In this document: in pieces, positions 1 to 64,000 of the stretch
Position numbering within the stretch: position 1 is the first letter of the stretch
Layout of the letters: every line of letters starts with the position of its first letter
NCBI GenBank assembly: GCA_021158105.1
Contig: JAGGVH010000038.1
Location: 11,387 to 75,386 of the forward strand
DNA: 64,000 nt
Direction: 5' to 3'
DNA from: Candidatus Micrarchaeota archaeon
Lineage (GTDB): Archaea; Micrarchaeota; Micrarchaeia; Anstonellales; JAGGVH01
The notes under the pieces: generated by a model
The model's input: only the letters and a program-made list of their open reading frames with translations
Told to the model about the DNA's origin: nothing
The model's database searches: none
Made by a program: the position numbers and the translations under genes

Positions 1-1
1 T

Positions 2-493
2 ATCAACGACCCATTAAAATATGTTAAAGATGTTATTAATTCACTGGACATAAACAATAAAACAGTCCTTGATACGTGCATGGGATTGGGATACACTGCA
101 ATAGAAGCTTCAAAAAAAACCAAATCCGTGACAACATGTGAAAAATATAAAAGTGTCTATAATATTGCAAAGGTTAACCCGTGGTCAGAAGAACTTTTTA
201 AAAACAAAAATATTAATGCGATCAATAAAGATGTTATTGAATACCTAAAAAATAATAAAAAATTTGACATTATCATTCATGACCCTCCAACTATAAAATT
301 TTCACCAGAATTGTATTCAAAGGATTTTTATGAATTAGTGAACAATGCATCCCATCCCAAAACAAAGATGTACCATTACTTCGGCGACTTAACAAAAAAA
401 CAAAACATGAATGCATTTGAACACGCAAAAAAAACATTAAACTGGAAAGTCATCAAACAAGGAAGCATGGGAGCAATATTCTTAAATTCTTAA
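2..493 (+). CDS. Class I SAM-dependent methyltransferase (RsmD/Trm-like), 5'-partial; ORF runs off the window start
   Basis: Reading frame is open back to nt 2. Motif I-like VLDTCMGLGYTAIEA and a post-beta4 IIIHDPP motif typical of N6/N2 amino-methyltransferases. Confidence 0.5.
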   Translation: MNDPLKYVKDVINSLDINNKTVLDTCMGLGYTAIEASKKTKSVTTCEKYKSVYNIAKVNPWSEELFKNKNINAINKDVIEYLKNNKKFDIIIHDPPTIKFSPELYSKDFYELVNNASHPKTKMYHYFGDLTKKQNMNAFEHAKKTLNWKVIKQGSMGAIFLNS

Positions 494-495
494 AC

Positions 496-1302
496 TTAGA
501 ACAACTGAGTAGGCAATACCTTTTTAGCTTCATACAGTTGCCGGTCAATCTTTTCAATAAACCTATAATAATTCTTATCCACACCTATCCTAAACTTTGT
601 TCCCACAACAGGTTCAAACTCATATTTCATACAGATGTCTAACAGTTTTCCGATGTAATAATCATTATTCTGTGGTGTGAACACTTCTATGTGTTGTATG
701 CCCATATCCCTAAGTTCTAATAGCATAGATCCATTAAATATTTCTTTGTTTGGGATTATGATAATCATGTTCTGCAACTCAGCAATCTTGTCAATGGTCA
801 AAAGTGAAGATTTTAGTATACTGATGTACCTATGCTTAATCTGGCGTGCAAGTGAACGCAACTGTTGCTTGCTAAGTTCAGGGTTGACCATCTTTGCAAT
901 CATATAAAAATTAGGGTTTTTGTCATAATATATAGAACGAAATATGTGATATTCCTCCTTGTTTGAAAACTCTTTTGGCAATGTTGCAAGCAGATATTTT
1001 AAAGCTGTCAACCTCTGAATATGTAATAACTTCATTAGTTTATCAGCAAATTCTTCAGAAGGATAAACCAAAATATCAAACTCTTTACCTTTCCATAATA
1101 CCCACGTCCTTGCTCCATAAATTATGTTTGCACTTCTATTATTGATGTCTATCTTTGGTATAAGAGTATTGCCAACCATCCCTATCATTGGCAAATTAAA
1201 CCGATCAATAAATGCTTTAACCTCATGCTTCTTAGCATGAGATACTGAAACATGATAATCTCTTATTTTAAATTTGCACATCTTAACCACTCTCATATTC
1301 AA
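496..1302 (-). CDS. Hypothetical protein
   Basis: 268-aa ORF with a 4-nt ATGA overlap to the downstream PHP gene, suggesting an operon. No recognisable motif. Confidence 0.45.
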   Translation of the reverse strand: MNMRVVKMCKFKIRDYHVSVSHAKKHEVKAFIDRFNLPMIGMVGNTLIPKIDINNRSANIIYGARTWVLWKGKEFDILVYPSEEFADKLMKLLHIQRLTALKYLLATLPKEFSNKEEYHIFRSIYYDKNPNFYMIAKMVNPELSKQQLRSLARQIKHRYISILKSSLLTIDKIAELQNMIIIIPNKEIFNGSMLLELRDMGIQHIEVFTPQNNDYYIGKLLDICMKYEFEPVVGTKFRIGVDKNYYRFIEKIDRQLYEAKKVLPTQLF

Positions 1303-2306
1303 CCTATAGCTTCAGCTCGTAAATCTTTTAAGCTCCTTATTATATTAACATATTCATTCTTGTTATTATCGTAATTACCATGAAAATCACTGCCCATTGT
1401 AACTCCAATGCTGTTTTCTTGTGCCAACTCATCCATAAACTTGACGTCCCATGGTCTGCCAAGCATTGAAGGATGTAAAACTTCAATCGCATCAACACCC
1501 ATCTCTGAAAACTGTGCAAATATTTCATATTCAAGTTTAATGTGTGATAATACGGGATGAGCGATTATAATCTTACCGCCTGCATTGTGCACTTTTTGGA
1601 TTAAATCTTCAAGTGGCCACCTCGCCATACCAACAACATGGTTAACCTTGCGTCTTAATACATAGAATAACTCACTTGCAACACCTTCTATGTCCAACGT
1701 CCTCTTTCCAGATCTATTGAATGTGTAAGGAATATGTTTAATCATTCTCAATACTTTATGCGCCTGTGTCCTCGCAATATGCCTTGCAATGTCCCCTATC
1801 AGCATATTAGATGTTTTTCCGGCAACATCAATCTTTCCAATGTTGACCCCATACTTTCTCAGTTCATACCTTAACGCATCAACAATATCTTTCCTTGCAT
1901 TGGCAAGCTTAATCAACCCCCTTATTACTCCTTCATCACTCGGTTCAAACCCCACTGCCAACACATGAGCCCAGTGTTCATTATAATCATTCTCAAGCAT
2001 ATAACTAACAGTGATTTCAACAGAAGGTGTTATTGAAACTCCATCAATATAATTCGTTGTGATCCATGATAACGTTTCATGGTTTGCAAAACCTACCACA
2101 TTGGGTGTGCCACTTAAAAACACCATATCAATAGCTTCTGCCAAGTTTAGATTACTGTCAGCAGAGACGTCTGTGTGTATATGAAAATCTGTATTCAATA
2201 TCTTAGGATTTCTCATACTTTCAACAATAGGTTTAAGATAATCTGTTTTCCTTCTCATTTTTTTCTTCTTTTTGCTTCCACCCACATAACATACACCATT
2301 TCTCAT
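1299..2306 (-). CDS. PHP-family metal-dependent phosphoesterase
   Basis: FHIHTDVSAD, HET, AHP and GSDFHG histidine/aspartate motifs of the polymerase/histidinol-phosphatase fold. The true start may be an internal Met (MRNPKIL). Confidence 0.6.
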   Translation of the reverse strand: MRNGVCYVGGSKKKKKMRRKTDYLKPIVESMRNPKILNTDFHIHTDVSADSNLNLAEAIDMVFLSGTPNVVGFANHETLSWITTNYIDGVSITPSVEITVSYMLENDYNEHWAHVLAVGFEPSDEGVIRGLIKLANARKDIVDALRYELRKYGVNIGKIDVAGKTSNMLIGDIARHIARTQAHKVLRMIKHIPYTFNRSGKRTLDIEGVASELFYVLRRKVNHVVGMARWPLEDLIQKVHNAGGKIIIAHPVLSHIKLEYEIFAQFSEMGVDAIEVLHPSMLGRPWDVKFMDELAQENSIGVTMGSDFHGNYDNNKNEYVNIIRSLKDLRAEAIG

Positions 2307-2473
2307 GTGTATATTTATGGTTTAAAGTGTTTATAAATATTGTGGTTGAACGTGGAAAAAATCAAAAGGTTCAAATATTGTTTTGAACTTAATAGAATCA
2401 TGACACTTAAAAAAACAAAAAAAAGATTGAAAACTAAATTCTCAAAAGTATTGCCCTTTTTTTAATACCGGTT

Positions 2474-2818
2474 ATGGTGCCACCATTGTTTGCTGAACAG
2501 GACAGCATAAAAAATAAGAAAAGATATTATAGGGGTATAGATTACATCATGGAAAATCAAAATGAAAAAGCTTTTGCAATTTCAGATTCGCTTGACAAAG
2601 AAATAAGGTTTGATTTCTTAAAATTATATTATGAAGTAACGTATGTTCAATACATTGAAGGCGACACGACCATTACTGAGATAGATAAAAAAATGTTGGA
2701 AAATATGCTGATATGTGCATGGAAAAGGAGTTATATGATAAAGCAAGAAAAGTGTACAGTTTTCTTGGTGATAAAAAAAGGAAAGAAAGTGTTTAAAAAA
2801 GATTATACAATACATTAA
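2474..2818 (+). CDS. Hypothetical small protein
   Basis: 114-aa ORF in an AT-rich region with no motif. Could be spurious. Confidence 0.25.
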   Translation: MVPPLFAEQDSIKNKKRYYRGIDYIMENQNEKAFAISDSLDKEIRFDFLKLYYEVTYVQYIEGDTTITEIDKKMLENMLICAWKRSYMIKQEKCTVFLVIKKGKKVFKKDYTIH

Positions 2819-3075
2819 TGAAAAATCAGAAAATAGAAATGGTAAAAATAATGAGCCCAGTGGTTCAAGAATTAAAAAATAAAGAAAAGGAGTTCATTAA
2901 AGAAATTCAAAAACCCAAAATAATCAATCTGTCACCAGATAAAAAGATAAGGTTATACTTAAAAGAAGCGATAGATCATAATAAACCTGAAAAGATTCTT
3001 GGTGTATTAGATATTTATCAAAAAACATTGGACTTACAAAATATGTTACTAAAATATGTGCATTTTAGCAACTAA
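2818..3075 (+). CDS. Hypothetical small protein
   Basis: 85-aa Lys-rich ORF whose start overlaps the previous stop (TAATG). Confidence 0.25.
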   Translation: MKNQKIEMVKIMSPVVQELKNKEKEFIKEIQKPKIINLSPDKKIRLYLKEAIDHNKPEKILGVLDIYQKTLDLQNMLLKYVHFSN

Positions 3076-3139
3076 ATTCACCAAAATGCATACATTTTAG
3101 GGGATTAATTAACCAAAATGTGGAAAAGTTTATAAATAT

Positions 3140-4378
3140 TTGCATTTAGATAATATTATGGAAAAACAAATTTTAGAATTTAATGAAATTGCAAAAAAAG
3201 AAGGGAAAAAATACCCAAAAAATAGATTTATTTATGCAGACATTAAAAAAAGATTAGGCAAAAAGATTTTCATAGGTATAATAGGTCCGAGAGGGGTTGG
3301 TAAAACAGTTTTACTTAAGCAGTTTAGTTCATTATTGGATGATTCATTTTACATTTCTTTAGATACAGTTGTCTTAGGAAGACCATTATTTGATGTTGCA
3401 AAAGAATTAGAAAAAAGAGGAATTAATTATTTACTATTAGATGAAGTGCACTTTCTACCAAATTTTGCGAGAGAAATTAAAAAAATTTATGATTTTTTAA
3501 GTATACAAGTAATATTTACTGGTTCTGTTTCAATTTCTCTTTATGATTCTGCATATGATTTGTCCAGAAGAGTTATGGTTTTTCATCTTTATCCTTTTTC
3601 TTTTAGTGAATTTTTATACTTTACTAAGAATATGTCTTTGAAACAAATTGGGCTTTCAGACTTCTTGGATTTAGGAAAATCAAAACAATATTATGGTAAG
3701 GTTATACAGTTTGAACATCTTTTTGATGAATATCTCAAAGGTAATTTATTTCCATTTACTTTAGGAAGCGGTCTTGAAAAATCACTTTTTTCCAATCTTT
3801 TGAATACAATACTCCGCAAGGATTTTATCGGAACTGGGGCAATCAAAACAAATGAACTGGAAGAAGTATGGAAAGTAATAAGATTTATAGGTCTTTCATC
3901 TGTTGATGGTATAAGTTATTCCTCAGTTTCTTCTAATACTGGAATAAATAAATATCGTGTTAAGAAATATATTGGTCTACTTGAGAAATCATTTATTTTA
4001 AATGTTATATGGCCAAGAGGTACAAATGTGACTAAAGAACCAAAGATACTAATGGAACTTCCTTTTCGTTTGTTATATAAAACATTTGACAGTTGTTTAG
4101 GTGAGATTAGAGAGGATTTTTTTGTAGAAGCATCAAAAATGAATGGTTTAAAAATTAATTATTTAAAATCAATACGTGGTGAGAAGGTCCCTGATTATTA
4201 TTTACCAGAAAAAGATATAATATTTGAAATTGGAGGTAAAGGCAAAACAACAAAACAATTTAAGGGTTTTCCCCTAAAAAGAAAATTAATTCTTACACAC
4301 CCAGGTAAAATAGGTGAAAATTACCGTCCCCTATTTATGTATGGGATGTTAGAAAATGAGATTAATAATTTAATATAA
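3140..4378 (+). CDS. AAA-type ATPase (AAA_14/DUF4143-like)
   Basis: Walker A GIIGPRGVGKT and Walker B LLLDEVH, followed by the typical DUF4143-like C-terminal region. Confidence 0.6.
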   Translation: MHLDNIMEKQILEFNEIAKKEGKKYPKNRFIYADIKKRLGKKIFIGIIGPRGVGKTVLLKQFSSLLDDSFYISLDTVVLGRPLFDVAKELEKRGINYLLLDEVHFLPNFAREIKKIYDFLSIQVIFTGSVSISLYDSAYDLSRRVMVFHLYPFSFSEFLYFTKNMSLKQIGLSDFLDLGKSKQYYGKVIQFEHLFDEYLKGNLFPFTLGSGLEKSLFSNLLNTILRKDFIGTGAIKTNELEEVWKVIRFIGLSSVDGISYSSVSSNTGINKYRVKKYIGLLEKSFILNVIWPRGTNVTKEPKILMELPFRLLYKTFDSCLGEIREDFFVEASKMNGLKINYLKSIRGEKVPDYYLPEKDIIFEIGGKGKTTKQFKGFPLKRKLILTHPGKIGENYRPLFMYGMLENEINNLI

Positions 4379-4557
4379 TATTGAAGCGGAGAAGCTCCTT
4401 GCTCTAAAGAACGAGTATGCTTCATCCGTTCAATAGCTGTTAAATTCGGCTTCGGAATTCATCCAACAACTAAACCAGTTGGTTTTCTGCTGAATTTAAC
4501 ATAAACTGCATTTCCTTTTTTTATCAAAGCGTGTAAAACTCACTTAAAAACTTTTAA

Positions 4558-6243
4558 TTATTCTACAAACATATCAATGGGCAACATATCACTGACTACT
4601 CCAAACCTGTTTAATGCCTTTTTAATTGTTGTTATCTCAATCTTTGTAAACGGTCTTTGTAACAGCCACGAGAATACATAAACCATCCCACCGAATAAAA
4701 CCAAAATCCCAAGCAATAATATCGTAACATACTTCACAGGTTGAATGATCACTGAACTGATATGTATAGTTGGAAGAGTTAAGGGAAATATTCTTAACAC
4801 CCATTCTGAAATTGACTCAACATTTGTAAAATATTGTACAAACAACAAGAACAATAACATCAACAGCCCCGATATAAATATTTTGTAAACGCCTCTTGAG
4901 AACCATACACCATAATATTTATGTGAATAATAAATGAACAGTGATTCTGACGAGATAAACGCAAACATTGTAGCGATCGCACCACCCAATAATCCATAGA
5001 CTGGTATAAGAATCACATTAAGAATAAAGTTAGGGATAATTATTCCAAGAGTAACATACATAAAAATCTTGGTTTTGCCCGCCGCCCATAACACACTCCT
5101 AAAAGGTGATGACAAAATCGTAACAAAAAATGTCGGACCCAATATATAAAACAACCAGTATGAGTCAACATACTGAGGAAATGCATACATTAAAATCTGT
5201 TTAGGAAATGTTAAGATTAAAAGCAAGATCGGCAGTGCAAAAAAGATATACCATTTTGTCCCATACTCTGCAATCTTCTTAAAAAGCTTCATATTTTTTT
5301 TACCATAATAATATGCCAACACAGAATTTAACATTCCTGTAAACATTGATGTTATGAACGAACCAATGTTTCTTGCGATCATCCCAACTGAATTATACAT
5401 TGCAACGAATTCTGGTTGCATAAAATAACCAATACACAATGTATCAATCTGTGTAGATATTGACCCAGCACTTGCAGTTATGTATATTGGAATGCCGTAT
5501 GAAAATAAATCAATATATTCTTTCATGCTTATCTTTTTCTTATCGTGCGCCATCTTTCCAATCATTTTAACATAATCATACAACACTACCAGTAGTCCGA
5601 TTATAAACATGGCAAATATACTTATGATATGTGCAAGCAATGCATAGTACGCAGTCTTAAACCCATGAAGTATAAAAAAGGTTAAAAGCAACAGTCGCAA
5701 GCCTGGTGAGATGAAACGCAACGCTGACGACATCACAAACCGTTGTTTTCCATTGATGAACGAAGTGACCACTGCAGACAGTATTGTTAAAAATGAACCG
5801 ATTGCGATCAGAATAATCAAACTGTTCAACTCCTCCTGGCCATACAATGCGACCAGCTGCCCCCTAAAATATAATATGCTTAATGCTATTGCTCCAGAGA
5901 AGATAAACGTTAATGCACCACCCTTTATCAGAAGGTCTTTTAATTTTCCATACTCTTTTCTTCCATAATAATATGCAGTAAACCTGTTGATTGTTGCAGG
6001 AAGACCGAGCGATAAGAATGCACCGATTATCCCAATAAAACTCAAACTTAGAAGGAACAGGCCGGCATCTTCTTTTGTTAAGAACCAGAAGATTAAAAAA
6101 TAAAACAATAACGTTAAAACCTTTGTCAATCCTGTTGATAATATCCCGCTAATACTACCTATACTGATACGTTTGGCAGCTTGTGCAGCTTCAGTTTTAT
6201 TTCCTATACTCTTTGTAATGTGCCTTTCATCCACCGGTTTCAT
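4558..6243 (-). CDS. Polytopic membrane protein, Wzx/MOP-superfamily oligosaccharide flippase-like
   Basis: 561 aa with about 14 predicted hydrophobic helices and a size and architecture typical of polysaccharide biosynthesis/flippase proteins. No diagnostic motif. Confidence 0.45.
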   Translation of the reverse strand: MKPVDERHITKSIGNKTEAAQAAKRISIGSISGILSTGLTKVLTLLFYFLIFWFLTKEDAGLFLLSLSFIGIIGAFLSLGLPATINRFTAYYYGRKEYGKLKDLLIKGGALTFIFSGAIALSILYFRGQLVALYGQEELNSLIILIAIGSFLTILSAVVTSFINGKQRFVMSSALRFISPGLRLLLLTFFILHGFKTAYYALLAHIISIFAMFIIGLLVVLYDYVKMIGKMAHDKKKISMKEYIDLFSYGIPIYITASAGSISTQIDTLCIGYFMQPEFVAMYNSVGMIARNIGSFITSMFTGMLNSVLAYYYGKKNMKLFKKIAEYGTKWYIFFALPILLLILTFPKQILMYAFPQYVDSYWLFYILGPTFFVTILSSPFRSVLWAAGKTKIFMYVTLGIIIPNFILNVILIPVYGLLGGAIATMFAFISSESLFIYYSHKYYGVWFSRGVYKIFISGLLMLLFLLFVQYFTNVESISEWVLRIFPLTLPTIHISSVIIQPVKYVTILLLGILVLFGGMVYVFSWLLQRPFTKIEITTIKKALNRFGVVSDMLPIDMFVE

Positions 6244-6353
6244 AACAATAAAAAAGAAGTTAATGTTTTAAAATCCATTTGTTTTATGAAATACATTAAT
6301 AACAACCAATCTCCCCCAGAAGATTTTTAAATTCTTTCTTTGTTTGAATTATA

Positions 6354-7625
6354 ATGACAAATATAAAGTTTTATTTATTATTTATATTTTCTTTTTTTAT
6401 ACTGATAAACATCTCATCTGCAACCAGTGGGACAACAGTCAACATGTGGTTATACTATGCGATTACAGTCATAATCTCACTACTCCTTGCAGGAATTTAT
6501 TATGCATTGTCACAGGTTGCACAATCTCCACAGGTTGCTGCACAGGCAAAGAACGAGTTCAAATCAGTAATTGGCACAATTATATTAGGAATTATATTGT
6601 ACACTCTAATTTTCGGGACAGATATAACATCTAAAATCATTGGCGGCAGCAGTGATGCAACACTTTGGACTACTGTTCATAACAATGTAGGTTACCAATT
6701 TAACATCTTACAAAAAGGGTTCAGACAATTGCACAGAGGATATTATTTAATAGGCAAGATTGTAGGGTATTCGTACACTGCTACAATTTCATTGCCTTCA
6801 CTTGCAACAAAGTTTGAGTCTGGAATGCCGGGAATAGGATTGAGTACAATCTATGGTCAGTATGGCCAGATTTTCCAAACACTTTCACAAGGCATGCTGT
6901 TCATCATAGGAGAACTTGTCATAATAAAGTTTGCAATATTTGCAGTGCCACTGTTCATATTTCCATTAGGCCTAATCCTCAGATTATTTTCGCCAACACG
7001 AAGATGGGGGTCAACAGTGATTGCATTAGGTATTGGAATGTATTTCATATTACCGTTCAGTGCAGTATTTAACTCGTTGATATACAGGTCATTGGAGGGT
7101 GTTGAACCTGTTGACGGTGCAATTGATGAGATGAATCAGAACATAATGAGCGTTATGCCGATTGATAAACAACCACCGAACAGGTGGCTTATATGTTCAC
7201 CGGTTGTTGTGCCGTTTGCAGCACTCGGTCATTTAGGATTTAGAGCAGCGATAGTATGTGGCCCATTATGTACAATAGAACATGCTGCTGACTTAGGAGC
7301 AGGTTGGTTACCATGTTATATTGGATGCGTTTCTGGGGGAACACCAGAATCTGAATTTTCAGATTTTCTATACTACGTTGCACAACCCGGATATCAATGG
7401 GGATTATCGGGTCCATTAAAGAATTTTATATCAATAAGTGATGCACAGGTTGAACAAATTGGGAAATCAGTGGCGAATGTAATACTTCCAGTCATTTCAT
7501 ACCAATGGATGCTTGCAATGATGTTACCAGTTTTAAATTATATAATAACGATTGGGTTTATACGGTCATTGTCAACCGCTATAGGCGGTGAGGTGTACTT
7601 TTATGGGATTACAAAGATACTTTAA
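6354..7625 (+). CDS. Member A1 of the novel 12-paralog polytopic membrane protein family (N-terminal TM + SPQVAAQAKNE motif; LPxGxxLRxFxxTRxxGG core)
   Basis: N-terminal TM followed by QSPQVAAQAKNEF. Core FPLGLILRLFSPTRRWGSTVIALGIGMYFILPF. C-terminal SLSTAIGGEVYFYGI. An A/T-rich TATA-like element lies about 30 nt upstream. Confidence 0.7.
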   Translation: MTNIKFYLLFIFSFFILINISSATSGTTVNMWLYYAITVIISLLLAGIYYALSQVAQSPQVAAQAKNEFKSVIGTIILGIILYTLIFGTDITSKIIGGSSDATLWTTVHNNVGYQFNILQKGFRQLHRGYYLIGKIVGYSYTATISLPSLATKFESGMPGIGLSTIYGQYGQIFQTLSQGMLFIIGELVIIKFAIFAVPLFIFPLGLILRLFSPTRRWGSTVIALGIGMYFILPFSAVFNSLIYRSLEGVEPVDGAIDEMNQNIMSVMPIDKQPPNRWLICSPVVVPFAALGHLGFRAAIVCGPLCTIEHAADLGAGWLPCYIGCVSGGTPESEFSDFLYYVAQPGYQWGLSGPLKNFISISDAQVEQIGKSVANVILPVISYQWMLAMMLPVLNYIITIGFIRSLSTAIGGEVYFYGITKIL

Positions 7626-8538
7626 GATCACATTACTTGTTGTCATTATGATGATAACAAATACGTTTGCATACAGTTTTAATGATATGAAATCAGACAC
7701 AATTTTATACATGGCGTTTGCAAGCATGCTTTTATTGGTTATACTTACAGGTGCATACATTATCGGAAAAGGATTAAACAATCCGCAACTCGTTGCATGG
7801 GTTAATGTTGAATGGGTGAATATAATCGTTTCAATACTCTTGGGATTGTTTGTTCTTGGGATGTTTTTAGGGATTAATCAGTTTGTTGTTGACAATTATG
7901 GTGATGACATTTACACCACATCATTCAATTATATTGACGGGCTGACTAACGAGGCGTTATCGTTTGCACAGACCGAAACCAAGAGAAGTTTGACTGACCA
8001 GTTTAAGACGACTGCATATGCATTCATCGGCACGCCGATGACTGAATCTGGCGGGTGCGGCAAGTCATACATGGCATATTTTATGGCATCTGCACAGCAC
8101 AGGGACATGGTTGTTGACCTGTTGACAACTGCAGGAATCAGTTTACAACTGCAGAAGTATGTGTTGTACGGTGGGATGTTGGTTGTGATGACGTTTGCCT
8201 TGCCCGTTGGTATAATGTTGCGCATGTTCCCAGGAATACGCAAACTTGGCAATTTCCTGATAGCTGTGGCGTTTGCAGTGGGCATAGTATTCCCGTTAAC
8301 TTATGTAGTCAACAGTGACATGCACAGGAACATATTCAGTTATTCTGGTGGGTCATGCCCTGTAACGACATTGGGAGCTGACGATGAAGTGTTTCCCAAT
8401 GATCCCGCGCATGGGTGTGTACTGTCAAGGATGGCACTGATATTTCCACAGGCGTTCTTTTTCCCGAACATTTCAATGATAATAACCGGTGCATTCGTAG
8501 CAGGACTTATGCAGGCATTGGAGGGGATTAAGGCATGA
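7588..8538 (+). CDS. Family member A2 (likely true start ATG 7603 after GGTGAGGTG)
   Basis: NNPQLVAWVNVEW motif after the first TM. Core LPVGIMLRMFPGIRKLGNFLIAVAFAVGIVFPL. Stop overlaps the next start by 4 nt. Confidence 0.65.
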   Translation: MRCTFMGLQRYFKITLLVVIMMITNTFAYSFNDMKSDTILYMAFASMLLLVILTGAYIIGKGLNNPQLVAWVNVEWVNIIVSILLGLFVLGMFLGINQFVVDNYGDDIYTTSFNYIDGLTNEALSFAQTETKRSLTDQFKTTAYAFIGTPMTESGGCGKSYMAYFMASAQHRDMVVDLLTTAGISLQLQKYVLYGGMLVVMTFALPVGIMLRMFPGIRKLGNFLIAVAFAVGIVFPLTYVVNSDMHRNIFSYSGGSCPVTTLGADDEVFPNDPAHGCVLSRMALIFPQAFFFPNISMIITGAFVAGLMQALEGIKA

Positions 8539-11441
8539 GGAAAAACTGCATGTTAAGTATTATACTTATAATAACACTCTTGACAATGTTAATGCTTGTC
8601 CATACTATGCACGCAACAGGTTATGAAATCTGCGACAATGGTATTGATGATAATGGTAACGGGGAAACTGACGAGTCAGACTGCATACCTGAAAGCATGA
8701 GCGATTATGTTAACAGGATATATTCTGAATGTCAATCAAACTGCTCATTCACTCCAGAATGTGAATACCTTGATATATGTAACTATACCCACAACCATTA
8801 TTGTGCATGGCCCGGTGAAATTGGACAAACATATACAATAACATTCGATGACGGAACTACTACAACTGTCTCAGATTGTGAGAATGATTGTACAGATGGT
8901 CATGATGATGACGGTGACGGGTTGATCGATTGTTCTGACCCGGATTGTATGGGCAGGGAATGTGATTGGTGTGTATTATATGATGATGAGACTCGGATAT
9001 ACTATGATGATGGAGGTATAGGACCTGGACTAGGAGTTGTTTATGCAGACGGTCGTAGAGTAGAAAGTCGGGTAGAAACTAGAATATGTACTGCTCCTGG
9101 CCAACGCAATAATAGTGAAAAAGGACATTGTGATGACAACTTTGATAATGATGGTGATGCATACAATCAACTGTACTACAAAGAAATTGGAACAGGATAT
9201 ATAATGATATATCCTCAATCCGCACCGGTTGACTGTGTAGACTCAGACTGTTATCTTGATCCAATTTGCTGCGGTGATCATGTTTGCAGACCGCACGAGC
9301 AATGCCCTGCAGATTGTGTTAATGAAACATGGTGTCATGATGGTGTTGACAATGACGGTGACCATTTGATTGACTGTGACGACCCTGACTGTAATTCATA
9401 CTTCTTATGCCAAGGGATACACTTTGAATGCCCAACTGGCAACTGCTCAGTTGACATGATTCATGAGATTGAACAGGGCAACCTGTTCCCGTTCAGTCCT
9501 GCGATCAACAGCATGTTAATGGACTGGAAACTTGTATCAGTAATCCTAATCATGTTAGCACTGGTCATCATTGCACTGATTTACATGGCAGGAACAACAT
9601 TCCAAAACCCGCAACTTATTGCGTTTGCAAAACATGAGCTTGGCCAGGTCATTGTGTCAGCAATCTTCTTAGCAATCATAATAGGTGTATTGTTATTATT
9701 AGAAGTTGTATCGTCATACGTCGGCGAACAGGTGTTCGGGTCAGAGTTTGTTTTCACGTCTAACATGAGCAAACATTTTACGATTGCACACATTTATATT
9801 GAGAATGTTAAGGACGTTGGTGTTACAAAGAGCATAGAACTGTTAAAAGAGAATGTTAAGCTTGGCAAACAGATGACACATAGGAAAGGATGGTCTTTGC
9901 AAACATATCCTTATATTTCATATTCCCAAGCACCTGATGCAGGATATAGAATGAAGTATGAAAGGAATAACCAGATCATGCAAGCATACTCTGGCATGAT
10001 TTCAGCATTGAGCGTCCAGGATGCAGTCCTGAGAGGGTTTGCATGGGTGATCGGCCCGTTGCTTATCATGCTTGGAATAATATTCAGGTCATTCTCGTTC
10101 ACGCGTAAGATTGGTGGCATGCTGCTCGCAGCAGGATTAGGTTTATTCTTTGTTTATCCGTTGACATACTCGCTTGCACTGTTTACTCTTGCAACAACAA
10201 TCTATGGCAATTCGCATGCCATGCCACCGCCCACTGACTGCCCAAGCGAATGCTTAATGGAGCTTCCTATTGCATACAACGGGTCAACAAAGTATTACCA
10301 AGAAGACCTGCTCAACCTAACACCGTCTGGCCATTTCTGGAACGACCCTGAAGCAAAAGAGCATATGAAGGATTTAGGATTAAAGTTCTGTGATGATAAC
10401 ATAACTGAAGGCGGATGTTGTCATAATGACATGTGCAATGATACTCAATCGTGCCCGCGGGAATGCAGGAACAAGCCTTTGATGGGCAACCAGTGCGGAT
10501 GCCCATTTGAAGGTTGCGGGAACTGTCCTGATGAATGTAAGATTGTAAGGAACATGAGCGCGTGCACAGACAGACAAACAAGGTTTGTTGAGGACTATTG
10601 CCCTCAAACATTATGCCCTGACGAGTGCAAAAAAGACATAACTGATGCAATAAACGGTAACGAAAGCGGGTGTGGGAATTGCCCGTGGATGTGCAGATGG
10701 CAAGATGATTCTACAACAGGGTGGAACATCTCAACAGACCCAATATGCAAAAATTATGCAAGTGATTGTATAGGGTGTGATGCTAAGTATAAAATGCCAA
10801 ACACAAATGTAATAGAAAAACAATGTGAAGACAACTGTACATGTCCACATTATGACAGGATATTACACGGAGATCACCCATTACCTGGCCACACAAGAAC
10901 AAATTGTGGCAGTTGTCCTGATGACTGCAAGTATGACATGCGTTTTGACCAGTGGCACTTCACATGCGAAGATGCATGCACCTACATTAACGAGACAACT
11001 GATGAAGAAGTAGTGTGTCCTGACGAGTGCAGGTTTGACGAGCAATACATGGCACCTGAATGTTTTGATAATGATTCAATAATCAAAGCATGTGAAAACT
11101 GTCCAAAGTATTGCAAGGTTATGGAAGTTAAACGAACACCGTGCTCAGCATGCATACAATGCAACAATGACTGCACACGAAAACCTGCAGTGCGCACTGA
11201 CTGTGCAGGGTCATGCTTAGCATATGAGGGCGAGTTTACATTAAACCCAGCAGTCCTGGTCAAAGACCTTAGCAAGGTTGCTGCTGACGGCGACCCTGAC
11301 CTGCAGGCAGCAGGGGTATTGATGGTGCCGGCATACATATTACCATTGTTTAATGTTATTTTAACATTAGCATTCATACGAGGGTTCTCCAAATATCTTG
11401 GTGGTGATTATGAAATCCCTGGGATTGAAAAGGTCATCTAA
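8535..11441 (+). CDS. Family member A3 fused to two large Cys-rich ectodomains (968 aa)
   Basis: Signal peptide. N-terminal domain with CxDGxDDDGDGLIDCSDPDC-type Asp/Cys repeats. Then TM + FQNPQLIAFAKHELGQ, core LGIIFRSFSFTRKIGGMLLAAGLGLFFVYPL, a second Cys-rich domain (CPDEC/CGNCP repeats) and a C-terminal TM + FIRGFSKYLGGDYE. Confidence 0.7.
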   Translation: MRKNCMLSIILIITLLTMLMLVHTMHATGYEICDNGIDDNGNGETDESDCIPESMSDYVNRIYSECQSNCSFTPECEYLDICNYTHNHYCAWPGEIGQTYTITFDDGTTTTVSDCENDCTDGHDDDGDGLIDCSDPDCMGRECDWCVLYDDETRIYYDDGGIGPGLGVVYADGRRVESRVETRICTAPGQRNNSEKGHCDDNFDNDGDAYNQLYYKEIGTGYIMIYPQSAPVDCVDSDCYLDPICCGDHVCRPHEQCPADCVNETWCHDGVDNDGDHLIDCDDPDCNSYFLCQGIHFECPTGNCSVDMIHEIEQGNLFPFSPAINSMLMDWKLVSVILIMLALVIIALIYMAGTTFQNPQLIAFAKHELGQVIVSAIFLAIIIGVLLLLEVVSSYVGEQVFGSEFVFTSNMSKHFTIAHIYIENVKDVGVTKSIELLKENVKLGKQMTHRKGWSLQTYPYISYSQAPDAGYRMKYERNNQIMQAYSGMISALSVQDAVLRGFAWVIGPLLIMLGIIFRSFSFTRKIGGMLLAAGLGLFFVYPLTYSLALFTLATTIYGNSHAMPPPTDCPSECLMELPIAYNGSTKYYQEDLLNLTPSGHFWNDPEAKEHMKDLGLKFCDDNITEGGCCHNDMCNDTQSCPRECRNKPLMGNQCGCPFEGCGNCPDECKIVRNMSACTDRQTRFVEDYCPQTLCPDECKKDITDAINGNESGCGNCPWMCRWQDDSTTGWNISTDPICKNYASDCIGCDAKYKMPNTNVIEKQCEDNCTCPHYDRILHGDHPLPGHTRTNCGSCPDDCKYDMRFDQWHFTCEDACTYINETTDEEVVCPDECRFDEQYMAPECFDNDSIIKACENCPKYCKVMEVKRTPCSACIQCNNDCTRKPAVRTDCAGSCLAYEGEFTLNPAVLVKDLSKVAADGDPDLQAAGVLMVPAYILPLFNVILTLAFIRGFSKYLGGDYEIPGIEKVI

Positions 11442-12513
11442 CATTAAACCTATAATAATGTTTATGCTGATTGTGACCAGTGTTAGCTTTGCAAGTTTTT
11501 GGGATTTATTCTTCTTCCCTATAAACAATTGGATGTTAGTGTCAACCATTGCAGTGTTATTATCAGGAGTGCTCTTAGCACTCACATACATGGTCGCACA
11601 ACTTATGAACAACCCTTATATGACAGCAGCAGTCAAGAATGAGCTTGTGCAATGGGCGATAACATCTTTCATTGTCATGGCGTTTGTTATAATACTTCCG
11701 TCCTTGCTGATGATAGTTGCTTCAGGAAGTTTATCTTTTGGACAGGAGTATACTCCACCAACTGGGTTAAGTGGTGAAGAAGTTGGACCGTCAGGTGTAC
11801 TTGTAACATATGTCCAATACGCTGCAGTAAACATAATCAATCAGACAACCGATAACCTCAAAAAATTAGCCAACAGTCTTGACCGTAGGATTCAAGAGGT
11901 CAGTGAACAATCTGCGATGACAGGAATATGCAACTTTTGGCAGGTAGGGTTTTCAATGAGTTTCTGTGGTGCGCTCGGTGCATTGCAAGGCCCGTTGACC
12001 AACGGGTTTAATGTTGTCAACATGGGAATCGCAGAACTTGAAATGTTAAAGGTGCTGGTTGTGATGGGTGGCAACATTGGACTGCTTATCCTGTTCCCTG
12101 CAGGCATAATCCTGCGAACATTTTCAATGACGCGCAAAACTGGCGGGATATTGATTGCATTGGGTTTGGCGCTCGGGATAATCTTACCATTGAGCGTAAT
12201 ATTCTTAAGGTTTACAGTTGACCAATACTATGCACATTACGGTGGGACTAGAATGTATCATGTCCCATATTTTTATGAACATGATGATGACACATGCGAC
12301 GAATTCTCTACAAACTATGACAAACACATGAAGGTTCCCATATATAGATATACTGATGAAGGTTTTCTGCTTAATGTGGCAGAACCGTTCATCTTAGAAT
12401 CTGTAATAATAACACTGGGCTCATTGTTTTTCACATTAACATTCATTACTTCAATGGGTGCACTGTTTGGTATGCCTGTTGACGTATCAGGACTTGTGAG
12501 GTTAGTGCAATGA
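11398..12513 (+). CDS. Family member A4 (likely start ATG 11410 after GGTGGTGA)
   Basis: NNPYMTAAVKNELVQW. Core FPAGIILRTFSMTRKTGGILIALGLALGIILPL. C-terminal LFGMPVDVSGLVRLV. Confidence 0.65.
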   Translation: MVVIMKSLGLKRSSNIKPIIMFMLIVTSVSFASFWDLFFFPINNWMLVSTIAVLLSGVLLALTYMVAQLMNNPYMTAAVKNELVQWAITSFIVMAFVIILPSLLMIVASGSLSFGQEYTPPTGLSGEEVGPSGVLVTYVQYAAVNIINQTTDNLKKLANSLDRRIQEVSEQSAMTGICNFWQVGFSMSFCGALGALQGPLTNGFNVVNMGIAELEMLKVLVVMGGNIGLLILFPAGIILRTFSMTRKTGGILIALGLALGIILPLSVIFLRFTVDQYYAHYGGTRMYHVPYFYEHDDDTCDEFSTNYDKHMKVPIYRYTDEGFLLNVAEPFILESVIITLGSLFFTLTFITSMGALFGMPVDVSGLVRLVQ

Positions 12514-13646
12514 AAAGGGTTATGATATTATTATTGATGATAAACATAACAAATGCAACATTCTGTGAAGTGCCAGAGGCAAACTCATGGCTGTTACCAG
12601 TGTTCATTGCATTATTCATTGGACTTTTGTTGTCAATCATTGGATACTTTGTAAGCTTATTCTTAAACTCTCCAAAAATGGCGGCATGGGCAAAGGTTGA
12701 AGTCAGTCATCTGGGTACTGCAGCGTTTGTTGCAATATTAATATATGGTGTGATGACATTTTCATGTGATAATAATGCAACACTGGTCTTAGGCGCGTCG
12801 TTCTGGCCCACACCATATAACGAATCGATAACTCCTCAAAACTTCTTTAATGCATCAGCAGACTACTTTGACGGAGTAGCAAATACATCTTATAAAGCAA
12901 TAAAAATGATGAGGTATAACTTAGCAGTGGCTTATGTTCGCGCGTCAATCAGCGCGTTCGGTTCACACCCGCACAGTGGTGGAGCATACGGAATAATACA
13001 ATTGTTGGGTGGGCCGTCAACGTCATGGTCAAAGTTCCCTGATGCTTATGTCCAGGTTTCAATGTTTCAGATGGTGCTGCGCACTGCAACTGTTGCATTC
13101 TTTAACATATTGTTCTTGAAAGCAGTGTTTTCATACATATCAACAGGCGTGTTAACAGTAATGCTGCCAGCAGGGATAGTACTCTATGCAATCCCGTTGA
13201 CAAAAAACATTGGTGGTGCACTCATAGCATTAGCAGTCGGCCTGTTTGTGTTCTATCCTGCAATGTTTGCAATATTAGACATTTATTGGCTACCGTATGT
13301 CCAGAGCGAATGGGAGGTTGCTGACGTTCCAACATTAACAGAAGTTACAGGGTTTACATCCCACATTGCACTCAGTGACTTAGTAAGTGCTGACGTGTGG
13401 GACTGGTGCAAACAACCTGAATATATCTACCCAGTAGGCACATATTCAACATGCGACAGCGGTGATACTGGATTTAATAATTGTTATATAAGAATTTATG
13501 ACTTTATGAGTTATACAGGAATATTGACATTGTCAACAGTATTCTTCCCATACCTTGCAATAATCGTGGCGGGCGCATTGACAAGGGAAGTATCAAAAAT
13601 CATGGGGCAGGAGCTTGACATAACACGACTGGCAACCATGTTGTAG
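12510..13646 (+). CDS. Family member A5
   Basis: LNSPKMAAWAKVEVSH. Core LPAGIVLYAIPLTKNIGGALIALAVGLFVFYPA. C-terminal TREVSKIMGQELD. 4-nt overlap with the upstream gene. Confidence 0.65.
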   Translation: MKRVMILLLMINITNATFCEVPEANSWLLPVFIALFIGLLLSIIGYFVSLFLNSPKMAAWAKVEVSHLGTAAFVAILIYGVMTFSCDNNATLVLGASFWPTPYNESITPQNFFNASADYFDGVANTSYKAIKMMRYNLAVAYVRASISAFGSHPHSGGAYGIIQLLGGPSTSWSKFPDAYVQVSMFQMVLRTATVAFFNILFLKAVFSYISTGVLTVMLPAGIVLYAIPLTKNIGGALIALAVGLFVFYPAMFAILDIYWLPYVQSEWEVADVPTLTEVTGFTSHIALSDLVSADVWDWCKQPEYIYPVGTYSTCDSGDTGFNNCYIRIYDFMSYTGILTLSTVFFPYLAIIVAGALTREVSKIMGQELDITRLATML

Positions 13647-13648
13647 AA

Positions 13649-14746
13649 TTGGGTGGTGAGATGAGGAAGGCATTATTGTTTTTGTTTGTGCTCGGAACAG
13701 TACTGTTTGCACAGGTTGACACAGGCGTAGAATTTAACCAGACAGGTAACGTTTCAACAATGTTGGGGATCAATACACCACCCGGCAGCAGTAGTTATGG
13801 GTGGGCATTGTATGCAATCCTATCATTATTCTTTGTCCTCATGCTTGCTGCGATAGTTTATATGTTAGGAAAATCGTTCAATATACCACAGGCAGAAGCA
13901 TGGGCAAAGGTTGAATTATTAAACATCTTTGGCTCGTTCTTGTTGCTCATTATGATATTAGTAATATTGAACGCAATATATTCAGTGTTTATGGGTTCAA
14001 TGCTGCAAGGCAGTGCATACTGTTTAAAAGAGGGGTATGACGGCAATCATACTATGGACTTTGCAATGTGTAAGGTGCAGGCGCAGATTACTACGCTTGA
14101 CAACCTATGGGCACAGGCTAATGAAGCCAACAAACCACAAGAGGTTGAAGCATCAACATGTTATTCATTATGGGGGCTTACATTATGGTGCGGGGATTGG
14201 TACGGTGACCTGAGGCAGAGGATCGAATCTGCACATTATGTCGGCACAAAAGTTTTAGGGTTGCTGATCCCGTTGCACGCAGAATTTGTCTTGATGCGGT
14301 ACATTGCACAGAACATGTTGGCAGTGTTCTTGCCACTGGGAATCGTACTGCGATGTTTTCCGCCAACCCGTGGACCGGCAGGGTTATTGATTGCGATGAG
14401 TATAGGATTATACTTTGTGTTCCCAGCATTAAACTTTGTCCTTGACCCGTCAACCACACAACCACAGATTGACCAGCCAATAACAAATCAAAAGACTGAT
14501 TATGCATGTTTCCAGGGGTTTAAGAATACCATAACACAAATACAGTATGAAACAGACGTTGAACAGTCACAAATAATGACATATTCCTATGAACAGGCGG
14601 CTGACATAATCGCAGATATTACAATAACAGGACTGTTCTATCCGATGGTGGCGTTTGCGGGTGCTGTGATGTTTATTTATGTCACTGCACCGTTCTTCGG
14701 TGGTGAAGTCATGGACTTCTACAGAGTAGTCAGTAAGATGGTATAG
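13649..14746 (+). CDS. Family member A6 (possible start ATG 13661 after GGGTGGTGAG)
   Basis: FNIPQAEAWAKVELLN. Core LPLGIVLRCFPPTRGPAGLLIAMSIGLYFVFPA. C-terminal FFGGEVMDFYRVV. Confidence 0.65.
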   Translation: MGGEMRKALLFLFVLGTVLFAQVDTGVEFNQTGNVSTMLGINTPPGSSSYGWALYAILSLFFVLMLAAIVYMLGKSFNIPQAEAWAKVELLNIFGSFLLLIMILVILNAIYSVFMGSMLQGSAYCLKEGYDGNHTMDFAMCKVQAQITTLDNLWAQANEANKPQEVEASTCYSLWGLTLWCGDWYGDLRQRIESAHYVGTKVLGLLIPLHAEFVLMRYIAQNMLAVFLPLGIVLRCFPPTRGPAGLLIAMSIGLYFVFPALNFVLDPSTTQPQIDQPITNQKTDYACFQGFKNTITQIQYETDVEQSQIMTYSYEQAADIIADITITGLFYPMVAFAGAVMFIYVTAPFFGGEVMDFYRVVSKMV

Positions 14747-14754
14747 GTGGTATC

Positions 14755-17700
14755 ATGAAAAGATTATTGATCATTGGACTGTTGGTTGTTATGTTTTTTA
14801 TATTGGGCTGTGGCAACAAGCCGGCCTATGTGCCGTGCTGTGTTAATGTCAGTGATACAATTACTTGTTATTATGGTGAAGACCATTTCACAGTCGACCC
14901 TGCGAACTGTACAGGTGAAGGAGTTAACATGACATGCAATGCAACAAACATTGACATCAACGGGACATTAATGAATTTTACTAACATGCGCGCATGCAAC
15001 ACTGGCAAGGAAAACCCGTGCGTTCACCACGGGTGTTATGCAATGGTGTGCGGGGAAAGTTATTATGACCCGAGGGAAGACCCGAGCTATTGTATGCTTG
15101 TCAAGAATCAGACTATAACACCTAACACTAATGCACCAACTGGGCTGTACGGGTCAAAGTGTGCATTCTATGAACTTGATGAGATTACACAAAAAAAACT
15201 TAACAAGGGCGCATGGGTCAATTCGTTCCGCGCAGGAGTTGGAGAAAATTATGATGACTTTGAAGAGGCGAAGTGGTATTTCCCAATAACTGACAGGTTG
15301 ACTTATGCAAACCCGTCAGGGTTTGTTGACAGGTATGCAAACTATCTTCCAGGTAGGCAGAGTCCGTGGTTTCATAAGAAGGAAGATTTTGTAAATATCA
15401 TAAAATTCCAAACCGGTGCAGGCCTGTGCGAACTTAACACTTCGCTCAATGCTTATGTGTGCGCGCTTGAACCAGACATAAAAGTTTACTTGGACGCATA
15501 CCATGGTGCAAAAGGCACTGCACAGGCATGGTGCAACCATCTATGTTTTCACATGACACAGAATAATGTGTCAAAGTGCACTGCAGATGTTCCAGAGGGA
15601 TGGCGGGCACCATGGTTAGCTACATCATACATATATTATCCTGGGGGTATTAATGATTATCCTGATTTTAATACTACAATTCCAGAGTATAGCTTCACTT
15701 TACCTTATTTATATAGAAATTATACAGGATTTGAATATGTAGAGTTCTGGGCATGGGGATATGAAAATGAATTGGAGAAGGGAATGGTGAGGACATCTAT
15801 CGGAGTGGGAGATGACGGTGACCCCTACTACGAGAACACCAGCGGTTGGACAGACGGAAAAGGCACACCGCACATCGGCATGCCATTTGAATGCCTTAAA
15901 CACAGCGACTGCATATCAGGACACTGCACGTGGAATGAATATAAACGGTTCTCATGTGTTGATAAAAATACTGGCAAGGAGATTGACTGCGGGATTGAAC
16001 TTGATTATGAAGACAAGCCAGTGTTCAGAACAATTCAGACTTATGTAAGATGGCATAAATATAATGATTGGGAGGACACCGAGGAAGATGTGGTGGGGGG
16101 TTTGGCAAACGGTGATACCACACTAGTTTCACAAGGCTGCCCACCAAGGGAAAGTGGCGGGGGTTGTGATGATATTACAACTGTTGATGTTGATGAACCG
16201 TTAGTTCCTGGTTCTTCAGGAGTTGTAGAATTCAGAACAAATGAAGACCCTCACAATTTAAAATTTATTAAAGCATGTAATATGACAGAAGGAACGGATT
16301 ATGATTATGAAGTGATAAGTTATGACCATAAAGACTGGATTGATGATCCTCATGAAGGAAACATGTGGGCAGAAGTTTGTTATAATTTAATACCTTATTG
16401 GTGGCAATGCAGAGATTGGTTGGATAATGAGTGGGATAGTAGTGATTATTGTAGTTTTCCATCAAATTATGTTGCAGGAAACTGTGATTTAATACCACAT
16501 TCCACCCATATTTGCGATGCAGATACAAATACAGGGGGGTGGTGTAGTTCAACCAGTCCCATATGGGCTGGGTGTCACCCTTACTCAGGTGATTTAACTG
16601 TGTGTAGTATATGTAATAGACATAGTTGTAAAATGTATGCTAACACATATTGTAAAGTCTATGATAATATATTAAATTCATACGTTCCAGGGAGTTATGA
16701 AAAGGAAAGTGGACAATGTGATGGATGGCAGGACGTTCACGGCCGTTTTGCACGGTATAAAGTTATTATCCATTCATTCGGCAGATGTGAAATGGAGAAC
16801 AAAAGTATTGAAGGCGAAGATAAAACAGTTGTAAAGGTTAACAAGTTTGGATGGTGCGAACCTGCAACATTCTTAGGGTTTGTAGTTGATTATTTGCCAC
16901 TTAATGATATTACTATAACAACAAATGGTGGGGATACTCCCTCAATTGAAAATGAAGATGCAGAAAAAGTAACAGATTATTTTGACAAGATTGCAAATTA
17001 CCAAAAGAATAATTTGATACCTGTCTTATTCTTAGAAGATGTAACAAAAGGATATTCATATTTTCATAATGCTGGGGAGAAATATTTTTCTACACTTTAT
17101 GAAATCCCAGACTATTGGTGTGGTGTGTGGACCAATACTGAATGGGGTTGTGGAAAAAATAATGTACATGTAGCTATGAAAGAAAGTGGATATAATTGGG
17201 GAACATGTAATACTGATTGTGGGAAAGTGAAAGGAACATTTAAATATGAATGCCAACCAACAATGTGGTTTACAAATGAAGTTGACCCATTAAGTTTTGA
17301 AACAGATGATAAACCATTCACATCAGGACATGCAGACAATATATGGGATAATAATCAACACATTTCAACATGGCATAAAAAGTGCACGACTGAACCACAC
17401 CCATTATTTCCAACAACCGGTGCAGCAATTATTGTTGTTGACAGGTTTAAACCCCATGGAAGTGGAAATAGAGATAATATTAACGAATCAATAGAGAGAG
17501 CACGGTTTGTTAAAAAGGAATGCCCATTATGCCTAACTGGTATTTATGTCGGCCAGAAGCACGGTACACAAGAAGGGATAAACAACAGAAAAAAATCTAT
17601 AGACTTATTGTTCAATTACGACCCAACAACAGAGAGGTATGATCATATGGTATCATCAGCATTTGACGTTGTCCTTCTTGAAATGCCTTCAAATGAAGGA

Positions 17701-18639
17701 ATAACTGAAAACAACTTTGCTGAGATGCTCAACGTTTCTAAACATCTTGTCCGCGCATTCAACAAACCATCAATCTGGGTGTTCTCAGAATCAAGCGCGC
17801 CTCCTGACTACGAATACCTGTTTGCTCACCAGCGCGAGCTGACAGATTCAGGAGTTATAGGGATAATCCACCTGCCATGGAAAAAGAATGGTGGGAGCAG
17901 CATTTACATGAACAAACCTGACAAAGGCACAACGTTCTGCTCATTCCAGAAAGGTGCCAATAAACTGATAAGGGTCAAGGTTGACTCAAATTATATGAAA
18001 GTTACAGCAATGAACAACACAGGATGCGAATGCCAACCGTGTGAACCAACAGAAATCTCAGCAGGCGTGTGCAATCCGATATGCGCTGACGGAAAATACT
18101 GTGACGGTTACACACCGGGCGCAGACGTCAAATGCTCAAGCGGCGGGGTGTGCGCACGAATGCAGAACTGCACACCGTGCACCAACATGACACAGTATTT
18201 GAGAGAACATGATGTTCCAGACCCGCACAACCCAGTTCATCATGGCCCGATAAACAATGTCAAGTATAACTGTTCAATACTCACGCCAAACGGTTCAGTA
18301 GTTGAAGGACCGAAAGGCAACTTTGACAATCTTTCAATACTATGGCCCGACGTGATTGCTTCACTACCGGATAGTTTTAGGTGTTGTGTTGTTGAGCCGC
18401 AGACACGGTCTCCTGTAACATTTATAAAGCAAAGTTACTCATCAACTGATAGCGAACTTGACATCTGGAACAGAAAAGCTGACGACGCAGTTGAATGCGG
18501 CAAACCACCGTCCGGCACAAACTGCACATGGTGCCAGGAGGTGCCGACTTTACCGATTGATAAGGGTGAACTGATATGCAACGTGATAGTGGAAAGGGAA
18601 AGCGGAAACGAAGTAATAGAACATGGAGAAGCATATTAA
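14755..18639 (+). CDS. Giant (1294 aa) Cys-rich secreted protein with lipobox-like signal (ILGCG)
   Basis: N-terminal hydrophobic signal ending LGC. About 90 Cys spread over the whole length and many NxS/T sequons. No TM after the signal. Shine-Dalgarno TAGGTGGTA precedes the ATG. Confidence 0.7.
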   Translation: MKRLLIIGLLVVMFFILGCGNKPAYVPCCVNVSDTITCYYGEDHFTVDPANCTGEGVNMTCNATNIDINGTLMNFTNMRACNTGKENPCVHHGCYAMVCGESYYDPREDPSYCMLVKNQTITPNTNAPTGLYGSKCAFYELDEITQKKLNKGAWVNSFRAGVGENYDDFEEAKWYFPITDRLTYANPSGFVDRYANYLPGRQSPWFHKKEDFVNIIKFQTGAGLCELNTSLNAYVCALEPDIKVYLDAYHGAKGTAQAWCNHLCFHMTQNNVSKCTADVPEGWRAPWLATSYIYYPGGINDYPDFNTTIPEYSFTLPYLYRNYTGFEYVEFWAWGYENELEKGMVRTSIGVGDDGDPYYENTSGWTDGKGTPHIGMPFECLKHSDCISGHCTWNEYKRFSCVDKNTGKEIDCGIELDYEDKPVFRTIQTYVRWHKYNDWEDTEEDVVGGLANGDTTLVSQGCPPRESGGGCDDITTVDVDEPLVPGSSGVVEFRTNEDPHNLKFIKACNMTEGTDYDYEVISYDHKDWIDDPHEGNMWAEVCYNLIPYWWQCRDWLDNEWDSSDYCSFPSNYVAGNCDLIPHSTHICDADTNTGGWCSSTSPIWAGCHPYSGDLTVCSICNRHSCKMYANTYCKVYDNILNSYVPGSYEKESGQCDGWQDVHGRFARYKVIIHSFGRCEMENKSIEGEDKTVVKVNKFGWCEPATFLGFVVDYLPLNDITITTNGGDTPSIENEDAEKVTDYFDKIANYQKNNLIPVLFLEDVTKGYSYFHNAGEKYFSTLYEIPDYWCGVWTNTEWGCGKNNVHVAMKESGYNWGTCNTDCGKVKGTFKYECQPTMWFTNEVDPLSFETDDKPFTSGHADNIWDNNQHISTWHKKCTTEPHPLFPTTGAAIIVVDRFKPHGSGNRDNINESIERARFVKKECPLCLTGIYVGQKHGTQEGINNRKKSIDLLFNYDPTTERYDHMVSSAFDVVLLEMPSNEGITENNFAEMLNVSKHLVRAFNKPSIWVFSESSAPPDYEYLFAHQRELTDSGVIGIIHLPWKKNGGSSIYMNKPDKGTTFCSFQKGANKLIRVKVDSNYMKVTAMNNTGCECQPCEPTEISAGVCNPICADGKYCDGYTPGADVKCSSGGVCARMQNCTPCTNMTQYLREHDVPDPHNPVHHGPINNVKYNCSILTPNGSVVEGPKGNFDNLSILWPDVIASLPDSFRCCVVEPQTRSPVTFIKQSYSSTDSELDIWNRKADDAVECGKPPSGTNCTWCQEVPTLPIDKGELICNVIVERESGNEVIEHGEAY

Positions 18640-21600
18640 TCATATTATTCTTATTGTTACTGGTTAATCTTACGTTTTCCATACCAATAACACCAGAAAA
18701 CGAAAGCCAACGAATGTGTGGCCAGCCCACAGCATTCCAGACAAACTTGTTCCTGTCAGTCAACAGAACAAATGTTACAATCATAGGAAGTGCGGTCAAC
18801 CTTACAAACATCAGTGACAGGATCGCGCTCGACAATAAACCAATTTTTGTCAAGGCGGTATGTTCAGACGGCAGCACACACCTGTCCTTCATACAAACAG
18901 ACCCTGAAGGAACTGCAATTTATGACTTATCATCATTATCATCATGCTCAAACTGCACAATTGTTTATTTTATATTTTGCCCGAACACTGAAAATGATAC
19001 TGTTCTTAGGGATTGCTTAAATGTTAATAATACTGTTACACTGCCAGCATTGGGTGGTTCTGCATTATACACATTAAATTATACCTCAGATGTCAAATCC
19101 TACAGGTATTGCCCGCCAACTTCTGCTGACATGCCAAAAGAGGCGTGCATGTTAATCATGTTAATGTTCGGCATACTGGGCGGGGCAATATATTTGTCAG
19201 GGTCGTCGCCGTTCAGGTTCTTCACTGTCCCGCGGATGCGGATGCCAAAGACACAGATGTATCAGGTTAAACCGCAGAGTATGAGCTTTACGATGATGAG
19301 TGTTTCAAGCATTGCAGGCAAGGCAGTGGGCGGGCTTGTAAAATTGGCAGGGAAAGGACTCAAAAAGTTGGGCGTCGGAAAAAAGGGTGACAAGGCAACA
19401 AAAAAAGAAGCTGCTGCAGACCAACCCGAACAGTATAAACCCAAAACGATCTTTGGTAAAGTTTTACAAAACTATAGTGGGTTTGTTGGCATGGTGAACA
19501 TGGCAACAAAAGGAACAATCGGAAAGATTGATATCACTGGAGGTGGGAGAAGCAAAGTAGACAGCAACAGGTTAGCTGCACTTGGCATGGCAGCATTTGC
19601 ACAGGAAGGTGGGATAAACTTTGGCGGAAAAGCATTTAGTGGTGATGTTACAAAGATAAGTGAAAAAATCATTGCAATGATTATTGCAATGATTAAAAAA
19701 ATTCTTGGCATGCTTTTAATGGCACTCTTACCACGACTGTTGGCGTTTTGTCCATTGACAGCAGGAATTGCGGGTTCATTGGAAGGCACCAGTGATTTTC
19801 TGGAAGGTGTGTCATCTTTTTTCAGGTCAGTCGGACTGGGAAAAGCAGCAGATTTTATTGACAAAAACATGGTGAGTAAGATAAGGGGGATATTTAGGTT
19901 GTGGGGCTTGCTTGATAAGTTAGAAGATTTATGCTTAGGCATTGAAACAAGAAAAGGTATGAAATGGTTGGAAGAAATTGCAAAAGGAGTGGAACTTCCT
20001 GAGGAAATTCAAAAGAAACTCAAAAATGGCGAAGCCCTCAGTGACAATGACCTTGAAGAAATAAACAAAAAAATAGAAGACAAAGGATATAAAATGGATA
20101 TGAAGGATGGTTATTTCATTATTCAACACAGAAACTCAAAAGGGAAATGGAAAACTGTCAAACTAGCAAAAGAAGACTTTTCACGTATGCTCAGGATTAT
20201 GCCTGATGACATGCGTGATGCATTACAACCTTTAATAGAATCAATGATCGTAATGTTGGACAAAGGTGCATTCTTAGACAAGTTTGATGCTAAAAATATT
20301 GGTAAGATGAAAGAATGGATTGACAACTTTTCAGAAAAGTATAACAATGCAAAAACAGATAAAAATAAAGAAAAAGTGCTCAATGAATTCAAAAAGAAAT
20401 TGAGAGCACTGGGACTGAACGCAGATGACCCAACTTCAATGGGATTTGAATTTGCAGAGCTCGCAGTAAAAGCAGTAATGGGCGAGAAGGACCAAAACGG
20501 AAAACAGATAACCAGTGATACTGTAATAAATGCGATTGAAAATGCTAAGCAATCCTTAAACCTGAACACTCCCATTGTTGCCATATTATTTGGAAATGCA
20601 TTGAATGCTGCACAAGAAGTAAAAGAATTAGGACTGGGCCATCAGTATTCGGCAGCAGAAGTTGAGAGGAAGATTGATAATGCAAAAGAAGCGATTGAAA
20701 AACTGAAAAAGGAGATTGAACTGCAGACAGACATAATTGACAAAATCAAGAACTCAGATGATATGATAGATTTTGCCATTGCATTAAGAATTAGGGAAAA
20801 GATTGAAGAATTAGAGAGTAAGAAAGAGGCACATACACTATCTGATGATGAAAAGAAAGAATTGGAAAAATATGAGAAGATGTTGGCAGGCAATAAATTC
20901 AAAGATTATTCCATTGATGACTTAAAAGGTATGGAAAAAATTGTCAAAGAAAAGTTCTCTGATGGGTTGCAGCTTGCAGACAGTATTGCAGGTGCAATCA
21001 TTGACAAAAACATTGGTGTAAAACCTGAATTCTCAGACAGTGAGATAACACAGCTGAAAAACAAGCTAAGCAGTATGACAAAAGAAATACGTAAAAATGA
21101 TGTTTTTGAATATGGACTTACTGATAAAAGGGAAGAAATTAATATGTATAAAAAAGACATAAAAGATGCTGAGAAGTTTGCGAAGGGAAGAAGAAATGGT
21201 GAAAAGTTTGCTAATACATTTAAAATTGAAAGCCCAACCGCTCCACCAATCACTGTCAACTTTGATGAATACATTGACAAATTGAAGAAAGACAAGGCTG
21301 AAGCACTTGCCACTGGCGATAGTGCAAAAGCACAAGAGATAGAAACTAAAATAAAAAATGCATATTCAGAAAAGGCCAAACAGTTGCAAGACAGGTATGC
21401 AAAACTTCTCAGTAAACTGGGAAAAGCAGAAGGTGCAAAGCAGCTTAAGATTTGTGGTGAACTTTCAGCACTTGAAGAGGCAATGTACAGTCTTCAGCAA
21501 GACGGAACAACAAACTATTACGAAAACAAGATTGAAGAACTTAAACAGCAAATGATTGATTCACAAAGTAAAGGAGATATAGGAACATATCTGCAAACAC

Positions 21601-23645
21601 AGATAGATATCAGAAAATTAGAAGATGAAATGGACAAAACATTGGGCGGACCAAATAACTATGTTGACATGCAAAAATATAGGATAAACGCGATAACTAC
21701 AACTATCGGGCAATATGATGCATCACTGTTTGGCGTTTCAATCATAAGAGCATTGGACACCAGCAGCAAGGAAAGGTCGCAGTTGTTAGAACAAAAAGGC
21801 AGACTGGTTCAGAACAAGACATTGATTAAACAACAACTTGATAATATTAAACAGCTAAAACAAGTAATGTATGACACACCTTTTGCCCAGGAAAAGATAA
21901 AACAACTTGACATGGAAGAAAAAGAACTAACCAAACAATTGAAAGACATCGATTCAAAAATAGATAAGATTGATATCAAAATAAGTGCAATTGACAGCAA
22001 AGGCTCCACTGCAGCAGTTGCATGGGCAAACTCGTCATACATGCTGAGTACATATGAACTGACCAAGCATAGTCCAATGGAGGACTATTCAAAAGAGGAA
22101 AAAATTAATGTGTTGAAAACTGGCGCGTTCACTGACACATTTAATTCATACTCTCAGATTTACAACCAAACAGCAAACGACCCGTTGCTTTCTCAAACTT
22201 ATGCAAATTATATAGGATATATGACAACTGAAAACTTTATTGATTATTCTGAAAGGTTAAAAGATTCTGCAAAATGGGTTAATGAACAAACGCAAAAGAT
22301 TGAAAAAGTAAACAAAGAATTTAACACTGAAAAAGAAGACATCCTGAAGTCAGCACAAGAGATTGCCAGCAAACAAAAAGAAGTCATAACAACAACCGCA
22401 AACATACCTTGGGGCAGGATTGAACAGCAAAGAGAAACAATAGAAAACTTAAAAACACAAAGGGACGAACTGGCACAACAGAACAAGGAGATAAGAGAAA
22501 GGTTGGATACAATACAAACAGAAAAAGAAAAATTGGTTTTCATGATCGCCACATCCCCCCAACCCCAAAAAATAAGAGACAAGATTGATAAACTTAAAAA
22601 GGAAGAGCAAGACCTGCAAAAGCAGTGGGAAGACAACGATTCAGAGATTGACAGGATTGATATTGAGATAAACGCAATAAACACCAAGATAAATGATGCA
22701 ACAGAACCTCTCAATAAACTAGAAAAAGAAATAAGAAATGCGCAAACTGATTTAAGCAAGAAAGTAACAACAATTGATGTTGAAGTTAATGAAAGTTTGT
22801 TTGAAAATGAGGTATGGTATGCAACTGAAATAGTAGAAGCTGTTGAATATAAATCAAAAAGTGAAGAAAAAATATTTAGTAATATAATCACTCCTGGTGT
22901 TACTACACAGTACAGAAAAATTGGTGATGAGATAAGAAAGATAAGGGACAACTTTGAAAGTGTGAAAGAAAATGGCGGCGGGGCAATCAGTGCAGATATT
23001 TCAAGCAAACTTGCAACTACGATAATAACTGCTGACAAGGCATACTCACAAACAATATCTGCAATATATCTAAATGAACATCCAACAGGTAGCATGTTGG
23101 AAGTATTAGGTATAAAGAATGTTAGGAGTAAAGAGAAATGGTTTAAGAACTTTAATAAGAGTGCAAAGAGGATCAGTTTGGGCATTAAAAACACTTTGCA
23201 GAACATACTTGACAGTAATGTTGCCAGCAACACAATCAATTTAGAAGAAGGATTGGCTCAGAATAAAGAATTGAACAAAAAATTAGAGGACGCTCAGGCT
23301 CATGGTGATGAAACAGAAGTTGAGCAACTTGAAACAAAAATAAAAGAAGTCGACGCTCAAAACCAGTCAATACTAACAGAATTGAACAGCACCCTTAGAG
23401 GAGAAGGTTCCCAGCTGGAGCGGTTGACAAACATAAACATAGAATCAAAGATACTTGTAAACAGCACAAAGTCGCCAGCATCATCATGGAGAGAATGGAA
23501 TGAAATAAGGGAAGGGTGGATCAGGGGTGCACCAAGATTAGATACTGAAACAGTTAAACGTAAGAACGAAACTACTGATGAACATGATAAACCTGTAGCA
23601 AAAGGAAAAAATGGAAAACAGTCTTCATCTTCTGACAAGGGGTGA
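18576..23645 (+). CDS. Giant (1689 aa) signal-anchored protein: glycosylated ectodomain, TM, Gly/Lys-rich linker and ~1300-aa E/K-rich coiled coil
   Basis: N-terminal RTWRSILIILFLLLLVNLTF signal anchor. NxT/S-rich ~170-aa ectodomain. TM ACMLIMLMFGILGGAIYL. Long heptad-like E/K region with internal repeats (IDKIDIKISAIDSK / IDRIDIEINAINTK). The start overlaps the previous ORF by 64 nt. Confidence 0.65.
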   Translation: MQRDSGKGKRKRSNRTWRSILIILFLLLLVNLTFSIPITPENESQRMCGQPTAFQTNLFLSVNRTNVTIIGSAVNLTNISDRIALDNKPIFVKAVCSDGSTHLSFIQTDPEGTAIYDLSSLSSCSNCTIVYFIFCPNTENDTVLRDCLNVNNTVTLPALGGSALYTLNYTSDVKSYRYCPPTSADMPKEACMLIMLMFGILGGAIYLSGSSPFRFFTVPRMRMPKTQMYQVKPQSMSFTMMSVSSIAGKAVGGLVKLAGKGLKKLGVGKKGDKATKKEAAADQPEQYKPKTIFGKVLQNYSGFVGMVNMATKGTIGKIDITGGGRSKVDSNRLAALGMAAFAQEGGINFGGKAFSGDVTKISEKIIAMIIAMIKKILGMLLMALLPRLLAFCPLTAGIAGSLEGTSDFLEGVSSFFRSVGLGKAADFIDKNMVSKIRGIFRLWGLLDKLEDLCLGIETRKGMKWLEEIAKGVELPEEIQKKLKNGEALSDNDLEEINKKIEDKGYKMDMKDGYFIIQHRNSKGKWKTVKLAKEDFSRMLRIMPDDMRDALQPLIESMIVMLDKGAFLDKFDAKNIGKMKEWIDNFSEKYNNAKTDKNKEKVLNEFKKKLRALGLNADDPTSMGFEFAELAVKAVMGEKDQNGKQITSDTVINAIENAKQSLNLNTPIVAILFGNALNAAQEVKELGLGHQYSAAEVERKIDNAKEAIEKLKKEIELQTDIIDKIKNSDDMIDFAIALRIREKIEELESKKEAHTLSDDEKKELEKYEKMLAGNKFKDYSIDDLKGMEKIVKEKFSDGLQLADSIAGAIIDKNIGVKPEFSDSEITQLKNKLSSMTKEIRKNDVFEYGLTDKREEINMYKKDIKDAEKFAKGRRNGEKFANTFKIESPTAPPITVNFDEYIDKLKKDKAEALATGDSAKAQEIETKIKNAYSEKAKQLQDRYAKLLSKLGKAEGAKQLKICGELSALEEAMYSLQQDGTTNYYENKIEELKQQMIDSQSKGDIGTYLQTQIDIRKLEDEMDKTLGGPNNYVDMQKYRINAITTTIGQYDASLFGVSIIRALDTSSKERSQLLEQKGRLVQNKTLIKQQLDNIKQLKQVMYDTPFAQEKIKQLDMEEKELTKQLKDIDSKIDKIDIKISAIDSKGSTAAVAWANSSYMLSTYELTKHSPMEDYSKEEKINVLKTGAFTDTFNSYSQIYNQTANDPLLSQTYANYIGYMTTENFIDYSERLKDSAKWVNEQTQKIEKVNKEFNTEKEDILKSAQEIASKQKEVITTTANIPWGRIEQQRETIENLKTQRDELAQQNKEIRERLDTIQTEKEKLVFMIATSPQPQKIRDKIDKLKKEEQDLQKQWEDNDSEIDRIDIEINAINTKINDATEPLNKLEKEIRNAQTDLSKKVTTIDVEVNESLFENEVWYATEIVEAVEYKSKSEEKIFSNIITPGVTTQYRKIGDEIRKIRDNFESVKENGGGAISADISSKLATTIITADKAYSQTISAIYLNEHPTGSMLEVLGIKNVRSKEKWFKNFNKSAKRISLGIKNTLQNILDSNVASNTINLEEGLAQNKELNKKLEDAQAHGDETEVEQLETKIKEVDAQNQSILTELNSTLRGEGSQLERLTNINIESKILVNSTKSPASSWREWNEIREGWIRGAPRLDTETVKRKNETTDEHDKPVAKGKNGKQSSSSDKG

Positions 23646-23649
23646 TTGA

Positions 23650-24450
23650 ATGATTTCAAACAAGATGGTAGTATATGCGCTGTTGCTCATTGCAATAGCT
23701 ACTTTATTGTTATCATTCTACATTGGCGGCGCAATACCTTTCCTGTTCCCGTTGAACCTGATTTTGGTCCTGATAGCGCTTGCACTGTGGAAATTCGGTT
23801 ATCTGTTCACCCCAATATTGGGTGGAGTGATAAGGTCAGACATTCAGATTGGGAAATATGAAATATTGCCAAGCTTAGACGGGATATACCGAAAAGCAAA
23901 CGGGCAATATTATGTTTCAAAATTCTTGACAGCCAACATTTATGAGTCAACAACTGAAAAGACTGAAAGCCAGAAAGGGTTGATGATGGAATATTTTGAA
24001 CGTGCGATAACATCGTTTAAATATCCTGTCAAGATCTCAATGCTTGTTAGAAACATTGACCTTACAAAAAAGCTTGAAGAACTGCGCGCTGAACGTAGCA
24101 GGCTTGAAACACGGAAGGGACACCTAGCAAATGATAACCCACAAAAGAACGCTCCACAGATCTCAATCATTGACAGGAAGATTGCCATGGTTAACAAGGA
24201 ACTTGAAAGACTGACGACTGGCGATAAACCAATGGAAGTTGTATCGCTGATAATGATAACTGCAAAAGGCGCAGGCATTGATGAAGCTAAGATGAAAGCT
24301 GAAGCGCACGCAAAAGAAGTTCAAGCAGTAGTAGGCAACGCATTAGGTGTGGAGGTGTTGCCGTTGAGGGGTAATGAAATGTTGAAAGCGTTTGACTTTC
24401 AATTTTTTATCCCGAGCGACAGTGGAGAGTTTACTGACATGCTTGAATAA
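23650..24450 (+). CDS. VirB3-like small membrane protein (2 N-terminal TM + cytoplasmic domain), immediately upstream of the VirB4-like ATPase
   Basis: Two adjacent hydrophobic helices at aa 7-60, then a charged coiled region. Shine-Dalgarno AGGGGTGA. The position and topology match VirB3/CedA1-type partners of VirB4-family ATPases. Confidence 0.5.
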   Translation: MISNKMVVYALLLIAIATLLLSFYIGGAIPFLFPLNLILVLIALALWKFGYLFTPILGGVIRSDIQIGKYEILPSLDGIYRKANGQYYVSKFLTANIYESTTEKTESQKGLMMEYFERAITSFKYPVKISMLVRNIDLTKKLEELRAERSRLETRKGHLANDNPQKNAPQISIIDRKIAMVNKELERLTTGDKPMEVVSLIMITAKGAGIDEAKMKAEAHAKEVQAVVGNALGVEVLPLRGNEMLKAFDFQFFIPSDSGEFTDMLE

Positions 24451-24483
24451 CCACAAACATTGTAGACAAGACAAGGTGGAAAC

Positions 24484-26016
24484 ATGTATCTCAAACCTAA
24501 TAAGATTATAAGTTCAAAACTTGCAATGAGGCGGATTTGGGTCCATCCCCCTGAACCTCCAAAGAGTTTTCTGCTCAGTGATCCCGCAAAGGGTGTATAT
24601 CTAACAAAAACTAAACTGTTCAATGTCCCATTCTTCTGGGATTTTAGGAAACTTATAAACCCCCACATCGCAGTCGTTGGAGTTACTGGTGCTGGCAAGT
24701 CATACCTAGTAAAAACATTCCTGACCCGTGCAAACCTGACATGGAACACTAATGCAATGATAATTGACTGGGTCGGAGAATACAATGACTGGGTTAAACA
24801 GACCGGCGGTCATACTTTGCATTTTGGCAGGGGCGAATACCTTAATTTATTAGACCTGGCAGGCATGAAACCAATACAAAGAGTTAAACAGATCATCAGC
24901 GCATTAGAGATATTGACGGACATTGGAAAGTATCCTGTCCAGAAAAGGTTTACAGAAGATGCACTGATGAACACATACAAAAATCACGGGTTTGAACTTA
25001 CAAAAAAATCTAATAATAAACCGCCAGTGTTGTCAGATGTTATAAAAGAACTTGAGAAGATTAAAAACAAACAGAAAACTGAAAAGAAAAAGGATGACGT
25101 TCAAGAATGCATCCACAGGTTAAAACCCATGACAATAAAAGGTAATGATTACTTTGCACACCATTCAACCATCAACCTTGACAAGATCATAAAGATGGGG
25201 CTTGTCAACATCGACCTTCACGAACTACCATCAGAAGAGATGAGGAGTTTGGCAGGGCTAACCATCCTCCAGATGTTAAAAGAAAAGATGAGGTTTGAGG
25301 GTTGGTCGCCTGAGAAGGGATTAAAACTGTTCATTGTTGCTGACGAGGCATGGAAGATTGCAAAAGATGACAGGAGCGACCTGATAACCATTGTCAGAGA
25401 AGGAAGGAAGTACCAGTTCGGACTGATCGTGGCCAGTCAAAATCCTACTGACATTCACAAGGATATATTTTCAAACGTTGGCACATTGTTCATAATGAGG
25501 TTAATGTTTAAGGAATTTAAGGAGCATGTGCGGTCATCATTACACTATTCTGATTACATTGCAGAACAGATTGACAAGCTTGGTGTGGGCGAATCGATTG
25601 TATACTTGGGTTATGCACAAAAAACTGATTTTAGCAATGTTGTAATATTAAACAAGATTGATGGTGAAGAGCCTTTAATAAATTATACATTAAAAGGTGA
25701 TAAGATGGAAGTTACATTTATGAAAGAGAAATTTAAAAGACAATTAAAAGAGTTTGGACTGAACACGCAACAGATTAAAAATGTATGTGCAATGTTTGAA
25801 GAGCATGACAATGTAATCCATGTGCTACAACTGATTGAACAGCTTGAGAAGTATGGTTTCGGTCCGTCGTTAATCATAACATTCATGAGGGAATTGGGGC
25901 TAAAAGAAGGTGAACTGATCCCGTTATTCTCAAGATTGCAAAGGAAAAAGATGGGTATAGAGTCTGACAAACTTGTACGGTTGGTGGTTGAAGATGAAGA
26001 AACTAAAGAAAAGTAA
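24484..26016 (+). CDS. VirB4/TrbE/CedB-like (HerA-FtsK superfamily, DUF87) secretion/transfer ATPase
   Basis: Walker A VVGVTGAGKSYLVK. Walker B KLFIVADEAWK. The REGRKYQFGLIVASQNP (R-finger/SQ) region is typical of VirB4/HerA ATPases. Shine-Dalgarno AAGGTGGA. Confidence 0.75.
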   Translation: MYLKPNKIISSKLAMRRIWVHPPEPPKSFLLSDPAKGVYLTKTKLFNVPFFWDFRKLINPHIAVVGVTGAGKSYLVKTFLTRANLTWNTNAMIIDWVGEYNDWVKQTGGHTLHFGRGEYLNLLDLAGMKPIQRVKQIISALEILTDIGKYPVQKRFTEDALMNTYKNHGFELTKKSNNKPPVLSDVIKELEKIKNKQKTEKKKDDVQECIHRLKPMTIKGNDYFAHHSTINLDKIIKMGLVNIDLHELPSEEMRSLAGLTILQMLKEKMRFEGWSPEKGLKLFIVADEAWKIAKDDRSDLITIVREGRKYQFGLIVASQNPTDIHKDIFSNVGTLFIMRLMFKEFKEHVRSSLHYSDYIAEQIDKLGVGESIVYLGYAQKTDFSNVVILNKIDGEEPLINYTLKGDKMEVTFMKEKFKRQLKEFGLNTQQIKNVCAMFEEHDNVIHVLQLIEQLEKYGFGPSLIITFMRELGLKEGELIPLFSRLQRKKMGIESDKLVRLVVEDEETKEK

Positions 26017-26761
26017 AGATATTAAGAAAGTTAAAGCATCTAAGAATACTGAAAAAAACACAGTGAAAGAAAATGTCATAACACTCACCGGCAAACGTAT
26101 TAAGAGCATTAATGAACTTAAGAATGCAATTGAAAAATTAGGGTTCAGAGAAATTGACATCAAAAAGAATGTAATGACGGTTAAAGTTGTTGAGAGGGAA
26201 ACCATCAAAGGCGCTCCCTACCTTTACATATCAATCACATTCGAACCTGACAAAATGGTTGTAGAATACAATGTTCCAAAAGATTACAGTAAAAATCTTA
26301 GGGCTTTTGAAGTCGCAAGCTTGCTGCTCAGGATATTGCTCCTAACAAAAGCATATGACATTAAAAGCGAAAAGATATACAAAATGATATTTGACGTGTT
26401 TGACACTGTCAACGAGATATTAACAAAGGATTATGTCAAACTTAAGAGCAGATATGACAACCTTGCCGAGGAGCACAGAAAACTTAAAATGCAATTTGAT
26501 GAAACTGAAAAGATAAACAGAAAGATCAACAAGACGATGTTAGAAATTGAAAAACGAAACCAAGAATTTGAAGAAAGGATTAAAAAGCTTGAAAGTGTAA
26601 GTAATGAAACACTTGAAGAGATGTTGATAGACTGGTTAAAAACAAACAGTGGCAGGATTAATGTTTATGAGTTCTCAAAAGTCAACAACATTTCGTCCCC
26701 CAGAGTTGAAGAAGGGTTGGATATATTAATGAAGAAAGGTGTCATTGAAAAGGTTGAATAA
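25973..26761 (+). CDS. Coiled-coil protein with C-terminal winged-helix-like domain; start uncertain (overlaps the ATPase 3' end)
   Basis: Lys-rich N-terminus, central coiled coil and a C-terminal region (SPRVEEGLDILMKKGVIEKVE) resembling a wHTH. Confidence 0.4.
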   Translation: MYGWWLKMKKLKKSKDIKKVKASKNTEKNTVKENVITLTGKRIKSINELKNAIEKLGFREIDIKKNVMTVKVVERETIKGAPYLYISITFEPDKMVVEYNVPKDYSKNLRAFEVASLLLRILLLTKAYDIKSEKIYKMIFDVFDTVNEILTKDYVKLKSRYDNLAEEHRKLKMQFDETEKINRKINKTMLEIEKRNQEFEERIKKLESVSNETLEEMLIDWLKTNSGRINVYEFSKVNNISSPRVEEGLDILMKKGVIEKVE

Positions 26762-26911
26762 GTGGTAAGTATGGGCAAATGTTTGAAGTTTAGGTTGCTA
26801 TCATCAGAAAAGGTTTCAAGAGTGTTCATCGTCAAAGAAACAAAACAAAACCTGTTCCAGAAACTTGTTTCATTGTTCAAAAAAACTGAATAAAAGTAAA
26901 AGGTGTGTTGA

Positions 26912-28474
26912 ATGGCAGTCATAAGATATCAAAAGGAATATGTTGATAAAATATTGGGCGATTATTCTATACTCCCAGAATTGGGCGTCCAAGTCGAAAC
27001 TGAGAAAGATGAAAACAAAGGAGTTGAAGAGGTCGAGTTTGAAATCACACCTGACAGGCCAGACATGTTAAGCATTTATGGGTTACGCAGACTGCTCGAC
27101 GTATATAAAACTAAAAAGCCAAGGTTGTATGAACTAGAATCAAAAAAACCATACGGTGAAATAATCATTGACCCTTCTGTTAAAGACATCAGACCGTACA
27201 TTGTCGGTGCAGTAGTCAAAGGGGTTGACATATCAGATGATGATTTGAAAGATTTAATGCAGTTTCAGGAAAAGATTCATACAACATACGGCAGAAAACG
27301 AAGGAAGATAGCGATCGGGATACACAACTTGTCAGTTATAGAGTTTCCTGTAACTTATCGCAAGGATAAGCTTGACAGGGTAGTCTTCACACCGTTAGAA
27401 GAAACAAAAAAGATGACTGGGGAGGACGTTGTTAACAAGACTGAAAAGGGCAAAGCATACGCGCACCTGACAAAAGACGGTGAAGCAGTATTTGTTTTTG
27501 ATAAGAAAGGGGTAGTTTCACTGCCGCCGATAATCAACGCAGACAGGACCAAACTTACCCCGGGAAAGCAGGACATATTTATTGATATGACTGGCACCGA
27601 CCTTAATGCATTAACCAAAGGACTGAACATGATCGTAACAATATTATCTGAGATGGGTGGCAGGATTGAACCTGTAAAGGTAAACGGTGAAATATATCCA
27701 AAACTAACTTACAATAAATACAACATCCCAAAAAAATACATTGACATGTTTATCGATAAGAAACTAAAAGATAATGAAATCAAAAAACTTCTGATGTCTA
27801 TGGATTGGGTAGTTAAAGGCGATTATGTATGCTCGCAACCATACAGGACAGACATCATAAGCGAGGTTGACATTGCTGAAGACGTATTGATCGCATACGG
27901 CTACAAAAATATAACGCCGGAATATCCTAACCTTCCAACAATAGGCAAACAGAAAAAAGAACACATATTCCACAAAATATTAACAGGATTAGGGTTCCTT
28001 GAAATCAAGACATGGACGTTGACCAACGAGACCAAGCTCAAGAATGCAAACACAACAAGCAAAGAACTCATAAAAATATTAAACCCGCTGAGTGAAGAGT
28101 TCACTGTATTCAGGCCAACACTGCTCCCGGGAATATTAACCGTCCTGAATGAAAGCAAGAAGGTTGCAATGCCTCATAAAATTTATGAGCTTGGCGTGGT
28201 TGCACCCCCAGAGAGAGAAATGTTGGGTGTTGGCATGTGCTACCCAGGCGCAACATTTTCACACATCCGTTCCATCGTTCAATCACTTATAACAGAAACA
28301 GGTGTTAATGCAGAAATCAAGGAACATGATGACAACAGATTTATCCCTGGAAGGTGCGCAGTTGTAATGATAAATGGTAAAAGGTATGGTGTGTTTGGCG
28401 AAATTCATCCTTTAATCATTGAACGGTTTGGCATAGAACAACCTGTGTTATACTTTGAAACAGAATTATGGTAA
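26912..28474 (+). CDS. pheT: Phenylalanine--tRNA ligase beta subunit (archaeal type)
   Basis: Archaeal PheT-like length, with B3/4 and B5-like regions and a catalytic-like C-terminal fold (FTVFRPTLLPGIL, YELGVV). Confidence 0.65.
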   Translation: MAVIRYQKEYVDKILGDYSILPELGVQVETEKDENKGVEEVEFEITPDRPDMLSIYGLRRLLDVYKTKKPRLYELESKKPYGEIIIDPSVKDIRPYIVGAVVKGVDISDDDLKDLMQFQEKIHTTYGRKRRKIAIGIHNLSVIEFPVTYRKDKLDRVVFTPLEETKKMTGEDVVNKTEKGKAYAHLTKDGEAVFVFDKKGVVSLPPIINADRTKLTPGKQDIFIDMTGTDLNALTKGLNMIVTILSEMGGRIEPVKVNGEIYPKLTYNKYNIPKKYIDMFIDKKLKDNEIKKLLMSMDWVVKGDYVCSQPYRTDIISEVDIAEDVLIAYGYKNITPEYPNLPTIGKQKKEHIFHKILTGLGFLEIKTWTLTNETKLKNANTTSKELIKILNPLSEEFTVFRPTLLPGILTVLNESKKVAMPHKIYELGVVAPPEREMLGVGMCYPGATFSHIRSIVQSLITETGVNAEIKEHDDNRFIPGRCAVVMINGKRYGVFGEIHPLIIERFGIEQPVLYFETELW

Positions 28475-28501
28475 ACCACAATCAAAATTTAAGGTGATTA
28501 A

Positions 28502-29113
28502 TTGCCAACAAAAGAAGACGTCTTAGACAAGATAAAAACATGTGACAACGTTTACCCACCAAGAGAGGATACATTTTTGATGCTTAAAGCTATTGACAAA
28601 TTAAAAAATAAAATCATGGGTAATGAGAAAATAATTGATATGTGTTGTGGCACGGGAATACTGGGGATTTATGCATCACAATATGTCAAATCAGTAACTT
28701 TTGTTGACATATACAAAAACGCAATAGAATGTGCAATTGAAAATGCAAACTTGTTCAACACCACTGGGAAATTTATACAGTCAGATTTGTTTGATAAAAT
28801 AAACAGAAATGTAAAGTTTGACATTATACTGTTCAACCCCCCATACCTGCCAACAGACGAAGATACAAAAATAAACGGCCCGTTCAATATAAACTTGGAC
28901 GGCGGGCCAGACGGCAGGAGAGTGATTGACAAGTTTTTAGAGCAAGCGCCACAATATTTGTCTGAAAAAGGCAAAATATTAATGTTAGACAGTTCATTGG
29001 ACAACACAGAGAAAACAATTGATAAACTGGCAATGCATGGGTTTAAAATAGAGATAATACTATCACAAAGTTTTTTCTTTGAAAAACTCAATGTGATTCT
29101 GGCAGAAAGGTGA
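28502..29113 (+). CDS. HemK/Mtq2-family N5-glutamine (amino) methyltransferase, NPPY motif
   Basis: Motif I DMCCGTGILGIYA and the catalytic ILFNPPYLP motif. TTG start implied by the ORF track. Confidence 0.55.
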   Translation: MPTKEDVLDKIKTCDNVYPPREDTFLMLKAIDKLKNKIMGNEKIIDMCCGTGILGIYASQYVKSVTFVDIYKNAIECAIENANLFNTTGKFIQSDLFDKINRNVKFDIILFNPPYLPTDEDTKINGPFNINLDGGPDGRRVIDKFLEQAPQYLSEKGKILMLDSSLDNTEKTIDKLAMHGFKIEIILSQSFFFEKLNVILAER

Positions 29114-29119
29114 GGCAAC

Positions 29120-29860
29120 ATGGAATATTTACTAGTCGAACCCGAATTTCCCATCAACCTTGGGTCAGTTGCACGAGTGCTAATGAATTTTGGGATTAGG
29201 CATCTTCATATTGTAAACCCGAAGTGTAAGTTGGATGATAAAGAAGTCAAGATGTTTGCTAAGAAAGCCTATTCTTTAGTCCAGAACGCTAAGGTTTATG
29301 ACACAATGGACGATGCAATCAATAAAATCAAACCTAACCTGGTCATTGGAACTACAGGTGTGCATGACAGGTTCAGAAAAGGGATAATGAGAAAAAATAT
29401 AGCTCTCAAGGATGCGAAGGCAAAACTGGAACGTAAAGGCAAATTCTTAATAGTATTCGGAAGGGAAGGCACAGGACTGAACAGGCATGAGAGCGGGCTG
29501 TGCAATTTTTTTATCACTGTTCCAACTTCTAACAAATATCCTGTCATGAACCTTTCCCATGCCGTTGCAGTTGTAGGGTATGAATTAGAATATGAAAACG
29601 TTGCCAAGAAGAAAAATAAGGTTAGAAACATTGACAAGGTAGGCAACATTAAATACATCTATAATATGTTCAACTCATTTGTTGACGTATTAGCCGGAAA
29701 GACAAGACTTAGAAAAAGCAATAAGATCAAACAATCTTTTAAAAATGTAATATCGCGTGGCATGCCCACCCCAACAGAAGCTAATTCCCTGATTGCAGTG
29801 TTCAACAGGGCAAAAACAGTCATAGGAAAAGAATTTAAAGACAACCCGGGAAAGAAATAA
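29120..29860 (+). CDS. SPOUT (TrmH/SpoU-family) RNA 2'-O-ribose methyltransferase
   Basis: SPOUT motif 1 NLGSVARVLMNFG, motif 2 LIVFGREGTGL and motif 3 PVMNLSHAVAVVGYEL. Confidence 0.7.
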   Translation: MEYLLVEPEFPINLGSVARVLMNFGIRHLHIVNPKCKLDDKEVKMFAKKAYSLVQNAKVYDTMDDAINKIKPNLVIGTTGVHDRFRKGIMRKNIALKDAKAKLERKGKFLIVFGREGTGLNRHESGLCNFFITVPTSNKYPVMNLSHAVAVVGYELEYENVAKKKNKVRNIDKVGNIKYIYNMFNSFVDVLAGKTRLRKSNKIKQSFKNVISRGMPTPTEANSLIAVFNRAKTVIGKEFKDNPGKK

Positions 29861-29861
29861 C

Positions 29862-30215
29862 ATGTTATCATACCTTTCAACAGAACATAAGATAAGAGTA
29901 ATGGAGAAGGTATTAAGCAAACTTGCAAATGAAGACAAAGAAATTGAGACATTAGATGCCAAGAAACTTGAATCGCGGCTCAGTAAATACAATAAAATGT
30001 TGAAGTTGTACGAAACAAGGATTTCACAACATTGTAAAAAGATTGTGAAAGTCTCGCCACCCAGCAGGGTAAACAGACATGTTGCATCAGTTGTTGCATA
30101 TTCTGAAATAAGAAAACGGTTATTAAGAATGATCAGAAAAACCAAAAGGATGATAAAATTAAGAGAATCAGGAAAACCAGTCAACCGAAGAGGGATAGCA
30201 AAATATCTAAAATGA
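29862..30215 (+). CDS. Hypothetical basic coiled protein
   Basis: 117-aa Lys/Arg-rich ORF immediately after the SpoU gene stop. Confidence 0.35.
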   Translation: MLSYLSTEHKIRVMEKVLSKLANEDKEIETLDAKKLESRLSKYNKMLKLYETRISQHCKKIVKVSPPSRVNRHVASVVAYSEIRKRLLRMIRKTKRMIKLRESGKPVNRRGIAKYLK

Positions 30216-30218
30216 GGT

Positions 30219-30246
30219 TTCTTTCTTTTAAAAAGAAAGAACATTA
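30219..30246 (+). terminator. Near-perfect 12-bp-stem hairpin immediately after the stop codon
   Basis: GTTTCTTTCTTTT-AAAAAGAAAGAAC inverted repeat followed by an A/T-rich stretch. Confidence 0.3.
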
Positions 30247-30260
30247 AAATCTATCATGAG

Positions 30261-31553
30261 GTGGTATGTATGGAAAACTATCTTGAAATGTTAAAAAATG
30301 GTGAGATTAAACCTTACATGTTAGACCAAATCATATTCGACAAATTAAAAGAAAACATGGATGATAATGACGCATGGCACGAAGCATGCAAAACAGCATC
30401 AGAAGTAAGGCTGAAATGGATAGAATATAAAACAGGCAAGACATTCAAACATATAAAACAATGCTACATCAAAACCGAACTTGAAAACAAAAGATTGACA
30501 GGCATTGAAAATAAGATAGGCGGGATTTCTATCCCTTTGGGGTTTACAGGCCCTGTCAGGATTAACGGCGAATATGTAAAAGGCGAGGTCGTCATCCCTT
30601 TAGCAACAAACGAGGCCGCCCTCATAGCAGGGAACAATAGGGGCGTGTCAGCTATTAACATGTCGGGCGGCATCACAACTGTACTCACAAGAAATTGTAT
30701 GACGCGCGCGCCGGTTGTTGAACTCCCAGACATTAAAAGCGCGCGCGACCTTGTAAACGAAATACGCAACAAAGGTGGATTATATAACGAACTCAGGAAA
30801 ACTGTTGAGGAAAAATCAAAATACACTAAACTGCTGGATATCCAACCGTTCCAGATGGGCAGGAGGGTATGGTTAAGAAATTCGTTCAGCACTGGAAACG
30901 CAATGGGCATGAATTCTGTTACAAAGTATTCTGCATCAATACTTAAAAAACTTCAAGAACTCAGGCCAGATGTAACGGTTATCGCATTGTCCGGCAACAT
31001 GTGTTCTGACAAAAAAGCATCGCATGTTAATGTAATGTTTGGCAAGGGCAAAGGTGTAGAAGGTGAAGTTGTCATCCCGCGAGAAGTCATAGAAAAGGTA
31101 TGGAAAACAACCCCTGAGGCGATGATTAAAGTTAACAATATCAAAAACTGGCAAGGGTCTGCGTTATCAGGGACATTAACAGGGTTTAATGCCAACGCGG
31201 CCAACACAGTTGCAGCATTCTTTGCAGCAACCGGCCAAGACCTCGCACATGTTGCAACATCAAGCACATGTTTTGACATGCTTGAGATGGACGGTGACAA
31301 TCTAAGGTTTAACATATCACTTCCCAACTTAGAGGTTGGATCATTGGGCGGCGGCATGTTTTTCGGCACTGCAAAGGAATGTTTAGACATGATCGGATGC
31401 ACTGATGACGATGACGGTGAAACCAATGCTAAGAAGGTTGCAGAAATATTAACTGCAGCAGTTGCCGCTCAGGAGATTAACCTAATCGGTGCACTAGCAA
31501 ACCAGTTTGAACTTGCAGAATCACACGTCCGCCTTGCACGCGGTGAAAAATGA
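30261..31553 (+). CDS. hmgA: Class I 3-hydroxy-3-methylglutaryl-CoA reductase
   Basis: ATNEAALIAGNNRG, GNAMGMNSV and GSLGGG motifs, with archaeal class I length. True start probably MENYLEML (30270). Confidence 0.85.
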   Translation: MVCMENYLEMLKNGEIKPYMLDQIIFDKLKENMDDNDAWHEACKTASEVRLKWIEYKTGKTFKHIKQCYIKTELENKRLTGIENKIGGISIPLGFTGPVRINGEYVKGEVVIPLATNEAALIAGNNRGVSAINMSGGITTVLTRNCMTRAPVVELPDIKSARDLVNEIRNKGGLYNELRKTVEEKSKYTKLLDIQPFQMGRRVWLRNSFSTGNAMGMNSVTKYSASILKKLQELRPDVTVIALSGNMCSDKKASHVNVMFGKGKGVEGEVVIPREVIEKVWKTTPEAMIKVNNIKNWQGSALSGTLTGFNANAANTVAAFFAATGQDLAHVATSSTCFDMLEMDGDNLRFNISLPNLEVGSLGGGMFFGTAKECLDMIGCTDDDDGETNAKKVAEILTAAVAAQEINLIGALANQFELAESHVRLARGEK

Positions 31554-31579
31554 TTAAAAAATAAAAAGGTGACCTTTGA

Positions 31580-32566
31580 ATGATTTTTAAAAACTTGCAT
31601 ATGTTTGATGATGAATTCATTCCTAACAAAATCATTGGCAGGGAAAAAGAAATCTATGATATTTCATCTGCAATAAGGCCACTGTTCAATAAAATGCCCG
31701 GACAAAACCTATTCATATTCGGACCGCCCGGGACCGGCAAGACGTTATGCGCCAAGCATGTGTTAACCGAAATCTCAAAATCATCCAAAAAGATTTATCC
31801 TGTTTACATAAATTGTTGGGTTAACAGGACACGCCCTGCTATAATGTATAAGATCATGAAATCGTTGGGAGATTTTGTTCCCAGGAGAGGAATTTCGCCC
31901 GATGAAATGATTGACGATTTAAACAGGACATTATCAGATTCTTGGGGGGTAGTCATAGTCCTTGATGAGATAGACAAGACAGAGGATAGGGAGATATTGT
32001 ATGACATACTGAGGATGTTGAATACAAACATTGTACTGATTGGCATAAGCAACCTAAACAGTTTTGAGATTGACATTGATGACAGGATACTCAGCACCTA
32101 TTCACCAAAAAGGATTGAGTTTAAACCATATTCTGTCAACGAAATCAAAAAGATTTTAGAGGAGAGGGCAAAGTATGCACTTTCCCCTGGATCGTATAAT
32201 GATGATGTGTTAGGGTTATGTGCGGCAATAGGATACAATGCAGGAGGCGACGCGCGTGTTGCACTGAACGCGTTACTTTCGTCCGCAAAAGAAGCGCAGA
32301 TGAATAATATGGAAAAGATCACAACCGACATTGTTAACAAGGTTAGGCAGGAATTGTTTGTAAGAAAACATGTCAATGATTTAAAAGGTCTTGAGAAAAA
32401 AGTGTATGACTGTATAGGGAACGGCAAGACAAGCAGTGAAATACACAACCTTTTTCCTGATGTGACTGAAAGAACGATTCGCAACATATTATCAAAACTT
32501 ATCAACAAGAACATGTTGAAACGTATTAAACTAAACGGTAACAGGTACAGATATGTAAAAAGGTGA
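31580..32566 (+). CDS. orc1: Orc1/Cdc6 replication initiator
   Basis: Walker A FIFGPPGTGKT, Walker B VIVLDEIDK, sensor motifs and a C-terminal winged helix. Confidence 0.85.
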   Translation: MIFKNLHMFDDEFIPNKIIGREKEIYDISSAIRPLFNKMPGQNLFIFGPPGTGKTLCAKHVLTEISKSSKKIYPVYINCWVNRTRPAIMYKIMKSLGDFVPRRGISPDEMIDDLNRTLSDSWGVVIVLDEIDKTEDREILYDILRMLNTNIVLIGISNLNSFEIDIDDRILSTYSPKRIEFKPYSVNEIKKILEERAKYALSPGSYNDDVLGLCAAIGYNAGGDARVALNALLSSAKEAQMNNMEKITTDIVNKVRQELFVRKHVNDLKGLEKKVYDCIGNGKTSSEIHNLFPDVTERTIRNILSKLINKNMLKRIKLNGNRYRYVKR

Positions 32567-33030
32567 TTATTATGGAATGTGAGATATGCGGCAAACATGA
32601 GGCGCGGTATGTTGTAATGATAGAAGGTGCTAAACTCAATGCGTGCCCGGTATGTGCAAAGGGTGCAAAGATCATCTCGGAAATAAAAAACAATGAATAC
32701 AAAACCAAGAAAGGCGGCAAACAATATGAAACTGAGAAAAACAAAACACAGATTGAAAAAGAGGTGTCAGAAGACTATGCAAACATCATAATGCAAGGAT
32801 TAAAAAATATGACGCTCTCGGTAGACGTGCTTGCAGAAAAACTTAACATAAAATATTCTTACCTCAACCACATCGTCCATGGTAAGATCATGCCAGACAT
32901 TAAACTTGCCAGCCGTCTTGAAAAGGAACTTAACATCAAACTTATTGAAGACGTTGTGATTGAAACCGGCGGGAAACAAAAAAAGAGTGATGACAGGTTA
33001 ACCTTAGGCGACATTATAGAGGTGGACTGA
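32563..33030 (+). CDS. Archaeal MBF1-like protein (N-terminal C4 zinc ribbon + C-terminal XRE-type HTH)
   Basis: CEICG...CPVC zinc ribbon, then an HTH (DVLAEKLNIKYSYLNHIVHGK). 4-nt overlap with orc1. Confidence 0.6.
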   Translation: MIIMECEICGKHEARYVVMIEGAKLNACPVCAKGAKIISEIKNNEYKTKKGGKQYETEKNKTQIEKEVSEDYANIIMQGLKNMTLSVDVLAEKLNIKYSYLNHIVHGKIMPDIKLASRLEKELNIKLIEDVVIETGGKQKKSDDRLTLGDIIEVD

Positions 33031-34064
33031 TGGGAGTTGACATAAGAGAACTTGTAACCCATAAAACTGTCACATTTGACGACTTAGCGAACAAACCGTT
33101 AGCGTTCGACGCGTTCAACATCATTTATCAGTTCCTAGCATCTGTCAGGCAAGCCGACGGTACCCCATTAATGGATTCTAATGGCAATGTCACAAGCCAC
33201 TTGTCAGGATTATTCTACAGGAACACTAAATTTTTAGAAGCAGGAATCAAACCCATTTATGTGTTTGACGGTAAACCTCCACAGTTTAAACGCACAGAAT
33301 TGATAGAACGGCAAATGCGAAAGGAGAAGGCAGAAAAAGAATTAGAAAAGGCCGCCGAACTTGAAAAATGGAAAGAGGTTAAGAAACTTGCAAAGCAAAC
33401 TATAAGGCTAACCGATGCAATGATAGAAGAATCAAAAGAATTATTGCGCGCAATGGGGATTCCCATTGTACAGGCACCGAGCGAGGGCGAAGCACAGGCA
33501 GCATACATGGCGGCAAACGGGTATGCATATGCTTCAGTGTCTCAGGATTATGACTCGCTCCTGTTCGGCGCTCCAAGGTTGATAAGAAACCTGTCAATAA
33601 CCGGCAAGCGGCATCATGTCCGCGGCGGGATTATTGAAATCAAACCTGAAGAAGTTATACTTGACGACGTGCTGAAAACACTCGGGATAACAAGAAAACA
33701 ATTAATATGGCTTGGGATTCTAATCGGGACAGATTTTAATGAAGGCGTGAAAGGCATTGGCCCGAAAAAAGGATTAAAGATTGTTAAGGAATGTAAAAGT
33801 ATTGACGACGTAATAAGGATTGTTTATGAGAAAAAGGGGTATGAGTTTATTGAGGATGTCAAATCAATCGAACAATTCTTTTTAAACCCGCCGAAAACTA
33901 ACAAATTTAAGACTGAATGGAGAGAAATCAACAAAGAAAAAATCATTAAGATATTGGTTGACGCTCATAACTTTTCATACGACAGAATCATGTCAACAAT
34001 CGAAAAACTTAACAGGATTCAAACTGAAATAAATAAACAAACCGGGCTGGCAGAGTTTATGTGA
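33030..34064 (+). CDS. fen: Flap endonuclease 1
   Basis: N-terminal MGVDIRELV, FDGKPP, acidic active-site clusters, H3TH region and a C-terminal PIP-like tail. Confidence 0.9.
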   Translation: MGVDIRELVTHKTVTFDDLANKPLAFDAFNIIYQFLASVRQADGTPLMDSNGNVTSHLSGLFYRNTKFLEAGIKPIYVFDGKPPQFKRTELIERQMRKEKAEKELEKAAELEKWKEVKKLAKQTIRLTDAMIEESKELLRAMGIPIVQAPSEGEAQAAYMAANGYAYASVSQDYDSLLFGAPRLIRNLSITGKRHHVRGGIIEIKPEEVILDDVLKTLGITRKQLIWLGILIGTDFNEGVKGIGPKKGLKIVKECKSIDDVIRIVYEKKGYEFIEDVKSIEQFFLNPPKTNKFKTEWREINKEKIIKILVDAHNFSYDRIMSTIEKLNRIQTEINKQTGLAEFM

Positions 34065-34072
34065 TTATGCAA

Positions 34073-34699
34073 TTACCTTGTCAGCTTGTCAGCAATCCTG
34101 TCAAGTTCTGCGCCCATTATGTCGCCCAAGGTTGTATTGACAACCACTGTCGCTGACACGTTTGACGGTGCATAAAACTGCGAATTAAGTTCTGGGAACG
34201 ATGCAATCTCAGCAGAAGTTAACAATGTCTGGTCAACATCTATTGACACTGGCGCCCCCGTCCTCTTATCAATCCCTTTCAACGTCCCTTTAATAGGAAT
34301 CGTAAAAGGAACGTATATTGACTGATTAGTAAAATGGAGTTTGATATCACCGCCAATTATCACTGGCTGGCTGGTGTCCATCTGAATGACAACTCTTTTA
34401 CTTTTCAATGCACGGATCTCTTGTGCAACCGATGACATATCATGCTCAGGCGTAACAGGCGGCGCCTTTGATAATGACAAGTATAATGATACTAAGGATA
34501 TCAACAGTGCAAGTATGGCTAATAACAATGTTAAATTAAACGGATGCTTCTTGGGCACAGTCGTTTGCGGTTCAAGTTTAGGGAACGGCGTTATCTTCTT
34601 CTTAGGGATAAGGTTTTCATACCTCCCCAAATTTGGCCTACTCCTAAGTCCACTACTTTGCACATCACTCTGCCCATCAGTCATAATACTACTGAACAT
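34073..34699 (-). CDS. Hypothetical single-pass membrane protein with extracytoplasmic domain
   Basis: One TM (LTLLLAILALLISLVSLYLSL) followed by a beta-rich domain. Confidence 0.4.
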   Translation of the reverse strand: MFSSIMTDGQSDVQSSGLRSRPNLGRYENLIPKKKITPFPKLEPQTTVPKKHPFNLTLLLAILALLISLVSLYLSLSKAPPVTPEHDMSSVAQEIRALKSKRVVIQMDTSQPVIIGGDIKLHFTNQSIYVPFTIPIKGTLKGIDKRTGAPVSIDVDQTLLTSAEIASFPELNSQFYAPSNVSATVVVNTTLGDIMGAELDRIADKLTR

Positions 34700-34747
34700 G
34701 ATTTATTTAAAAATCTTATGTATATGAAAGTATTGGGGGGTGAAGGT

Positions 34748-35377
34748 ATGAATATAAACATATCATCAAACTATAACATACTAGTCGAACAATTCAACAC
34801 TATAACATCAAACGTATATGGCAACTTGGCTGTCAACATCTTGGCACTTGCAGCTGCAATGTATATTGTATGGTACCTTTACAGAAAGATTGCTAAGAGG
34901 GACATGTTTACGTTTGAGAACAAAAATTATGGGGAAGGATTTACAGGTATAATAAAACAAATATTTTCAGTTCTCATTTATGTATTTAAATATGGTATAA
35001 TGTTTCCGTTGTATTCATTCCTAATGTTTGCATTATTATCTGTGAGCATCTTTTTCTTATCAACGGGCATGACTGTGCCAAATGTATTATATATATCAAT
35101 CATTATAATTTCAGTCGTTCGTTTGTTAGCATACATAAAAGAAGACACTGCACAAGAGCTTGCCAAGATGTTGCCGTTCGGACTAATATTCCTGGTGTTG
35201 ACACGGCCCGACGTTGCACAGCAATATGCCCTGCCAAACCTTGCCAACATAACAAACTCAATACCAACCTTAGAGCAATATATACTATTCCTGATAGGTT
35301 TAGAGTTTGTGTTGCGGGTGTTATACATAATCTCAGCAAACATATTAACCAATCATAAAAAAACCAAAAAGGACTAA
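34748..35377 (+). CDS. Hypothetical multi-pass membrane protein (ORF track gives 34544; start trimmed to the ATG after GGGGGGTGAAGGT)
   Basis: 4-5 hydrophobic helices. The upstream part of the long ORF overlaps the convergent gene and lacks a Shine-Dalgarno sequence. Confidence 0.4.
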   Translation: MNINISSNYNILVEQFNTITSNVYGNLAVNILALAAAMYIVWYLYRKIAKRDMFTFENKNYGEGFTGIIKQIFSVLIYVFKYGIMFPLYSFLMFALLSVSIFFLSTGMTVPNVLYISIIIISVVRLLAYIKEDTAQELAKMLPFGLIFLVLTRPDVAQQYALPNLANITNSIPTLEQYILFLIGLEFVLRVLYIISANILTNHKKTKKD

Positions 35378-37911
35378 TATTCCTCAGTGGCCTTAACATA
35401 CCATGTGAACGCTTTGCGGACGTCAGTTGCCCCCAACTGCCCCGGTGATTCACAACGCCCCTCGCCCGTTGCCAGTACTGAATCAACAAGGTAGATTATT
35501 ATTGTGTTATCATTGGGGTTGCTACACAGGCAATCACTTGACCATGGATAATCATCATGAAGGTCTTCCAAACACCCATCATGATAATATTCACAAAATG
35601 TCAGGTATGCAACTGACCAGTCATAATCCTCAATATCTTTTATCTTAACAAAATAACGATCATTATCTTCTACCATCTCAGTCTCATACCATGACGCCCA
35701 TGCAGAACTTGCCATGTTTTCTGCCTTGTCATGCGCCTTAAACAAGTTATAAACTTTATCAGGGTTATCCCTGAGCCACTGGTTAAAATCTTTTGGGTTG
35801 AACCTGCTGGTGTCATGACTTTGCATATAAACAGCCCATAACATCCACGGGTCAACACCGTAAACGCTCGCGCTCTGGTACATCGGCCACATGTCAAACG
35901 ATGTCTGGTTATACTTATCAAACAACGTATCAAAGTCCACTGCATCAGAGTTTACAGTTTTTTCAAGGTTCTTGAGTTTATAAGTCGTTCCATCACACTT
36001 GTCCTTTGCATCACCGACATCATCGAGCATGGGCTCAATGCCCGTGGTGGATGTTAAATAATCATTGTCACTCCTCTTAGGTATGATGTGCCACTGGGTA
36101 ACATTGTAGGACCAGTTTACTACATCATCATTTTCAACATACCTGCTTATGTCCCTAAACATAAACTTGCACCCCATCGCACCGGACTCCTTTGGCATGA
36201 GCAGTCCGGACTGTGCATCCTTGCCACTCCAAAAAACTTTATACCCTTTGATTACAGGGACTGAATAATCATAAACTGTACCATTCCATGCAAACATTCC
36301 CTGCTCATGAGCAAGGTCATAATACGGGTTATACACTGAATACCCGTCACTCACTGCACTATCCAGAAATCCGCTCGGTAGTGACATTGACGGCATGACC
36401 AAACCCATCACACCTTTAACAGACATCGGGCCCACAGCATCAAGCCATGCCTTATTGAATTCTCTAATATCATCTTTGCTATAATTGCATCGCCCGCCCG
36501 GGTATCCCCCAGTATTGAACACCAGCAAAGGTTTGCCCCTTGTATCCTTGATATGTTCTGCCATGTCAAGGACATTAAACAGTTGGATATAAGGGTTGCA
36601 GTCGCCCGAATTATTATACTTCATCTGATAATTCTCAGTGGTTGCAATGCTGTCAACGCACAAAGATTCTGAAGGTGATGACAAATATTTTGACTGGATA
36701 TGGTTGGGCTCACATTTTTCAGTAATGTTAGGGTAATGATACCTTTGGCATGTTGATATCATATCATTTACTTCTGGGCTTGCAGCAGAACTGTTAGGCG
36801 CCAATATCTTCATGATATCGTCAACATCAGAATAATTAGCAAGCAGATTGTCTGATGATTTAACAGTATCAAGCGGCACATGAACAGTTATTATGCACGT
36901 GGGGCAGGCGCGTTTAAGGTTGACTGCGAGCGAACGGAGGTAACAGTATGCCTTTGTCATATTGTTAGCATTAAACTCTATGCCCGGCCCGATTACTATC
37001 ATCATCGGCCCCACACCCTTATATGGATACAACCATGTTGAAAACCGTGAACGGTTCATCTCATTGTTAACAGTTTCAACCGCCTTTGTAAGCGAATGAA
37101 TATGCTCAACCTGCTGGTCATACGTTGCACTCCCCCACCAGTCATAAGGCACAGCATAAACAGGTATGGCGCCGCGTTTCAGATATTTCTTAACAACCAA
37201 TGGTGAAGGTTTGGCTGCAAGGTGACCGTCACTGCCGACCGGTAAAAACTGCACTGCTATATTGTTGTATGTTGCAGGCGTATGGTTGTAAACGTCACAC
37301 CTTGGAATAGAATAACCATAAACGTCACACCTTGGATTAGAATAACCACTCTCATTCATTTCTAGATAAACATTTATAATATTACAAAATCTGTCTGGTA
37401 AAGGACCACGTACAGTCTCCATGGGGATGTCCTCTCCTGCGTTCATTATAGCATTCTCTGTAAACGTATAACCAGAACCCAACATAAAAATGCGCACATT
37501 TCTCATGTCTGGTGGGTTGGCTGTAAAACATTCCCAAACCCCATCACATTTATAATTATCATCCAACCAATCATCAAGTGTTTTAGGGTCGTACACATCC
37601 TGGACTGCAATAAGACTGCAACTGCTCTCTTTAAGTTCACCCCCGCTGAACAAACTCCCGAGACCGAATATCCCTCCACCGGGCTCACAGATGTAGGCAT
37701 AACACCCATGACCTTGGCACCGGTTTTCATACTGTGAAAAGTTTTTTGTAATATATTCATTCTTTGCCCATGCATCCGTAAGCATTTTAGATTGCCCGCA
37801 CATATTAAACTCTGACACACACCCGTTCAACAGGAGCAATACCAATATTGACAAAAACAACATTCCTTTATACATTGCCTTATTCACCATGCATACCACT
37901 TCACACACCAT
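35374..37911 (-). CDS. Large (845 aa) Cys-containing secreted protein with lipobox-like signal (LLNGC)
   Basis: Signal peptide MLFLSILVLLLLNGC. No further TM. Many Cys and NxS/T sequons. Contains an in-frame 30-bp tandem duplication. Confidence 0.6.
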   Translation of the reverse strand: MVCEVVCMVNKAMYKGMLFLSILVLLLLNGCVSEFNMCGQSKMLTDAWAKNEYITKNFSQYENRCQGHGCYAYICEPGGGIFGLGSLFSGGELKESSCSLIAVQDVYDPKTLDDWLDDNYKCDGVWECFTANPPDMRNVRIFMLGSGYTFTENAIMNAGEDIPMETVRGPLPDRFCNIINVYLEMNESGYSNPRCDVYGYSIPRCDVYNHTPATYNNIAVQFLPVGSDGHLAAKPSPLVVKKYLKRGAIPVYAVPYDWWGSATYDQQVEHIHSLTKAVETVNNEMNRSRFSTWLYPYKGVGPMMIVIGPGIEFNANNMTKAYCYLRSLAVNLKRACPTCIITVHVPLDTVKSSDNLLANYSDVDDIMKILAPNSSAASPEVNDMISTCQRYHYPNITEKCEPNHIQSKYLSSPSESLCVDSIATTENYQMKYNNSGDCNPYIQLFNVLDMAEHIKDTRGKPLLVFNTGGYPGGRCNYSKDDIREFNKAWLDAVGPMSVKGVMGLVMPSMSLPSGFLDSAVSDGYSVYNPYYDLAHEQGMFAWNGTVYDYSVPVIKGYKVFWSGKDAQSGLLMPKESGAMGCKFMFRDISRYVENDDVVNWSYNVTQWHIIPKRSDNDYLTSTTGIEPMLDDVGDAKDKCDGTTYKLKNLEKTVNSDAVDFDTLFDKYNQTSFDMWPMYQSASVYGVDPWMLWAVYMQSHDTSRFNPKDFNQWLRDNPDKVYNLFKAHDKAENMASSAWASWYETEMVEDNDRYFVKIKDIEDYDWSVAYLTFCEYYHDGCLEDLHDDYPWSSDCLCSNPNDNTIIIYLVDSVLATGEGRCESPGQLGATDVRKAFTWYVKATEEY

Positions 37912-37930
37912 ATAAAAACTCTAAACCCAA

Positions 37931-40900
37931 TCATTCTAATTTCTCACCACACCAGCAATGTGTCACACGCTCGCCTGAGTGGACAGGGATTAGGTGGCCA
38001 TGCTTACACACCCTATACCCAACAATAATCTGGCCAAACGTCTTGACCTCGTCTGGGACATCAATCCCTGCCCTATCCAGAGGTGAGAACAAATATTCCT
38101 GAACCTTTGACGCTGCATCCTTAAACTTTCTTTTGTCATGCTTAATTTCTTGAGATGTTCTGAGAAATGTACTGCCAAAATACCCTATCCCCATACCTAT
38201 CGGGCCCAATGTCAATGCACCAACAGTGGCAAACGGGTATTCCCCGGCCATGTACAACGGATTGATCATATACCATATTGATGAAAACTTTTTTTGATCC
38301 ATAACATATCTTAAATATTCATCCTTTGCCATCAACAATGATGGCCATAATGCACTACCCAGTTCGCCTGCAAAATGTCCTTGGTCGTCAAACTTTGAAT
38401 ATATATCCCTGTAAACATCATTTCTCAGGTCAGGATTTTCCAATGTATAATCAGGATGGATTGCAACCAATATTCTTGCTGCCTGTGGAGTATAATGTCT
38501 CCTGCCGTCCCACCCAGTATACGTAATCCTGTCCTTATTAATATTTTCAAGGTTTATGAACATGTCCCATTGTTCTGGTAAAAACTTGCGGACCCCAGTA
38601 TAATAATCCCTTCCTGCAACGCCCTGCATGTCAAAGTAATACGCATGAGTGTGATGATAAACTTTTGACGCCCATTCTGCACCAGTATATTCATGGATTA
38701 GACGGGCAAGTGTGCCTATTATTGTGTTTCCTACTTCTGCTGTCCCAACAAACGCTTCCCATTTCTTAGGGCCCGGCAGGGCAGGGTCATACATGTTTGC
38801 ATTCTTTGACGACCATGACGCGCGCTTAGCCATTGCAGTAAACTCCTGTTTAATCATTCCCAATTCATAATGCAACGGATAAAGAAGTTTCTGGAGAGGA
38901 GCATATATGTTAGAATTGGATGATAACAATTCGCTGGGCGTGGGGGCAGCATGCACACCGAACGGCAACAAACTCCATCTCTGCTCATTGTTAGGGTCAA
39001 GCTTGAGTGTCAACGGACCCATAAATCCTCCACCCCATTCCCACAATGTCAAGTTGGCATTTTTCAGTATCATGTCATCAAACTGTTTTCTTGTTTTTTC
39101 CAATGCCTTATAAACATCCTTATACTCGCCACCAGCATACTTCCTCAGCTTTCTCAAATCCTCTTCAATCCTCTGATAATTCTCATACCACAAGTCTGCG
39201 CGCGCATCAAACTCTGCATTGAGCCTTAGACGGGTGTTGAGATAACCTGCAGTCTCACTTTCCAGTTTATTCATCAACTTGTCAAGCTGCTTGTTAGCAT
39301 GGTTTACAGTATTATAATATTCCTCTTCAACAGCCCTTTTCAGTGATCCATAATCTTCATAAGATAACTGTTCATTACGATACTGTTGCAACAAATCGTC
39401 TAATTCTTTGTTCTTTTCAGTATTTACCTGTTCAATAAACTTCCGTGTATTATAAATCTGTTTTCGTATTGATTCAATCCGTGGGGGCTCCTTGCCAACC
39501 CCTGACAACATTAAATCATAATTATACATCTGGAACAGGCGAGCCGATTCTTTTGCCTGTTGGGCAGCCTGCATAACTGCAAAATCTGCAATGTCATGCG
39601 AATTTGTAAGCTCCATCTTTAACCCAGTAAACAGAACCATTAACGACCTGTCCATCTTGTCATAACCTGCTCCTATGCTGCCCAATGTCTTGGCATTAAA
39701 CCTTCTGAGGGCAGCCCCAAGTTTGGTTTGAAATATCTTGCCAGCAAGTTTTGTTGATAACCCAAAACTCATAGCATCAGCAAAAGTAATCGCAGGATTT
39801 AGCAATAACGGGACAAGAGCATTATTAAACATCTTATCCCCTTCATACATCTTCAAATACTCCTTATCAAGTTCATCCAGTGGTTTAATGTCAAAATAAC
39901 CCCAACTGTCCATCTTGCCAACAAATTCCATTCTTGGGTGGTCAGACATTATCTTTCCAAAAATACTAATCCCTTCCTCGTCTAAATATGGGTGGCCTGT
40001 TGCAATGTTTGCCTCGCGGACAAGCGGAAGATAAACATCCCTGTTTATGTCAACATATGTATTTTCATCAACCTTTCCTTTAATATCTGAAAATGTAACC
40101 TTTTTAGTATAACTTTCCGAATCATACCGATTATCTTTATAAATCCTGATAATACGTTCTGTGAACCTTTGTTCTTTATCATTATATTGATAAACATGAA
40201 CCTCTTTGAATTCAGCATTGTTCTTATCCTTGTCCTTTCCATCAACAAACTTATAAAATATTGAACGTTTATAATCCAAATCTTTAAACTCTAAAAGGTT
40301 AGGGTCATACCTTTTACCGTTGAACACTATACGTTTGCCGTTATACCCATATTCTCCTTCCCACCCCTTGCCATCAGCAAGTTGGACATTAACGCCGTTA
40401 TCCTTTAATGTCTTATACATTCTTTCCATCATTTCAACATATCTCCTGTTTACTTGCCCATTACGGTCAATACTACTTATACCAAACAATTCATTAGGCA
40501 TATAATGAGTCTTGCCGCGCGCGTTGTATACCAGAACACCGTTCTCAATCGTATCAGATTTGCCAACCGGTGCACCTTTAAAATAAGGCATAAAATGACG
40601 GCTTTCAGTAAACACCCAAACGCCCCTTTGTAAATCTTCATATGTGGGCCCGCCCTGAGAGATATACTCTTCCCAATTTTTGCCATACAACTCTTCATAT
40701 TTGTTTGCCAACTTATTATAAATTTCCCTGTCCTTTTCTACCTTGTCAACCATAAACCATGATGAATGGTCGCGGATTACTGCTTTCAATCTTAAACCTA
40801 ACATGTCATTGATTTCATCATTATACCTGTTGTTTGCTTTTAACAAATAATACATAGTTTTCATTTCAGATAATTTCTCTGGAGGGGTGGATTTAACAAT

Positions 40901-43690
40901 CTTTCCATACATTCTTTCAACAACATCATACAACTTTGAAACTATAATCATCTGGTCAGTATCTGCAAGCGTTGAATACCCATGTGTAGCATCTCTAATT
41001 TTTTTAGAAGTAGTCCATTTTAACAATTCATCATAAGATTTAAACTTCTGTAGTGCATCGATTAATTTGATAGGAATCTTATGACCGTTGTCATCATATA
41101 TGGCAACCTTTTTGTTAAGATATTTTTTCAATTTTTCCTTTTCATTACTACCATCATCCAACGAATCATAATATTCAAGGAATGTTTGTATTGCAGCCTC
41201 GCGTGAAAACGCAAAACGTCTAAAAATATCTTCAGGCTTTAATTTGCCTTTGCCCAAACCTTTAGCATATCCTAAACTCAACAATGTCTTGTTCATTACA
41301 TAATCTTCAATCCCAAGAGTCTTGTCCTCTGGTGGGAGAGTTTCTTCATGCTCAACAAGCTTTTTTTCGTTTGCAATCAATGCATCAAACGATGACAACA
41401 ACCTATCCAATTGATTGATAATCCTCTTATCAGTTGTAAGCGTCTTTGCACGTGCAACACGATCCCTGAGAACCTTGTCCAACCTGCTCAGTGTTCTATA
41501 ATTATAATCTTTTTGAAGGTCTTCAAACGTTAACCCTAAACTTTTTAATATTTGAGCAATCTCGCCTTCTTCTGCCCCCAATAACGCGTCAAGAGAATCC
41601 ACTTCTGAAAGGAACGTTGAAAACGCCTTATTATAATTGTCTATATCTTTTTGCAATACTGACCTAACCTTGCCAGTGCCAAACTTTAGCTCCTTTGCAC
41701 GACCTCGCAAAAACTCTTTTATCTTAATCTCAACATCTGCCAATGCATCATCAAAAGTTATATCTTCACCGTTTGCAACCTTTTCTGCATAAATAAAAAA
41801 TGCCCAGGCATACTTCATCTTTTCAATGCTTACTCTTTTTTTACGCGTTGTATCAGAAGCATTTTTAGTGTTCATAGTCCATTGGGGAGTAGAATCATAA
41901 TCTGTCATAAAAGGAAAGACAATTACTGGGTTTTTCCATCCCTCAACACTACCACCCAAGGTTTCAATAAATGTATCTCTGAGTGTGGTTTGAAAAGATG
42001 AAAGAAAGACTGTCAACTTGTCAAATTTATCTTTACACGAATCAGAAGAATTGATTATATTCAAGAAATCATTGTATACTGTCAAACTCCATTGTGTTTC
42101 TGATATGTCAACAATATCCATAATCTGTTTATAGAATTCTTCTAACTCCAACCTCCCGGCTATCATTTGCTGGTATAACTTATTAATCTTATCTCTTTCT
42201 TTCTTAGTTTTAATGTTTGAAAGTGCAGTGACATAAATGTATGTGCTTACCATTTTATGAATACCCCTCCTATAATCCTCAAAATTAACCTTTGCCCTGT
42301 CAACAGGATTATAGAACGCTGCAATACGCTGTTTAGGTGTTTTCTTTTTCCATAGTATTTTCTTTAAAGGTGTTGCTGCATAGTATAATCCCTTGGCAAC
42401 CAAACTATGCTTTTTGTATGCCTCTGCCCATTCTGAAACATGTTTAACCTGCTTCTTAAACCGATTCTTAGGCTTGGTCCATAACCGCACCACGCCACCG
42501 ACAAGTGGCACCTTGCCCAATGCACCAGGGCGATACCATTCAAATTCAGCATTCACACTTTCCCTATACTTTTTGACTGTCATCAACTGCGACATATAAT
42601 TTACTCCACTTTCTGTAACATTATACATCTCCATGTCAATACCATAACGAAGCAAGATCCGTTTTAACATTTCTTGGTACTCTTTCTTATTTTTCACGTT
42701 TAGGTTATGGGATTGAATGTCGCCAACCATGTTCATAGCTTCTGCTGCATACCTCTTTTCCTCATCAGTCAAAGTAAAATCTTCTTTCATCCTTGTTGCA
42801 CGACGCAACATTTCCCTAACCTTATTATGTCTTCCCTTAAGAAGCATCATGATAGCAGCAAGCTGGGCCTGTGGAGACAAATACGATATCCCCCTCATTC
42901 CTTTTGTCCCATTGAACCACATCTTAAGGTGTATGCCTCCAAAAGTAGTACTGCCAAACGTCTTCAATAAAATCTTCTTGGCCTTGCCTGCAATAACCAA
43001 CGAATTAAGATATATGCGGTTTAGACGTTTTAATCTTCCTGACTGGGATTTCCCAACAGCCCCAACCCTTTTCCGAACTGCTCTAAACCGTTTAAATTTG
43101 GGTGTTACGATATCAAGCATGGACAACGGGTTGGCACCAAAATAAAACATTGAAGCTGCAAGCACACCAACCAACAATGAAAACAATAAACATACTGTCT
43201 GGTTTTTAGAAAACAATAATGTCAACAGATTATTAACATTCTCAACATCTGTGCCTCCGGGAGCGGGAATATACACATAATTCTGTGATGTTACACTACA
43301 CTTGTCTGCCTCTGCTGACAACCTATACCATTTGCCCGGATTAAAGTGTGACCCGCTTATGATTACCTCAAGAGTCCCATTGTTGTCTGTCCTCCCAGAA
43401 CCGACCAATGTTTTAGTGGTGTCGTTCAATATGAATATGTTAACATCACAATCAGGAACAACGTTTGATACGCCAATCGTTGCAGGATTAGTATATGAAA
43501 CTGTCTCACACCCTGGGTTTAACTCACCGGCTTCAGTCATGGGCTGTTCTGTGATATTATAAACAGAAATGATTACACTTACACTGCCATTATCCAGAAC
43601 ATGAGTGGTCATGTCCATAAAATAAGAAAATGATATGGGCGATAATAAAAACAACAATGCCAACAATATTGTAGTATGTTTAACCATCAC
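37931..43690 (-). CDS. Giant (1919 aa) signal-anchored protein: ~170-aa ectodomain, TM, huge cytoplasmic partly coiled-coil region, C-terminal Zn-ribbon-like CxH...HCWC
   Basis: N-terminal signal, then an NxT-rich ectodomain, then TM VCLLFSLLVGVLAASMFYF followed by a basic patch. The architecture parallels 18576..23645. C-terminus CKHGHLIPVHSGERVTHCWCGEKLE. Confidence 0.65.
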   Translation of the reverse strand: MMVKHTTILLALLFLLSPISFSYFMDMTTHVLDNGSVSVIISVYNITEQPMTEAGELNPGCETVSYTNPATIGVSNVVPDCDVNIFILNDTTKTLVGSGRTDNNGTLEVIISGSHFNPGKWYRLSAEADKCSVTSQNYVYIPAPGGTDVENVNNLLTLLFSKNQTVCLLFSLLVGVLAASMFYFGANPLSMLDIVTPKFKRFRAVRKRVGAVGKSQSGRLKRLNRIYLNSLVIAGKAKKILLKTFGSTTFGGIHLKMWFNGTKGMRGISYLSPQAQLAAIMMLLKGRHNKVREMLRRATRMKEDFTLTDEEKRYAAEAMNMVGDIQSHNLNVKNKKEYQEMLKRILLRYGIDMEMYNVTESGVNYMSQLMTVKKYRESVNAEFEWYRPGALGKVPLVGGVVRLWTKPKNRFKKQVKHVSEWAEAYKKHSLVAKGLYYAATPLKKILWKKKTPKQRIAAFYNPVDRAKVNFEDYRRGIHKMVSTYIYVTALSNIKTKKERDKINKLYQQMIAGRLELEEFYKQIMDIVDISETQWSLTVYNDFLNIINSSDSCKDKFDKLTVFLSSFQTTLRDTFIETLGGSVEGWKNPVIVFPFMTDYDSTPQWTMNTKNASDTTRKKRVSIEKMKYAWAFFIYAEKVANGEDITFDDALADVEIKIKEFLRGRAKELKFGTGKVRSVLQKDIDNYNKAFSTFLSEVDSLDALLGAEEGEIAQILKSLGLTFEDLQKDYNYRTLSRLDKVLRDRVARAKTLTTDKRIINQLDRLLSSFDALIANEKKLVEHEETLPPEDKTLGIEDYVMNKTLLSLGYAKGLGKGKLKPEDIFRRFAFSREAAIQTFLEYYDSLDDGSNEKEKLKKYLNKKVAIYDDNGHKIPIKLIDALQKFKSYDELLKWTTSKKIRDATHGYSTLADTDQMIIVSKLYDVVERMYGKIVKSTPPEKLSEMKTMYYLLKANNRYNDEINDMLGLRLKAVIRDHSSWFMVDKVEKDREIYNKLANKYEELYGKNWEEYISQGGPTYEDLQRGVWVFTESRHFMPYFKGAPVGKSDTIENGVLVYNARGKTHYMPNELFGISSIDRNGQVNRRYVEMMERMYKTLKDNGVNVQLADGKGWEGEYGYNGKRIVFNGKRYDPNLLEFKDLDYKRSIFYKFVDGKDKDKNNAEFKEVHVYQYNDKEQRFTERIIRIYKDNRYDSESYTKKVTFSDIKGKVDENTYVDINRDVYLPLVREANIATGHPYLDEEGISIFGKIMSDHPRMEFVGKMDSWGYFDIKPLDELDKEYLKMYEGDKMFNNALVPLLLNPAITFADAMSFGLSTKLAGKIFQTKLGAALRRFNAKTLGSIGAGYDKMDRSLMVLFTGLKMELTNSHDIADFAVMQAAQQAKESARLFQMYNYDLMLSGVGKEPPRIESIRKQIYNTRKFIEQVNTEKNKELDDLLQQYRNEQLSYEDYGSLKRAVEEEYYNTVNHANKQLDKLMNKLESETAGYLNTRLRLNAEFDARADLWYENYQRIEEDLRKLRKYAGGEYKDVYKALEKTRKQFDDMILKNANLTLWEWGGGFMGPLTLKLDPNNEQRWSLLPFGVHAAPTPSELLSSNSNIYAPLQKLLYPLHYELGMIKQEFTAMAKRASWSSKNANMYDPALPGPKKWEAFVGTAEVGNTIIGTLARLIHEYTGAEWASKVYHHTHAYYFDMQGVAGRDYYTGVRKFLPEQWDMFINLENINKDRITYTGWDGRRHYTPQAARILVAIHPDYTLENPDLRNDVYRDIYSKFDDQGHFAGELGSALWPSLLMAKDEYLRYVMDQKKFSSIWYMINPLYMAGEYPFATVGALTLGPIGMGIGYFGSTFLRTSQEIKHDKRKFKDAASKVQEYLFSPLDRAGIDVPDEVKTFGQIIVGYRVCKHGHLIPVHSGERVTHCWCGEKLE

Positions 43691-43895
43691 TTCACCTATC
43701 TTTTCAAATGCTTTTCAAACAATGATTTATTTGAAGTACCAAGTTTACAGAACCAAATCATAAAAATATAAGTTGGGAACACAAATATTTAAACCTTTCT
43801 AAAAATTAAAAATGGAAATTAAATTTATACGAACTCTTTTTGCAATCCATCATACAACCAAAACTTTTTAAACATCAAAATAGAATATATTAAAC

Positions 43896-45065
43896 ATGGA
43901 AAGATTATGGGATGAAAAAGAAATACTTAATGTTATACTCATCGAAATGAACGAAAAACAATTAAAAGAATTTGTTAATGATGAAAATAAGTTATTGGAT
44001 TTGTTATTAAAAAAGATATCAAATAAGAATCGGGTCAAGTTTGATGAGAAATACAAAAAAGAAATTAACGAATATGTTTCAAAATTGATTAAAACATTGG
44101 CAGACCTTGATGACATAGTAACAAAAACTAAAGAAATCATAAAGACATACAGTGAAACATGTTCAGACAATGCGTCAACTCCCAACCTTAAAAAACTTAA
44201 TAAGAAAACCGAAGAAATAAACAAACAAATCAAAAAGATTGACCATAAACTGAAAAAGTTAGGGCTACATACTACTGAGAAAATGATGGCACTGTCAAAA
44301 CAAATCACAGAGTTTGCTGCTGATGCAATGCTGCCAGATGATGATGTTATTAAAACAATCATTGAAATCGTTCCAACATTAGAAACATTAGACAACGACC
44401 TTAAAATATTAAACGATGCAAGATATCAAGAATATAGAGGGCCAAACGATTTGCTCAACAAATGGTATGTTAAACGGATTTCGCGATGGCCGTTATTAAA
44501 CATAAAAGGAAGGAAAAAGGTTAAACAATACCTAAAAACGCCTGACATCATAATAAAATATGGTGAAATGGTGGACAACATGCCAAATGTCCCATTAATC
44601 GACTGGCAGGGGTACAATTCATTAATAATAAAAAAATCCCAAGTATTATTTAACAAAATTATAAAAACCAAAGATAAAGATGAAAAAACAGAAAACCCAT
44701 TAAACAGACTAAAAACCAATCCGTTAAAATTATCATTTGCGTTGGGTTATATTACAAACGAATTAGAATCAAAAAGAAGCAAAAAGATTGTAAGGAGAAT
44801 ACTAATAATCGGGGCAGTGGTGTTGGGTGCAGTATTAAATTACAGCATACCATCACCAAAACAGGCCCCACAATCATACCAGCCAAAGGATAAACAAGTC
44901 ACAGAAGTCATTGATAATATTAAACAGAAAAAACAAATGTTTACACAGCACAATGCTTCTAAACACGTCCAACCAACCACTAAATCATTACAAGATTCGT
45001 CATCAAACACAAAAGATAGTAAAACAAAGAACAAATTGTACAAGATAAGAAAATCTAAATTCTAA
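43896..45065 (+). CDS. Lys/Glu-rich coiled-coil protein with C-terminal TM anchor and Ser/Lys-rich tail
   Basis: 389 aa with TM IVRRILIIGAVVLGAVL near the C-terminus. Divergently transcribed from the giant gene. Confidence 0.45.
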   Translation: MERLWDEKEILNVILIEMNEKQLKEFVNDENKLLDLLLKKISNKNRVKFDEKYKKEINEYVSKLIKTLADLDDIVTKTKEIIKTYSETCSDNASTPNLKKLNKKTEEINKQIKKIDHKLKKLGLHTTEKMMALSKQITEFAADAMLPDDDVIKTIIEIVPTLETLDNDLKILNDARYQEYRGPNDLLNKWYVKRISRWPLLNIKGRKKVKQYLKTPDIIIKYGEMVDNMPNVPLIDWQGYNSLIIKKSQVLFNKIIKTKDKDEKTENPLNRLKTNPLKLSFALGYITNELESKRSKKIVRRILIIGAVVLGAVLNYSIPSPKQAPQSYQPKDKQVTEVIDNIKQKKQMFTQHNASKHVQPTTKSLQDSSSNTKDSKTKNKLYKIRKSKF

Positions 45066-45069
45066 AAAA

Positions 45070-45603
45070 TTAATCCATGTTAGTCAAATTCCTGCAATAC
45101 TCCTGCTGTGTCATCCTATCTGCTGAATCCCCAAAAATCATCTTCATAACTTCCTGGTCCGTGTCTGCATAATAATTCTCAACATAATCGCAATAATTAG
45201 AATCATTGGTTTCAGTTGCCAAAAATATAAAGCACTCATTTTTAGATTCTTTATTCTTGATATTACTGCACAGGTTTACAACCTCGGCATAATTATTGCT
45301 GCTTACAGACTGTAACGCCAAATATCTATATATTGCCGATGAAAATAAACATTCATCCCTCCCAAAAGAAGTGCTGATTTTATCACAAACATCAATAACT
45401 TCAATATAAGTGTGGGAAGTGCTCCGCGCCATTGTGTATGCCACAGTCAGGTAACATTCATCTTTGTTTAAATCATTATCTAAATGCCCGCACTGGCTAG
45501 GGTCTGATAATTGATGAAGATGAACACAACCTGTAAACATTAATAATACTAATAGTATAGCAAAACCTATCACACCAATATCACATCTTAATTTTCTTTT
45601 CAT
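45070..45603 (-). CDS. Small Cys-rich lipoprotein-like secreted protein with 3 (D/N)ECxxxxA repeats
   Basis: Signal with FTGC lipobox-like motif. Repeats KDECYLTVAY / RDECLFSSAIY / KNECFIFLATE. Its start abuts the stop of the upstream family gene. Confidence 0.5.
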   Translation of the reverse strand: MKRKLRCDIGVIGFAILLVLLMFTGCVHLHQLSDPSQCGHLDNDLNKDECYLTVAYTMARSTSHTYIEVIDVCDKISTSFGRDECLFSSAIYRYLALQSVSSNNYAEVVNLCSNIKNKESKNECFIFLATETNDSNYCDYVENYYADTDQEVMKMIFGDSADRMTQQEYCRNLTNMD

Positions 45604-46761
45604 TTATATCACCTTTGCCAACCCTCTGGCAATCTCAGTAAGGTCAGCACCCAGCAACAATCCTGCTGAACGTATAAACGTATACAGGCCTGTAAGTGCA
45701 ACAACTGGATAAATCAAAGTGCGGTATATCCACACCACAAACATGTTTGTTGTGATATAAGATATAACTGTCTTAAACAATTTAAACAGACTACCATACT
45801 GCCCCATTATTAAAGAAATATCATCCTTGTCTATCCTGCAATCCTCTGTAATCTCAGTCATCAACCTCACAACCTGCTGATACGACCCAGACTTTTCAAT
45901 ATTTTTATAAAATGCATTCAAAAGGTTTGAAGGATAGATGCCTTCCATTATCACAAAAACATAAACATAAATCGTATGGATAACAAACCCTAATCCCAAC
46001 CCAAACGCCACCAACATCGCACCTGCACCCCTGGTGTTTGGAAACATACGCAACACTATACCCAAGGGTAGTAAGAACGATGCAATGCATGGACCGTATA
46101 ACATCAATTCCATAAACAAATATTGTGTAAATATGATTGTATCAATCTTATCCATAATAAACTCTGTAAATGTCAAAAGCGGAAGACCTATTCTTCCTGA
46201 GAAAAATCCTTTGGGCTTACCGCTATTTTTCACTATGGACGTTTCAGATGCAACTTTTATAGGATAATATACAGTATTAAAAACCTTGTACATGTTCGCC
46301 ATAGTATGCACAGTATCCTTTACAAGAAGCACAGAATAACTGTTAACTGAACTGATATTGTATAATTTAGAATATTTAGGATTGTTGGCTTCTGCATTAG
46401 GTATCACAGTCCCTTCAACATAACCAAACACAGTCGCTGAATCGGGCCATGTGCCGACTGTCACGCCCAACCCAGAGTCATGGGCATAATCTTCGATATC
46501 AAAATCCAATTCTTTAATCACAGTGCCACTTTCAATCATGTGTGATATTGTCAGCACTCTCCCGCCAACTGCCAAAATTTCTATGAACGAAATAAGTATT
46601 ATAACTATCAACACTGTTGAAAACACATCGGCTAAGAACCCCTTTGCTTTAAACTCCAACTCAGATGACTTGAAAAACTTTGCCAACAGATACAATAACA
46701 CTGAAACAATCAATCCAGTCATCATAGAAATTACTACCAACAACATCCAATCATTGAACAT
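45604..46761 (-). CDS. Family member B6
   Basis: Core LPLGIVLRMFPNTRGAGAMLVAFGLGLGFV. C-terminal LLLGADLTEIARGL. Confidence 0.65.
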   Translation of the reverse strand: MFNDWMLLVVISMMTGLIVSVLLYLLAKFFKSSELEFKAKGFLADVFSTVLIVIILISFIEILAVGGRVLTISHMIESGTVIKELDFDIEDYAHDSGLGVTVGTWPDSATVFGYVEGTVIPNAEANNPKYSKLYNISSVNSYSVLLVKDTVHTMANMYKVFNTVYYPIKVASETSIVKNSGKPKGFFSGRIGLPLLTFTEFIMDKIDTIIFTQYLFMELMLYGPCIASFLLPLGIVLRMFPNTRGAGAMLVAFGLGLGFVIHTIYVYVFVIMEGIYPSNLLNAFYKNIEKSGSYQQVVRLMTEITEDCRIDKDDISLIMGQYGSLFKLFKTVISYITTNMFVVWIYRTLIYPVVALTGLYTFIRSAGLLLGADLTEIARGLAKVI

Positions 46762-46773
46762 TCATACCACCAT

Positions 46774-47895
46774 CTATATCATCCGGGTGAGGTTTGCAAC
46801 ATTTAAACTTTCGCCTAATATTCCAGAGATTGTTGTGCTGATGCTTGAAAGGATTAAGATATTAAGCACCGGCAGTAACACACCCCCAATGAATAATGAG
46901 CCGATTATCCCAATCAAGAATACTATATAGAAAAATACTGACAATAATATTGAAATCAAAACTGCATAGTGCAAACCCTTGTCCAACTTTATAAGCACAT
47001 CTGCTATTTTCATTACTCTGCCAGTACCAATATGGCCTTGGAGCCAATGTGCAATGGTTGGGTTTTTCATGGCAGACATTGCAATCTTATTACCACTTAG
47101 CGCCATCCATGACAATACAACAGAACCCGATGCAAGAGTTGCAGGGCCAAGATAATTCTCAGGCATGATTGTCTTCATTATCAACCCGTCCAACATCAAC
47201 AATAGAGGATAAAATATTGATAATGTCAAAACTGCCCCGATGATTGCACCGCCGATAGTCCTTGTTGGCGCGAACGACCTGAACAGAAAACCTATTGGTA
47301 AGAACACCCCAACCATCGGAGACCATGAGAAGTAAAGGATAAATATCTGTGTCATGGCAGAAAGCAACATTACGACAATACTCATCGCACCCAGCCCTAT
47401 AAACAAGTCAACAAATGACTTGACACCGCCGAACGGTGAGAGTGAATTAGTTTCAATGTTGACGTTAGTTCCTGCCACACCACCGGCGGTTGAGTATGTT
47501 ATTGTTGTGACAACAAACATGTCAGATGACCATGTCAAGAACTTTTTAAGGTATGCCATTCCAAAATCAAACGGTGAAACACAATCTGATGTGCCGCAAT
47601 AATAACTCTCATAGTTGCCATCTGCACCAGGCAATGAATCCATCATAGGACCTAAATCAAACCCACACATCCCGGAATATAACATTAAGATAACAATGAA
47701 CAAACCGGTTGTGAAAAACATCTGCATGATCTCATGAGACACCCGCGATGAAAGTTTAGAATTATTCATTATCTTTGACAAGAAATAAATAAACGCATAT
47801 ATCGCAGTACTTATAATCAATATTATAAATGTGTATAATGCCCATTGACCAAACGGCGCACCGCCAGAACATACAGTTTCCATTGTCGTAAACAT
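46774..47895 (-). CDS. Family member B5
   Basis: Core LPIGFLFRSFAPTRTIGGAIIGAVLTLSIFYPL. C-terminal ISGILGESLNVANL. Confidence 0.65.
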   Translation of the reverse strand: MFTTMETVCSGGAPFGQWALYTFIILIISTAIYAFIYFLSKIMNNSKLSSRVSHEIMQMFFTTGLFIVILMLYSGMCGFDLGPMMDSLPGADGNYESYYCGTSDCVSPFDFGMAYLKKFLTWSSDMFVVTTITYSTAGGVAGTNVNIETNSLSPFGGVKSFVDLFIGLGAMSIVVMLLSAMTQIFILYFSWSPMVGVFLPIGFLFRSFAPTRTIGGAIIGAVLTLSIFYPLLLMLDGLIMKTIMPENYLGPATLASGSVVLSWMALSGNKIAMSAMKNPTIAHWLQGHIGTGRVMKIADVLIKLDKGLHYAVLISILLSVFFYIVFLIGIIGSLFIGGVLLPVLNILILSSISTTISGILGESLNVANLTRMI

Positions 47896-47909
47896 TCAAT
47901 CACCAAAAA

Positions 47910-49307
47910 TCATATCAAACTTACCAATGACGCAAAAGATATTTCAGACCCTAAGAACCGTGAAATGTCCTTTGCAGCTGTCAATGTCACAGTAATATTA
48001 ACCAAAGGCAGTATTATACTTATAATCAACAGGAATGAGACCATGCGCGACATGAACAGTTCAAGTATATGGGCAAACATACCAATTATAAGGGTTGCAG
48101 ACATGATAGGTAGTATAATCTTTAATATTTTGTTAAGGATGTATGCTGCTCCTGCAACCTCATTCGTTGGGACAGGTGAGCCGCCAGAAAGTATACTCTG
48201 CGCTACCGAACTTGCAAAATTAACCCCTACGATTGCTATTATATCACGTGCGAACGATGCCACAAGATTAAGCAGAAACACAGAAGAATACGGTGGAAGA
48301 ATATTGAGTGCAATACTTTTTTTCGTAAAGAATTGTGAAAGAATTTTTAATATCTTAAACCCAGATGCATTGATTATTGCATTGCCATAGTTGACCATCT
48401 GTTTAAAACTGGCATGGAACCAGTCATTAACTATTAATGCATTCATGTATAACATTGCAGGATAGATAAAATACAATGATAACGATAGTGCTATGATCGC
48501 CCCGCCTGCCTTGCGCGTCACAGAAAAATTGCGCATTATCAACCCAAACGGAAGGAACAATTCAATCAATAATGTTGATATGAACTGTATAAACGATGCC
48601 TTGACAACCCATTCTGCCATACCAAGTGCATATGCCTGTATCAATTTACCAAAATACCCTTCCAAAACCATGTAAAAGTTGTTTATATTCAAATCAAACT
48701 GGACAAACCCAAAAGGGATGGCTGGCAGTTCAAGTGTTGACGCCAAATGAACAACAGACTGCATAATTGCCAATGATACAGTATCTACAAGCATAGAATT
48801 CCGAACTGATAATGTATAATAACACGCTGCCTGTTGCAATGTGCACGGTGAATCCAAACCATGAACAGACTGGATTACTTTGGCAATTTGTGGATTGATA
48901 AGCCCTAATAAAAATACAATAAAAAGTATCAGAAATATGTTTGCAATGATTTGATACAACTCCTTTTTCATCCATGCACTAACTGAAGGGTCATTAAAGA
49001 ACATTCTTCCAAAATAAAATAATACTCCTATCACAACACTCAATACTGCTGCAACTGCGATCGGCAGGAACCATCTGCTGCCGATCCCGGGCTGCTCACC
49101 GGGTCCTATACCCGGCGGGTCACACCCCACATTCCCTGACCAGTCAGTAATATTAGTGAAATTCATTATCATTGAAGATTGGTCTTCAGGTGTGGCACCG
49201 AGAAAGTCTGATATAAAAGAACTATGAACATTCATAATAAACAATAACAAAATGAAAAGCATGCACATTTTCAACATCCTTAATTGTTTCCGTCCCATAC
49301 ATACCAC
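47910..49307 (-). CDS. Family member B4
   Basis: FNDPSVSAWMKKELYQ. Core LPFGLIMRNFSVTRKAGGAIIALSLSLYFIYPA. C-terminal SRFLGSEISFASL. Confidence 0.65.
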   Translation of the reverse strand: MVCMGRKQLRMLKMCMLFILLLFIMNVHSSFISDFLGATPEDQSSMIMNFTNITDWSGNVGCDPPGIGPGEQPGIGSRWFLPIAVAAVLSVVIGVLFYFGRMFFNDPSVSAWMKKELYQIIANIFLILFIVFLLGLINPQIAKVIQSVHGLDSPCTLQQAACYYTLSVRNSMLVDTVSLAIMQSVVHLASTLELPAIPFGFVQFDLNINNFYMVLEGYFGKLIQAYALGMAEWVVKASFIQFISTLLIELFLPFGLIMRNFSVTRKAGGAIIALSLSLYFIYPAMLYMNALIVNDWFHASFKQMVNYGNAIINASGFKILKILSQFFTKKSIALNILPPYSSVFLLNLVASFARDIIAIVGVNFASSVAQSILSGGSPVPTNEVAGAAYILNKILKIILPIMSATLIIGMFAHILELFMSRMVSFLLIISIILPLVNITVTLTAAKDISRFLGSEISFASLVSLI

Positions 49308-49343
49308 ACTACTAATTTATAGCTAACATTTTATATGAAGATA

Positions 49344-50648
49344 TTATAGAAAGTGTGACAACCCAACAATCTTTGATTCGCCTCCCAAGATATATGAAAA
49401 ATACTTAATCGACGCCACCACTGCATACAATGACAATATTGGTGTTACTATTATATACATAGATAATCGCGCTGCCATGTGCTCCCAGCCACCATAATTA
49501 ACCATGAACGCTCCTATGCCTTTAAACATAGCAGCATCAATGAACGTGCGGAGCACAACATACCACATAACATCAATATAAAACTTAAACGTAAGCAATA
49601 CTACAAACCAAAACAAATTAACAACAAAACCTATGACAGTAGTTATTTTATCCCACAACCATTCAAAAACAGTTTCGGCACCAGTATCATTAACACTTTG
49701 TATTGTGTTATCAAACCTTCCAAATATCTGCAATGCACTCTTATAACTATCCAAATTTGTTAGGTCATTATAAAATACCTTACCCTCATCATTGGTTGTG
49801 AGGTATTTGGGATGGTCTGGATAATAAAAAAAGTGATAGTTTATCATATAAAACAACGGACCTATCAAAAACAATGCCAATGCCAATGCTGCAATAAACC
49901 CACCCAATCTTCGTGTTATATAAAAGTTACGCAATACCATGCCCAACACTAAGAACAAAGGAAATATGACTTGTGAAATTAAATCTAAAGCAAAATACTG
50001 TAAAATTACAATGACATATCCAGTCATAAGGATATCAAACAATTCCTGCATCTGTGCAATAAGTATTGTAAACCCTGCACCGGGATAACTTTTCCAACCA
50101 TACTGGTATGTCCCGAGCTGGATGTATGATTCCCTAAAAACCTTATACAAACTACCCTGGTAGAACACATATGATAATGAATCGCCCGCAAGACCCGCAA
50201 TGTCGTGAAGATTGCGCAGTGCTAAACACACATGGACTGGATAATAAACATATTTCTTGCCAGTGTCGCCTGCATATTCCTTTGTAATCAAACATGTATG
50301 ATTGACACTGTTCCATACTGCACCATGGGTCCAACCATCAGAAATATTATTATAAAGAAGAGTGTTTGCAGCATCGGCTTCTGGAAAAAACATTATGACT
50401 GAATTTTCTATCAACCCGTCTGGACCTAACAATATACCCAATGAAAAGAATATCAACCAGAAAAGTAATATGTTCATAAATGCCTGTCCAATCTCCTTTT
50501 TTGCAAACGCCTCCCACTTTGTATGCTTTAAAATGAGAGAAATAAAGTAAACTATAACAGTAATCGCAAGCGAAATGACAGTGCCAATAACCATTAATAA
50601 CGGCACATTGCCCCAATCAAACATATTCCACGGTTCAAACATTACCAC
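49344..50648 (-). CDS. Family member B3
   Basis: KHTKWEAFAKKEIGQ. Core VLGMVLRNFYITRRLGGFIAALALALFLIGPL. C-terminal FSYILGGESKIVGL. Confidence 0.65.
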   Translation of the reverse strand: MVMFEPWNMFDWGNVPLLMVIGTVISLAITVIVYFISLILKHTKWEAFAKKEIGQAFMNILLFWLIFFSLGILLGPDGLIENSVIMFFPEADAANTLLYNNISDGWTHGAVWNSVNHTCLITKEYAGDTGKKYVYYPVHVCLALRNLHDIAGLAGDSLSYVFYQGSLYKVFRESYIQLGTYQYGWKSYPGAGFTILIAQMQELFDILMTGYVIVILQYFALDLISQVIFPLFLVLGMVLRNFYITRRLGGFIAALALALFLIGPLFYMINYHFFYYPDHPKYLTTNDEGKVFYNDLTNLDSYKSALQIFGRFDNTIQSVNDTGAETVFEWLWDKITTVIGFVVNLFWFVVLLTFKFYIDVMWYVVLRTFIDAAMFKGIGAFMVNYGGWEHMAARLSMYIIVTPILSLYAVVASIKYFSYILGGESKIVGLSHFL

Positions 50649-50657
50649 ACCTTTTGA

Positions 50658-51611
50658 TTATACAAACGATTCAAACCATTTTGTAAACGCATTGATTGAT
50701 GTTGTTGTGACGATTATTGAAAACGTTGGGATGACAACGCCTTGAAATCCTATTATAGTAAACCATACTAAAACCTTATAAAACATATAAAAATATAAAT
50801 GAAACAACTTGTTAAGCCCGGGAATAAAATTTAATACGAGATACATCAAATCCCCCGGTGTTCCCCAAACATTGACAACTGATAAAATACTGGTATCAGA
50901 TATATCTTTAATTTGGTTATATATCACGCCACTTGAAATGATATTGGTCATTATATAACCATTTAATGCATACATTGATATAAAAATTACGTATGATGAC
51001 AAGCCAAGGGCAACCATAAAACTGCCAGCCCTGCGCGTCAGGTCAAAAAAACGCAATATCAATCCTGACGATATAAGGTATGGATAGAATGACATTATCG
51101 TCATGATAACCAACAACTGGACGTATAAACTGCCAAGGAGTGGCGAGATAAACATTATCATATAATTGATTAACCTGTCATACAACGTAAAATCCAATAT
51201 TGCCCCTGTGATGACTGACCCGACTGCAAAGGATACTATTGACTTCAAACTCTGGACAAGGCCAAGCAGACCTATCAACGTATTCAACAACAAAGGAACC
51301 TGATGAAAGATTAATGATGAAAGATAATTGTACACATAATCCTCAATCACTGGTGGTGATGATGGATTAATCATAAAAGAAATCAATCCCGGCGATACCC
51401 CTCTAACACCCATGAATATCATGATAAACAGCAGTATAAACCCAAACAGTAAAGAATTCATTATCGCAGTATGGAGGCGAACCTTTGCCATTGCGATGAG
51501 CTGAGGATTTTTTGTCATATTGCCCCAGTAATGTTCAATGACTGTATAACTAAGATAAATCATCAGTGCAACCACAAATATTATACTCGCCACCAGCATA
51601 CAACACACCAA
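50658..51611 (-). CDS. Family member B2
   Basis: TKNPQLIAMAKVRLHT. Core SSGLILRFFDLTRRAGSFMVALGLSSYVIF. Confidence 0.6.
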   Translation of the reverse strand: MVCCMLVASIIFVVALMIYLSYTVIEHYWGNMTKNPQLIAMAKVRLHTAIMNSLLFGFILLFIMIFMGVRGVSPGLISFMINPSSPPVIEDYVYNYLSSLIFHQVPLLLNTLIGLLGLVQSLKSIVSFAVGSVITGAILDFTLYDRLINYMIMFISPLLGSLYVQLLVIMTIMSFYPYLISSGLILRFFDLTRRAGSFMVALGLSSYVIFISMYALNGYIMTNIISSGVIYNQIKDISDTSILSVVNVWGTPGDLMYLVLNFIPGLNKLFHLYFYMFYKVLVWFTIIGFQGVVIPTFSIIVTTTSINAFTKWFESFV

Positions 51612-52913
51612 TTAAACTTTTATGAACATCCTTCTCATTCTGCCAAATCCCAACAACCCTTCCTCACCACCGATCGCAAGGGAAATGTCTTTCATTGAAG
51701 TCAAGAAAATCATCACGTCTAAAATGAATAATAATAATGCAAGCCCGAACTTCTCAGCATACACAGTATATGATGTCAACAATGTTTTTATGTACGCATC
51801 CATTGAATTCCCAAGCCCTACCTTAAACAATGGCACAAAGAAAAATGAAGCAACCTTGACAAGTGCTTTTATTACATCAATCCCGCCTGCAAAATCTTTA
51901 AGTACATCTGATATACTATCCATTGCATAAACCAATCCCACACCTTGGGGTGTTGTTGATAAAATCTCCTCAAAATCGTGGAGCAATTTAGCATGGTTGG
52001 GTTGAGGGGGATTATTATAACTATCATAACCTATCCCGCCAGTATTGGGCCGTTCAGAACTCTCAGACACTGTTTTCAAATCATTTATTATATTCTTAGC
52101 ATCATTAATGTCATCATCTGACGGCATCTTCTGGTTCATCATATTTTTTGTGTATACCGAATAATCACCCAACATATAATCCGGACCAACTATTGCACTT
52201 ATGGGTTCGCCCCAAACATAATTATCAAGCACCATACTGTTTAGGATTAACAACAACGGATATATAAAAAAACCACAGATCGCAAACGCTATAACAGTCG
52301 ACCCTGTCTTTCGTGTTATGGGAAACGCACGCAACACTACTCCTAAAGGTATGAGATATCTCCACGAAAACACTCTAAAAAAGGTTAACAGCTGCTGTTG
52401 AAAATCTATCAATAGTATTCCAGACAAAGAAAGCAAAGAATACTTTTGAAGAAAAGTTAACAGGAATGAAAACCCTGCCAATGGTGAAACATGGTATATT
52501 AAAAAGTAAAAGCCTGTCCCGCTGAACATCCCAAAATAAAAGAGCGTTATCAAGCTTACCAAGAAGAAATTATAAAAATAATGGTGTAGCGAAACAAGAT
52601 AGATGCGTGCATAAGTAAAATAAAAAGGAGCGAGAATATTACCGCCCGTAGCTGGAAACCCGAACGCTGCACGGATGATAATATCAATGAATACTACTGC
52701 AGAACCCAACAACCCAATTATGAAAATGGTTTTTAATACCTCGCCCAGCTCAGTTATCGCCCACCCTTTCATCTCTGGATAATTGAGAAGCGAAGAAATC
52801 ATGTATGCAAGTGCAACACCAATAACACTAATCATAATGCCTACAAGTATCGCCACAACTGCAAACCCTGATATTATTGGCGTGTTGCCAAGAACCGCAT
52901 AACTTATATCCAA
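51612..52913 (-). CDS. Family member B1
   Basis: NYPEMKGWAITELGE. Core IPLGVVLRAFPITRKTGSTVIAFAICGFFIYPL. C-terminal ISLAIGGEEGLLGF. First gene of the minus-strand array. Confidence 0.65.
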   Translation of the reverse strand: MDISYAVLGNTPIISGFAVVAILVGIMISVIGVALAYMISSLLNYPEMKGWAITELGEVLKTIFIIGLLGSAVVFIDIIIRAAFGFPATGGNILAPFYFTYARIYLVSLHHYFYNFFLVSLITLFYFGMFSGTGFYFLIYHVSPLAGFSFLLTFLQKYSLLSLSGILLIDFQQQLLTFFRVFSWRYLIPLGVVLRAFPITRKTGSTVIAFAICGFFIYPLLLILNSMVLDNYVWGEPISAIVGPDYMLGDYSVYTKNMMNQKMPSDDDINDAKNIINDLKTVSESSERPNTGGIGYDSYNNPPQPNHAKLLHDFEEILSTTPQGVGLVYAMDSISDVLKDFAGGIDVIKALVKVASFFFVPLFKVGLGNSMDAYIKTLLTSYTVYAEKFGLALLLFILDVMIFLTSMKDISLAIGGEEGLLGFGRMRRMFIKV

Positions 52914-53035
52914 AATACCACCATAGTCCCTATCTGTTTTGCTAAACTATATCCACTCCACACATTCAAAACAATATTAACAACAGTATTAATTTTTCAT
53001 AGAGTTAAACTATTTAAACTTATCCGTATTTATTT

Positions 53036-54205
53036 TTGATTATGTACGATGTTGCAATAATAGGTGGAGGACCCGGGGGATTATCTTTTGCAATCCATGC
53101 TGAGAACATAAAATCCATAGTTATAGAAGAACACAAAAGTATTGGCGTGCCTGTCCACTGCGGAGAATGCATCTCAGACCTGTGCCTGAGGAAGTTTGAA
53201 CTTAGACCGCCAAAGGATGCCATCGCCCGTGCAGTTAACGGTGTTAACGTAATATTTCCTGGCAATTCTGAAACTGTGTTGAATGAAAAGGGCTATGTAT
53301 TAAACAAGGACAAGTTTGAACAATACTTAGCAGACATAGCACTCAAAAAAGGAGCAGAAATCAAGACAGGCGCACGGGTAGAAAATATTGAACGCAAAGA
53401 AGGCTATTGGTCTTTAAAGACGTCAGAAGGAACGATTGATGCTAAGATGATTGTTGACGCCAGCGGACAAAACCAGTTAATATCACAGTTGTTAAACATT
53501 AACAAACCTTCAAAAAAGGTTATTGGCATCCAATACAGAATGGATAATGTTGAACTGAACGATTACCTTAACTTTTATTTATGGCAGGAGTATGCACCAC
53601 ACGGTTATGTATGGGTGATACCAAAGTCTATGAAAGAGAATGGTATGGCCAACGTCGGACTGGTCACAGACGACATCAAAAATGCTAAACAAAACCTTGA
53701 CAGGTTTATAAAAGAAAAAGGATGGACAGACATCAAATTTTCGTTTGGTGGTATGATACCGTCGTCAGGCCCGCTAAAACAGACATATTACACTGGTGTG
53801 TTGTTAGTTGGGGATGCGGCGGGGTTTACCTCTCCTTTGTTTGAAGGGGGAACACATTTAGGTTTAATGTCCGGCAAACTCGCTGCACAGGTTGCATCTG
53901 ATGCCGTCAGGACAAATGACTACTCACAGAACAAATTAAAAGAATATGAAGAATTATGGAAGAAGGAATTTCCACCATATAATACAATCATAAAAGGCAA
54001 AGATGCGTTGTATGATAAACTAACAACTGATGACCTTGAAGAGATTGGAAAGCTGCTACCGAAAAACTTTGACAATTTTGGGTGGAAAGAAAAGGTATTG
54101 CTCGGTGCAAAGATGATGATAAAGAATCCTGTCCTTTATAAAAAGAACATATTAGATGCATTGTTTGCACTTGCATATTCTGAAGCAAAATATTATGGGT
54201 GGTAA
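53036..54205 (+). CDS. Geranylgeranyl reductase family flavoprotein (digeranylgeranylglycerophospholipid reductase-like)
   Basis: N-terminal FAD-binding YDVAIIGGGPGG, later GDAAGF and a typical GGR length. TATA-like TATTTAAAC about 27 nt upstream. Confidence 0.8.
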   Translation: MIMYDVAIIGGGPGGLSFAIHAENIKSIVIEEHKSIGVPVHCGECISDLCLRKFELRPPKDAIARAVNGVNVIFPGNSETVLNEKGYVLNKDKFEQYLADIALKKGAEIKTGARVENIERKEGYWSLKTSEGTIDAKMIVDASGQNQLISQLLNINKPSKKVIGIQYRMDNVELNDYLNFYLWQEYAPHGYVWVIPKSMKENGMANVGLVTDDIKNAKQNLDRFIKEKGWTDIKFSFGGMIPSSGPLKQTYYTGVLLVGDAAGFTSPLFEGGTHLGLMSGKLAAQVASDAVRTNDYSQNKLKEYEELWKKEFPPYNTIIKGKDALYDKLTTDDLEEIGKLLPKNFDNFGWKEKVLLGAKMMIKNPVLYKKNILDALFALAYSEAKYYGW

Positions 54206-54230
54206 GAAGTAAGAAGGTTGAGGTGATAGT

Positions 54231-55577
54231 ATGAAAGTAAGATTTAGTTTTAAAACCAACAAAAAAGATATTGTATTTAAAGGCGAATATGGCGAATCAT
54301 TATACAACCCAAAAACAAAAGAGCTTACTATAGGATTGGGTGATATTAAAGATGAGCCTCTTGATGCACACAAAATCAAACTGTTGGGCGGAGTAATCGG
54401 ACAAGTCGGCAGGAAATATAATGAAACAACATTTGAGATAACACTCCCAAAAAGTATTGATAAAAGTGAAGAGGTTGTGTGGGTTAGGGAGATTGAATTC
54501 GGAATAAGGGTTTATACTCATTTGATTTCGTTCAAAACTCATGATGAAAACAAAAGATATAAAGTAAAAAAGATTGTGTTCAACAAAAAAGTAAGAACAG
54601 ATGCAAAGATGTTGGCAGATGTAGTAAACATTACAAGGGACTGGGTTGACACGCCTTCTAACATGAAAACACCTGAACTGTTCGCACAGAAAGTTAAGAA
54701 TGCTTTGAAAGGTGTCGCACACGTTGAAATACTTGGTGAGAAAAAACTGAAAGGGGTTGGCATGAACGGGGTGCTCGCAGTCGGTCAGGGAAGCAAACAT
54801 CCTCCAAAGGTTATAATCGCTGAGTATGGCAAGGAATATAAAAAAAATGGAACGTATGCTTTTGTCGGCAAAGGCGTAACGTTTGATTCTGGCGGGATCT
54901 CATTAAAACCTTCAAAAAACATGGACGAGATGAAGAGGGACATGGCGGGTGCAGCTGCAGTGCTTGGTGGACTAATTGCCCTGGCACATGCAAACGTCAA
55001 AAAACATATCATTGCAGTTGCCGGTGTTGTTGAAAACATGCCGGACGGTGGTGCTCAAAGGCCTGGCGACATAATCAAGATGTTCAATGGGAAGACTGTT
55101 GAAGTGCTCAACACTGACGCTGAAGGAAGACTGGTCTTGGCAGACCTGTTATCATACACTGAGAAACGATTCAAACCAAGAATAATGCTTAATTTTGCAA
55201 CATTAACCGGTGCAGTCATTGTAGGGTTGGGACACAGGGTTGCAGGAGTGATGTCTAATGATCAGGATTTAGTGTGTGAAATACTGAATGCCGGAGAAGA
55301 AAGTGGGGACAGGTGTTGGCAATTGCCATTGTGGAATGAATATGCTGAGAACATTGAAAGCAAGATTGCAGACATTACAAACATAGGGAACCCGCCCGGA
55401 GCAGGCAGTATAATCGGTGGGATATTCTTAAAACAGTTTGTTGAAAGAACTAGGTGGGCACATGTTGACATTGCAGGGACTGCATGGTATGACCTGAAAA
55501 AGCCGTTCAGTTTTAGCGGTGCCACAGGGTTTGGTGTAAGATTGATTTATGAATTAGTAAAGAACCACTTATCATAA
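54231..55577 (+). CDS. pepA: Leucyl aminopeptidase (M17 family)
   Basis: NTDAEGRLVLAD signature and VGKGVTFDSGG; metal-ligand pattern of M17. Confidence 0.85.
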   Translation: MKVRFSFKTNKKDIVFKGEYGESLYNPKTKELTIGLGDIKDEPLDAHKIKLLGGVIGQVGRKYNETTFEITLPKSIDKSEEVVWVREIEFGIRVYTHLISFKTHDENKRYKVKKIVFNKKVRTDAKMLADVVNITRDWVDTPSNMKTPELFAQKVKNALKGVAHVEILGEKKLKGVGMNGVLAVGQGSKHPPKVIIAEYGKEYKKNGTYAFVGKGVTFDSGGISLKPSKNMDEMKRDMAGAAAVLGGLIALAHANVKKHIIAVAGVVENMPDGGAQRPGDIIKMFNGKTVEVLNTDAEGRLVLADLLSYTEKRFKPRIMLNFATLTGAVIVGLGHRVAGVMSNDQDLVCEILNAGEESGDRCWQLPLWNEYAENIESKIADITNIGNPPGAGSIIGGIFLKQFVERTRWAHVDIAGTAWYDLKKPFSFSGATGFGVRLIYELVKNHLS

Positions 55578-55627
55578 ATAGGGATAGATAAATAGCAACA
55601 TATTTAAACTAATAAAATCATAACATA

Positions 55628-55706
55628 AATTGTGATGATCGAGGTGATCTCTGAACTCTTTGCCATGTATGCAAAGGGTTGTGATGAATGACGTGCGGTC
55701 TGAACA
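55628..55706 (+). ncRNA. C/D-box sRNA (2'-O-methylation guide)
   Basis: C box GUGAUGA (55632-38), 12-nt guide, D' CUGA (55651-54), internal hairpin, C' GUGAUGA (55681-87), 12-nt guide, D CUGA (55700-03). The canonical archaeal 12-nt guide spacing occurs twice. Confidence 0.7.
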
Positions 55707-55758
55707 TAAACAAACCCGGCAACCAAAAACTTAAAACCCTTATCATACCAACAGTATT

Positions 55759-56670
55759 ATGCGGTTGGACAACAATGATTACAAGATATTGGATTTACTG
55801 TCCAAAAATTCTAAGTTAAGGATTAAAGAAATTGCCGGGAAACTTAAATTAAAAATGCCAACTGTAGCATATCACTTATCAAAACTATCAAAACATTTTG
55901 TCAGACAACCAATAATAGATTATTATAAGTTTGGTGTTACACCTTACAATTTCTATATAAAACTTAAAGATTTTGAAGATGAGACAAAAGAAGAAATTGA
56001 AGAATTCTCAAAAAAGTTTAAAGAAGTTTATAAGGTATCACATTTAAACGGAACGTTTGATATCATGATAAGTCTGTATATCAGAAATAATGAATCATTC
56101 GCTAAATTTTATGTTCAACTCTTAAAAAAATTCAGCAAGAAAATGATATTCCGGGACATTACCATACCATACAAAAAGATAATCATAACAGGAAACATAT
56201 TCGGTACAACATCAAACAACCCAATATTAATCGCTCCAAACCGCGCTTTACAGCTATCAAAAAACGAAACAAAAATGCTGGACGTGTTTACCACACTAAA
56301 AACAACAAAACAAATAAGCATTGAAACACAACTTGACGAAAAAACCATACGGCGATACATCAGAAACAATGAAAAGAAAAAGGTTATATTGGGTTACACT
56401 ATAAACATCCTGCCCAACCTTGAACTGTATGAAAAGTATTTTGTCAGGTTTAATGTTGGAAATAAAAACGACCTGGTTGCACAGCTCGGCAGGACAAAAG
56501 GGGTAATGGCAATCGAATTCCCAATAGGCAAGTGGGACGTTGAAGCATATGTATTGGCAAAGTCGCATTATGAGTTATCAAAGATAATAAAAAACACAAA
56601 AAGTGCAGTGCCTTCAATATCAAAATATGACATATTATACATAGAAAAGGAAGTGATAAACAATATCTAA
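55759..56670 (+). CDS. Lrp/AsnC-type HTH domain protein with atypical long C-terminal domain
   Basis: N-terminus NNDYKILDLLSKNSKLRIKEIAGKLKLKMPTVAYHLSKL matches the AsnC-type HTH. The C-terminus does not look like a RAM domain. Confidence 0.45.
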   Translation: MRLDNNDYKILDLLSKNSKLRIKEIAGKLKLKMPTVAYHLSKLSKHFVRQPIIDYYKFGVTPYNFYIKLKDFEDETKEEIEEFSKKFKEVYKVSHLNGTFDIMISLYIRNNESFAKFYVQLLKKFSKKMIFRDITIPYKKIIITGNIFGTTSNNPILIAPNRALQLSKNETKMLDVFTTLKTTKQISIETQLDEKTIRRYIRNNEKKKVILGYTINILPNLELYEKYFVRFNVGNKNDLVAQLGRTKGVMAIEFPIGKWDVEAYVLAKSHYELSKIIKNTKSAVPSISKYDILYIEKEVINNI

Positions 56671-56699
56671 ACGTTTAATCATCCTTAAAAATTCGCAAA

Positions 56700-56712
56700 G
56701 GTTTATATTTTA
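56700..56712 (+). promoter_or_regulatory. BRE/TATA-like element upstream of ileS (AAAGGTTTATATTTT); Shine-Dalgarno GAGGTG 7 nt before ATG 56758
   Basis: AT-rich TATA-like octamer about 45 nt upstream of the start, and a strong Shine-Dalgarno at 56746-56751. Confidence 0.35.
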
Positions 56713-56757
56713 ATTGTTAAATAAACATTTCAATAAACAATTTTTGAGGTGTTAATA

Positions 56758-59751
56758 ATGAATATTGCCGACAAAGAAATAGAACAACTGAAAAAATGGG
56801 AAAAGGATAAGGCATATGACAAAGTTAATAACAAAAATAAAGAAGGTGAAGAATGGTATTTCTGCGACGGGCCACCGTACGCAACAGGTCAAATGCATCC
56901 CGGGACTGCTTATAACAAATGTGCAAAAGATGCGATATTGAGATATAAACGATGGAGGGGGTATAATGTATTAGCACGGGCGGGGTATGACACTCATGGT
57001 CTGCCGATTGAGGTTAAAGTCGAGAAAGATTTGGGTGTCAAACACAAAAATGATATTGAAAAGATAGGTGTTGAAAAATTTATCAAGAAATGTAAAGAGT
57101 TCGCAACTGAACATTTATCAAAAATGTCAAAAGATTTTATCAGGGCAGGAGTATGGATGGATTTTGACGACCCATACCTTACATACACAAGGGAATACAT
57201 TGAACCTGTATGGGGCGCAATAAAAAAGATTAATGATAACGGGTTGTTATATCGTGGGTCATCAGTCTTGCCATATTGCCCAAGGTGTGAAACGCCACTG
57301 GCAAATTATGAATTGGAATATAGTATGATAAAAAGCCCCAGCATCTTTGTAAAGTTTAAGGTCAAAGATACTGAAAACGAATATTTGATAATATGGACGA
57401 CTACGCCGTGGACATTAGTTGCAAACATGGCAGTAATGGTCCACCCCAGCGAAACATATGTAAAAGTCAAACCTGATGATAAGGATGAAGTATGGATTAT
57501 TGCAAAAGCCAGGATGGAGCACTTGTCAGAACTGTTAAACATAAATCTTACAGTGCTGAGTGAAATGAGCGGGAAACGCATTGACGGAACAAAGTATGAA
57601 TCACCGTTAGGCGTCAGGCCAGAAGTTGAACGCAGGGTAGTATTATCTGATGAATATGTTACAATGGATGAAGGTTCTGGGTTGGTCCACTGTGCACCGG
57701 GCCACGGACCAGAGGATTACATTATAGGAAAGAGGTATGATATTGAACCGTTTTCACCTGTTGACGACAATGGAAATTTTACTGAAGCTGCTGGGAAGTA
57801 TAAAGGCAAGAATGTTCTTGAAATTAATGATGAGATCATAAATGAATTGAAAGATAAAGGTATACTCCTGCACAGTGGCACGATTGAACATAGGTATCCC
57901 CATTGTTGGAGGTGTAAAACACCATTAATATTCCGAACTACTAAGCAATGGTTTGCAAAGATAAGCGATGTTAAAGAGAAAATGATTGACGAGATAGATA
58001 AGGTAAACTGGATACCAGACTTTGCAAGAACACGATTTTCTGATTTTGTATCAAACGCTCCCGACTGGTGCATTTCACGGCAGAGATACTGGGGCATACC
58101 AATACCAATCTGGGTAAACGAGGATGATGAAACAGATTACATTGTATTGGGAAGTTTTGATGAGTTGCCTGAAGAGATTGAAGATGTTCACAGGCCGTAT
58201 GTTGACAAAGTTATCATTGAAAAGGATGGAAAAAAATACAAAAGAGTTCCAGACGTGTTGGACGTATGGATAGACTCAGGAAACGCTGTGTGGTCCGGGT
58301 TGCACCCAGAATTACGAAAAGAGAAGAACAAAACACAATTTATCATTGAAGGTAAGGACCAAACCCGTGGCTGGTTCTATTCATTATTAGGCATGGGGGT
58401 CATGACACAAGGGTATGCACCTTATGAAAGTATTATGATGCACGGGTTTTTTGTTGATGAGAAAGGAGAAAAGATGAGCAAAAGTATGGGCAATTTTATA
58501 CCGTTTGATGAGATTGTTGAAAAGTACGGTGCTGATGCGTTCAGGGTATGGGCATTGTCATCAGTGCCATGGAATGATTTAGTGTTTTCATGGGGAGGAA
58601 TAAAAGAAGCATATTCTTTTGTGAACACTGTTGACAACATTGCAGTATACCTCAAACGTTTTGCAGATGACGTTCCATATGAAACGCCAATAGTCAACGA
58701 ACTGACAAACATTGAAGACAGATGGTTGATTTCAAAGTTTAACCAAACACTCAAAAAATGCGAAGAGGAATACGATAAATACCATTTCCACACTGCATCA
58801 CGCGAGATAGTTAAATTCATATTGGACGATATCAGCAGATTTTACATGAAACTTATAAAATCAAGGAATGACAAAGATGGGTTGAAAGTATTAAAATACA
58901 TATTTATAGAATCCCTCAAAATGTTAAACCCTATCGCGCCTTTTGTAACTGAAAGAGCTTATGCCAACATAATCCCAAATCACAAAGAAACCATCTGCTT
59001 AGAAGATTGGCCTGCACCAGTAGGCGTTGCAGACAACACATTACTGTCAGACATGGAAATCATTAAAGAGATATTCCCTGAAATAATCTCTGCAAGACAC
59101 AAGATAGGAATAAAACTAAGATGGCCGATCGACACTGTTAAAATATACCCATACGACGACATAGTATCAACTGCTGTTGAAAGATTGAGTAACATCATTA
59201 AAGTAATGGCAAACATCCACTCAGTTGAAACTGTAAAAGAACCGTTAGGTAAAATAAAAATACAATATGATTCATCATTGCCAAAAGAAGAAATTGAAAA
59301 GATTGATCATCTCGTTAAAGAAAACATGTATGAACTTGAAAAGAAGCTTAACGTTGGAAAGAGTGTAACAATAGAAGATAAAAAGATATCACCAGAATAT
59401 ATAACAATAAAAGAAGAAGCTGATGACTATTATGTAAACTATTTCTCAGGCGGAAAAATCTATGTGCACACAAAACTTCCAAAAGACGTCATTGAAGAAG
59501 GCATCGCACGGGAAGTGATAAGGAGGCTGCAGTCAATGAGGAAGGAGCTAAAACTCATTGAAAAGAACAAGATAAATGTCATCTATTCTGCTGACGATGA
59601 CGTAACCAAGGCAATTGACAAATTCAAAGACATGATAACAACCAAGGTAAACGCAGTTAAATTTGATAAAGGTAAACCAAAAGGTAATGAATGGAAGATT
59701 CAGGGGATTAAGAACGAATACATATTTAAAGCTGAAATACAAAAAATATAA
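56758..59751 (+). CDS. ileS: Isoleucine--tRNA ligase
   Basis: TTTPWTLVANMAV, DWCISRQRYWGIPIP and KMSKSMGN motifs with archaeal IleRS length. ORF track start 56749 is GTG; ATG 56758 with Shine-Dalgarno preferred. HIGH region is degenerate (QMHPGTAY). Confidence 0.75.
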   Translation: MNIADKEIEQLKKWEKDKAYDKVNNKNKEGEEWYFCDGPPYATGQMHPGTAYNKCAKDAILRYKRWRGYNVLARAGYDTHGLPIEVKVEKDLGVKHKNDIEKIGVEKFIKKCKEFATEHLSKMSKDFIRAGVWMDFDDPYLTYTREYIEPVWGAIKKINDNGLLYRGSSVLPYCPRCETPLANYELEYSMIKSPSIFVKFKVKDTENEYLIIWTTTPWTLVANMAVMVHPSETYVKVKPDDKDEVWIIAKARMEHLSELLNINLTVLSEMSGKRIDGTKYESPLGVRPEVERRVVLSDEYVTMDEGSGLVHCAPGHGPEDYIIGKRYDIEPFSPVDDNGNFTEAAGKYKGKNVLEINDEIINELKDKGILLHSGTIEHRYPHCWRCKTPLIFRTTKQWFAKISDVKEKMIDEIDKVNWIPDFARTRFSDFVSNAPDWCISRQRYWGIPIPIWVNEDDETDYIVLGSFDELPEEIEDVHRPYVDKVIIEKDGKKYKRVPDVLDVWIDSGNAVWSGLHPELRKEKNKTQFIIEGKDQTRGWFYSLLGMGVMTQGYAPYESIMMHGFFVDEKGEKMSKSMGNFIPFDEIVEKYGADAFRVWALSSVPWNDLVFSWGGIKEAYSFVNTVDNIAVYLKRFADDVPYETPIVNELTNIEDRWLISKFNQTLKKCEEEYDKYHFHTASREIVKFILDDISRFYMKLIKSRNDKDGLKVLKYIFIESLKMLNPIAPFVTERAYANIIPNHKETICLEDWPAPVGVADNTLLSDMEIIKEIFPEIISARHKIGIKLRWPIDTVKIYPYDDIVSTAVERLSNIIKVMANIHSVETVKEPLGKIKIQYDSSLPKEEIEKIDHLVKENMYELEKKLNVGKSVTIEDKKISPEYITIKEEADDYYVNYFSGGKIYVHTKLPKDVIEEGIAREVIRRLQSMRKELKLIEKNKINVIYSADDDVTKAIDKFKDMITTKVNAVKFDKGKPKGNEWKIQGIKNEYIFKAEIQKI

Positions 59752-59754
59752 CTG

Positions 59755-60030
59755 GCACGGGGAGGATCGCTGACGGTGTCCGCATGGATGCTGAGGAAGG
59801 TCCACCCACTGACCCGTTTACTAGAACGGGTAAAAAACAGGCGCCGCAAGGCACGACCGGGAGACTGGTCAGAAGAGGAACAGAAACGCTCCCTGCTCGT
59901 GTGCACTATGAAGACCGCTGAGGTTGCACGTGATGGGATGAAACGGCCTCTTCTCTGTTGCAGTGCAAGCCCTTTCGGGCGCGTAGTATAATGCGATCAC
60001 GAACAAAAGGTGGCCTACTACCCCGTGCCA
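59755..60030 (+). ncRNA. rnpB: RNase P RNA (archaeal type A-like)
   Basis: ~275-nt island of ~57% GC in a ~35% GC genome. P1 pairing GGCACGGGG...CCCCGUGCC. CR-I-like GAGGAAGGUCCACC and CR-V/P4-like ACGAACAAAAGGUGGCCUAC. The ORFs predicted inside it are spurious. Confidence 0.7.
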
Positions 60031-60603
60031 TTACAATCTCATCCAAACAGCATCATGATATCTATTCTTATGCTTGATCCATTTTGGAAATACTGCAAAC
60101 TCTTTGAACCCTATTTTTGTGTATAACCTTTCAGCTGCAGTGTTGCCTCTAATATAACTAATTGCAATGTTCTTTGGCTTCCATTTCTGTTTAGTTTTTT
60201 TTATCACTGTGGTTAACATGATATTGCCCAATTCTTTTCTTCTCATCTCTTTAGCTATGGCTATCCCAAAAGTAACATTACCCTTTTCTTTAAACTTTCC
60301 ACGTCGAGCGTCACAAGTACCTACTATCCTCCCACCCTTTTCTGCTATTAACCGTATTAATTCTCCGTGTTTTATTCTTTTACAGCCGTCCTCCACCCAT
60401 TTTTTCTCAGCCTCTAGAGTTGTTGGTTTATCCATAAGAATGTATGCACCCTCACGAATGATTGGATTGATAAAATTCAAGAACTTTTTAGGATCTTCCT
60501 TTTTAGGGTTGACACTCTGCCATCTTAAACTTACTATTGTGCCATCCTTTAGAGTGACCTTCATCCGCTCACCCCCTTTGGAAAATTTAGCGCTAAGTTG
60601 CAT
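60031..60603 (-). CDS. GNAT-family N-acetyltransferase
   Basis: Acetyl-CoA binding-like region (IVGTCDARRGKF...NVTFGIAIAKEMRRKELG) and ISYIRGNTAAERLYTKIGF. Confidence 0.55.
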   Translation of the reverse strand: MQLSAKFSKGGERMKVTLKDGTIVSLRWQSVNPKKEDPKKFLNFINPIIREGAYILMDKPTTLEAEKKWVEDGCKRIKHGELIRLIAEKGGRIVGTCDARRGKFKEKGNVTFGIAIAKEMRRKELGNIMLTTVIKKTKQKWKPKNIAISYIRGNTAAERLYTKIGFKEFAVFPKWIKHKNRYHDAVWMRL

Positions 60604-60637
60604 AAAATCGGTTTTAATGCAATTTAGGTTGCATAAG
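60597..60637. repeat. Copy 1 of a 40-bp palindrome-containing element (GTTGCATAAAATCGGTTTTAATGCAAtTTagGTTGCATA), overlapping the GNAT start codon
   Basis: 37/40 identical to 61705..61744. Contains the inverted repeat TTGCATAAAA/TTTTAATGCAA plus a third TTGCATA half-site. Confidence 0.7.
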
Positions 60638-60667
60638 CTTATAAATTTATGCTACCTAAACACAATC

Positions 60668-61687
60668 ATGTACTTTGACATCGGCCCAAAAGAAAAGATT
60701 AGGGACTTCTACAATTACAGGGAAGAGTATAAGAAAATAAAAACAGCTTTGAACAGAGGTGAAAAACTCATTGCAATCACAGGTGTAAGAAGGGTGGGAA
60801 AAACAAGCCTTATGAATATTTTGTTTAATGAACTAGATGGAATAAATGTTTGGGCAGACGGTCGGATAATAAGAAACGCAGCTCATTTAATTTCAATTTT
60901 AGAACAAGGAATAAAACAAAAGGGTGGAATCTTTGGGTCTATTAAAAGTATAGGGATATCAATAGCAGGTATAAGTCTAACCACAGAACCTTCTATCCCC
61001 AAAGCAGAAAGGTTTATACGAAGAAGAGGAAAAGTCCATCTTTTCATTGATGAAGCACAGTATGCTAATTCTTTAGAAATTGCCAAAGCCCTATCCTATA
61101 TTTATGACAGGTTACCAAACGTTCAAACAATAATCTCAGGTAGTGAAATACGTCTCATTAACGAAGTTTTAGGGGTGGAAAACAGTTCTCATCCATTATA
61201 CGGAAGAAGAGTTGAGTTGATTGAACTAAAAAGATTAACAAAGGACAAATCCTTAGAATTTCTTAAGTTAGGCTTTAAACAACCTCATAAAAGAGTGCCA
61301 AATAATGAATTAAAAGAGGTTGTCGAAAGGTTGGACGGACTTATTGGATGGCTCACCCTGTATGGTTACGAAAGAGCGATTGCCAACAACGAAAAACCTT
61401 TAGAAAGAGTTGAGTCCATTGCGATAGGGATAGTGGAAGGAGAACTTAAGCAGTTATTAAAGGATAAAAGAAACAAAAGGTTGTACCTATCAATATTAAA
61501 GTATGCTAATAACAGAAGATGGAAAGAGTTATTATCCGTTGTTAGAGATGAAATAGGCAAAGTGAACAATAGTTCATTCAGCAGAGCACTAAAAGAACTT
61601 ACAAGATACTCTTTTATTGAAAAGGTAAACGAAAAATATTCAATAGCAGACCCTATCATAAAAACTACTGTCATGAAGAAGTTTTAA
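60668..61687 (+). CDS. Archaeal ATPase (Arch_ATPase/PF01637-like), start reassigned from 60167 to ATG 60668
   Basis: Walker A ITGVRRVGKTSLMN, Walker B HLFIDEAQY and a C-terminal wHTH-like region. The upstream extension in the ORF track overlaps the GNAT gene and the repeat. Confidence 0.65.
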   Translation: MYFDIGPKEKIRDFYNYREEYKKIKTALNRGEKLIAITGVRRVGKTSLMNILFNELDGINVWADGRIIRNAAHLISILEQGIKQKGGIFGSIKSIGISIAGISLTTEPSIPKAERFIRRRGKVHLFIDEAQYANSLEIAKALSYIYDRLPNVQTIISGSEIRLINEVLGVENSSHPLYGRRVELIELKRLTKDKSLEFLKLGFKQPHKRVPNNELKEVVERLDGLIGWLTLYGYERAIANNEKPLERVESIAIGIVEGELKQLLKDKRNKRLYLSILKYANNRRWKELLSVVRDEIGKVNNSSFSRALKELTRYSFIEKVNEKYSIADPIIKTTVMKKF

Positions 61688-61704
61688 TTTAGAACCTGTA
61701 GGGA

Positions 61705-61744
61705 GTTGCATAAAATCGGTTTTAATGCAACTTGAGTTGCATAG
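61705..61744. repeat. Copy 2 of the 40-bp palindrome-containing element, immediately downstream of the Arch-ATPase gene
   Basis: GTTGCATAAAATCGGTTTTAATGCAAcTTgaGTTGCATA. Direct orientation relative to copy 1. Confidence 0.7.
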
Positions 61745-61807
61745 ATATCCAATTGAACGCAACTAAAAAACACAACCCATAAAGAAGCCATAAAAGATAT
61801 AAAGAAC

Positions 61808-62176
61808 TCATAATGGTCTCTCAACCTCAACATGTTTAATCTCTCTTATATAATCTTTCAAAAATTCTAACACCTTATCAACATCAAACTTCTTGCATGT
61901 AAATATGTCAAGGGCGCAATAACCATTTTCAAAAAAAGTGTGGAGTGCAATGTGGCTATAATCAACAATTACAAACCCTGTAAACCCATCATTATAAGGT
62001 TTGCCGCGCACGACAACTGGTCCGTAAAGAATGATGACATCAATAAACTCTGCAATATTTGTAAGGAACTGCTTAATCTTATCTTCACTGTTCAGTTTAT
62101 CAGTATATTCTCCTTCAACAATCAAATGAACCCAGCCATCACCAGTATTCTTATTAATGCTAACGCCATCATTCAT
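61808..62176 (-). CDS. speH: S-adenosylmethionine decarboxylase proenzyme (pyruvoyl-dependent, SpeH/SpeD-type)
   Basis: ~120 aa with VDYSHIALHTFFENGYCALDIFTC matching the ES|HxxxHTWPE...D.FTCG self-cleavage region of archaeal AdoMetDC. Confidence 0.65.
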   Translation of the reverse strand: MNDGVSINKNTGDGWVHLIVEGEYTDKLNSEDKIKQFLTNIAEFIDVIILYGPVVVRGKPYNDGFTGFVIVDYSHIALHTFFENGYCALDIFTCKKFDVDKVLEFLKDYIREIKHVEVERPL

Positions 62177-62229
62177 ACATAATATTTTGCCAGAATAAAT
62201 TTATAAATTCATACCACTTTACTACAACC

Positions 62230-63399
62230 ATGAAAAAGGTTGTTCTTCTGATAATGGACGGGCTAGGTGACGGACCAACAGATAATGGGTCGCTAGCAAA
62301 GGCAAAAACACCCAACATTGACAACATGAAAAAAGAACATGGTGTGTGTGGAGGAATGATAACATTAGGCAAAGGCATAACACCGCACAGTGATAATGCG
62401 CACTTAGTACTTTTTGGTTACCCTCTTAACAGGTACTACGTTGGGAGAGGAACGTATGAGGCATTGGGTGCGGGCATAAGAATGAAACCCGGAGACATTG
62501 CATTCAGGGCAAACTTTGCAACTGTAAAAGATAATATTGTAATTGATAGAAGGGCAGGAAGAATAAAAACAGAGATTGCACACAAGATTGCGCAACATAT
62601 TAAACACATAAACATTGAAGGGGTTGACATAACATTCACACCAACAATCGAACATCGCGGTGTTGTGCTATTAAGGGGAAAGGGGTTATCACACAGGATA
62701 ACTGGCACTGACCCACACAAGATAAACGTCAGGTGGGCAAGGTGCAAACCCTTAAACAAAAAAGCAAAGAAGACTGCTGAAATCATTAACAAATATATGG
62801 TATGGGTGCATCAACAATTGGAAAAAGTGAAAACCCAAAGAAAACTTAAACCAAACTTCTTACTACTTCGCGGAGCAGGGTATTATAAAAAGGTGCCAGG
62901 CATTAAAGAGAGGTTTGGAATACGTGCAGTGGCAGTTGCAGGGGGGGCGCTGTATAAAGGCGTAGCACGGTTTGTTGGGATGGATACGCCAGACATCAAA
63001 GGTGCAACAGGCGATAAACATACAGATTTGAACGCAAAGTTTAATTCTGCATACAATTACCTGAGAACAAACGATTTAGTATTCCTTCATATAAAAGCAA
63101 CAGACTCGTTTTCTCATGATAAAGATTGTAAAGGCAAACAGAAATTCATTGAAAAGGTTGACAAGCACATTTTAAAATTAACAAAACGGGCTGATTATAT
63201 CATGATAACCGGCGACCATTCCACACCTTGCACACTCGGCGAACACAGTGCAGACCCTGTTCCTTTTATGTTATGGGGCAAAGGCATTGATCCAGACAAT
63301 GTAAGATTTAATGATGTTGATGCATTAAAAGGTGCACTGAAAACATTCTATGGAAAAGAAGTCATGAAAAGCATAGTAAAACTGATAAAAAATGAATAG
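62230..63399 (+). CDS. apgM: 2,3-bisphosphoglycerate-independent phosphoglycerate mutase, archaeal type
   Basis: LLIMDGLGDGP N-terminus, ITGDHSTP metal-binding motif, ~390 aa. Confidence 0.85.
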   Translation: MKKVVLLIMDGLGDGPTDNGSLAKAKTPNIDNMKKEHGVCGGMITLGKGITPHSDNAHLVLFGYPLNRYYVGRGTYEALGAGIRMKPGDIAFRANFATVKDNIVIDRRAGRIKTEIAHKIAQHIKHINIEGVDITFTPTIEHRGVVLLRGKGLSHRITGTDPHKINVRWARCKPLNKKAKKTAEIINKYMVWVHQQLEKVKTQRKLKPNFLLLRGAGYYKKVPGIKERFGIRAVAVAGGALYKGVARFVGMDTPDIKGATGDKHTDLNAKFNSAYNYLRTNDLVFLHIKATDSFSHDKDCKGKQKFIEKVDKHILKLTKRADYIMITGDHSTPCTLGEHSADPVPFMLWGKGIDPDNVRFNDVDALKGALKTFYGKEVMKSIVKLIKNE

Positions 63400-64000
63400 T
63401 TAAAAAGACACTGTAAACCCTACAAACGGTGTAACTTCAACATCTTTAAAGTTCTCAAATTCAGTTCCTGCGGTTACGCCAATTCTTCTGTAAAAGACAC
63501 TGCCTGAAACTGAAGCCTTTGACCCTTCTGGATTGTAGGGATAGGATATTGGCAAATAATAAGACACTTCTGGTTCAAACCACCACTGACCACCAGATAC
63601 AGAACGACCCAAACCGATGTCCAGTTTAATTCTTGTTCGCACATGTCTTAGTGTGAACGAATATTTTGAATCCTTTAACATGAGAGGTTTATAATTTACA
63701 GGGTCCTTTCTCTCATGAACAGTACTGACCACAGATGCATCAAACTGTATTCTAGGCGTTGCAACGCCCATCCCAAACAGATATTCGCTTGTTGTTAGGG
63801 ATATACTATCATTTTCGATTGCCCCACCAATTATAAACGAAAATATATTGCCTGTCTCAAACTCAAAAGATGTATTACTTTCAGACGCATGAACATCGAA
63901 CCTTATCTTTCTAACAGGTGCCCTTGCCAACTTTTCTACTCTTTTTTTGGATTCTTCCTCCCTTCTTAATATACGTGCAGTTAACTCTCCTGCAATTTCA
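63400..64000 (-). CDS. Hypothetical protein, 5'-partial (ORF is open beyond the window end); beta-rich C-terminal domain
   Basis: The annotated TTG/Met at 63930 is internal. Upstream codons ...EIAGELTARILRREEESKKRVEK are in frame with no stop up to nt 64000. Confidence 0.45.
   Translation of the reverse strand, partial: EIAGELTARILRREEESKKRVEKLARAPVRKIRFDVHASESNTSFEFETGNIFSFIIGGAIENDSISLTTSEYLFGMGVATPRIQFDASVVSTVHERKDPVNYKPLMLKDSKYSFTLRHVRTRIKLDIGLGRSVSGGQWWFEPEVSYYLPISYPYNPEGSKASVSGSVFYRRIGVTAGTEFENFKDVEVTPFVGFTVSF

Follow-up and report, generated by a model that had tools for sequence, protein, structure and literature searches.

The 64,000-nucleotide stretch of Candidatus Micrarchaeota DNA analysed here (the window) codes two giant proteins, and raises the question of whether these are genuine and what they could serve in such a cell. 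Giant A (18576..23645, + strand; 1689 aa) and giant B (37931..43690, - strand; 1918 or 1919 aa) are each predicted to be type I bitopic membrane proteins and belong to an A-type and a B-type gene module, respectively. The organism they come from lives as an obligate symbiont, and its genome is reduced.

Both ORFs are real. The giant A ATG is preceded by the Shine-Dalgarno-like site GGGTGA and the giant B ATG by AGGTGA. Giant B has 1919 aa when read from a GTG and one residue fewer (1918 aa) when read from the ATG that follows directly, the latter being the NCBI call, and is identical to an NCBI hypothetical protein from a Micrarchaeota MAG. The JGI/ENA gene call for giant A (P0001) begins at M47, leaving out the signal sequence. 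Homologs were found for giant A (P0002, P0003) and giant B (P0005, P0006, L003). Full-length homologs of the giants, 30-45% identical and unchanged in architecture, are present in several MAGs, showing that the giant ORFs are neither pseudogenes nor assembly artefacts; the frameshifted orthologs by which the sequence-only reading could have fallen were not encountered.

The idea that the giants are artefacts or pseudogenes, that a mobile element or virus carries them (as tape-measure-like proteins, for example), or that they are related to SMC/Rad50 is effectively refuted by this intactness and by their surroundings. Its basis would be weak profile matches, which reach 24 bits for a tape-measure PHROG, 25 bits for LmuB and 26 bits for SMC, but these lie in the coil zone only, far below family cut-offs, and lack an ATPase head; like those to Rad50, they are compositional. 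The similarity to SMC/Rad50 in the coil region amounts to 20-26 bits, far short of the 567-1000 that the cut-offs demand. There is no real homology of the giants to SMC/Rad50, to tape-measure proteins or to parts of type IV secretion systems (T4SS). No integrase or viral genes were recognised near the giants. Synteny with chromosomal housekeeping genes is conserved, the neighbours MTS methylase, SpoU methylase and Cdc6 being common to the window and to loci L001, L006 and L009. Judged from these shared neighbours, the giant modules are inherited chromosomally.

Giant A begins with a basic n-region followed by the hydrophobic core of a signal (residues 15-41; 18618..18698, +), located by hydropathy. 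The ectodomain (residues 42-188; 18699..19139, +) features nine NxS/T sequons, at a density of 6.1 per 100 aa versus 0.8 per 100 elsewhere, and seven conserved Cys (C48, C96, C124, C127, C135, C147 and C179). Hydropathy and alignment define a single strong transmembrane (TM) helix at residues 189-211 (19140..19208, +), which carries the family motif C-x19-G-x-x-P (ACMLIMLMFGILGGAIYLSGSSP) and aligns with the B family in hhalign. A conserved basic juxtamembrane stretch (FRFF..MRMPKT..SFTMMSV) and then a Gly/Lys-rich linker occupy residues 212-330 (19209..19565, +). The sequence GKAVGGLVKLAGKGLKKLGVGKKGDK is found in the basic juxtamembrane region at residues 248-273, and repeats enlarge the linker in P0003. 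An additional hydrophobic stretch (residues 363-399) does not keep its hydrophobic character in that homolog.

The putative cytoplasmic region of giant A (residues 400-1650; 19773..23525, +) is Cys-poor, charged (32% DEKR) and, according to AF2, almost all-helical. The model of residues 490-1689, of moderate confidence (pLDDT 59), has ~90% helix, mostly in helices of 20-45 aa. Longer helices (46-104 aa) with a heptad signal are confined to residues 1028-1433 (21657..22874, +), which in the AF2 model and heptad scan is the coiled-coil part proper. The coiled coils of more than 1000 aa that had been attributed to both giants must therefore be scaled down: long helices or heptads span just ~270-400 aa of giant A, and a crude heptad scan flags 16% of giant A and 13% of giant B. 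The latter, in which aromatic residues are abundant, is not predominantly a coiled-coil protein. Homolog alignment reveals a conserved carboxyl-terminal motif, SPASSWREW...GW(I/V)RG (residues 1633-1651; 23472..23528, +). Identity to P0002 is 59% over residues 1-685 and 32% over residues 490-1689; in sequence comparison the N-terminal module (N-module) is the most constrained part of giant A.

Giant B has a hydrophobic amino-terminal signal (residues 1-27 by hydropathy), followed by the ectodomain and TM helix CLLFSLLVGVLAASMFYFGANP (residues 28-187; 43130..43609, -), delimited by hydropathy and alignment. The ectodomain proper (residues 28-162) is sequon-enriched, with five sequons and three Cys, and a further Cys (C167) sits at the start of the single strong TM segment (residues 163-187). 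The basic juxtamembrane stretch is KFKRFRAVRKR. The most conserved domain in the homolog alignment (residues 1555-1810; 38261..39028, -) is non-coiled, carries the motifs LTLKLDPNNEQR, FLPEQW and NDxYRDxY, and has no Pfam match. It is followed by a conserved Gly-rich hydrophobic stretch (residues 1811-1845; 38156..38260, -) whose Kyte-Doolittle maximum of 1.35 is below the TM threshold and which may associate with the membrane. The protein ends in a Zn-ribbon-like Cys/His tail of the type C-x3-H...C-x-C (residues 1893-1919; 37934..38014, -). This tail, noticed earlier as CxH...HCWC, is indeed present in giant B (VCKHGH...HCWCGEKLE) but is lineage-specific and does not define the family, being kept in two of the four B-family proteins (B and P0005) and absent from P0006 and L003. 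AF2 gives it two short strands at low confidence. The modelling of segments advised at the outset was informative for the helical part of giant A and gave no usable model of the carboxyl-terminal 740 aa of giant B (pLDDT just 37).

A profile HMM of the N-module, searched against 1.84 billion representatives, retrieved 141 cluster representatives at E<=1e-3, mostly of 900-2600 aa. Nearly all of these match by way of the N-terminal module, which lies at the protein start or close to it, and the named members are all Micrarchaeota or Micrarchaeia. Thirty-eight members (682-2469 aa) were aligned, and a Pfam scan found no domain in any of them. The B family is tied to the A superfamily by hhalign over the TM segment, by a BLAST match of giant B to P0012 (E 3.7e-6) and by an N-module HMM match to the L003 homolog of B (4.7e-7). 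The giant proteins belong to a family that is undescribed in the literature searched and occurs across the phylum Micrarchaeota. Within the best overall explanation, to which an even chance is given, A and B are paralogs that have diverged within a superfamily of giant type I membrane proteins peculiar to Micrarchaeota.

The architecture described by the sequence-only reading holds: a signal, a Cys- and sequon-rich ectodomain of ~140-150 aa, one TM, a basic Gly/Lys-rich juxtamembrane stretch and a huge Cys- and sequon-poor region. This last part accounts for 900-2300 aa and evolves fast. The amino-terminal hydrophobic segment is retained in 36 of the 38 aligned members, the net charge after the TM is +3 to +7 in all 38, and juxtamembrane Gly content is 9-26% (typically 15-20%). 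Sequons per 100 aa amount to 0.6-6.1 outside and 0.0-1.2 inside in 38/38 members, the large part having 3-20x fewer of them in most. The outside part has 6-11 Cys in 37 members and 67 in P0012, as compared to 0-5 inside. Hydropathy, composition and positive-inside charge, alike in 38/38 members, thus support the predicted N-out/C-in topology that had been proposed, with the small ectodomain outside and the giant part inside. The ectodomain is of the disulfide type and probably N-glycosylated.

The opposite orientation would make the long helical part an extracellular stalk, crossing the pseudoperiplasm or reaching to the host in the manner of SlaB or tetrabrachion. Long coiled coils do form archaeal S-layer stalks, and the Micrarchaeota pseudoperiplasm is 20-25 nm wide (bioRxiv 10.1101/2021.04.28.441871). 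Such an arrangement is nonetheless very improbable, since an N-terminal signal and one TM lead to N-out/C-in, a strongly basic stretch comes directly after the TM, and the large part is sequon-poor with almost no Cys while the secreted neighbours are all Cys-rich.

The conserved ectodomain and TM, as opposed to the cytoplasmic region, suggest a constrained interaction with an extracellular or membrane partner. The cytoplasmic region is the least conserved part of the superfamily, with many indels; being barely alignable, it leaves one shared cytoplasmic function uncertain. Together with the length range of the 38 members, this speaks against the giants acting as rulers, as had been imagined. 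A fold search found no significant match for the cytoplasmic region of giant A, and sequence searches gave none either. It is rather improbable that the giants, anchored in the membrane, serve as cytoskeletal elements or membrane organisers, much as EzrA does with spectrin-like repeats or the HMW core does in the attachment organelle of Mycoplasma, and that they do so largely independently of their neighbours, for example in shaping or dividing the cell or in a polar structure for attachment. The all-helical cytoplasmic part with many 20-45 aa helices and a long-helix zone would fit, as would the top, non-significant fold matches of giant A (spectrin, catenin, vinculin and BAR-type helical proteins) and the SepF and Cdc6 genes found near giants in related loci. 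Conservation, however, resides in the ectodomain and TM, and the linkage to membrane and surface protein genes is tight and conserved.

That linkage is seen in both giant-containing modules of the window. The A-type module contains six polytopic membrane proteins that are paralogs of one another, P1-P6 (423, 316, 968, 371, 378 and 365 aa; 6354..14746, +), and share the motif LPxGxxLRxFxxTRxxGG, with Cys-rich insertions in P3. A 1294-aa Cys-rich (5% Cys) lipobox protein (14755..18639, +) is coded directly upstream of A, the two genes having 64 nt in common. Genes are packed as in an operon from 6354 to 26761, with overlaps or gaps <=33 nt. An array like P1-P6 adjoins A-like giants in other Micrarchaeota, and homologs of the 1294-aa protein do so in eight more loci (L001, L006-L009, L011, L020 and L021). 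The B-type module has six further polytopic paralogs (433, 317, 434, 465, 373 and 385 aa; 45604..52913, -), which pair one-to-one with those of L002 in unchanged order, and an 845-aa Cys-rich lipobox protein (35374..37911, -) directly downstream of B, homologs of which come after B homologs in L002, L003 and L004. Divergent from B, a 389-aa coiled-coil protein (43896..45065, +) with one carboxyl-terminal hydrophobic segment (residues 296-321) has a weak homolog at the same position in L003; L002 and L004 also have genes in a like position, compared by position only. The lipobox is kept in 10/11 Cys-rich proteins, the eleventh having the near-miss SVGC.

Polytopic paralogs (typically 4-6) and/or a Cys-rich lipobox protein (typically 1000-1600 aa) adjoin the giant gene, in conserved order, in 13 of the 14 informative loci; in L016 an A-like giant has no module within 2.9 kb upstream. 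This nearly constant company of membrane and surface protein genes suggests a new cell-envelope machine, and the earlier proposal that the giants serve one gains support. With moderate confidence, and with gene adjacency as the link, A and B are proposed to act as type I scaffold subunits in an envelope complex peculiar to Micrarchaeota, of which no description was found in the literature searched. The observations of the sequence-only reading are partly confirmed and its interpretation is partly supported.

In the proposed complex the module products would assemble together, adjacency being the sole link between them. Its core in the membrane would consist of the polytopic proteins, with their large outward loops, and its exposed part of the Cys-rich lipoprotein, predicted to be lipid-anchored on the outer face. 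The giant, its signal either cleavable or anchoring, would dock into this core by its conserved ectodomain and TM, and its long cytoplasmic part would extend as scaffold or tether into the very small cell. More tentatively, the A-type module would in this lineage be co-transcribed with a membrane-tethered ATPase and a putative DNA-binding partner, so that the complex may support energised macromolecule transfer at a host contact site. A role in host contact or transport is plausible.

These additional genes (23650..26761, +) code a 266-aa protein with two TM segments, the ATPase, which has 510 aa and is HerA/CedB/VirB4-like, and a coiled-coil protein of 262 aa that shows weak, sub-threshold wHTH matches. 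The trio has the same order in L001, a close relative of the window, and is not next to the giant in L005-L021; found beside the giant only in the window and L001, it is a lineage-specific add-on rather than a core part of the module. It bears on the unlikely reading that the module is a highly diverged T4SS/Ced-like DNA or protein translocation apparatus, with the polytopic paralogs as analogues of VirB6/CedA, the 266-aa and 510-aa proteins as a split VirB3-VirB4/CedB, and the giant as a cytoplasmic-side scaffold or coupling subunit. CedB is the best NCBIfam match of the ATPase (1.6e-24), followed by VirB4-like CD1110 (3e-19), and the two-TM gene is directly upstream, but HerA models score equally (1.8e-25) and only the carboxyl-terminal ATPase part of the CedB/VirB4-like families is covered. 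The wHTH matches of the third protein and two precedents would also agree: Rickettsiales have tandem VirB6 paralogs with giant extensions (PMC7648143, PMC2653234), and episymbiotic Patescibacteria retain a T4SS near the replication origin (PMC12102498), as the module is close to Cdc6. Against this reading stand the restricted occurrence of the ATPase, the lack of matches to the N-module of A among 72,556 plasmids, the polytopic proteins tested, for which no resemblance to VirB6/TrbL, CedA or a solved structure (PDB) could be detected, and the two clusters, in which genes for VirD4, a relaxase, a pilin or a VirB8-like protein were not recognised.

The proposed envelope complex can be compared to known systems. 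Like the archaeal DNA-import system Ced and monoderm-type T4SS, which combine a CedB/VirB4 ATPase with polytopic CedA/VirB6, the module has several polytopic membrane proteins and, in this lineage, an ATPase of the HerA/VirB4/CedB clade, predicted to be membrane-associated, in the A-type operon. It differs in that adjacency of the ATPase is not conserved, neither the giants nor the polytopic proteins resemble CedA, VirB6 or other T4SS parts in sequence, and pilin, coupling protein and relaxase were not found in the giant clusters. No T4SS is known to include a comparable type I giant or Cys-rich lipoprotein. The Rickettsiales rvh T4SS is alike in having tandem polytopic paralogs and very large proteins, and in belonging to an organism that depends on a host and has a small genome; its giant extension is fused to the polytopic VirB6, while the giant considered here is a protein of its own with one TM and no VirB6 homology was detected. 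SMC/Rad50 and tape-measure proteins resemble the giants in their long coiled-coil segments, the source of the compositional 20-26 bit profile matches; unlike SMC/Rad50, the giants have no ATPase head, hinge or Zn-hook and are predicted to be membrane-inserted with an ectodomain. EzrA and the Mycoplasma attachment-organelle protein HMW2 are likewise long helical or coiled-coil cytoplasmic scaffolds tied to the membrane, in cells that are small or lack a wall. An ectodomain is missing from EzrA and a TM from HMW2, and neither sequence nor fold matches them to the giants, whose constrained part is precisely the ectodomain and TM.

The window codes for two giant proteins, A (18576-23645, + strand; 1689 aa) and B (37931-43690, - strand; 1919 aa from a GTG codon or 1918 aa from the ATG codon that follows it). 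Both coding sequences are preceded by a Shine-Dalgarno-like GGTGA. The DNA is archaeal, as attested by an archaeal RNase P RNA (59754-60029, +; 127 bits), and B shares 100% identity with a 'hypothetical protein' from a Candidatus Micrarchaeota MAG. Directly 3' of the RNase P RNA lies a 506-aa ORF (60167-61687, +) whose N-terminal third appears non-coding; its true start is probably found further inside.

A and B have a hydrophobic N-terminal signal (residues 15-41 in A and 1-27 in B), a short ectodomain rich in NxS/T sequons and Cys (42-188 and 28-162), a single strong transmembrane (TM) segment (189-211 and 163-187) and, beside it, a basic stretch that is Gly/Lys-rich in A. B finishes with the Cys/His tail VCKHGH...HCWCGEKLE. 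The ectodomain of A features 6.1 sequons per 100 aa and 7 Cys, compared to 0.8 sequons per 100 aa and 3 Cys in the other ~1480 aa. All these elements, which a sequence-only reading had described, are seen in the sequences of A and B. The same architecture is kept in full-length homologs with 30-45% identity, showing that the two ORFs are not artefacts or pseudogenes, a concern attached to that description. In the JGI/ENA annotation A (P0001) has just 1643 aa, because it begins at Met47 and leaves out the stretch 18576-18713 (+) with the signal sequence. The longer form of A is preferred because the hydrophobic N-terminus is present in 36 of 38 relatives and a ribosome binding site precedes the first ATG.

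Word-indexed protein searches, profile included, gave just two non-self homologs for each giant and were probably saturated by low-complexity words. A scan of GTDB genomes with patterns from A gave no hit and one with patterns from B found one Micrarchaeota MAG, while a metagenome scan with a narrow alignment retrieved 13 loci. An exhaustive HMMER search of 1.84 billion cluster representatives, using a profile of residues 1-685 of A and its two relatives, yielded 141 proteins at E<=1e-3, 37 of these at E<=1e-10. Most are 900-2600 aa long, and nearly all match via the N-module (profile positions ~14-270), the N-terminal part composed of signal, ectodomain, TM and basic linker. This module is located at or near the protein start in most of them, a few members having a longer ectodomain before it. 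Their common alignment pattern is C..YCP(F)C...C(GF)..CL ... YCPP ... C-(TM)-G..Y.(S/T)G.(N/S)P(F/L), then a basic stretch.

The architecture is uniform in the 38 members examined: a signal, an ectodomain, a TM near residue 145-270 and a large remainder with few Cys and sequons. The ectodomain has ~120-220 aa with 6-11 Cys in 37/38. The 30 aa after the TM carry a net charge of +3 to +7, and Gly accounts for 9-26%, typically 15-20%, of the next 150 aa. No Pfam domain is found in any of the 38, and all superfamily members with a source name are hypothetical proteins of Micrarchaeota/Micrarchaeia, Bilamarchaeaceae included. The exception in ectodomain size is P0012 (locus L007, 2469 aa), whose ~700-aa ectodomain has 67 Cys. 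It looks like a Cys-rich surface domain fused to the N-module, a hint that ectodomain and Cys-rich proteins act in concert.

A matches its own subfamily with E=0 and has the whole N-module, with a YCP..C..C...YCPP-type ectodomain, a C...GxxP TM and a basic linker. Alignment of the A and B families with hhalign pairs solely the TM and juxtamembrane segment. Over this segment B has a BLAST match to P0012 (E 3.7e-6), and the B homolog of locus L003 matches the N-module HMM (4.7e-7). Judged from these alignments, B thus belongs to the superfamily of A through its TM and juxtamembrane part only, via intermediates.

The superfamily of type I giants to which A and B belong is phylum-specific, and its genes are tied in the genome to those of polytopic paralogs and of a Cys-rich lipoprotein. 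This gene association is a finding larger than the one first noted: an unannotated, conserved and duplicated Micrarchaeota module, with eight genes in its A-type copy. A is the product of the eighth gene in a tightly packed, same-strand block (6354-26761, +) in which genes overlap or are separated by gaps of <=33 nt. The block codes for six paralogous polytopic membrane proteins of 423, 316, 968, 371, 378 and 365 aa with the motif LPxGxxLRxFxxTRxxGG, a 1294-aa protein with 5% Cys, A, a 266-aa two-TM protein, a 510-aa DUF87/AAA_10 ATPase and a 262-aa coiled-coil protein. The B-type block (35374-52913, -) comprises six more polytopic paralogs, a 177-aa Cys-rich protein, B and an 845-aa Cys-rich protein. 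Divergent from B is the gene of a 389-aa coiled-coil protein (43896-45065, +) with one C-terminal hydrophobic segment (residues 296-321). A weak homolog is found at the same position in L003, and loci L002 and L004 have similarly placed genes for which homology is not implied. The two module copies, with the ATPase operon counted, occupy about 38 kb of the window, and none of the scanned module proteins matches a curated family.

The gene order is conserved in relatives. In the close relative L001 it reads Cys-rich protein, A homolog, 268-aa protein, ATPase, another 268-aa protein and PheRS-beta. In L002 six polytopic genes correspond one-to-one and in the same order to those of the window, followed by a B homolog and then a Cys-rich protein. 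Distant A-like giants (L006-L012, L015, L017, L018, L020 and L021) have the neighbourhood of A, with the polytopic genes P1-P2-P3 (Cys-rich insert)-P4-P5-P6, a Cys-rich giant and the giant, co-directional or divergent. Adjacency to paralogs with the LPxGxxLRxFxxTRxxGG motif and/or to a Cys-rich lipobox giant is found in both window modules and in 13 of the 14 other loci with sufficient flanks, L016 being the one that does not fit.

After the module come genes of MTS and SpoU methylases and then of Cdc6; this holds for the window and for L001, L006 and L009. These shared housekeeping genes show that it is chromosomal and vertically inherited, and such conserved synteny rules out that it is a mobile element. 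A tblastn search of plasmids with the N-terminus of A gave no match. Cdc6/Orc1 is found a few kb from the module (28502-32566, +, in the window; 14.1-17.2 kb in L006/L009), with the same MTS and SpoU neighbours in distant relatives, and a replication origin may therefore be close.

The 12 polytopic proteins of the window form one unannotated family coded in two arrays of six (6354-14746, +; 45604-52913, -), with the LPxGxxLRxFxxTRxxGG motif and a C-terminal LGGE. Other Micrarchaeota have one-to-one orthologs of them with unchanged gene order, which fits a hetero-oligomer better than a recent duplication. The third paralog (8535-11441, +; 968 aa, 7.4% Cys) has large Cys-rich insertions and no Pfam match at E<=0.01. 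Its insertions carry repeats C-x-D-G-x-D-(D/N)-(D/N)-G-D-x-x-x-D-C-x-D-P-D-C, in which we see a likeness to Ca-binding Cys repeats such as those of thrombospondin type 3 or MopE. In L008, L011 and L017, too, the third gene of the array codes for an enlarged, Cys-rich protein of about 640-810 aa.

The Cys-rich proteins are predicted to be lipid-anchored at the surface, because 10 of the 11 checked have a lipobox-like [LFIM]x[GA]C (ILGC, FFGC, LSGC, FSGC...) at residues 15-31, the 11th (L004) having the near-miss SVGC. Those of the window, coded at 14755-18639 (+), 35374-37911 (-) and 45070-45603 (-), display ILGC, LNGC and FTGC and are putative archaeal lipoproteins. The two large ones have in common the motif C..HGCYA.xC near the N-terminus. 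The possibility that the Cys-rich giants are an S-layer protein was rejected.

The sequence-only reading attributed to both giants cytoplasmic coiled coils of >1000 aa. Its description of A and B was largely right as a whole, but the coiled-coil emphasis is too strong. The AlphaFold2 model of A 490-1689, obtained from a 3-sequence alignment and with a mean pLDDT of 59, is ~90% helical, mostly in helices of 20-45 aa. The long ones, of 46-104 aa, cluster at 1028-1433, a zone of only ~400 aa. A crude heptad scan, controlled with locally shuffled sequence, marks 274 aa of A (16%) and 253 aa of B (13%). A would thus have the huge helical cytoplasmic part that was proposed, perhaps with true coiled coil in 300-400 aa of it. 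B has more aromatic residues than A and many conserved non-heptad motifs, and the model of its C-terminal 740 aa is unusable (pLDDT 37). The Zn-ribbon-like tail noted in B recurs in its homolog P0005 but is missing from the homolog P0006 and from that of L003. A conserved Gly-rich hydrophobic stretch of B (~1811-1845) may contact the membrane. Foldseek gave no match at E below 0.1 for the A model in the PDB, and searches with A and B of Pfam, NCBIfam, PHROGs, PADLOC and PDB sequences gave nothing beyond coil-composition matches.

The giants had also been imagined as rulers. Identity between A and its homolog P0002 falls from 59% over residues 1-685 to 32% over 490-1689, with many indels even within this subfamily, and across the superfamily the cytoplasmic parts can hardly be aligned outside the N-module. 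It follows that the constrained interaction takes place at or outside the membrane, and a precise ruler role of the giant tail appears unlikely. In L005 tandem repeats GKGAKGVAKAAKYxGxKTGxTWAGxQxG (residues ~245-420 of the A homolog P0003) enlarge the Gly/Lys-rich juxtamembrane linker, which thus acts as a low-complexity spacer of variable length.

Micrarchaeota live as obligate episymbionts and have very small genomes. The module is a concrete, testable candidate for their missing envelope or host-interaction machinery, because it takes ~38 kb in two copies, has no curated-family matches among the proteins scanned and is inherited vertically across the phylum. The giants, the polytopic paralogs and the Cys-rich lipoprotein would assemble as one envelope complex. 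The conserved ectodomain and TM of the giant would dock into the membrane or outer-face part of the complex, its long cytoplasmic region acting as a scaffold or tether. That this complex is a symbiont-side contact or transfer machine is speculative. A cryo-electron tomography study of Micrarchaeon ARM-1 reports a 21-nm barrel-shaped docking platform in the envelope and >100-nm cytoplasmic protein cages (bioRxiv 10.1101/2024.05.20.594898). It is conceivable, though we consider it improbable, that P1-P6, the Cys-rich lipoprotein and the giant build a Micrarchaeota host-contact/transfer apparatus, with the barrel and the cages as candidates, the helical regions of the giants as internal struts and, in some lineages, a CedB/HerA-like motor driving the uptake of host macromolecules. 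No description of A/B-type proteins or of the module was found in the searchable literature. Profile searches for orthologs in cultivated strains, which are amenable to proteomics, cross-linking and subtomogram averaging, can rely on three signatures: N-module, polytopic motif and lipobox Cys-rich giant.

Homology of the giants to SMC/Rad50 would have given them a different identity. Matches of A to these proteins are restricted to residues 1060-1465, with 17-26 bits against cut-offs of 300-1000. No head domain (Walker A/B, signature motif) is matched in Pfam or NCBIfam and no hinge or Zn-hook is detected, the long helices of A covering ~400 aa only. SMC/Rad50 have N- and C-terminal ABC-type ATPase head halves and antiparallel coiled-coil arms with a central hinge or Zn-hook, an architecture not recognised in A. 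Matches to LmuB and to a tape-measure PHROG (a single one, 24 bits) fall in the same bit range and coil zone, again far below family cut-offs, and no viral neighbours of the kind found in a tape-measure tail-gene block were recognised. The SlaB-like S-layer stalk is an extracellular coiled coil with a C-terminal anchor, whereas in A and B the TM is near the N-terminus, after signal and ectodomain, and the long part is presumably cytoplasmic.

A type IV secretion (T4SS) or Ced-like system is suggested by the trio of genes that follows A (23650-26761, +). Its 510-aa protein is a HerA/FtsK-superfamily ATPase whose best NCBIfam matches are CedB (1.6e-24), the VirB4-like CD1110 (3e-19), CedD and Mycoplasma ICE VirB4, in each case just to the C-terminal ATPase part. 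The CedB model gives 86 bits for a cut-off of 700, PADLOC HerA models and PDB HerA structures score equally, and identity to plasmid genes, DUF87/VirB4-like, is just 20-27%. The protein has no N-terminal part of the HerA and VirB4 type, and the upstream two-TM protein could provide this membrane-proximal portion. At the end of the 262-aa protein there is a wHTH match below threshold (TrmB, E 0.003). Taken together, the three resemble a putative translocase that is split and tethered to the membrane, accompanied by a DNA-binding partner.

Among the loci examined, only the window and L001 have the trio next to the giant, and a HerA/CedB/VirB4-clade ATPase is absent beside the giant in L005-L021. 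The A-type polytopics and five of the six B-type ones match no Pfam family, VirB6/TrbL/CedA-type channels included, at thresholds of E<=0.01 and E<=0.001, and the sixth has just one MscS_TM match of 18.8 bits, below threshold. The two polytopics compared with NCBIfam have no match at E<=0.1 and the family profile none in PDB sequences at E<=10. At the level of sequence, similarity of this family to VirB6/TrbL, CedA or PDB sequences is thus not detectable. Pfam and NCBIfam searches, which covered small ORFs in part, recognised no VirB2/CedA1 pilin, VirD4 or VirB8-like protein in either cluster. The confinement of the trio to the window and L001, together with these polytopics, makes a T4SS/Ced-like reading possible but weak, and we rate the module as outside the known kinds of system. 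Future structures are about as likely as not to show that it is a strongly diverged form of some known apparatus for secretion or translocation. In Patescibacteria epibiotic growth requires a T4SS, and the parallel with them would be extended if the module is a very diverged T4SS/Ced-like system.

Follow-up and report, generated by a model that had tools for sequence, protein, structure and literature searches.

A split CedB-like ATPase with conserved neighbours points to a Ced-like, type IV secretion-derived machine in Micrarchaeota

What does a P-loop ATPase do on a Micrarchaeota chromosome when it is flanked by membrane proteins, giant proteins and a small partner with two transmembrane (TM) helices? 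We addressed this for a 64-kb stretch of chromosomal DNA from a Micrarchaeota (DPANN) archaeon, here called the window. The attachment of DPANN archaea to their hosts, and their uptake of host material, is an open question, and our literature searches returned no description of such a system in Micrarchaeota or DPANN. A first-pass annotation, made from the sequence, had seen in the cluster a VirB4/HerA-like ATPase and a VirB3-like partner. The features are collected in Table 1.

Both open reading frames on which that annotation was built are present where it had placed them. A Kyte-Doolittle scan recovered the two N-terminal TM helices described for the small protein (aa 7-25 and 38-56) and showed no hydrophobic helices in the 510-aa ATPase. 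The ATPase motifs could be read from the translation as claimed: Walker A is VVGVTGAGKSYLVK (aa 64-77), Walker B is LFIVADEAWK (aa 282-291) and the REGRKY...ASQNP region covers aa 305-321. Across 24 homologues with 47-77% identity, G66, G69, G71, K72 and S73 are invariant, together with D287 and E288, R305-Y310, Q319, N320 and P321. Since we found more than 1,153 ATPase homologues, and at least 445 places encode a relative in the species-representative genomes scanned, the ATPase is a real gene and not a chance ORF. The genes are tightly packed, with GGTG preceding each start in the run. The upstream giant gene and the 2-TM gene are 4 nt apart, 33 nt separate the 2-TM gene from the ATPase gene, and the downstream partner gene overlaps the latter by 44 nt.

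Table 1. Features of the window and the basis on which each was assigned.
Feature	Coordinates	Strand	Properties or basis
First array, six VirB6/CedA-like polytopic membrane paralogues (putative)	6354..14746	+	mutual homology, family HMM
First-array members	6354-7625, 7588-8538, 8535-11441, 11398-12513, 12510-13646, 13649-14746	+	
1294-aa Cys-rich protein with signal peptide	14755-18639	+	65 Cys, 1 hydrophobic segment
1689-aa membrane-anchored coiled-coil protein	18576-23645	+	11 Cys, 3 hydrophobic segments
2-TM protein gene	23650..24450	+	266 aa; by sequence, N-terminal half of split CedB-like (VirB4-family) ATPase
ATPase gene	24484..26016	+	510 aa; by sequence, C-terminal half, HerA/VirB4-clade P-loop ATPase
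Downstream partner gene	25973..26761	+	N-terminal domain, coiled coil, C-terminal winged helix
Second-array accessory proteins (candidates)	35374..45603	-	position beside second array
845-aa Cys-rich protein	35374-37911	-	position
1919-aa giant, N-terminal hydrophobic segments	37931-43690	-	position
177-aa Cys-rich protein	45070-45603	-	position
Second array, six VirB6/CedA-like paralogues (putative)	45604..52913	-	family HMM E 7e-15 to 9e-41
Second-array members	45604-46761, 46774-47895, 47910-49307, 49344-50648, 50658-51611, 51612-52913	-	

The ATPase consists of a P-loop ATPase domain (aa ~35-380) and a helical C-terminal extension of ~110 aa (aa ~400-510), which in about 20 loci is also found as a separate gene of ~98 aa. 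It matched Pfam DUF87/HerA-central with 65.6 bits (gathering score 23.2) and AAA_10 with 47.4 bits (gathering score 27.5), and a TrwB_AAD_bind match restricted to the P-loop stayed below the cut-off (18.2 vs 20.5 bits). The best NCBIfam match was CedB, at profile positions 251-573 of 590. The proposed place in the VirB4/CedB clade was supported by this HMM check, as CedB came out on top in 24 of 24 family members (best E 1e-32), ahead of monoderm VirB4 (VirB4 CD1110 and VirB4_plasma, down to E 2e-28), CedD and HerA, in this order. All NCBIfam scores lie far under the equivalog cut-offs (86.5 vs 700 bits for the window ATPase and CedB, NF041017); the fused 603-aa crenarchaeal CedB-like proteins, which align over positions 9-587 of the 590 in this model, also remain below it (221.7 bits, E 1.8e-65). 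By hhalign, the ATPase matched the fused CedB-like protein with 99.1% (E 1.5e-18) and the second ATPase of a crenarchaeal Ced locus with 99.8%.

On its own, the ATPase domain does not tell CedB/VirB4 and HerA apart, since PADLOC HerA scores 87.5 bits on a partial match (aa 236-373) and CedB 86.5 bits. It could be asked whether the protein is a HerA-type helicase of DNA repair or anti-phage defence which has nothing to do with the membrane proteins nearby. The Pfam domain name 'HerA central' speaks for this, as do the PADLOC mad8 match (81 bits), the HerA chains that rank above VirB4 (4ag5) and lead the PDB sequence searches, and one source that annotates a homologue as HerA. However, HerA models cover mainly the C-terminal half of the ATPase, whereas those of CedB and VirB4 align as a single block over aa 35-373. 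We found no HAS-barrel, as the ATPase core begins at ~aa 35 without an N-terminal domain, and no NurA, Mre11 or Rad50 family, either in the window or among the tabulated genes of two related loci (L001 and L002); nor does Sir2 or another defence partner adjoin the ATPase in any of the three. The first-pass annotation had named clustering with HerA/NurA repair helicases, with a NurA neighbour elsewhere, as the contrary case. PADLOC gave no match for the 2-TM protein, the downstream partner or one TM paralogue. With no such partners in the window or in L001 and L002, and with a membrane-anchored homologue of the CedB N-terminal domain as its obligate upstream neighbour, we rejected the repair or defence identity, which we regard as highly improbable.

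What is this obligate neighbour? In the 2-TM protein, the TM hairpin is followed by an alpha/beta domain of ~200 aa with a helical hairpin, which is predicted to be cytoplasmic. A word-indexed search found 4 relatives and a profile 16, and its wider relationship came from an exhaustive profile search. Pfam and NCBIfam, scanned directly, gave no significant family for the 2-TM protein or for the TM paralogues, and 7 of 30 members of the 2-TM family weakly matched VirB4_plasma (NCBIfam). Searched against 1.84 billion proteins, the family profile matched the fused 603-aa CedB-like proteins at aa 10-231 with E 1.2e-6. The same relationship was recovered by hhalign (95.7%, E 9e-9) and by local HMM comparison (48 bits). 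The top three Foldseek PDB matches of the AF2 model were TrwK/VirB4 (probability 0.97-0.89), the best of them with E 0.017 and a TM-score of 0.31, the aligned part of TrwK being unreported; this model and that of a TM paralogue had few sequences to build on, with alignments only 16 and 11 deep, respectively. By hhalign, the Micrarchaeal profile gave no signal against the single R388 TrwK sequence, and comparing the 2-TM family with the N-terminal part of the second ATPase in the Ced locus was equally negative. According to Wu et al. 2025 (PMC11868833), CedB and CedD have N-terminal domains that are homologous in structure to that of VirB4.

The first-pass annotation had taken the 2-TM protein for a partner of the VirB3 or CedA1 type, and here our results differ. 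It is not such a separate partner, as its homology is to CedB itself, over the N-terminal ~250 residues. Because of this homology the 2-TM gene and the ATPase gene are, judged by their sequences, the two halves of one split CedB-like ATPase of the VirB4 family. In the relatives, CedA1/VirB2-type pilins are encoded by other small genes. In all related loci examined, as in the window, the CedB-type N-terminal part has a gene of its own and is not fused to the ATPase. Such a natural split between anchor and ATPase could help to understand the N-terminal domain of VirB4.

The module was present in all 83 related Micrarchaeota examined, which are tiny archaea living as symbionts. The 2-TM gene lies directly upstream of the ATPase gene in 64 of 72 related loci, and a homologue of the downstream partner lies 3' of it in 71 of the 72 loci with enough DNA. 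Co-occurrence of the 2-TM protein and the ATPase, on which the first-pass annotation had made its reading depend, therefore holds in nearly every related genome. In 22 related loci, a VirB6/CedA-like paralogue is found directly upstream of the 2-TM gene. The minimal module, in locus L002, consists of a pilin-like protein of 81 aa, a TM paralogue, the 2-TM protein, the ATPase and the downstream gene. This is the order of the Ced locus, with a small hairpin pilin, a polytopic CedA/VirB6-like protein and a membrane-anchored ATPase of the HerA/VirB4 clade, as in the crenarchaeal locus L084 (CedA1, CedA-like and CedB-like, the last as a fused protein). The winged helix of the downstream partner matched the winged-helix chain 2xvc of CdvB (ESCRT-III) with E 6e-5. 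We observed that it is closer to this protein-binding winged helix than to a proven DNA binder.

Genes of this kind might also be part of an integrated conjugative or mobile element that serves its own transfer. Pfam and NCBIfam scans of the ORFs of at least 100 aa bear out the earlier statement that the 64 kb hold no VirD4/TraG, relaxase or integrase, and the window ORFs likewise hold no VirB11 or VirB7-10 family; many window ORFs match no family at all, so these absences are not absolute. There are no tRNA genes in the 64-kb window and no replication gene of an element. Since archaeal conjugative plasmids occur without recognisable relaxases and pilins (PMC9905601), the missing hallmarks are weak evidence. 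The G+C content of 0.41-0.44 at 8-20 kb, somewhat above that of the left flank, would fit an element, and the distant plasmid relatives are conjugative VirB4-like genes. However, the best plasmid matches are merely 21-27% identical, the module occurs in every related locus examined, and the identity of the ATPase among relatives falls gradually from 83% to 43%, as vertical descent predicts. The cluster is flanked by the housekeeping genes pheT, HemK, TrmJ, HMG-CoA reductase, Orc1 and FEN1, and pheT lies downstream also in distant genomes, such as L001, whose ATPase is 50% identical. With housekeeping flanks and no att site, tRNA or integrase in the window, we rejected the mobile-element identity, for which we see hardly any room. 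Since the module is chromosomal, vertically inherited and found in all related Micrarchaeota loci examined, we regard it as a domesticated T4SS derivative and not as a conjugative element.

The window also encodes two arrays of polytopic membrane proteins. The six paralogues of the first array are mutually homologous (family HMM E 1e-43 to 1e-80), and the member at 8535-11441 carries large Cys-rich insertions. Together with the second array they amount to twelve copies in this genome, with hypervariable outer loops. No homologue of the ATPase, the 2-TM protein or the downstream partner lies beside the second array. The paralogues have no Pfam match. The best Foldseek PDB match of the AF2 model was TrwI/VirB6 of R388 (probability 0.94), with weak statistics (E 0.17-0.24, TM-score 0.38-0.45, model pLDDT 63), and the paralogue profile gave no hhalign signal against the single R388 TrwI sequence. 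The similarity to the CedA-like protein is weak by hhalign (47%, E 2e-4, 40 columns with a conserved TM3-4 motif), and the local HMM match is collinear and also weak. NCBIfam CedA was matched by 2 of 31 members (E 0.15). A metagenome scan for CedA relatives yielded two near-identical loci only. When 8,949 ORFs were searched, the sole matches of the paralogue HMM outside its family were VirB2-like pilins, followed by CedA-like proteins. In Ced, the polytopic CedA resembles the pilin at its N-terminus. The paralogue HMM matched neighbouring pilins down to E 9e-5, and aligning the two family profiles with each other gave a weak 12%. From these weak statistics, the arrays may represent the VirB6/CedA-like component.

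Pilin genes of the VirB2/TrbC type adjoin the module in relatives, where 15 of 18 members matched Pfam T4SS_pilin and 12 of 18 matched TrbC/VirB2. The Micrarchaeal pilin HMM also matches R388 TrwL (E 9.5e-6). An HMM search found no free-standing pilin gene in the 64-kb window.

Two giant proteins, of 1294 and 1689 aa, fill the space between the first array and the ATPase module, and their position suggests that they belong to the machine. Neither has a Pfam match. Their order is conserved only in the closest relative, L005, and they are lineage-specific. The second array has a parallel layout, and the proteins of 845, 1919 and 177 aa, also without a Pfam match, are candidate accessories of this array by position.

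Among the known systems compared, Ced of Sulfolobales and Desulfurococcales (CedA, CedA1, CedA2 and CedB, plus CedD and CedE) is the closest. Ced imports DNA from cell to cell, and DNA damage induces it. Beyond gene order, both motor halves are homologous in sequence to CedB-like proteins, and each of the two systems is chromosomal and does without relaxase and coupling protein. In contrast to Ced, the Micrarchaeal motor is split over two genes in every locus examined, it scores far under the NCBIfam equivalog cut-off for CedB, and its ATPase half resembles the second Ced-locus ATPase, probably CedD, no less closely than CedB. The coiled-coil/winged-helix partner has no counterpart among the Ced components in the cited papers, and the putative CedA-like gene is present in 12 copies and accompanied by giant accessories in this genome. 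The organism that carries it is a DPANN archaeon and not a crenarchaeon. The Ted system of Thermoproteales comprises the VirB6-like TedA, the VirB4-like TedB and the pilin TedC (PMC9905601). It is also a domesticated archaeal T4SS derivative with only VirB2, VirB6 and VirB4 homologues, and many Micrarchaeota pilins have a signal peptide with a cleavable-looking leader, like TedC/VirB2 (PMC9905601). TedB, compared here by description, is a full VirB4-like protein and is not split.

The inner-membrane complex of R388 (TrwM/VirB3, TrwK/VirB4, TrwI/VirB6 and TrwL/VirB2) supplies the best PDB folds, TrwK and TrwI, and the pilin match to TrwL. In addition, the known VirB3-VirB4 fusions (PMC12102498) are paralleled by a TM hairpin joined to a VirB4 N-terminal domain. 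The differences from R388 are that the window scans matched no VirD4, VirB11, relaxase or VirB7-10 family, that hhalign detects no similarity to the TrwK and TrwI sequences, and that the ATPase domain belongs to the HerA-like/CedB type. Patescibacteria (CPR) resemble Micrarchaeota in having a phylum-wide, chromosomal and reduced T4SS (VirB4, VirB3, VirB6 and VirB2-like), mostly without relaxase, in ultrasmall host-dependent cells (PMC12102498). Theirs is bacterial, with an intact VirB4 of the MPF-FATA clade, a lineage separate from the archaeal Ced-like proteins. Nanohaloarchaeota are DPANN archaea with a VirB4-like ATPase beside giant membrane-anchored surface proteins, for which host interaction was proposed (PMC10266531). 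In their VirB4/TraG-like, SPEARE-type systems, which we compared by description, the giant carries the ATPase domain as a fusion and a second ATPase has the Pfam VirB4 N-terminal domain, whereas the Micrarchaeal giants lack an ATPase domain and occur only in close relatives.

The CedB-like homology of both motor halves, the synteny, the pilins in relatives and the VirB6 and VirB4 matches at the level of fold thus sustain the central proposal of the first-pass annotation, a chromosomal Ced-like or T4SS-like machine without relaxase or coupling protein. We consider it probable that the module is a domesticated Ced/Ted-like T4SS derivative whose pilus or channel serves exchange with a partner cell; its topology, assembly, cargo and direction we infer as follows. 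The 266-aa protein would be the membrane anchor, with a TM hairpin whose two ends are both predicted to be cytoplasmic and a VirB4/CedB N-terminal-like domain. The 510-aa protein would act as the ATPase and, like its relatives in the clade, presumably form a hexamer; as a pair, the two would be equivalent to the CedB of crenarchaeal Ced, a DNA-import system. This motor could dock on the VirB6/CedA-like polytopic proteins. The VirB2/TrbC-type pilins encoded alongside in related genomes would supply the pilus part, and the coiled-coil/winged-helix protein may be a fourth, cytoplasmic component. By analogy with T4SS and Ced/Ted, ATP hydrolysis would drive pilin extraction and the assembly of a pilus or stalk, and a macromolecule would pass through the VirB6-like channel. 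Use in contact with a partner or host cell is most likely. The same analogy suggests DNA as the likeliest cargo and import as the likeliest direction.

The same T4SS-derived hardware might instead deliver proteins or effectors, or form only an adhesion or contact pilus to the host. The lack of relaxase and coupling ATPase in the window scans would agree with this, as would the giant Cys-rich and coiled-coil surface proteins within the cluster, the hypervariable outer loops of the VirB6-like paralogues and a winged helix most like the protein-binding type. Precedents are the relaxase-less T4SS of Patescibacteria (PMC12102498) and the nanohaloarchaeal VirB4-like ATPases beside giant proteins (PMC10266531). 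However, Ced and its paralogues, which are closest by sequence, move DNA (PMC9905601, PMC11868833). Ced and Ted also work without relaxase and T4CP, so the absence of both is no argument against DNA. No effector candidates were identified, and we consider protein delivery or adhesion unlikely, although a more serious contender than a mobile element or a HerA helicase.

A conserved, testable set of genes is thereby tied to a known mechanism (VirB4, VirB6 and VirB2 of T4SS/Ced), and a domesticated conjugation apparatus of the Ced/Ted type now appears outside Crenarchaeota. The paralogue arrays and the giant proteins are candidates for host specificity. More tentatively, and with less confidence than in the machine itself, we suggest that the module could be an ancestral, phylum-wide host-interaction organelle of Micrarchaeota. 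It might serve as a conduit for DNA or other macromolecules from Thermoplasmatales-type hosts, with the VirB6-like ectodomains, which are hypervariable and partly Cys-rich, and the giants as interchangeable host-recognition tips. If so, archaea would have their own counterpart to the Patescibacteria T4SS, and the range of Ced-type machines would reach beyond crenarchaeal DNA repair into DPANN symbiosis. Since Micrarchaeota co-cultures exist, cryo-ET, proteomics and DNA-transfer tests are feasible. In some Micrarchaeota, purine synthesis genes adjoin the module, and a simple nucleotide-scavenging rationale is therefore not general.

Both open reading frames of the first-pass annotation were recovered with unchanged boundaries. 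The two hydrophobic helices predicted for the smaller protein are present (aa 7-25 and aa 38-56), and a charged stretch of about 200 aa without cysteine follows them. In the larger, the ATPase motifs VVGVTGAGKSYLVK, LFIVADEAWK and REGRKY…ASQNP were all present, their residues invariant in an alignment of 24 homologues, and the protein scored above the Pfam cut-offs of DUF87 (HerA central domain) and AAA_10. The packing is operon-like: 4 nt separate the preceding gene from the two-transmembrane (2-TM) gene, 33 nt separate the latter from the ATPase, and the next gene overlaps the ATPase by 44 nt. Each start in this gene set is preceded by GGTG. The module is flanked by archaeal housekeeping genes (archaeal-type pheT, HemK-like methyltransferase, TrmJ, HMG-CoA reductase, Orc1/Cdc6, FEN-1), and all named homologues come from Candidatus Micrarchaeota, a DPANN lineage. 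Pfam and NCBIfam searches of window ORFs of at least 100 aa agreed with the annotation in finding no relaxase, VirD4/TraG-type ATPase or integrase. No tRNA gene was found in the window.

Coordinates of the module, the TM-paralogue arrays and Orc1/Cdc6 in the window
Feature	Position	Strand	Length	Remark
First array	6354-14746	+		six polytopic paralogues, located 5' of the 2-TM gene
Cys-rich paralogue of first array	8535-11441	+		72 Cys within large insertions
2-TM gene	23650..24450	+	266 aa	two hydrophobic helices
ATPase gene	24484..26016	+	510 aa	DUF87, AAA_10
Downstream gene	25973-26761	+	262 aa	C-terminal winged helix
Orc1/Cdc6	31580-32566
Second array with its Cys-rich and giant genes	35374-52913	-		layout as in the first
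Second array, paralogues	45604-52913	-		six paralogues

From the window proteins we built HMMs iteratively and used them to scan 80 of the Micrarchaeota genome loci found (at least 445), together with three others. In 64 of the 72 loci that extend at least 900 bp upstream, the 2-TM gene lay directly upstream of the ATPase on the same strand, so the co-occurrence of the two is conserved; in six it lay further upstream and in two it was missing. A homologue of the downstream protein was found in 71 of the 72, and the module genes were fused in none of the loci examined. The flanks vary from genome to genome, yet consist of housekeeping genes; pheT also follows the module in a relative whose ATPase is 50% identical to that of the window (L001). 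Since the module occurs in every related locus examined, with graded divergence and housekeeping surroundings, the data favour a domesticated chromosomal system over a mobile element.

The 2-TM protein had been taken for a VirB3 or CedA1-type partner; instead, it is homologous to the N-terminal ~250 residues of CedB. The 2-TM family profile (alignment A3), searched exhaustively against 1.84 billion representative proteins, matched 161 of them, most of them ~240-280-aa proteins resembling the query. The matches also include P0258, a 603-aa protein from a cluster of nine (aa 10-231, E 1.2e-6), and P0268, a partial Desulfurococcales protein (E 1e-5). P0258 and P0292 cover positions 9-587 of the 590 in NCBIfam CedB (221.7 bits, E 1.8e-65), and P0268 covers positions 9-269. 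In hhalign, aa 77-248 of the 2-TM family aligned to aa 71-234 of P0258 (95.7% probability, E 9e-9), and a local HMM from 83 loci scored 48-49 bits. The top three Foldseek PDB matches of an AF2 model of the 2-TM protein (pLDDT 73.8) were R388 TrwK/VirB4 (E 0.017-0.08, probability 0.97-0.89). NCBIfam models gave weak VirB4 matches for 7 of 30 family members, CedB for 2/30 and CD1110 for 2/30. Wu et al. 2025 (PMC11868833) report that, in structure, the N-terminal domains of CedB and CedD are homologous to parts of that of VirB4. From these profile, HMM and fold matches, the 266-aa protein corresponds to the TM hairpin and N-terminal domain of CedB and the 510-aa protein to the remainder, so that the gene pair is one split CedB-like ATPase. 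Fusions of VirB3 with VirB4 are known in T4SS (PMC12102498), and the hairpin may still have the T4SS role of VirB3. Basic residues after TM2 suggest a cytoplasmic location for both termini and the soluble domain.

Two predicted proteins, P0196 (466 aa) and P0257 (366 aa), join a TM-paralogue segment and a 2-TM segment in one ORF; these may be real fusions or frameshift/assembly artefacts. Two tandem 2-TM genes (253 aa and 266-280 aa) precede a single ATPase in six loci (L039, L044, L045, L056, L076, L081). A more distant ~240-aa 2-TM subfamily (P0218, P0230, P0251, P0240 and others; E 1e-13 to 1e-4) has at least one member annotated as Micrarchaeia.

The window ATPase lacks an N-terminal domain, its conserved core beginning at about residue 35. 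Its NCBIfam scores, all far under the curated cut-offs, were 86.5 bits for CedB (positions 251-573 of 590), 68.7 for CD1110-type VirB4, 67.3 for CedD, 65.9 for Mycoplasma-ICE VirB4 and 58 for HerA. Ordered by best E-value across all 24 family members, CedB came first and HerA last, with the monoderm VirB4 models and CedD between them. In PDB sequence searches HerA-type chains ranked first and Thermoanaerobacter VirB4 (4ag5) lower, and PADLOC defence-HerA models scored up to 87.5 bits over the C-terminal half. This ambiguity is expected, since CedB and CedD were formerly placed in the HerA clade (PMC11868833); judged from such scores, the ATPase domain alone does not decide family membership.

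P0292 led to a crenarchaeal Ced locus (L084) with genes for CedA1 (87 aa), a CedA-like (474 aa) and a CedB-like protein (603 aa), in that order. Its second ATPase matched the window ATPase with 127.7 bits (hhalign 99.8%) and its CedB-like protein with 72-77 bits (99.1%). The ATPase half is thus at least as near to the second ATPase as to the CedB-like protein; the anchor half, the 2-TM protein, resembles CedB only and has no match to the second ATPase. This second ATPase (L084:2188-4014, minus strand, 608 aa, DUF87), 2 kb from CedA1, is probably CedD. Outside Micrarchaeota, the analysis found no closer relative of the window ATPase domain than this protein, whose similarity to S. solfataricus HerA is only remote (51 bits).

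In about 20 loci the ~110-aa C-terminal extension of the ATPase is also a separate ~98-aa gene directly 3' of the ATPase (for example L022:11602-11898, L081:11534-11833 and L047:11531-11827). The products match ATPase HMM positions 416-512, the helical C-terminal extension, with 103-118 bits, so the extension exists in fused and free-standing forms. The genomes JAKQHW01 (L014 and L052) and JBBITJ01 (L055 and L072) each encode a ~478-aa and a ~523-530-aa subtype of the ATPase. Each subtype has its own 2-TM and downstream gene, which means that some Micrarchaeota hold two complete modules.

In 22 related loci the gene just upstream of the 2-TM gene is a homologue of the TM paralogues, and an array of six is also found in Ca. 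Fermentimicrarchaeum limneticum (CP058998.1, L081). The best PDB matches of an AF2 paralogue model (pLDDT 63 overall, helices 70-89) were R388 stalk chains 8rtd_L, 8rt9_F (probability 0.94, E 0.17-0.24) and 7o3v_J. We assign these to TrwI/VirB6, since TrwI is part of those entries and the chains, with 260-272 residues, exceed the length of the 226-aa TrwJ/VirB5. The L084 CedA-like protein aligned with the paralogue profile at the most conserved TM3-TM4 motif (hhalign 47%, E 2e-4) and collinearly, in three segments, with the local HMM. Among 8,949 ORFs, the only non-family matches of the paralogue HMM were small pilin-like proteins of relatives (E down to 9e-5), then three CedA-like proteins (E 0.6-1). 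Beltran et al. described a relationship of this kind for the pairs CedA/CedA1 and VirB6/VirB2. The signals are each weak yet consistent, and the TM paralogues are probably VirB6/CedA-like.

In many related loci, genes next to the module encode small proteins of 80-140 aa; these have two hydrophobic helices, and some also have a signal peptide. Pfam T4SS_pilin matched 15 of 18 (best E 7.6e-7) and TrbC/VirB2 12 of 18 (best E 2.6e-6), and an HMM built from the Micrarchaeal pilin-like proteins matched the R388 pilin TrwL (E 9.5e-6). No free-standing pilin-like gene was found in the window. Three tandem VirB2-like pilin genes were seen in L009-L011. Besides an N-terminal domain and a coiled coil, the downstream protein has a C-terminal winged helix, whose best PDB match was the archaeal ESCRT-III/CdvB winged helix (2xvc, E 6e-5); this likeness hints at protein binding rather than DNA binding. 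Between the first array and the motor lie a 1294-aa Cys-rich protein and a 1689-aa coiled-coil giant, kept in the closest relative only.

The system shares parts and gene order with Ced. However, its motor is split, it scores far under the cut-off and is not an equivalog, it has an extra conserved partner and an expanded CedA-like gene, and its host belongs to another phylum. Relaxase-less T4SS of Patescibacteria (PMC12102498) and VirB4-like ATPases beside giant proteins in nanohaloarchaea (PMC10266531) are functional parallels. The literature searched contained no earlier account of this system in Micrarchaeota or DPANN. We propose a Ced/Ted-like envelope machine, derived from a T4SS, in which the half that carries the anchor and the N-terminal domain, encoded by its own gene, would keep the ATPase ring at the membrane. 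The motor would work on a VirB6/CedA-like platform or channel, assemble VirB2-type pilins where these exist, and move a macromolecule. DNA import is the favoured cargo and direction because the nearest characterised relatives, CedB and CedD, import DNA; protein delivery or pure adhesion is a conceivable alternative. The trans-envelope CedB/VirB4-type machine of the first-pass annotation is supported by homology, fold and synteny, with the identity of the 2-TM protein corrected. We consider a split CedB-like, T4SS-derived membrane machine very likely; that it also has a pilus or channel function in cell-cell exchange is likely, with somewhat less confidence.

The second array repeats the layout of the first (six paralogues, a 1919-aa giant and two Cys-rich proteins, one small and one of 845 aa), and no ATPase, 2-TM or downstream gene was found with it. 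Both arrays converge on about 34 kb, where GC skew changes sign together with gene orientation. At 8001-20000, the G+C content is 0.41-0.44 over the greater part of the first array and of the Cys-rich genes, compared to 0.28-0.34 in the left flank (1-6000); amino-acid composition (Cys, Gly, Pro, Ala), and not foreign origin, may account for the difference.
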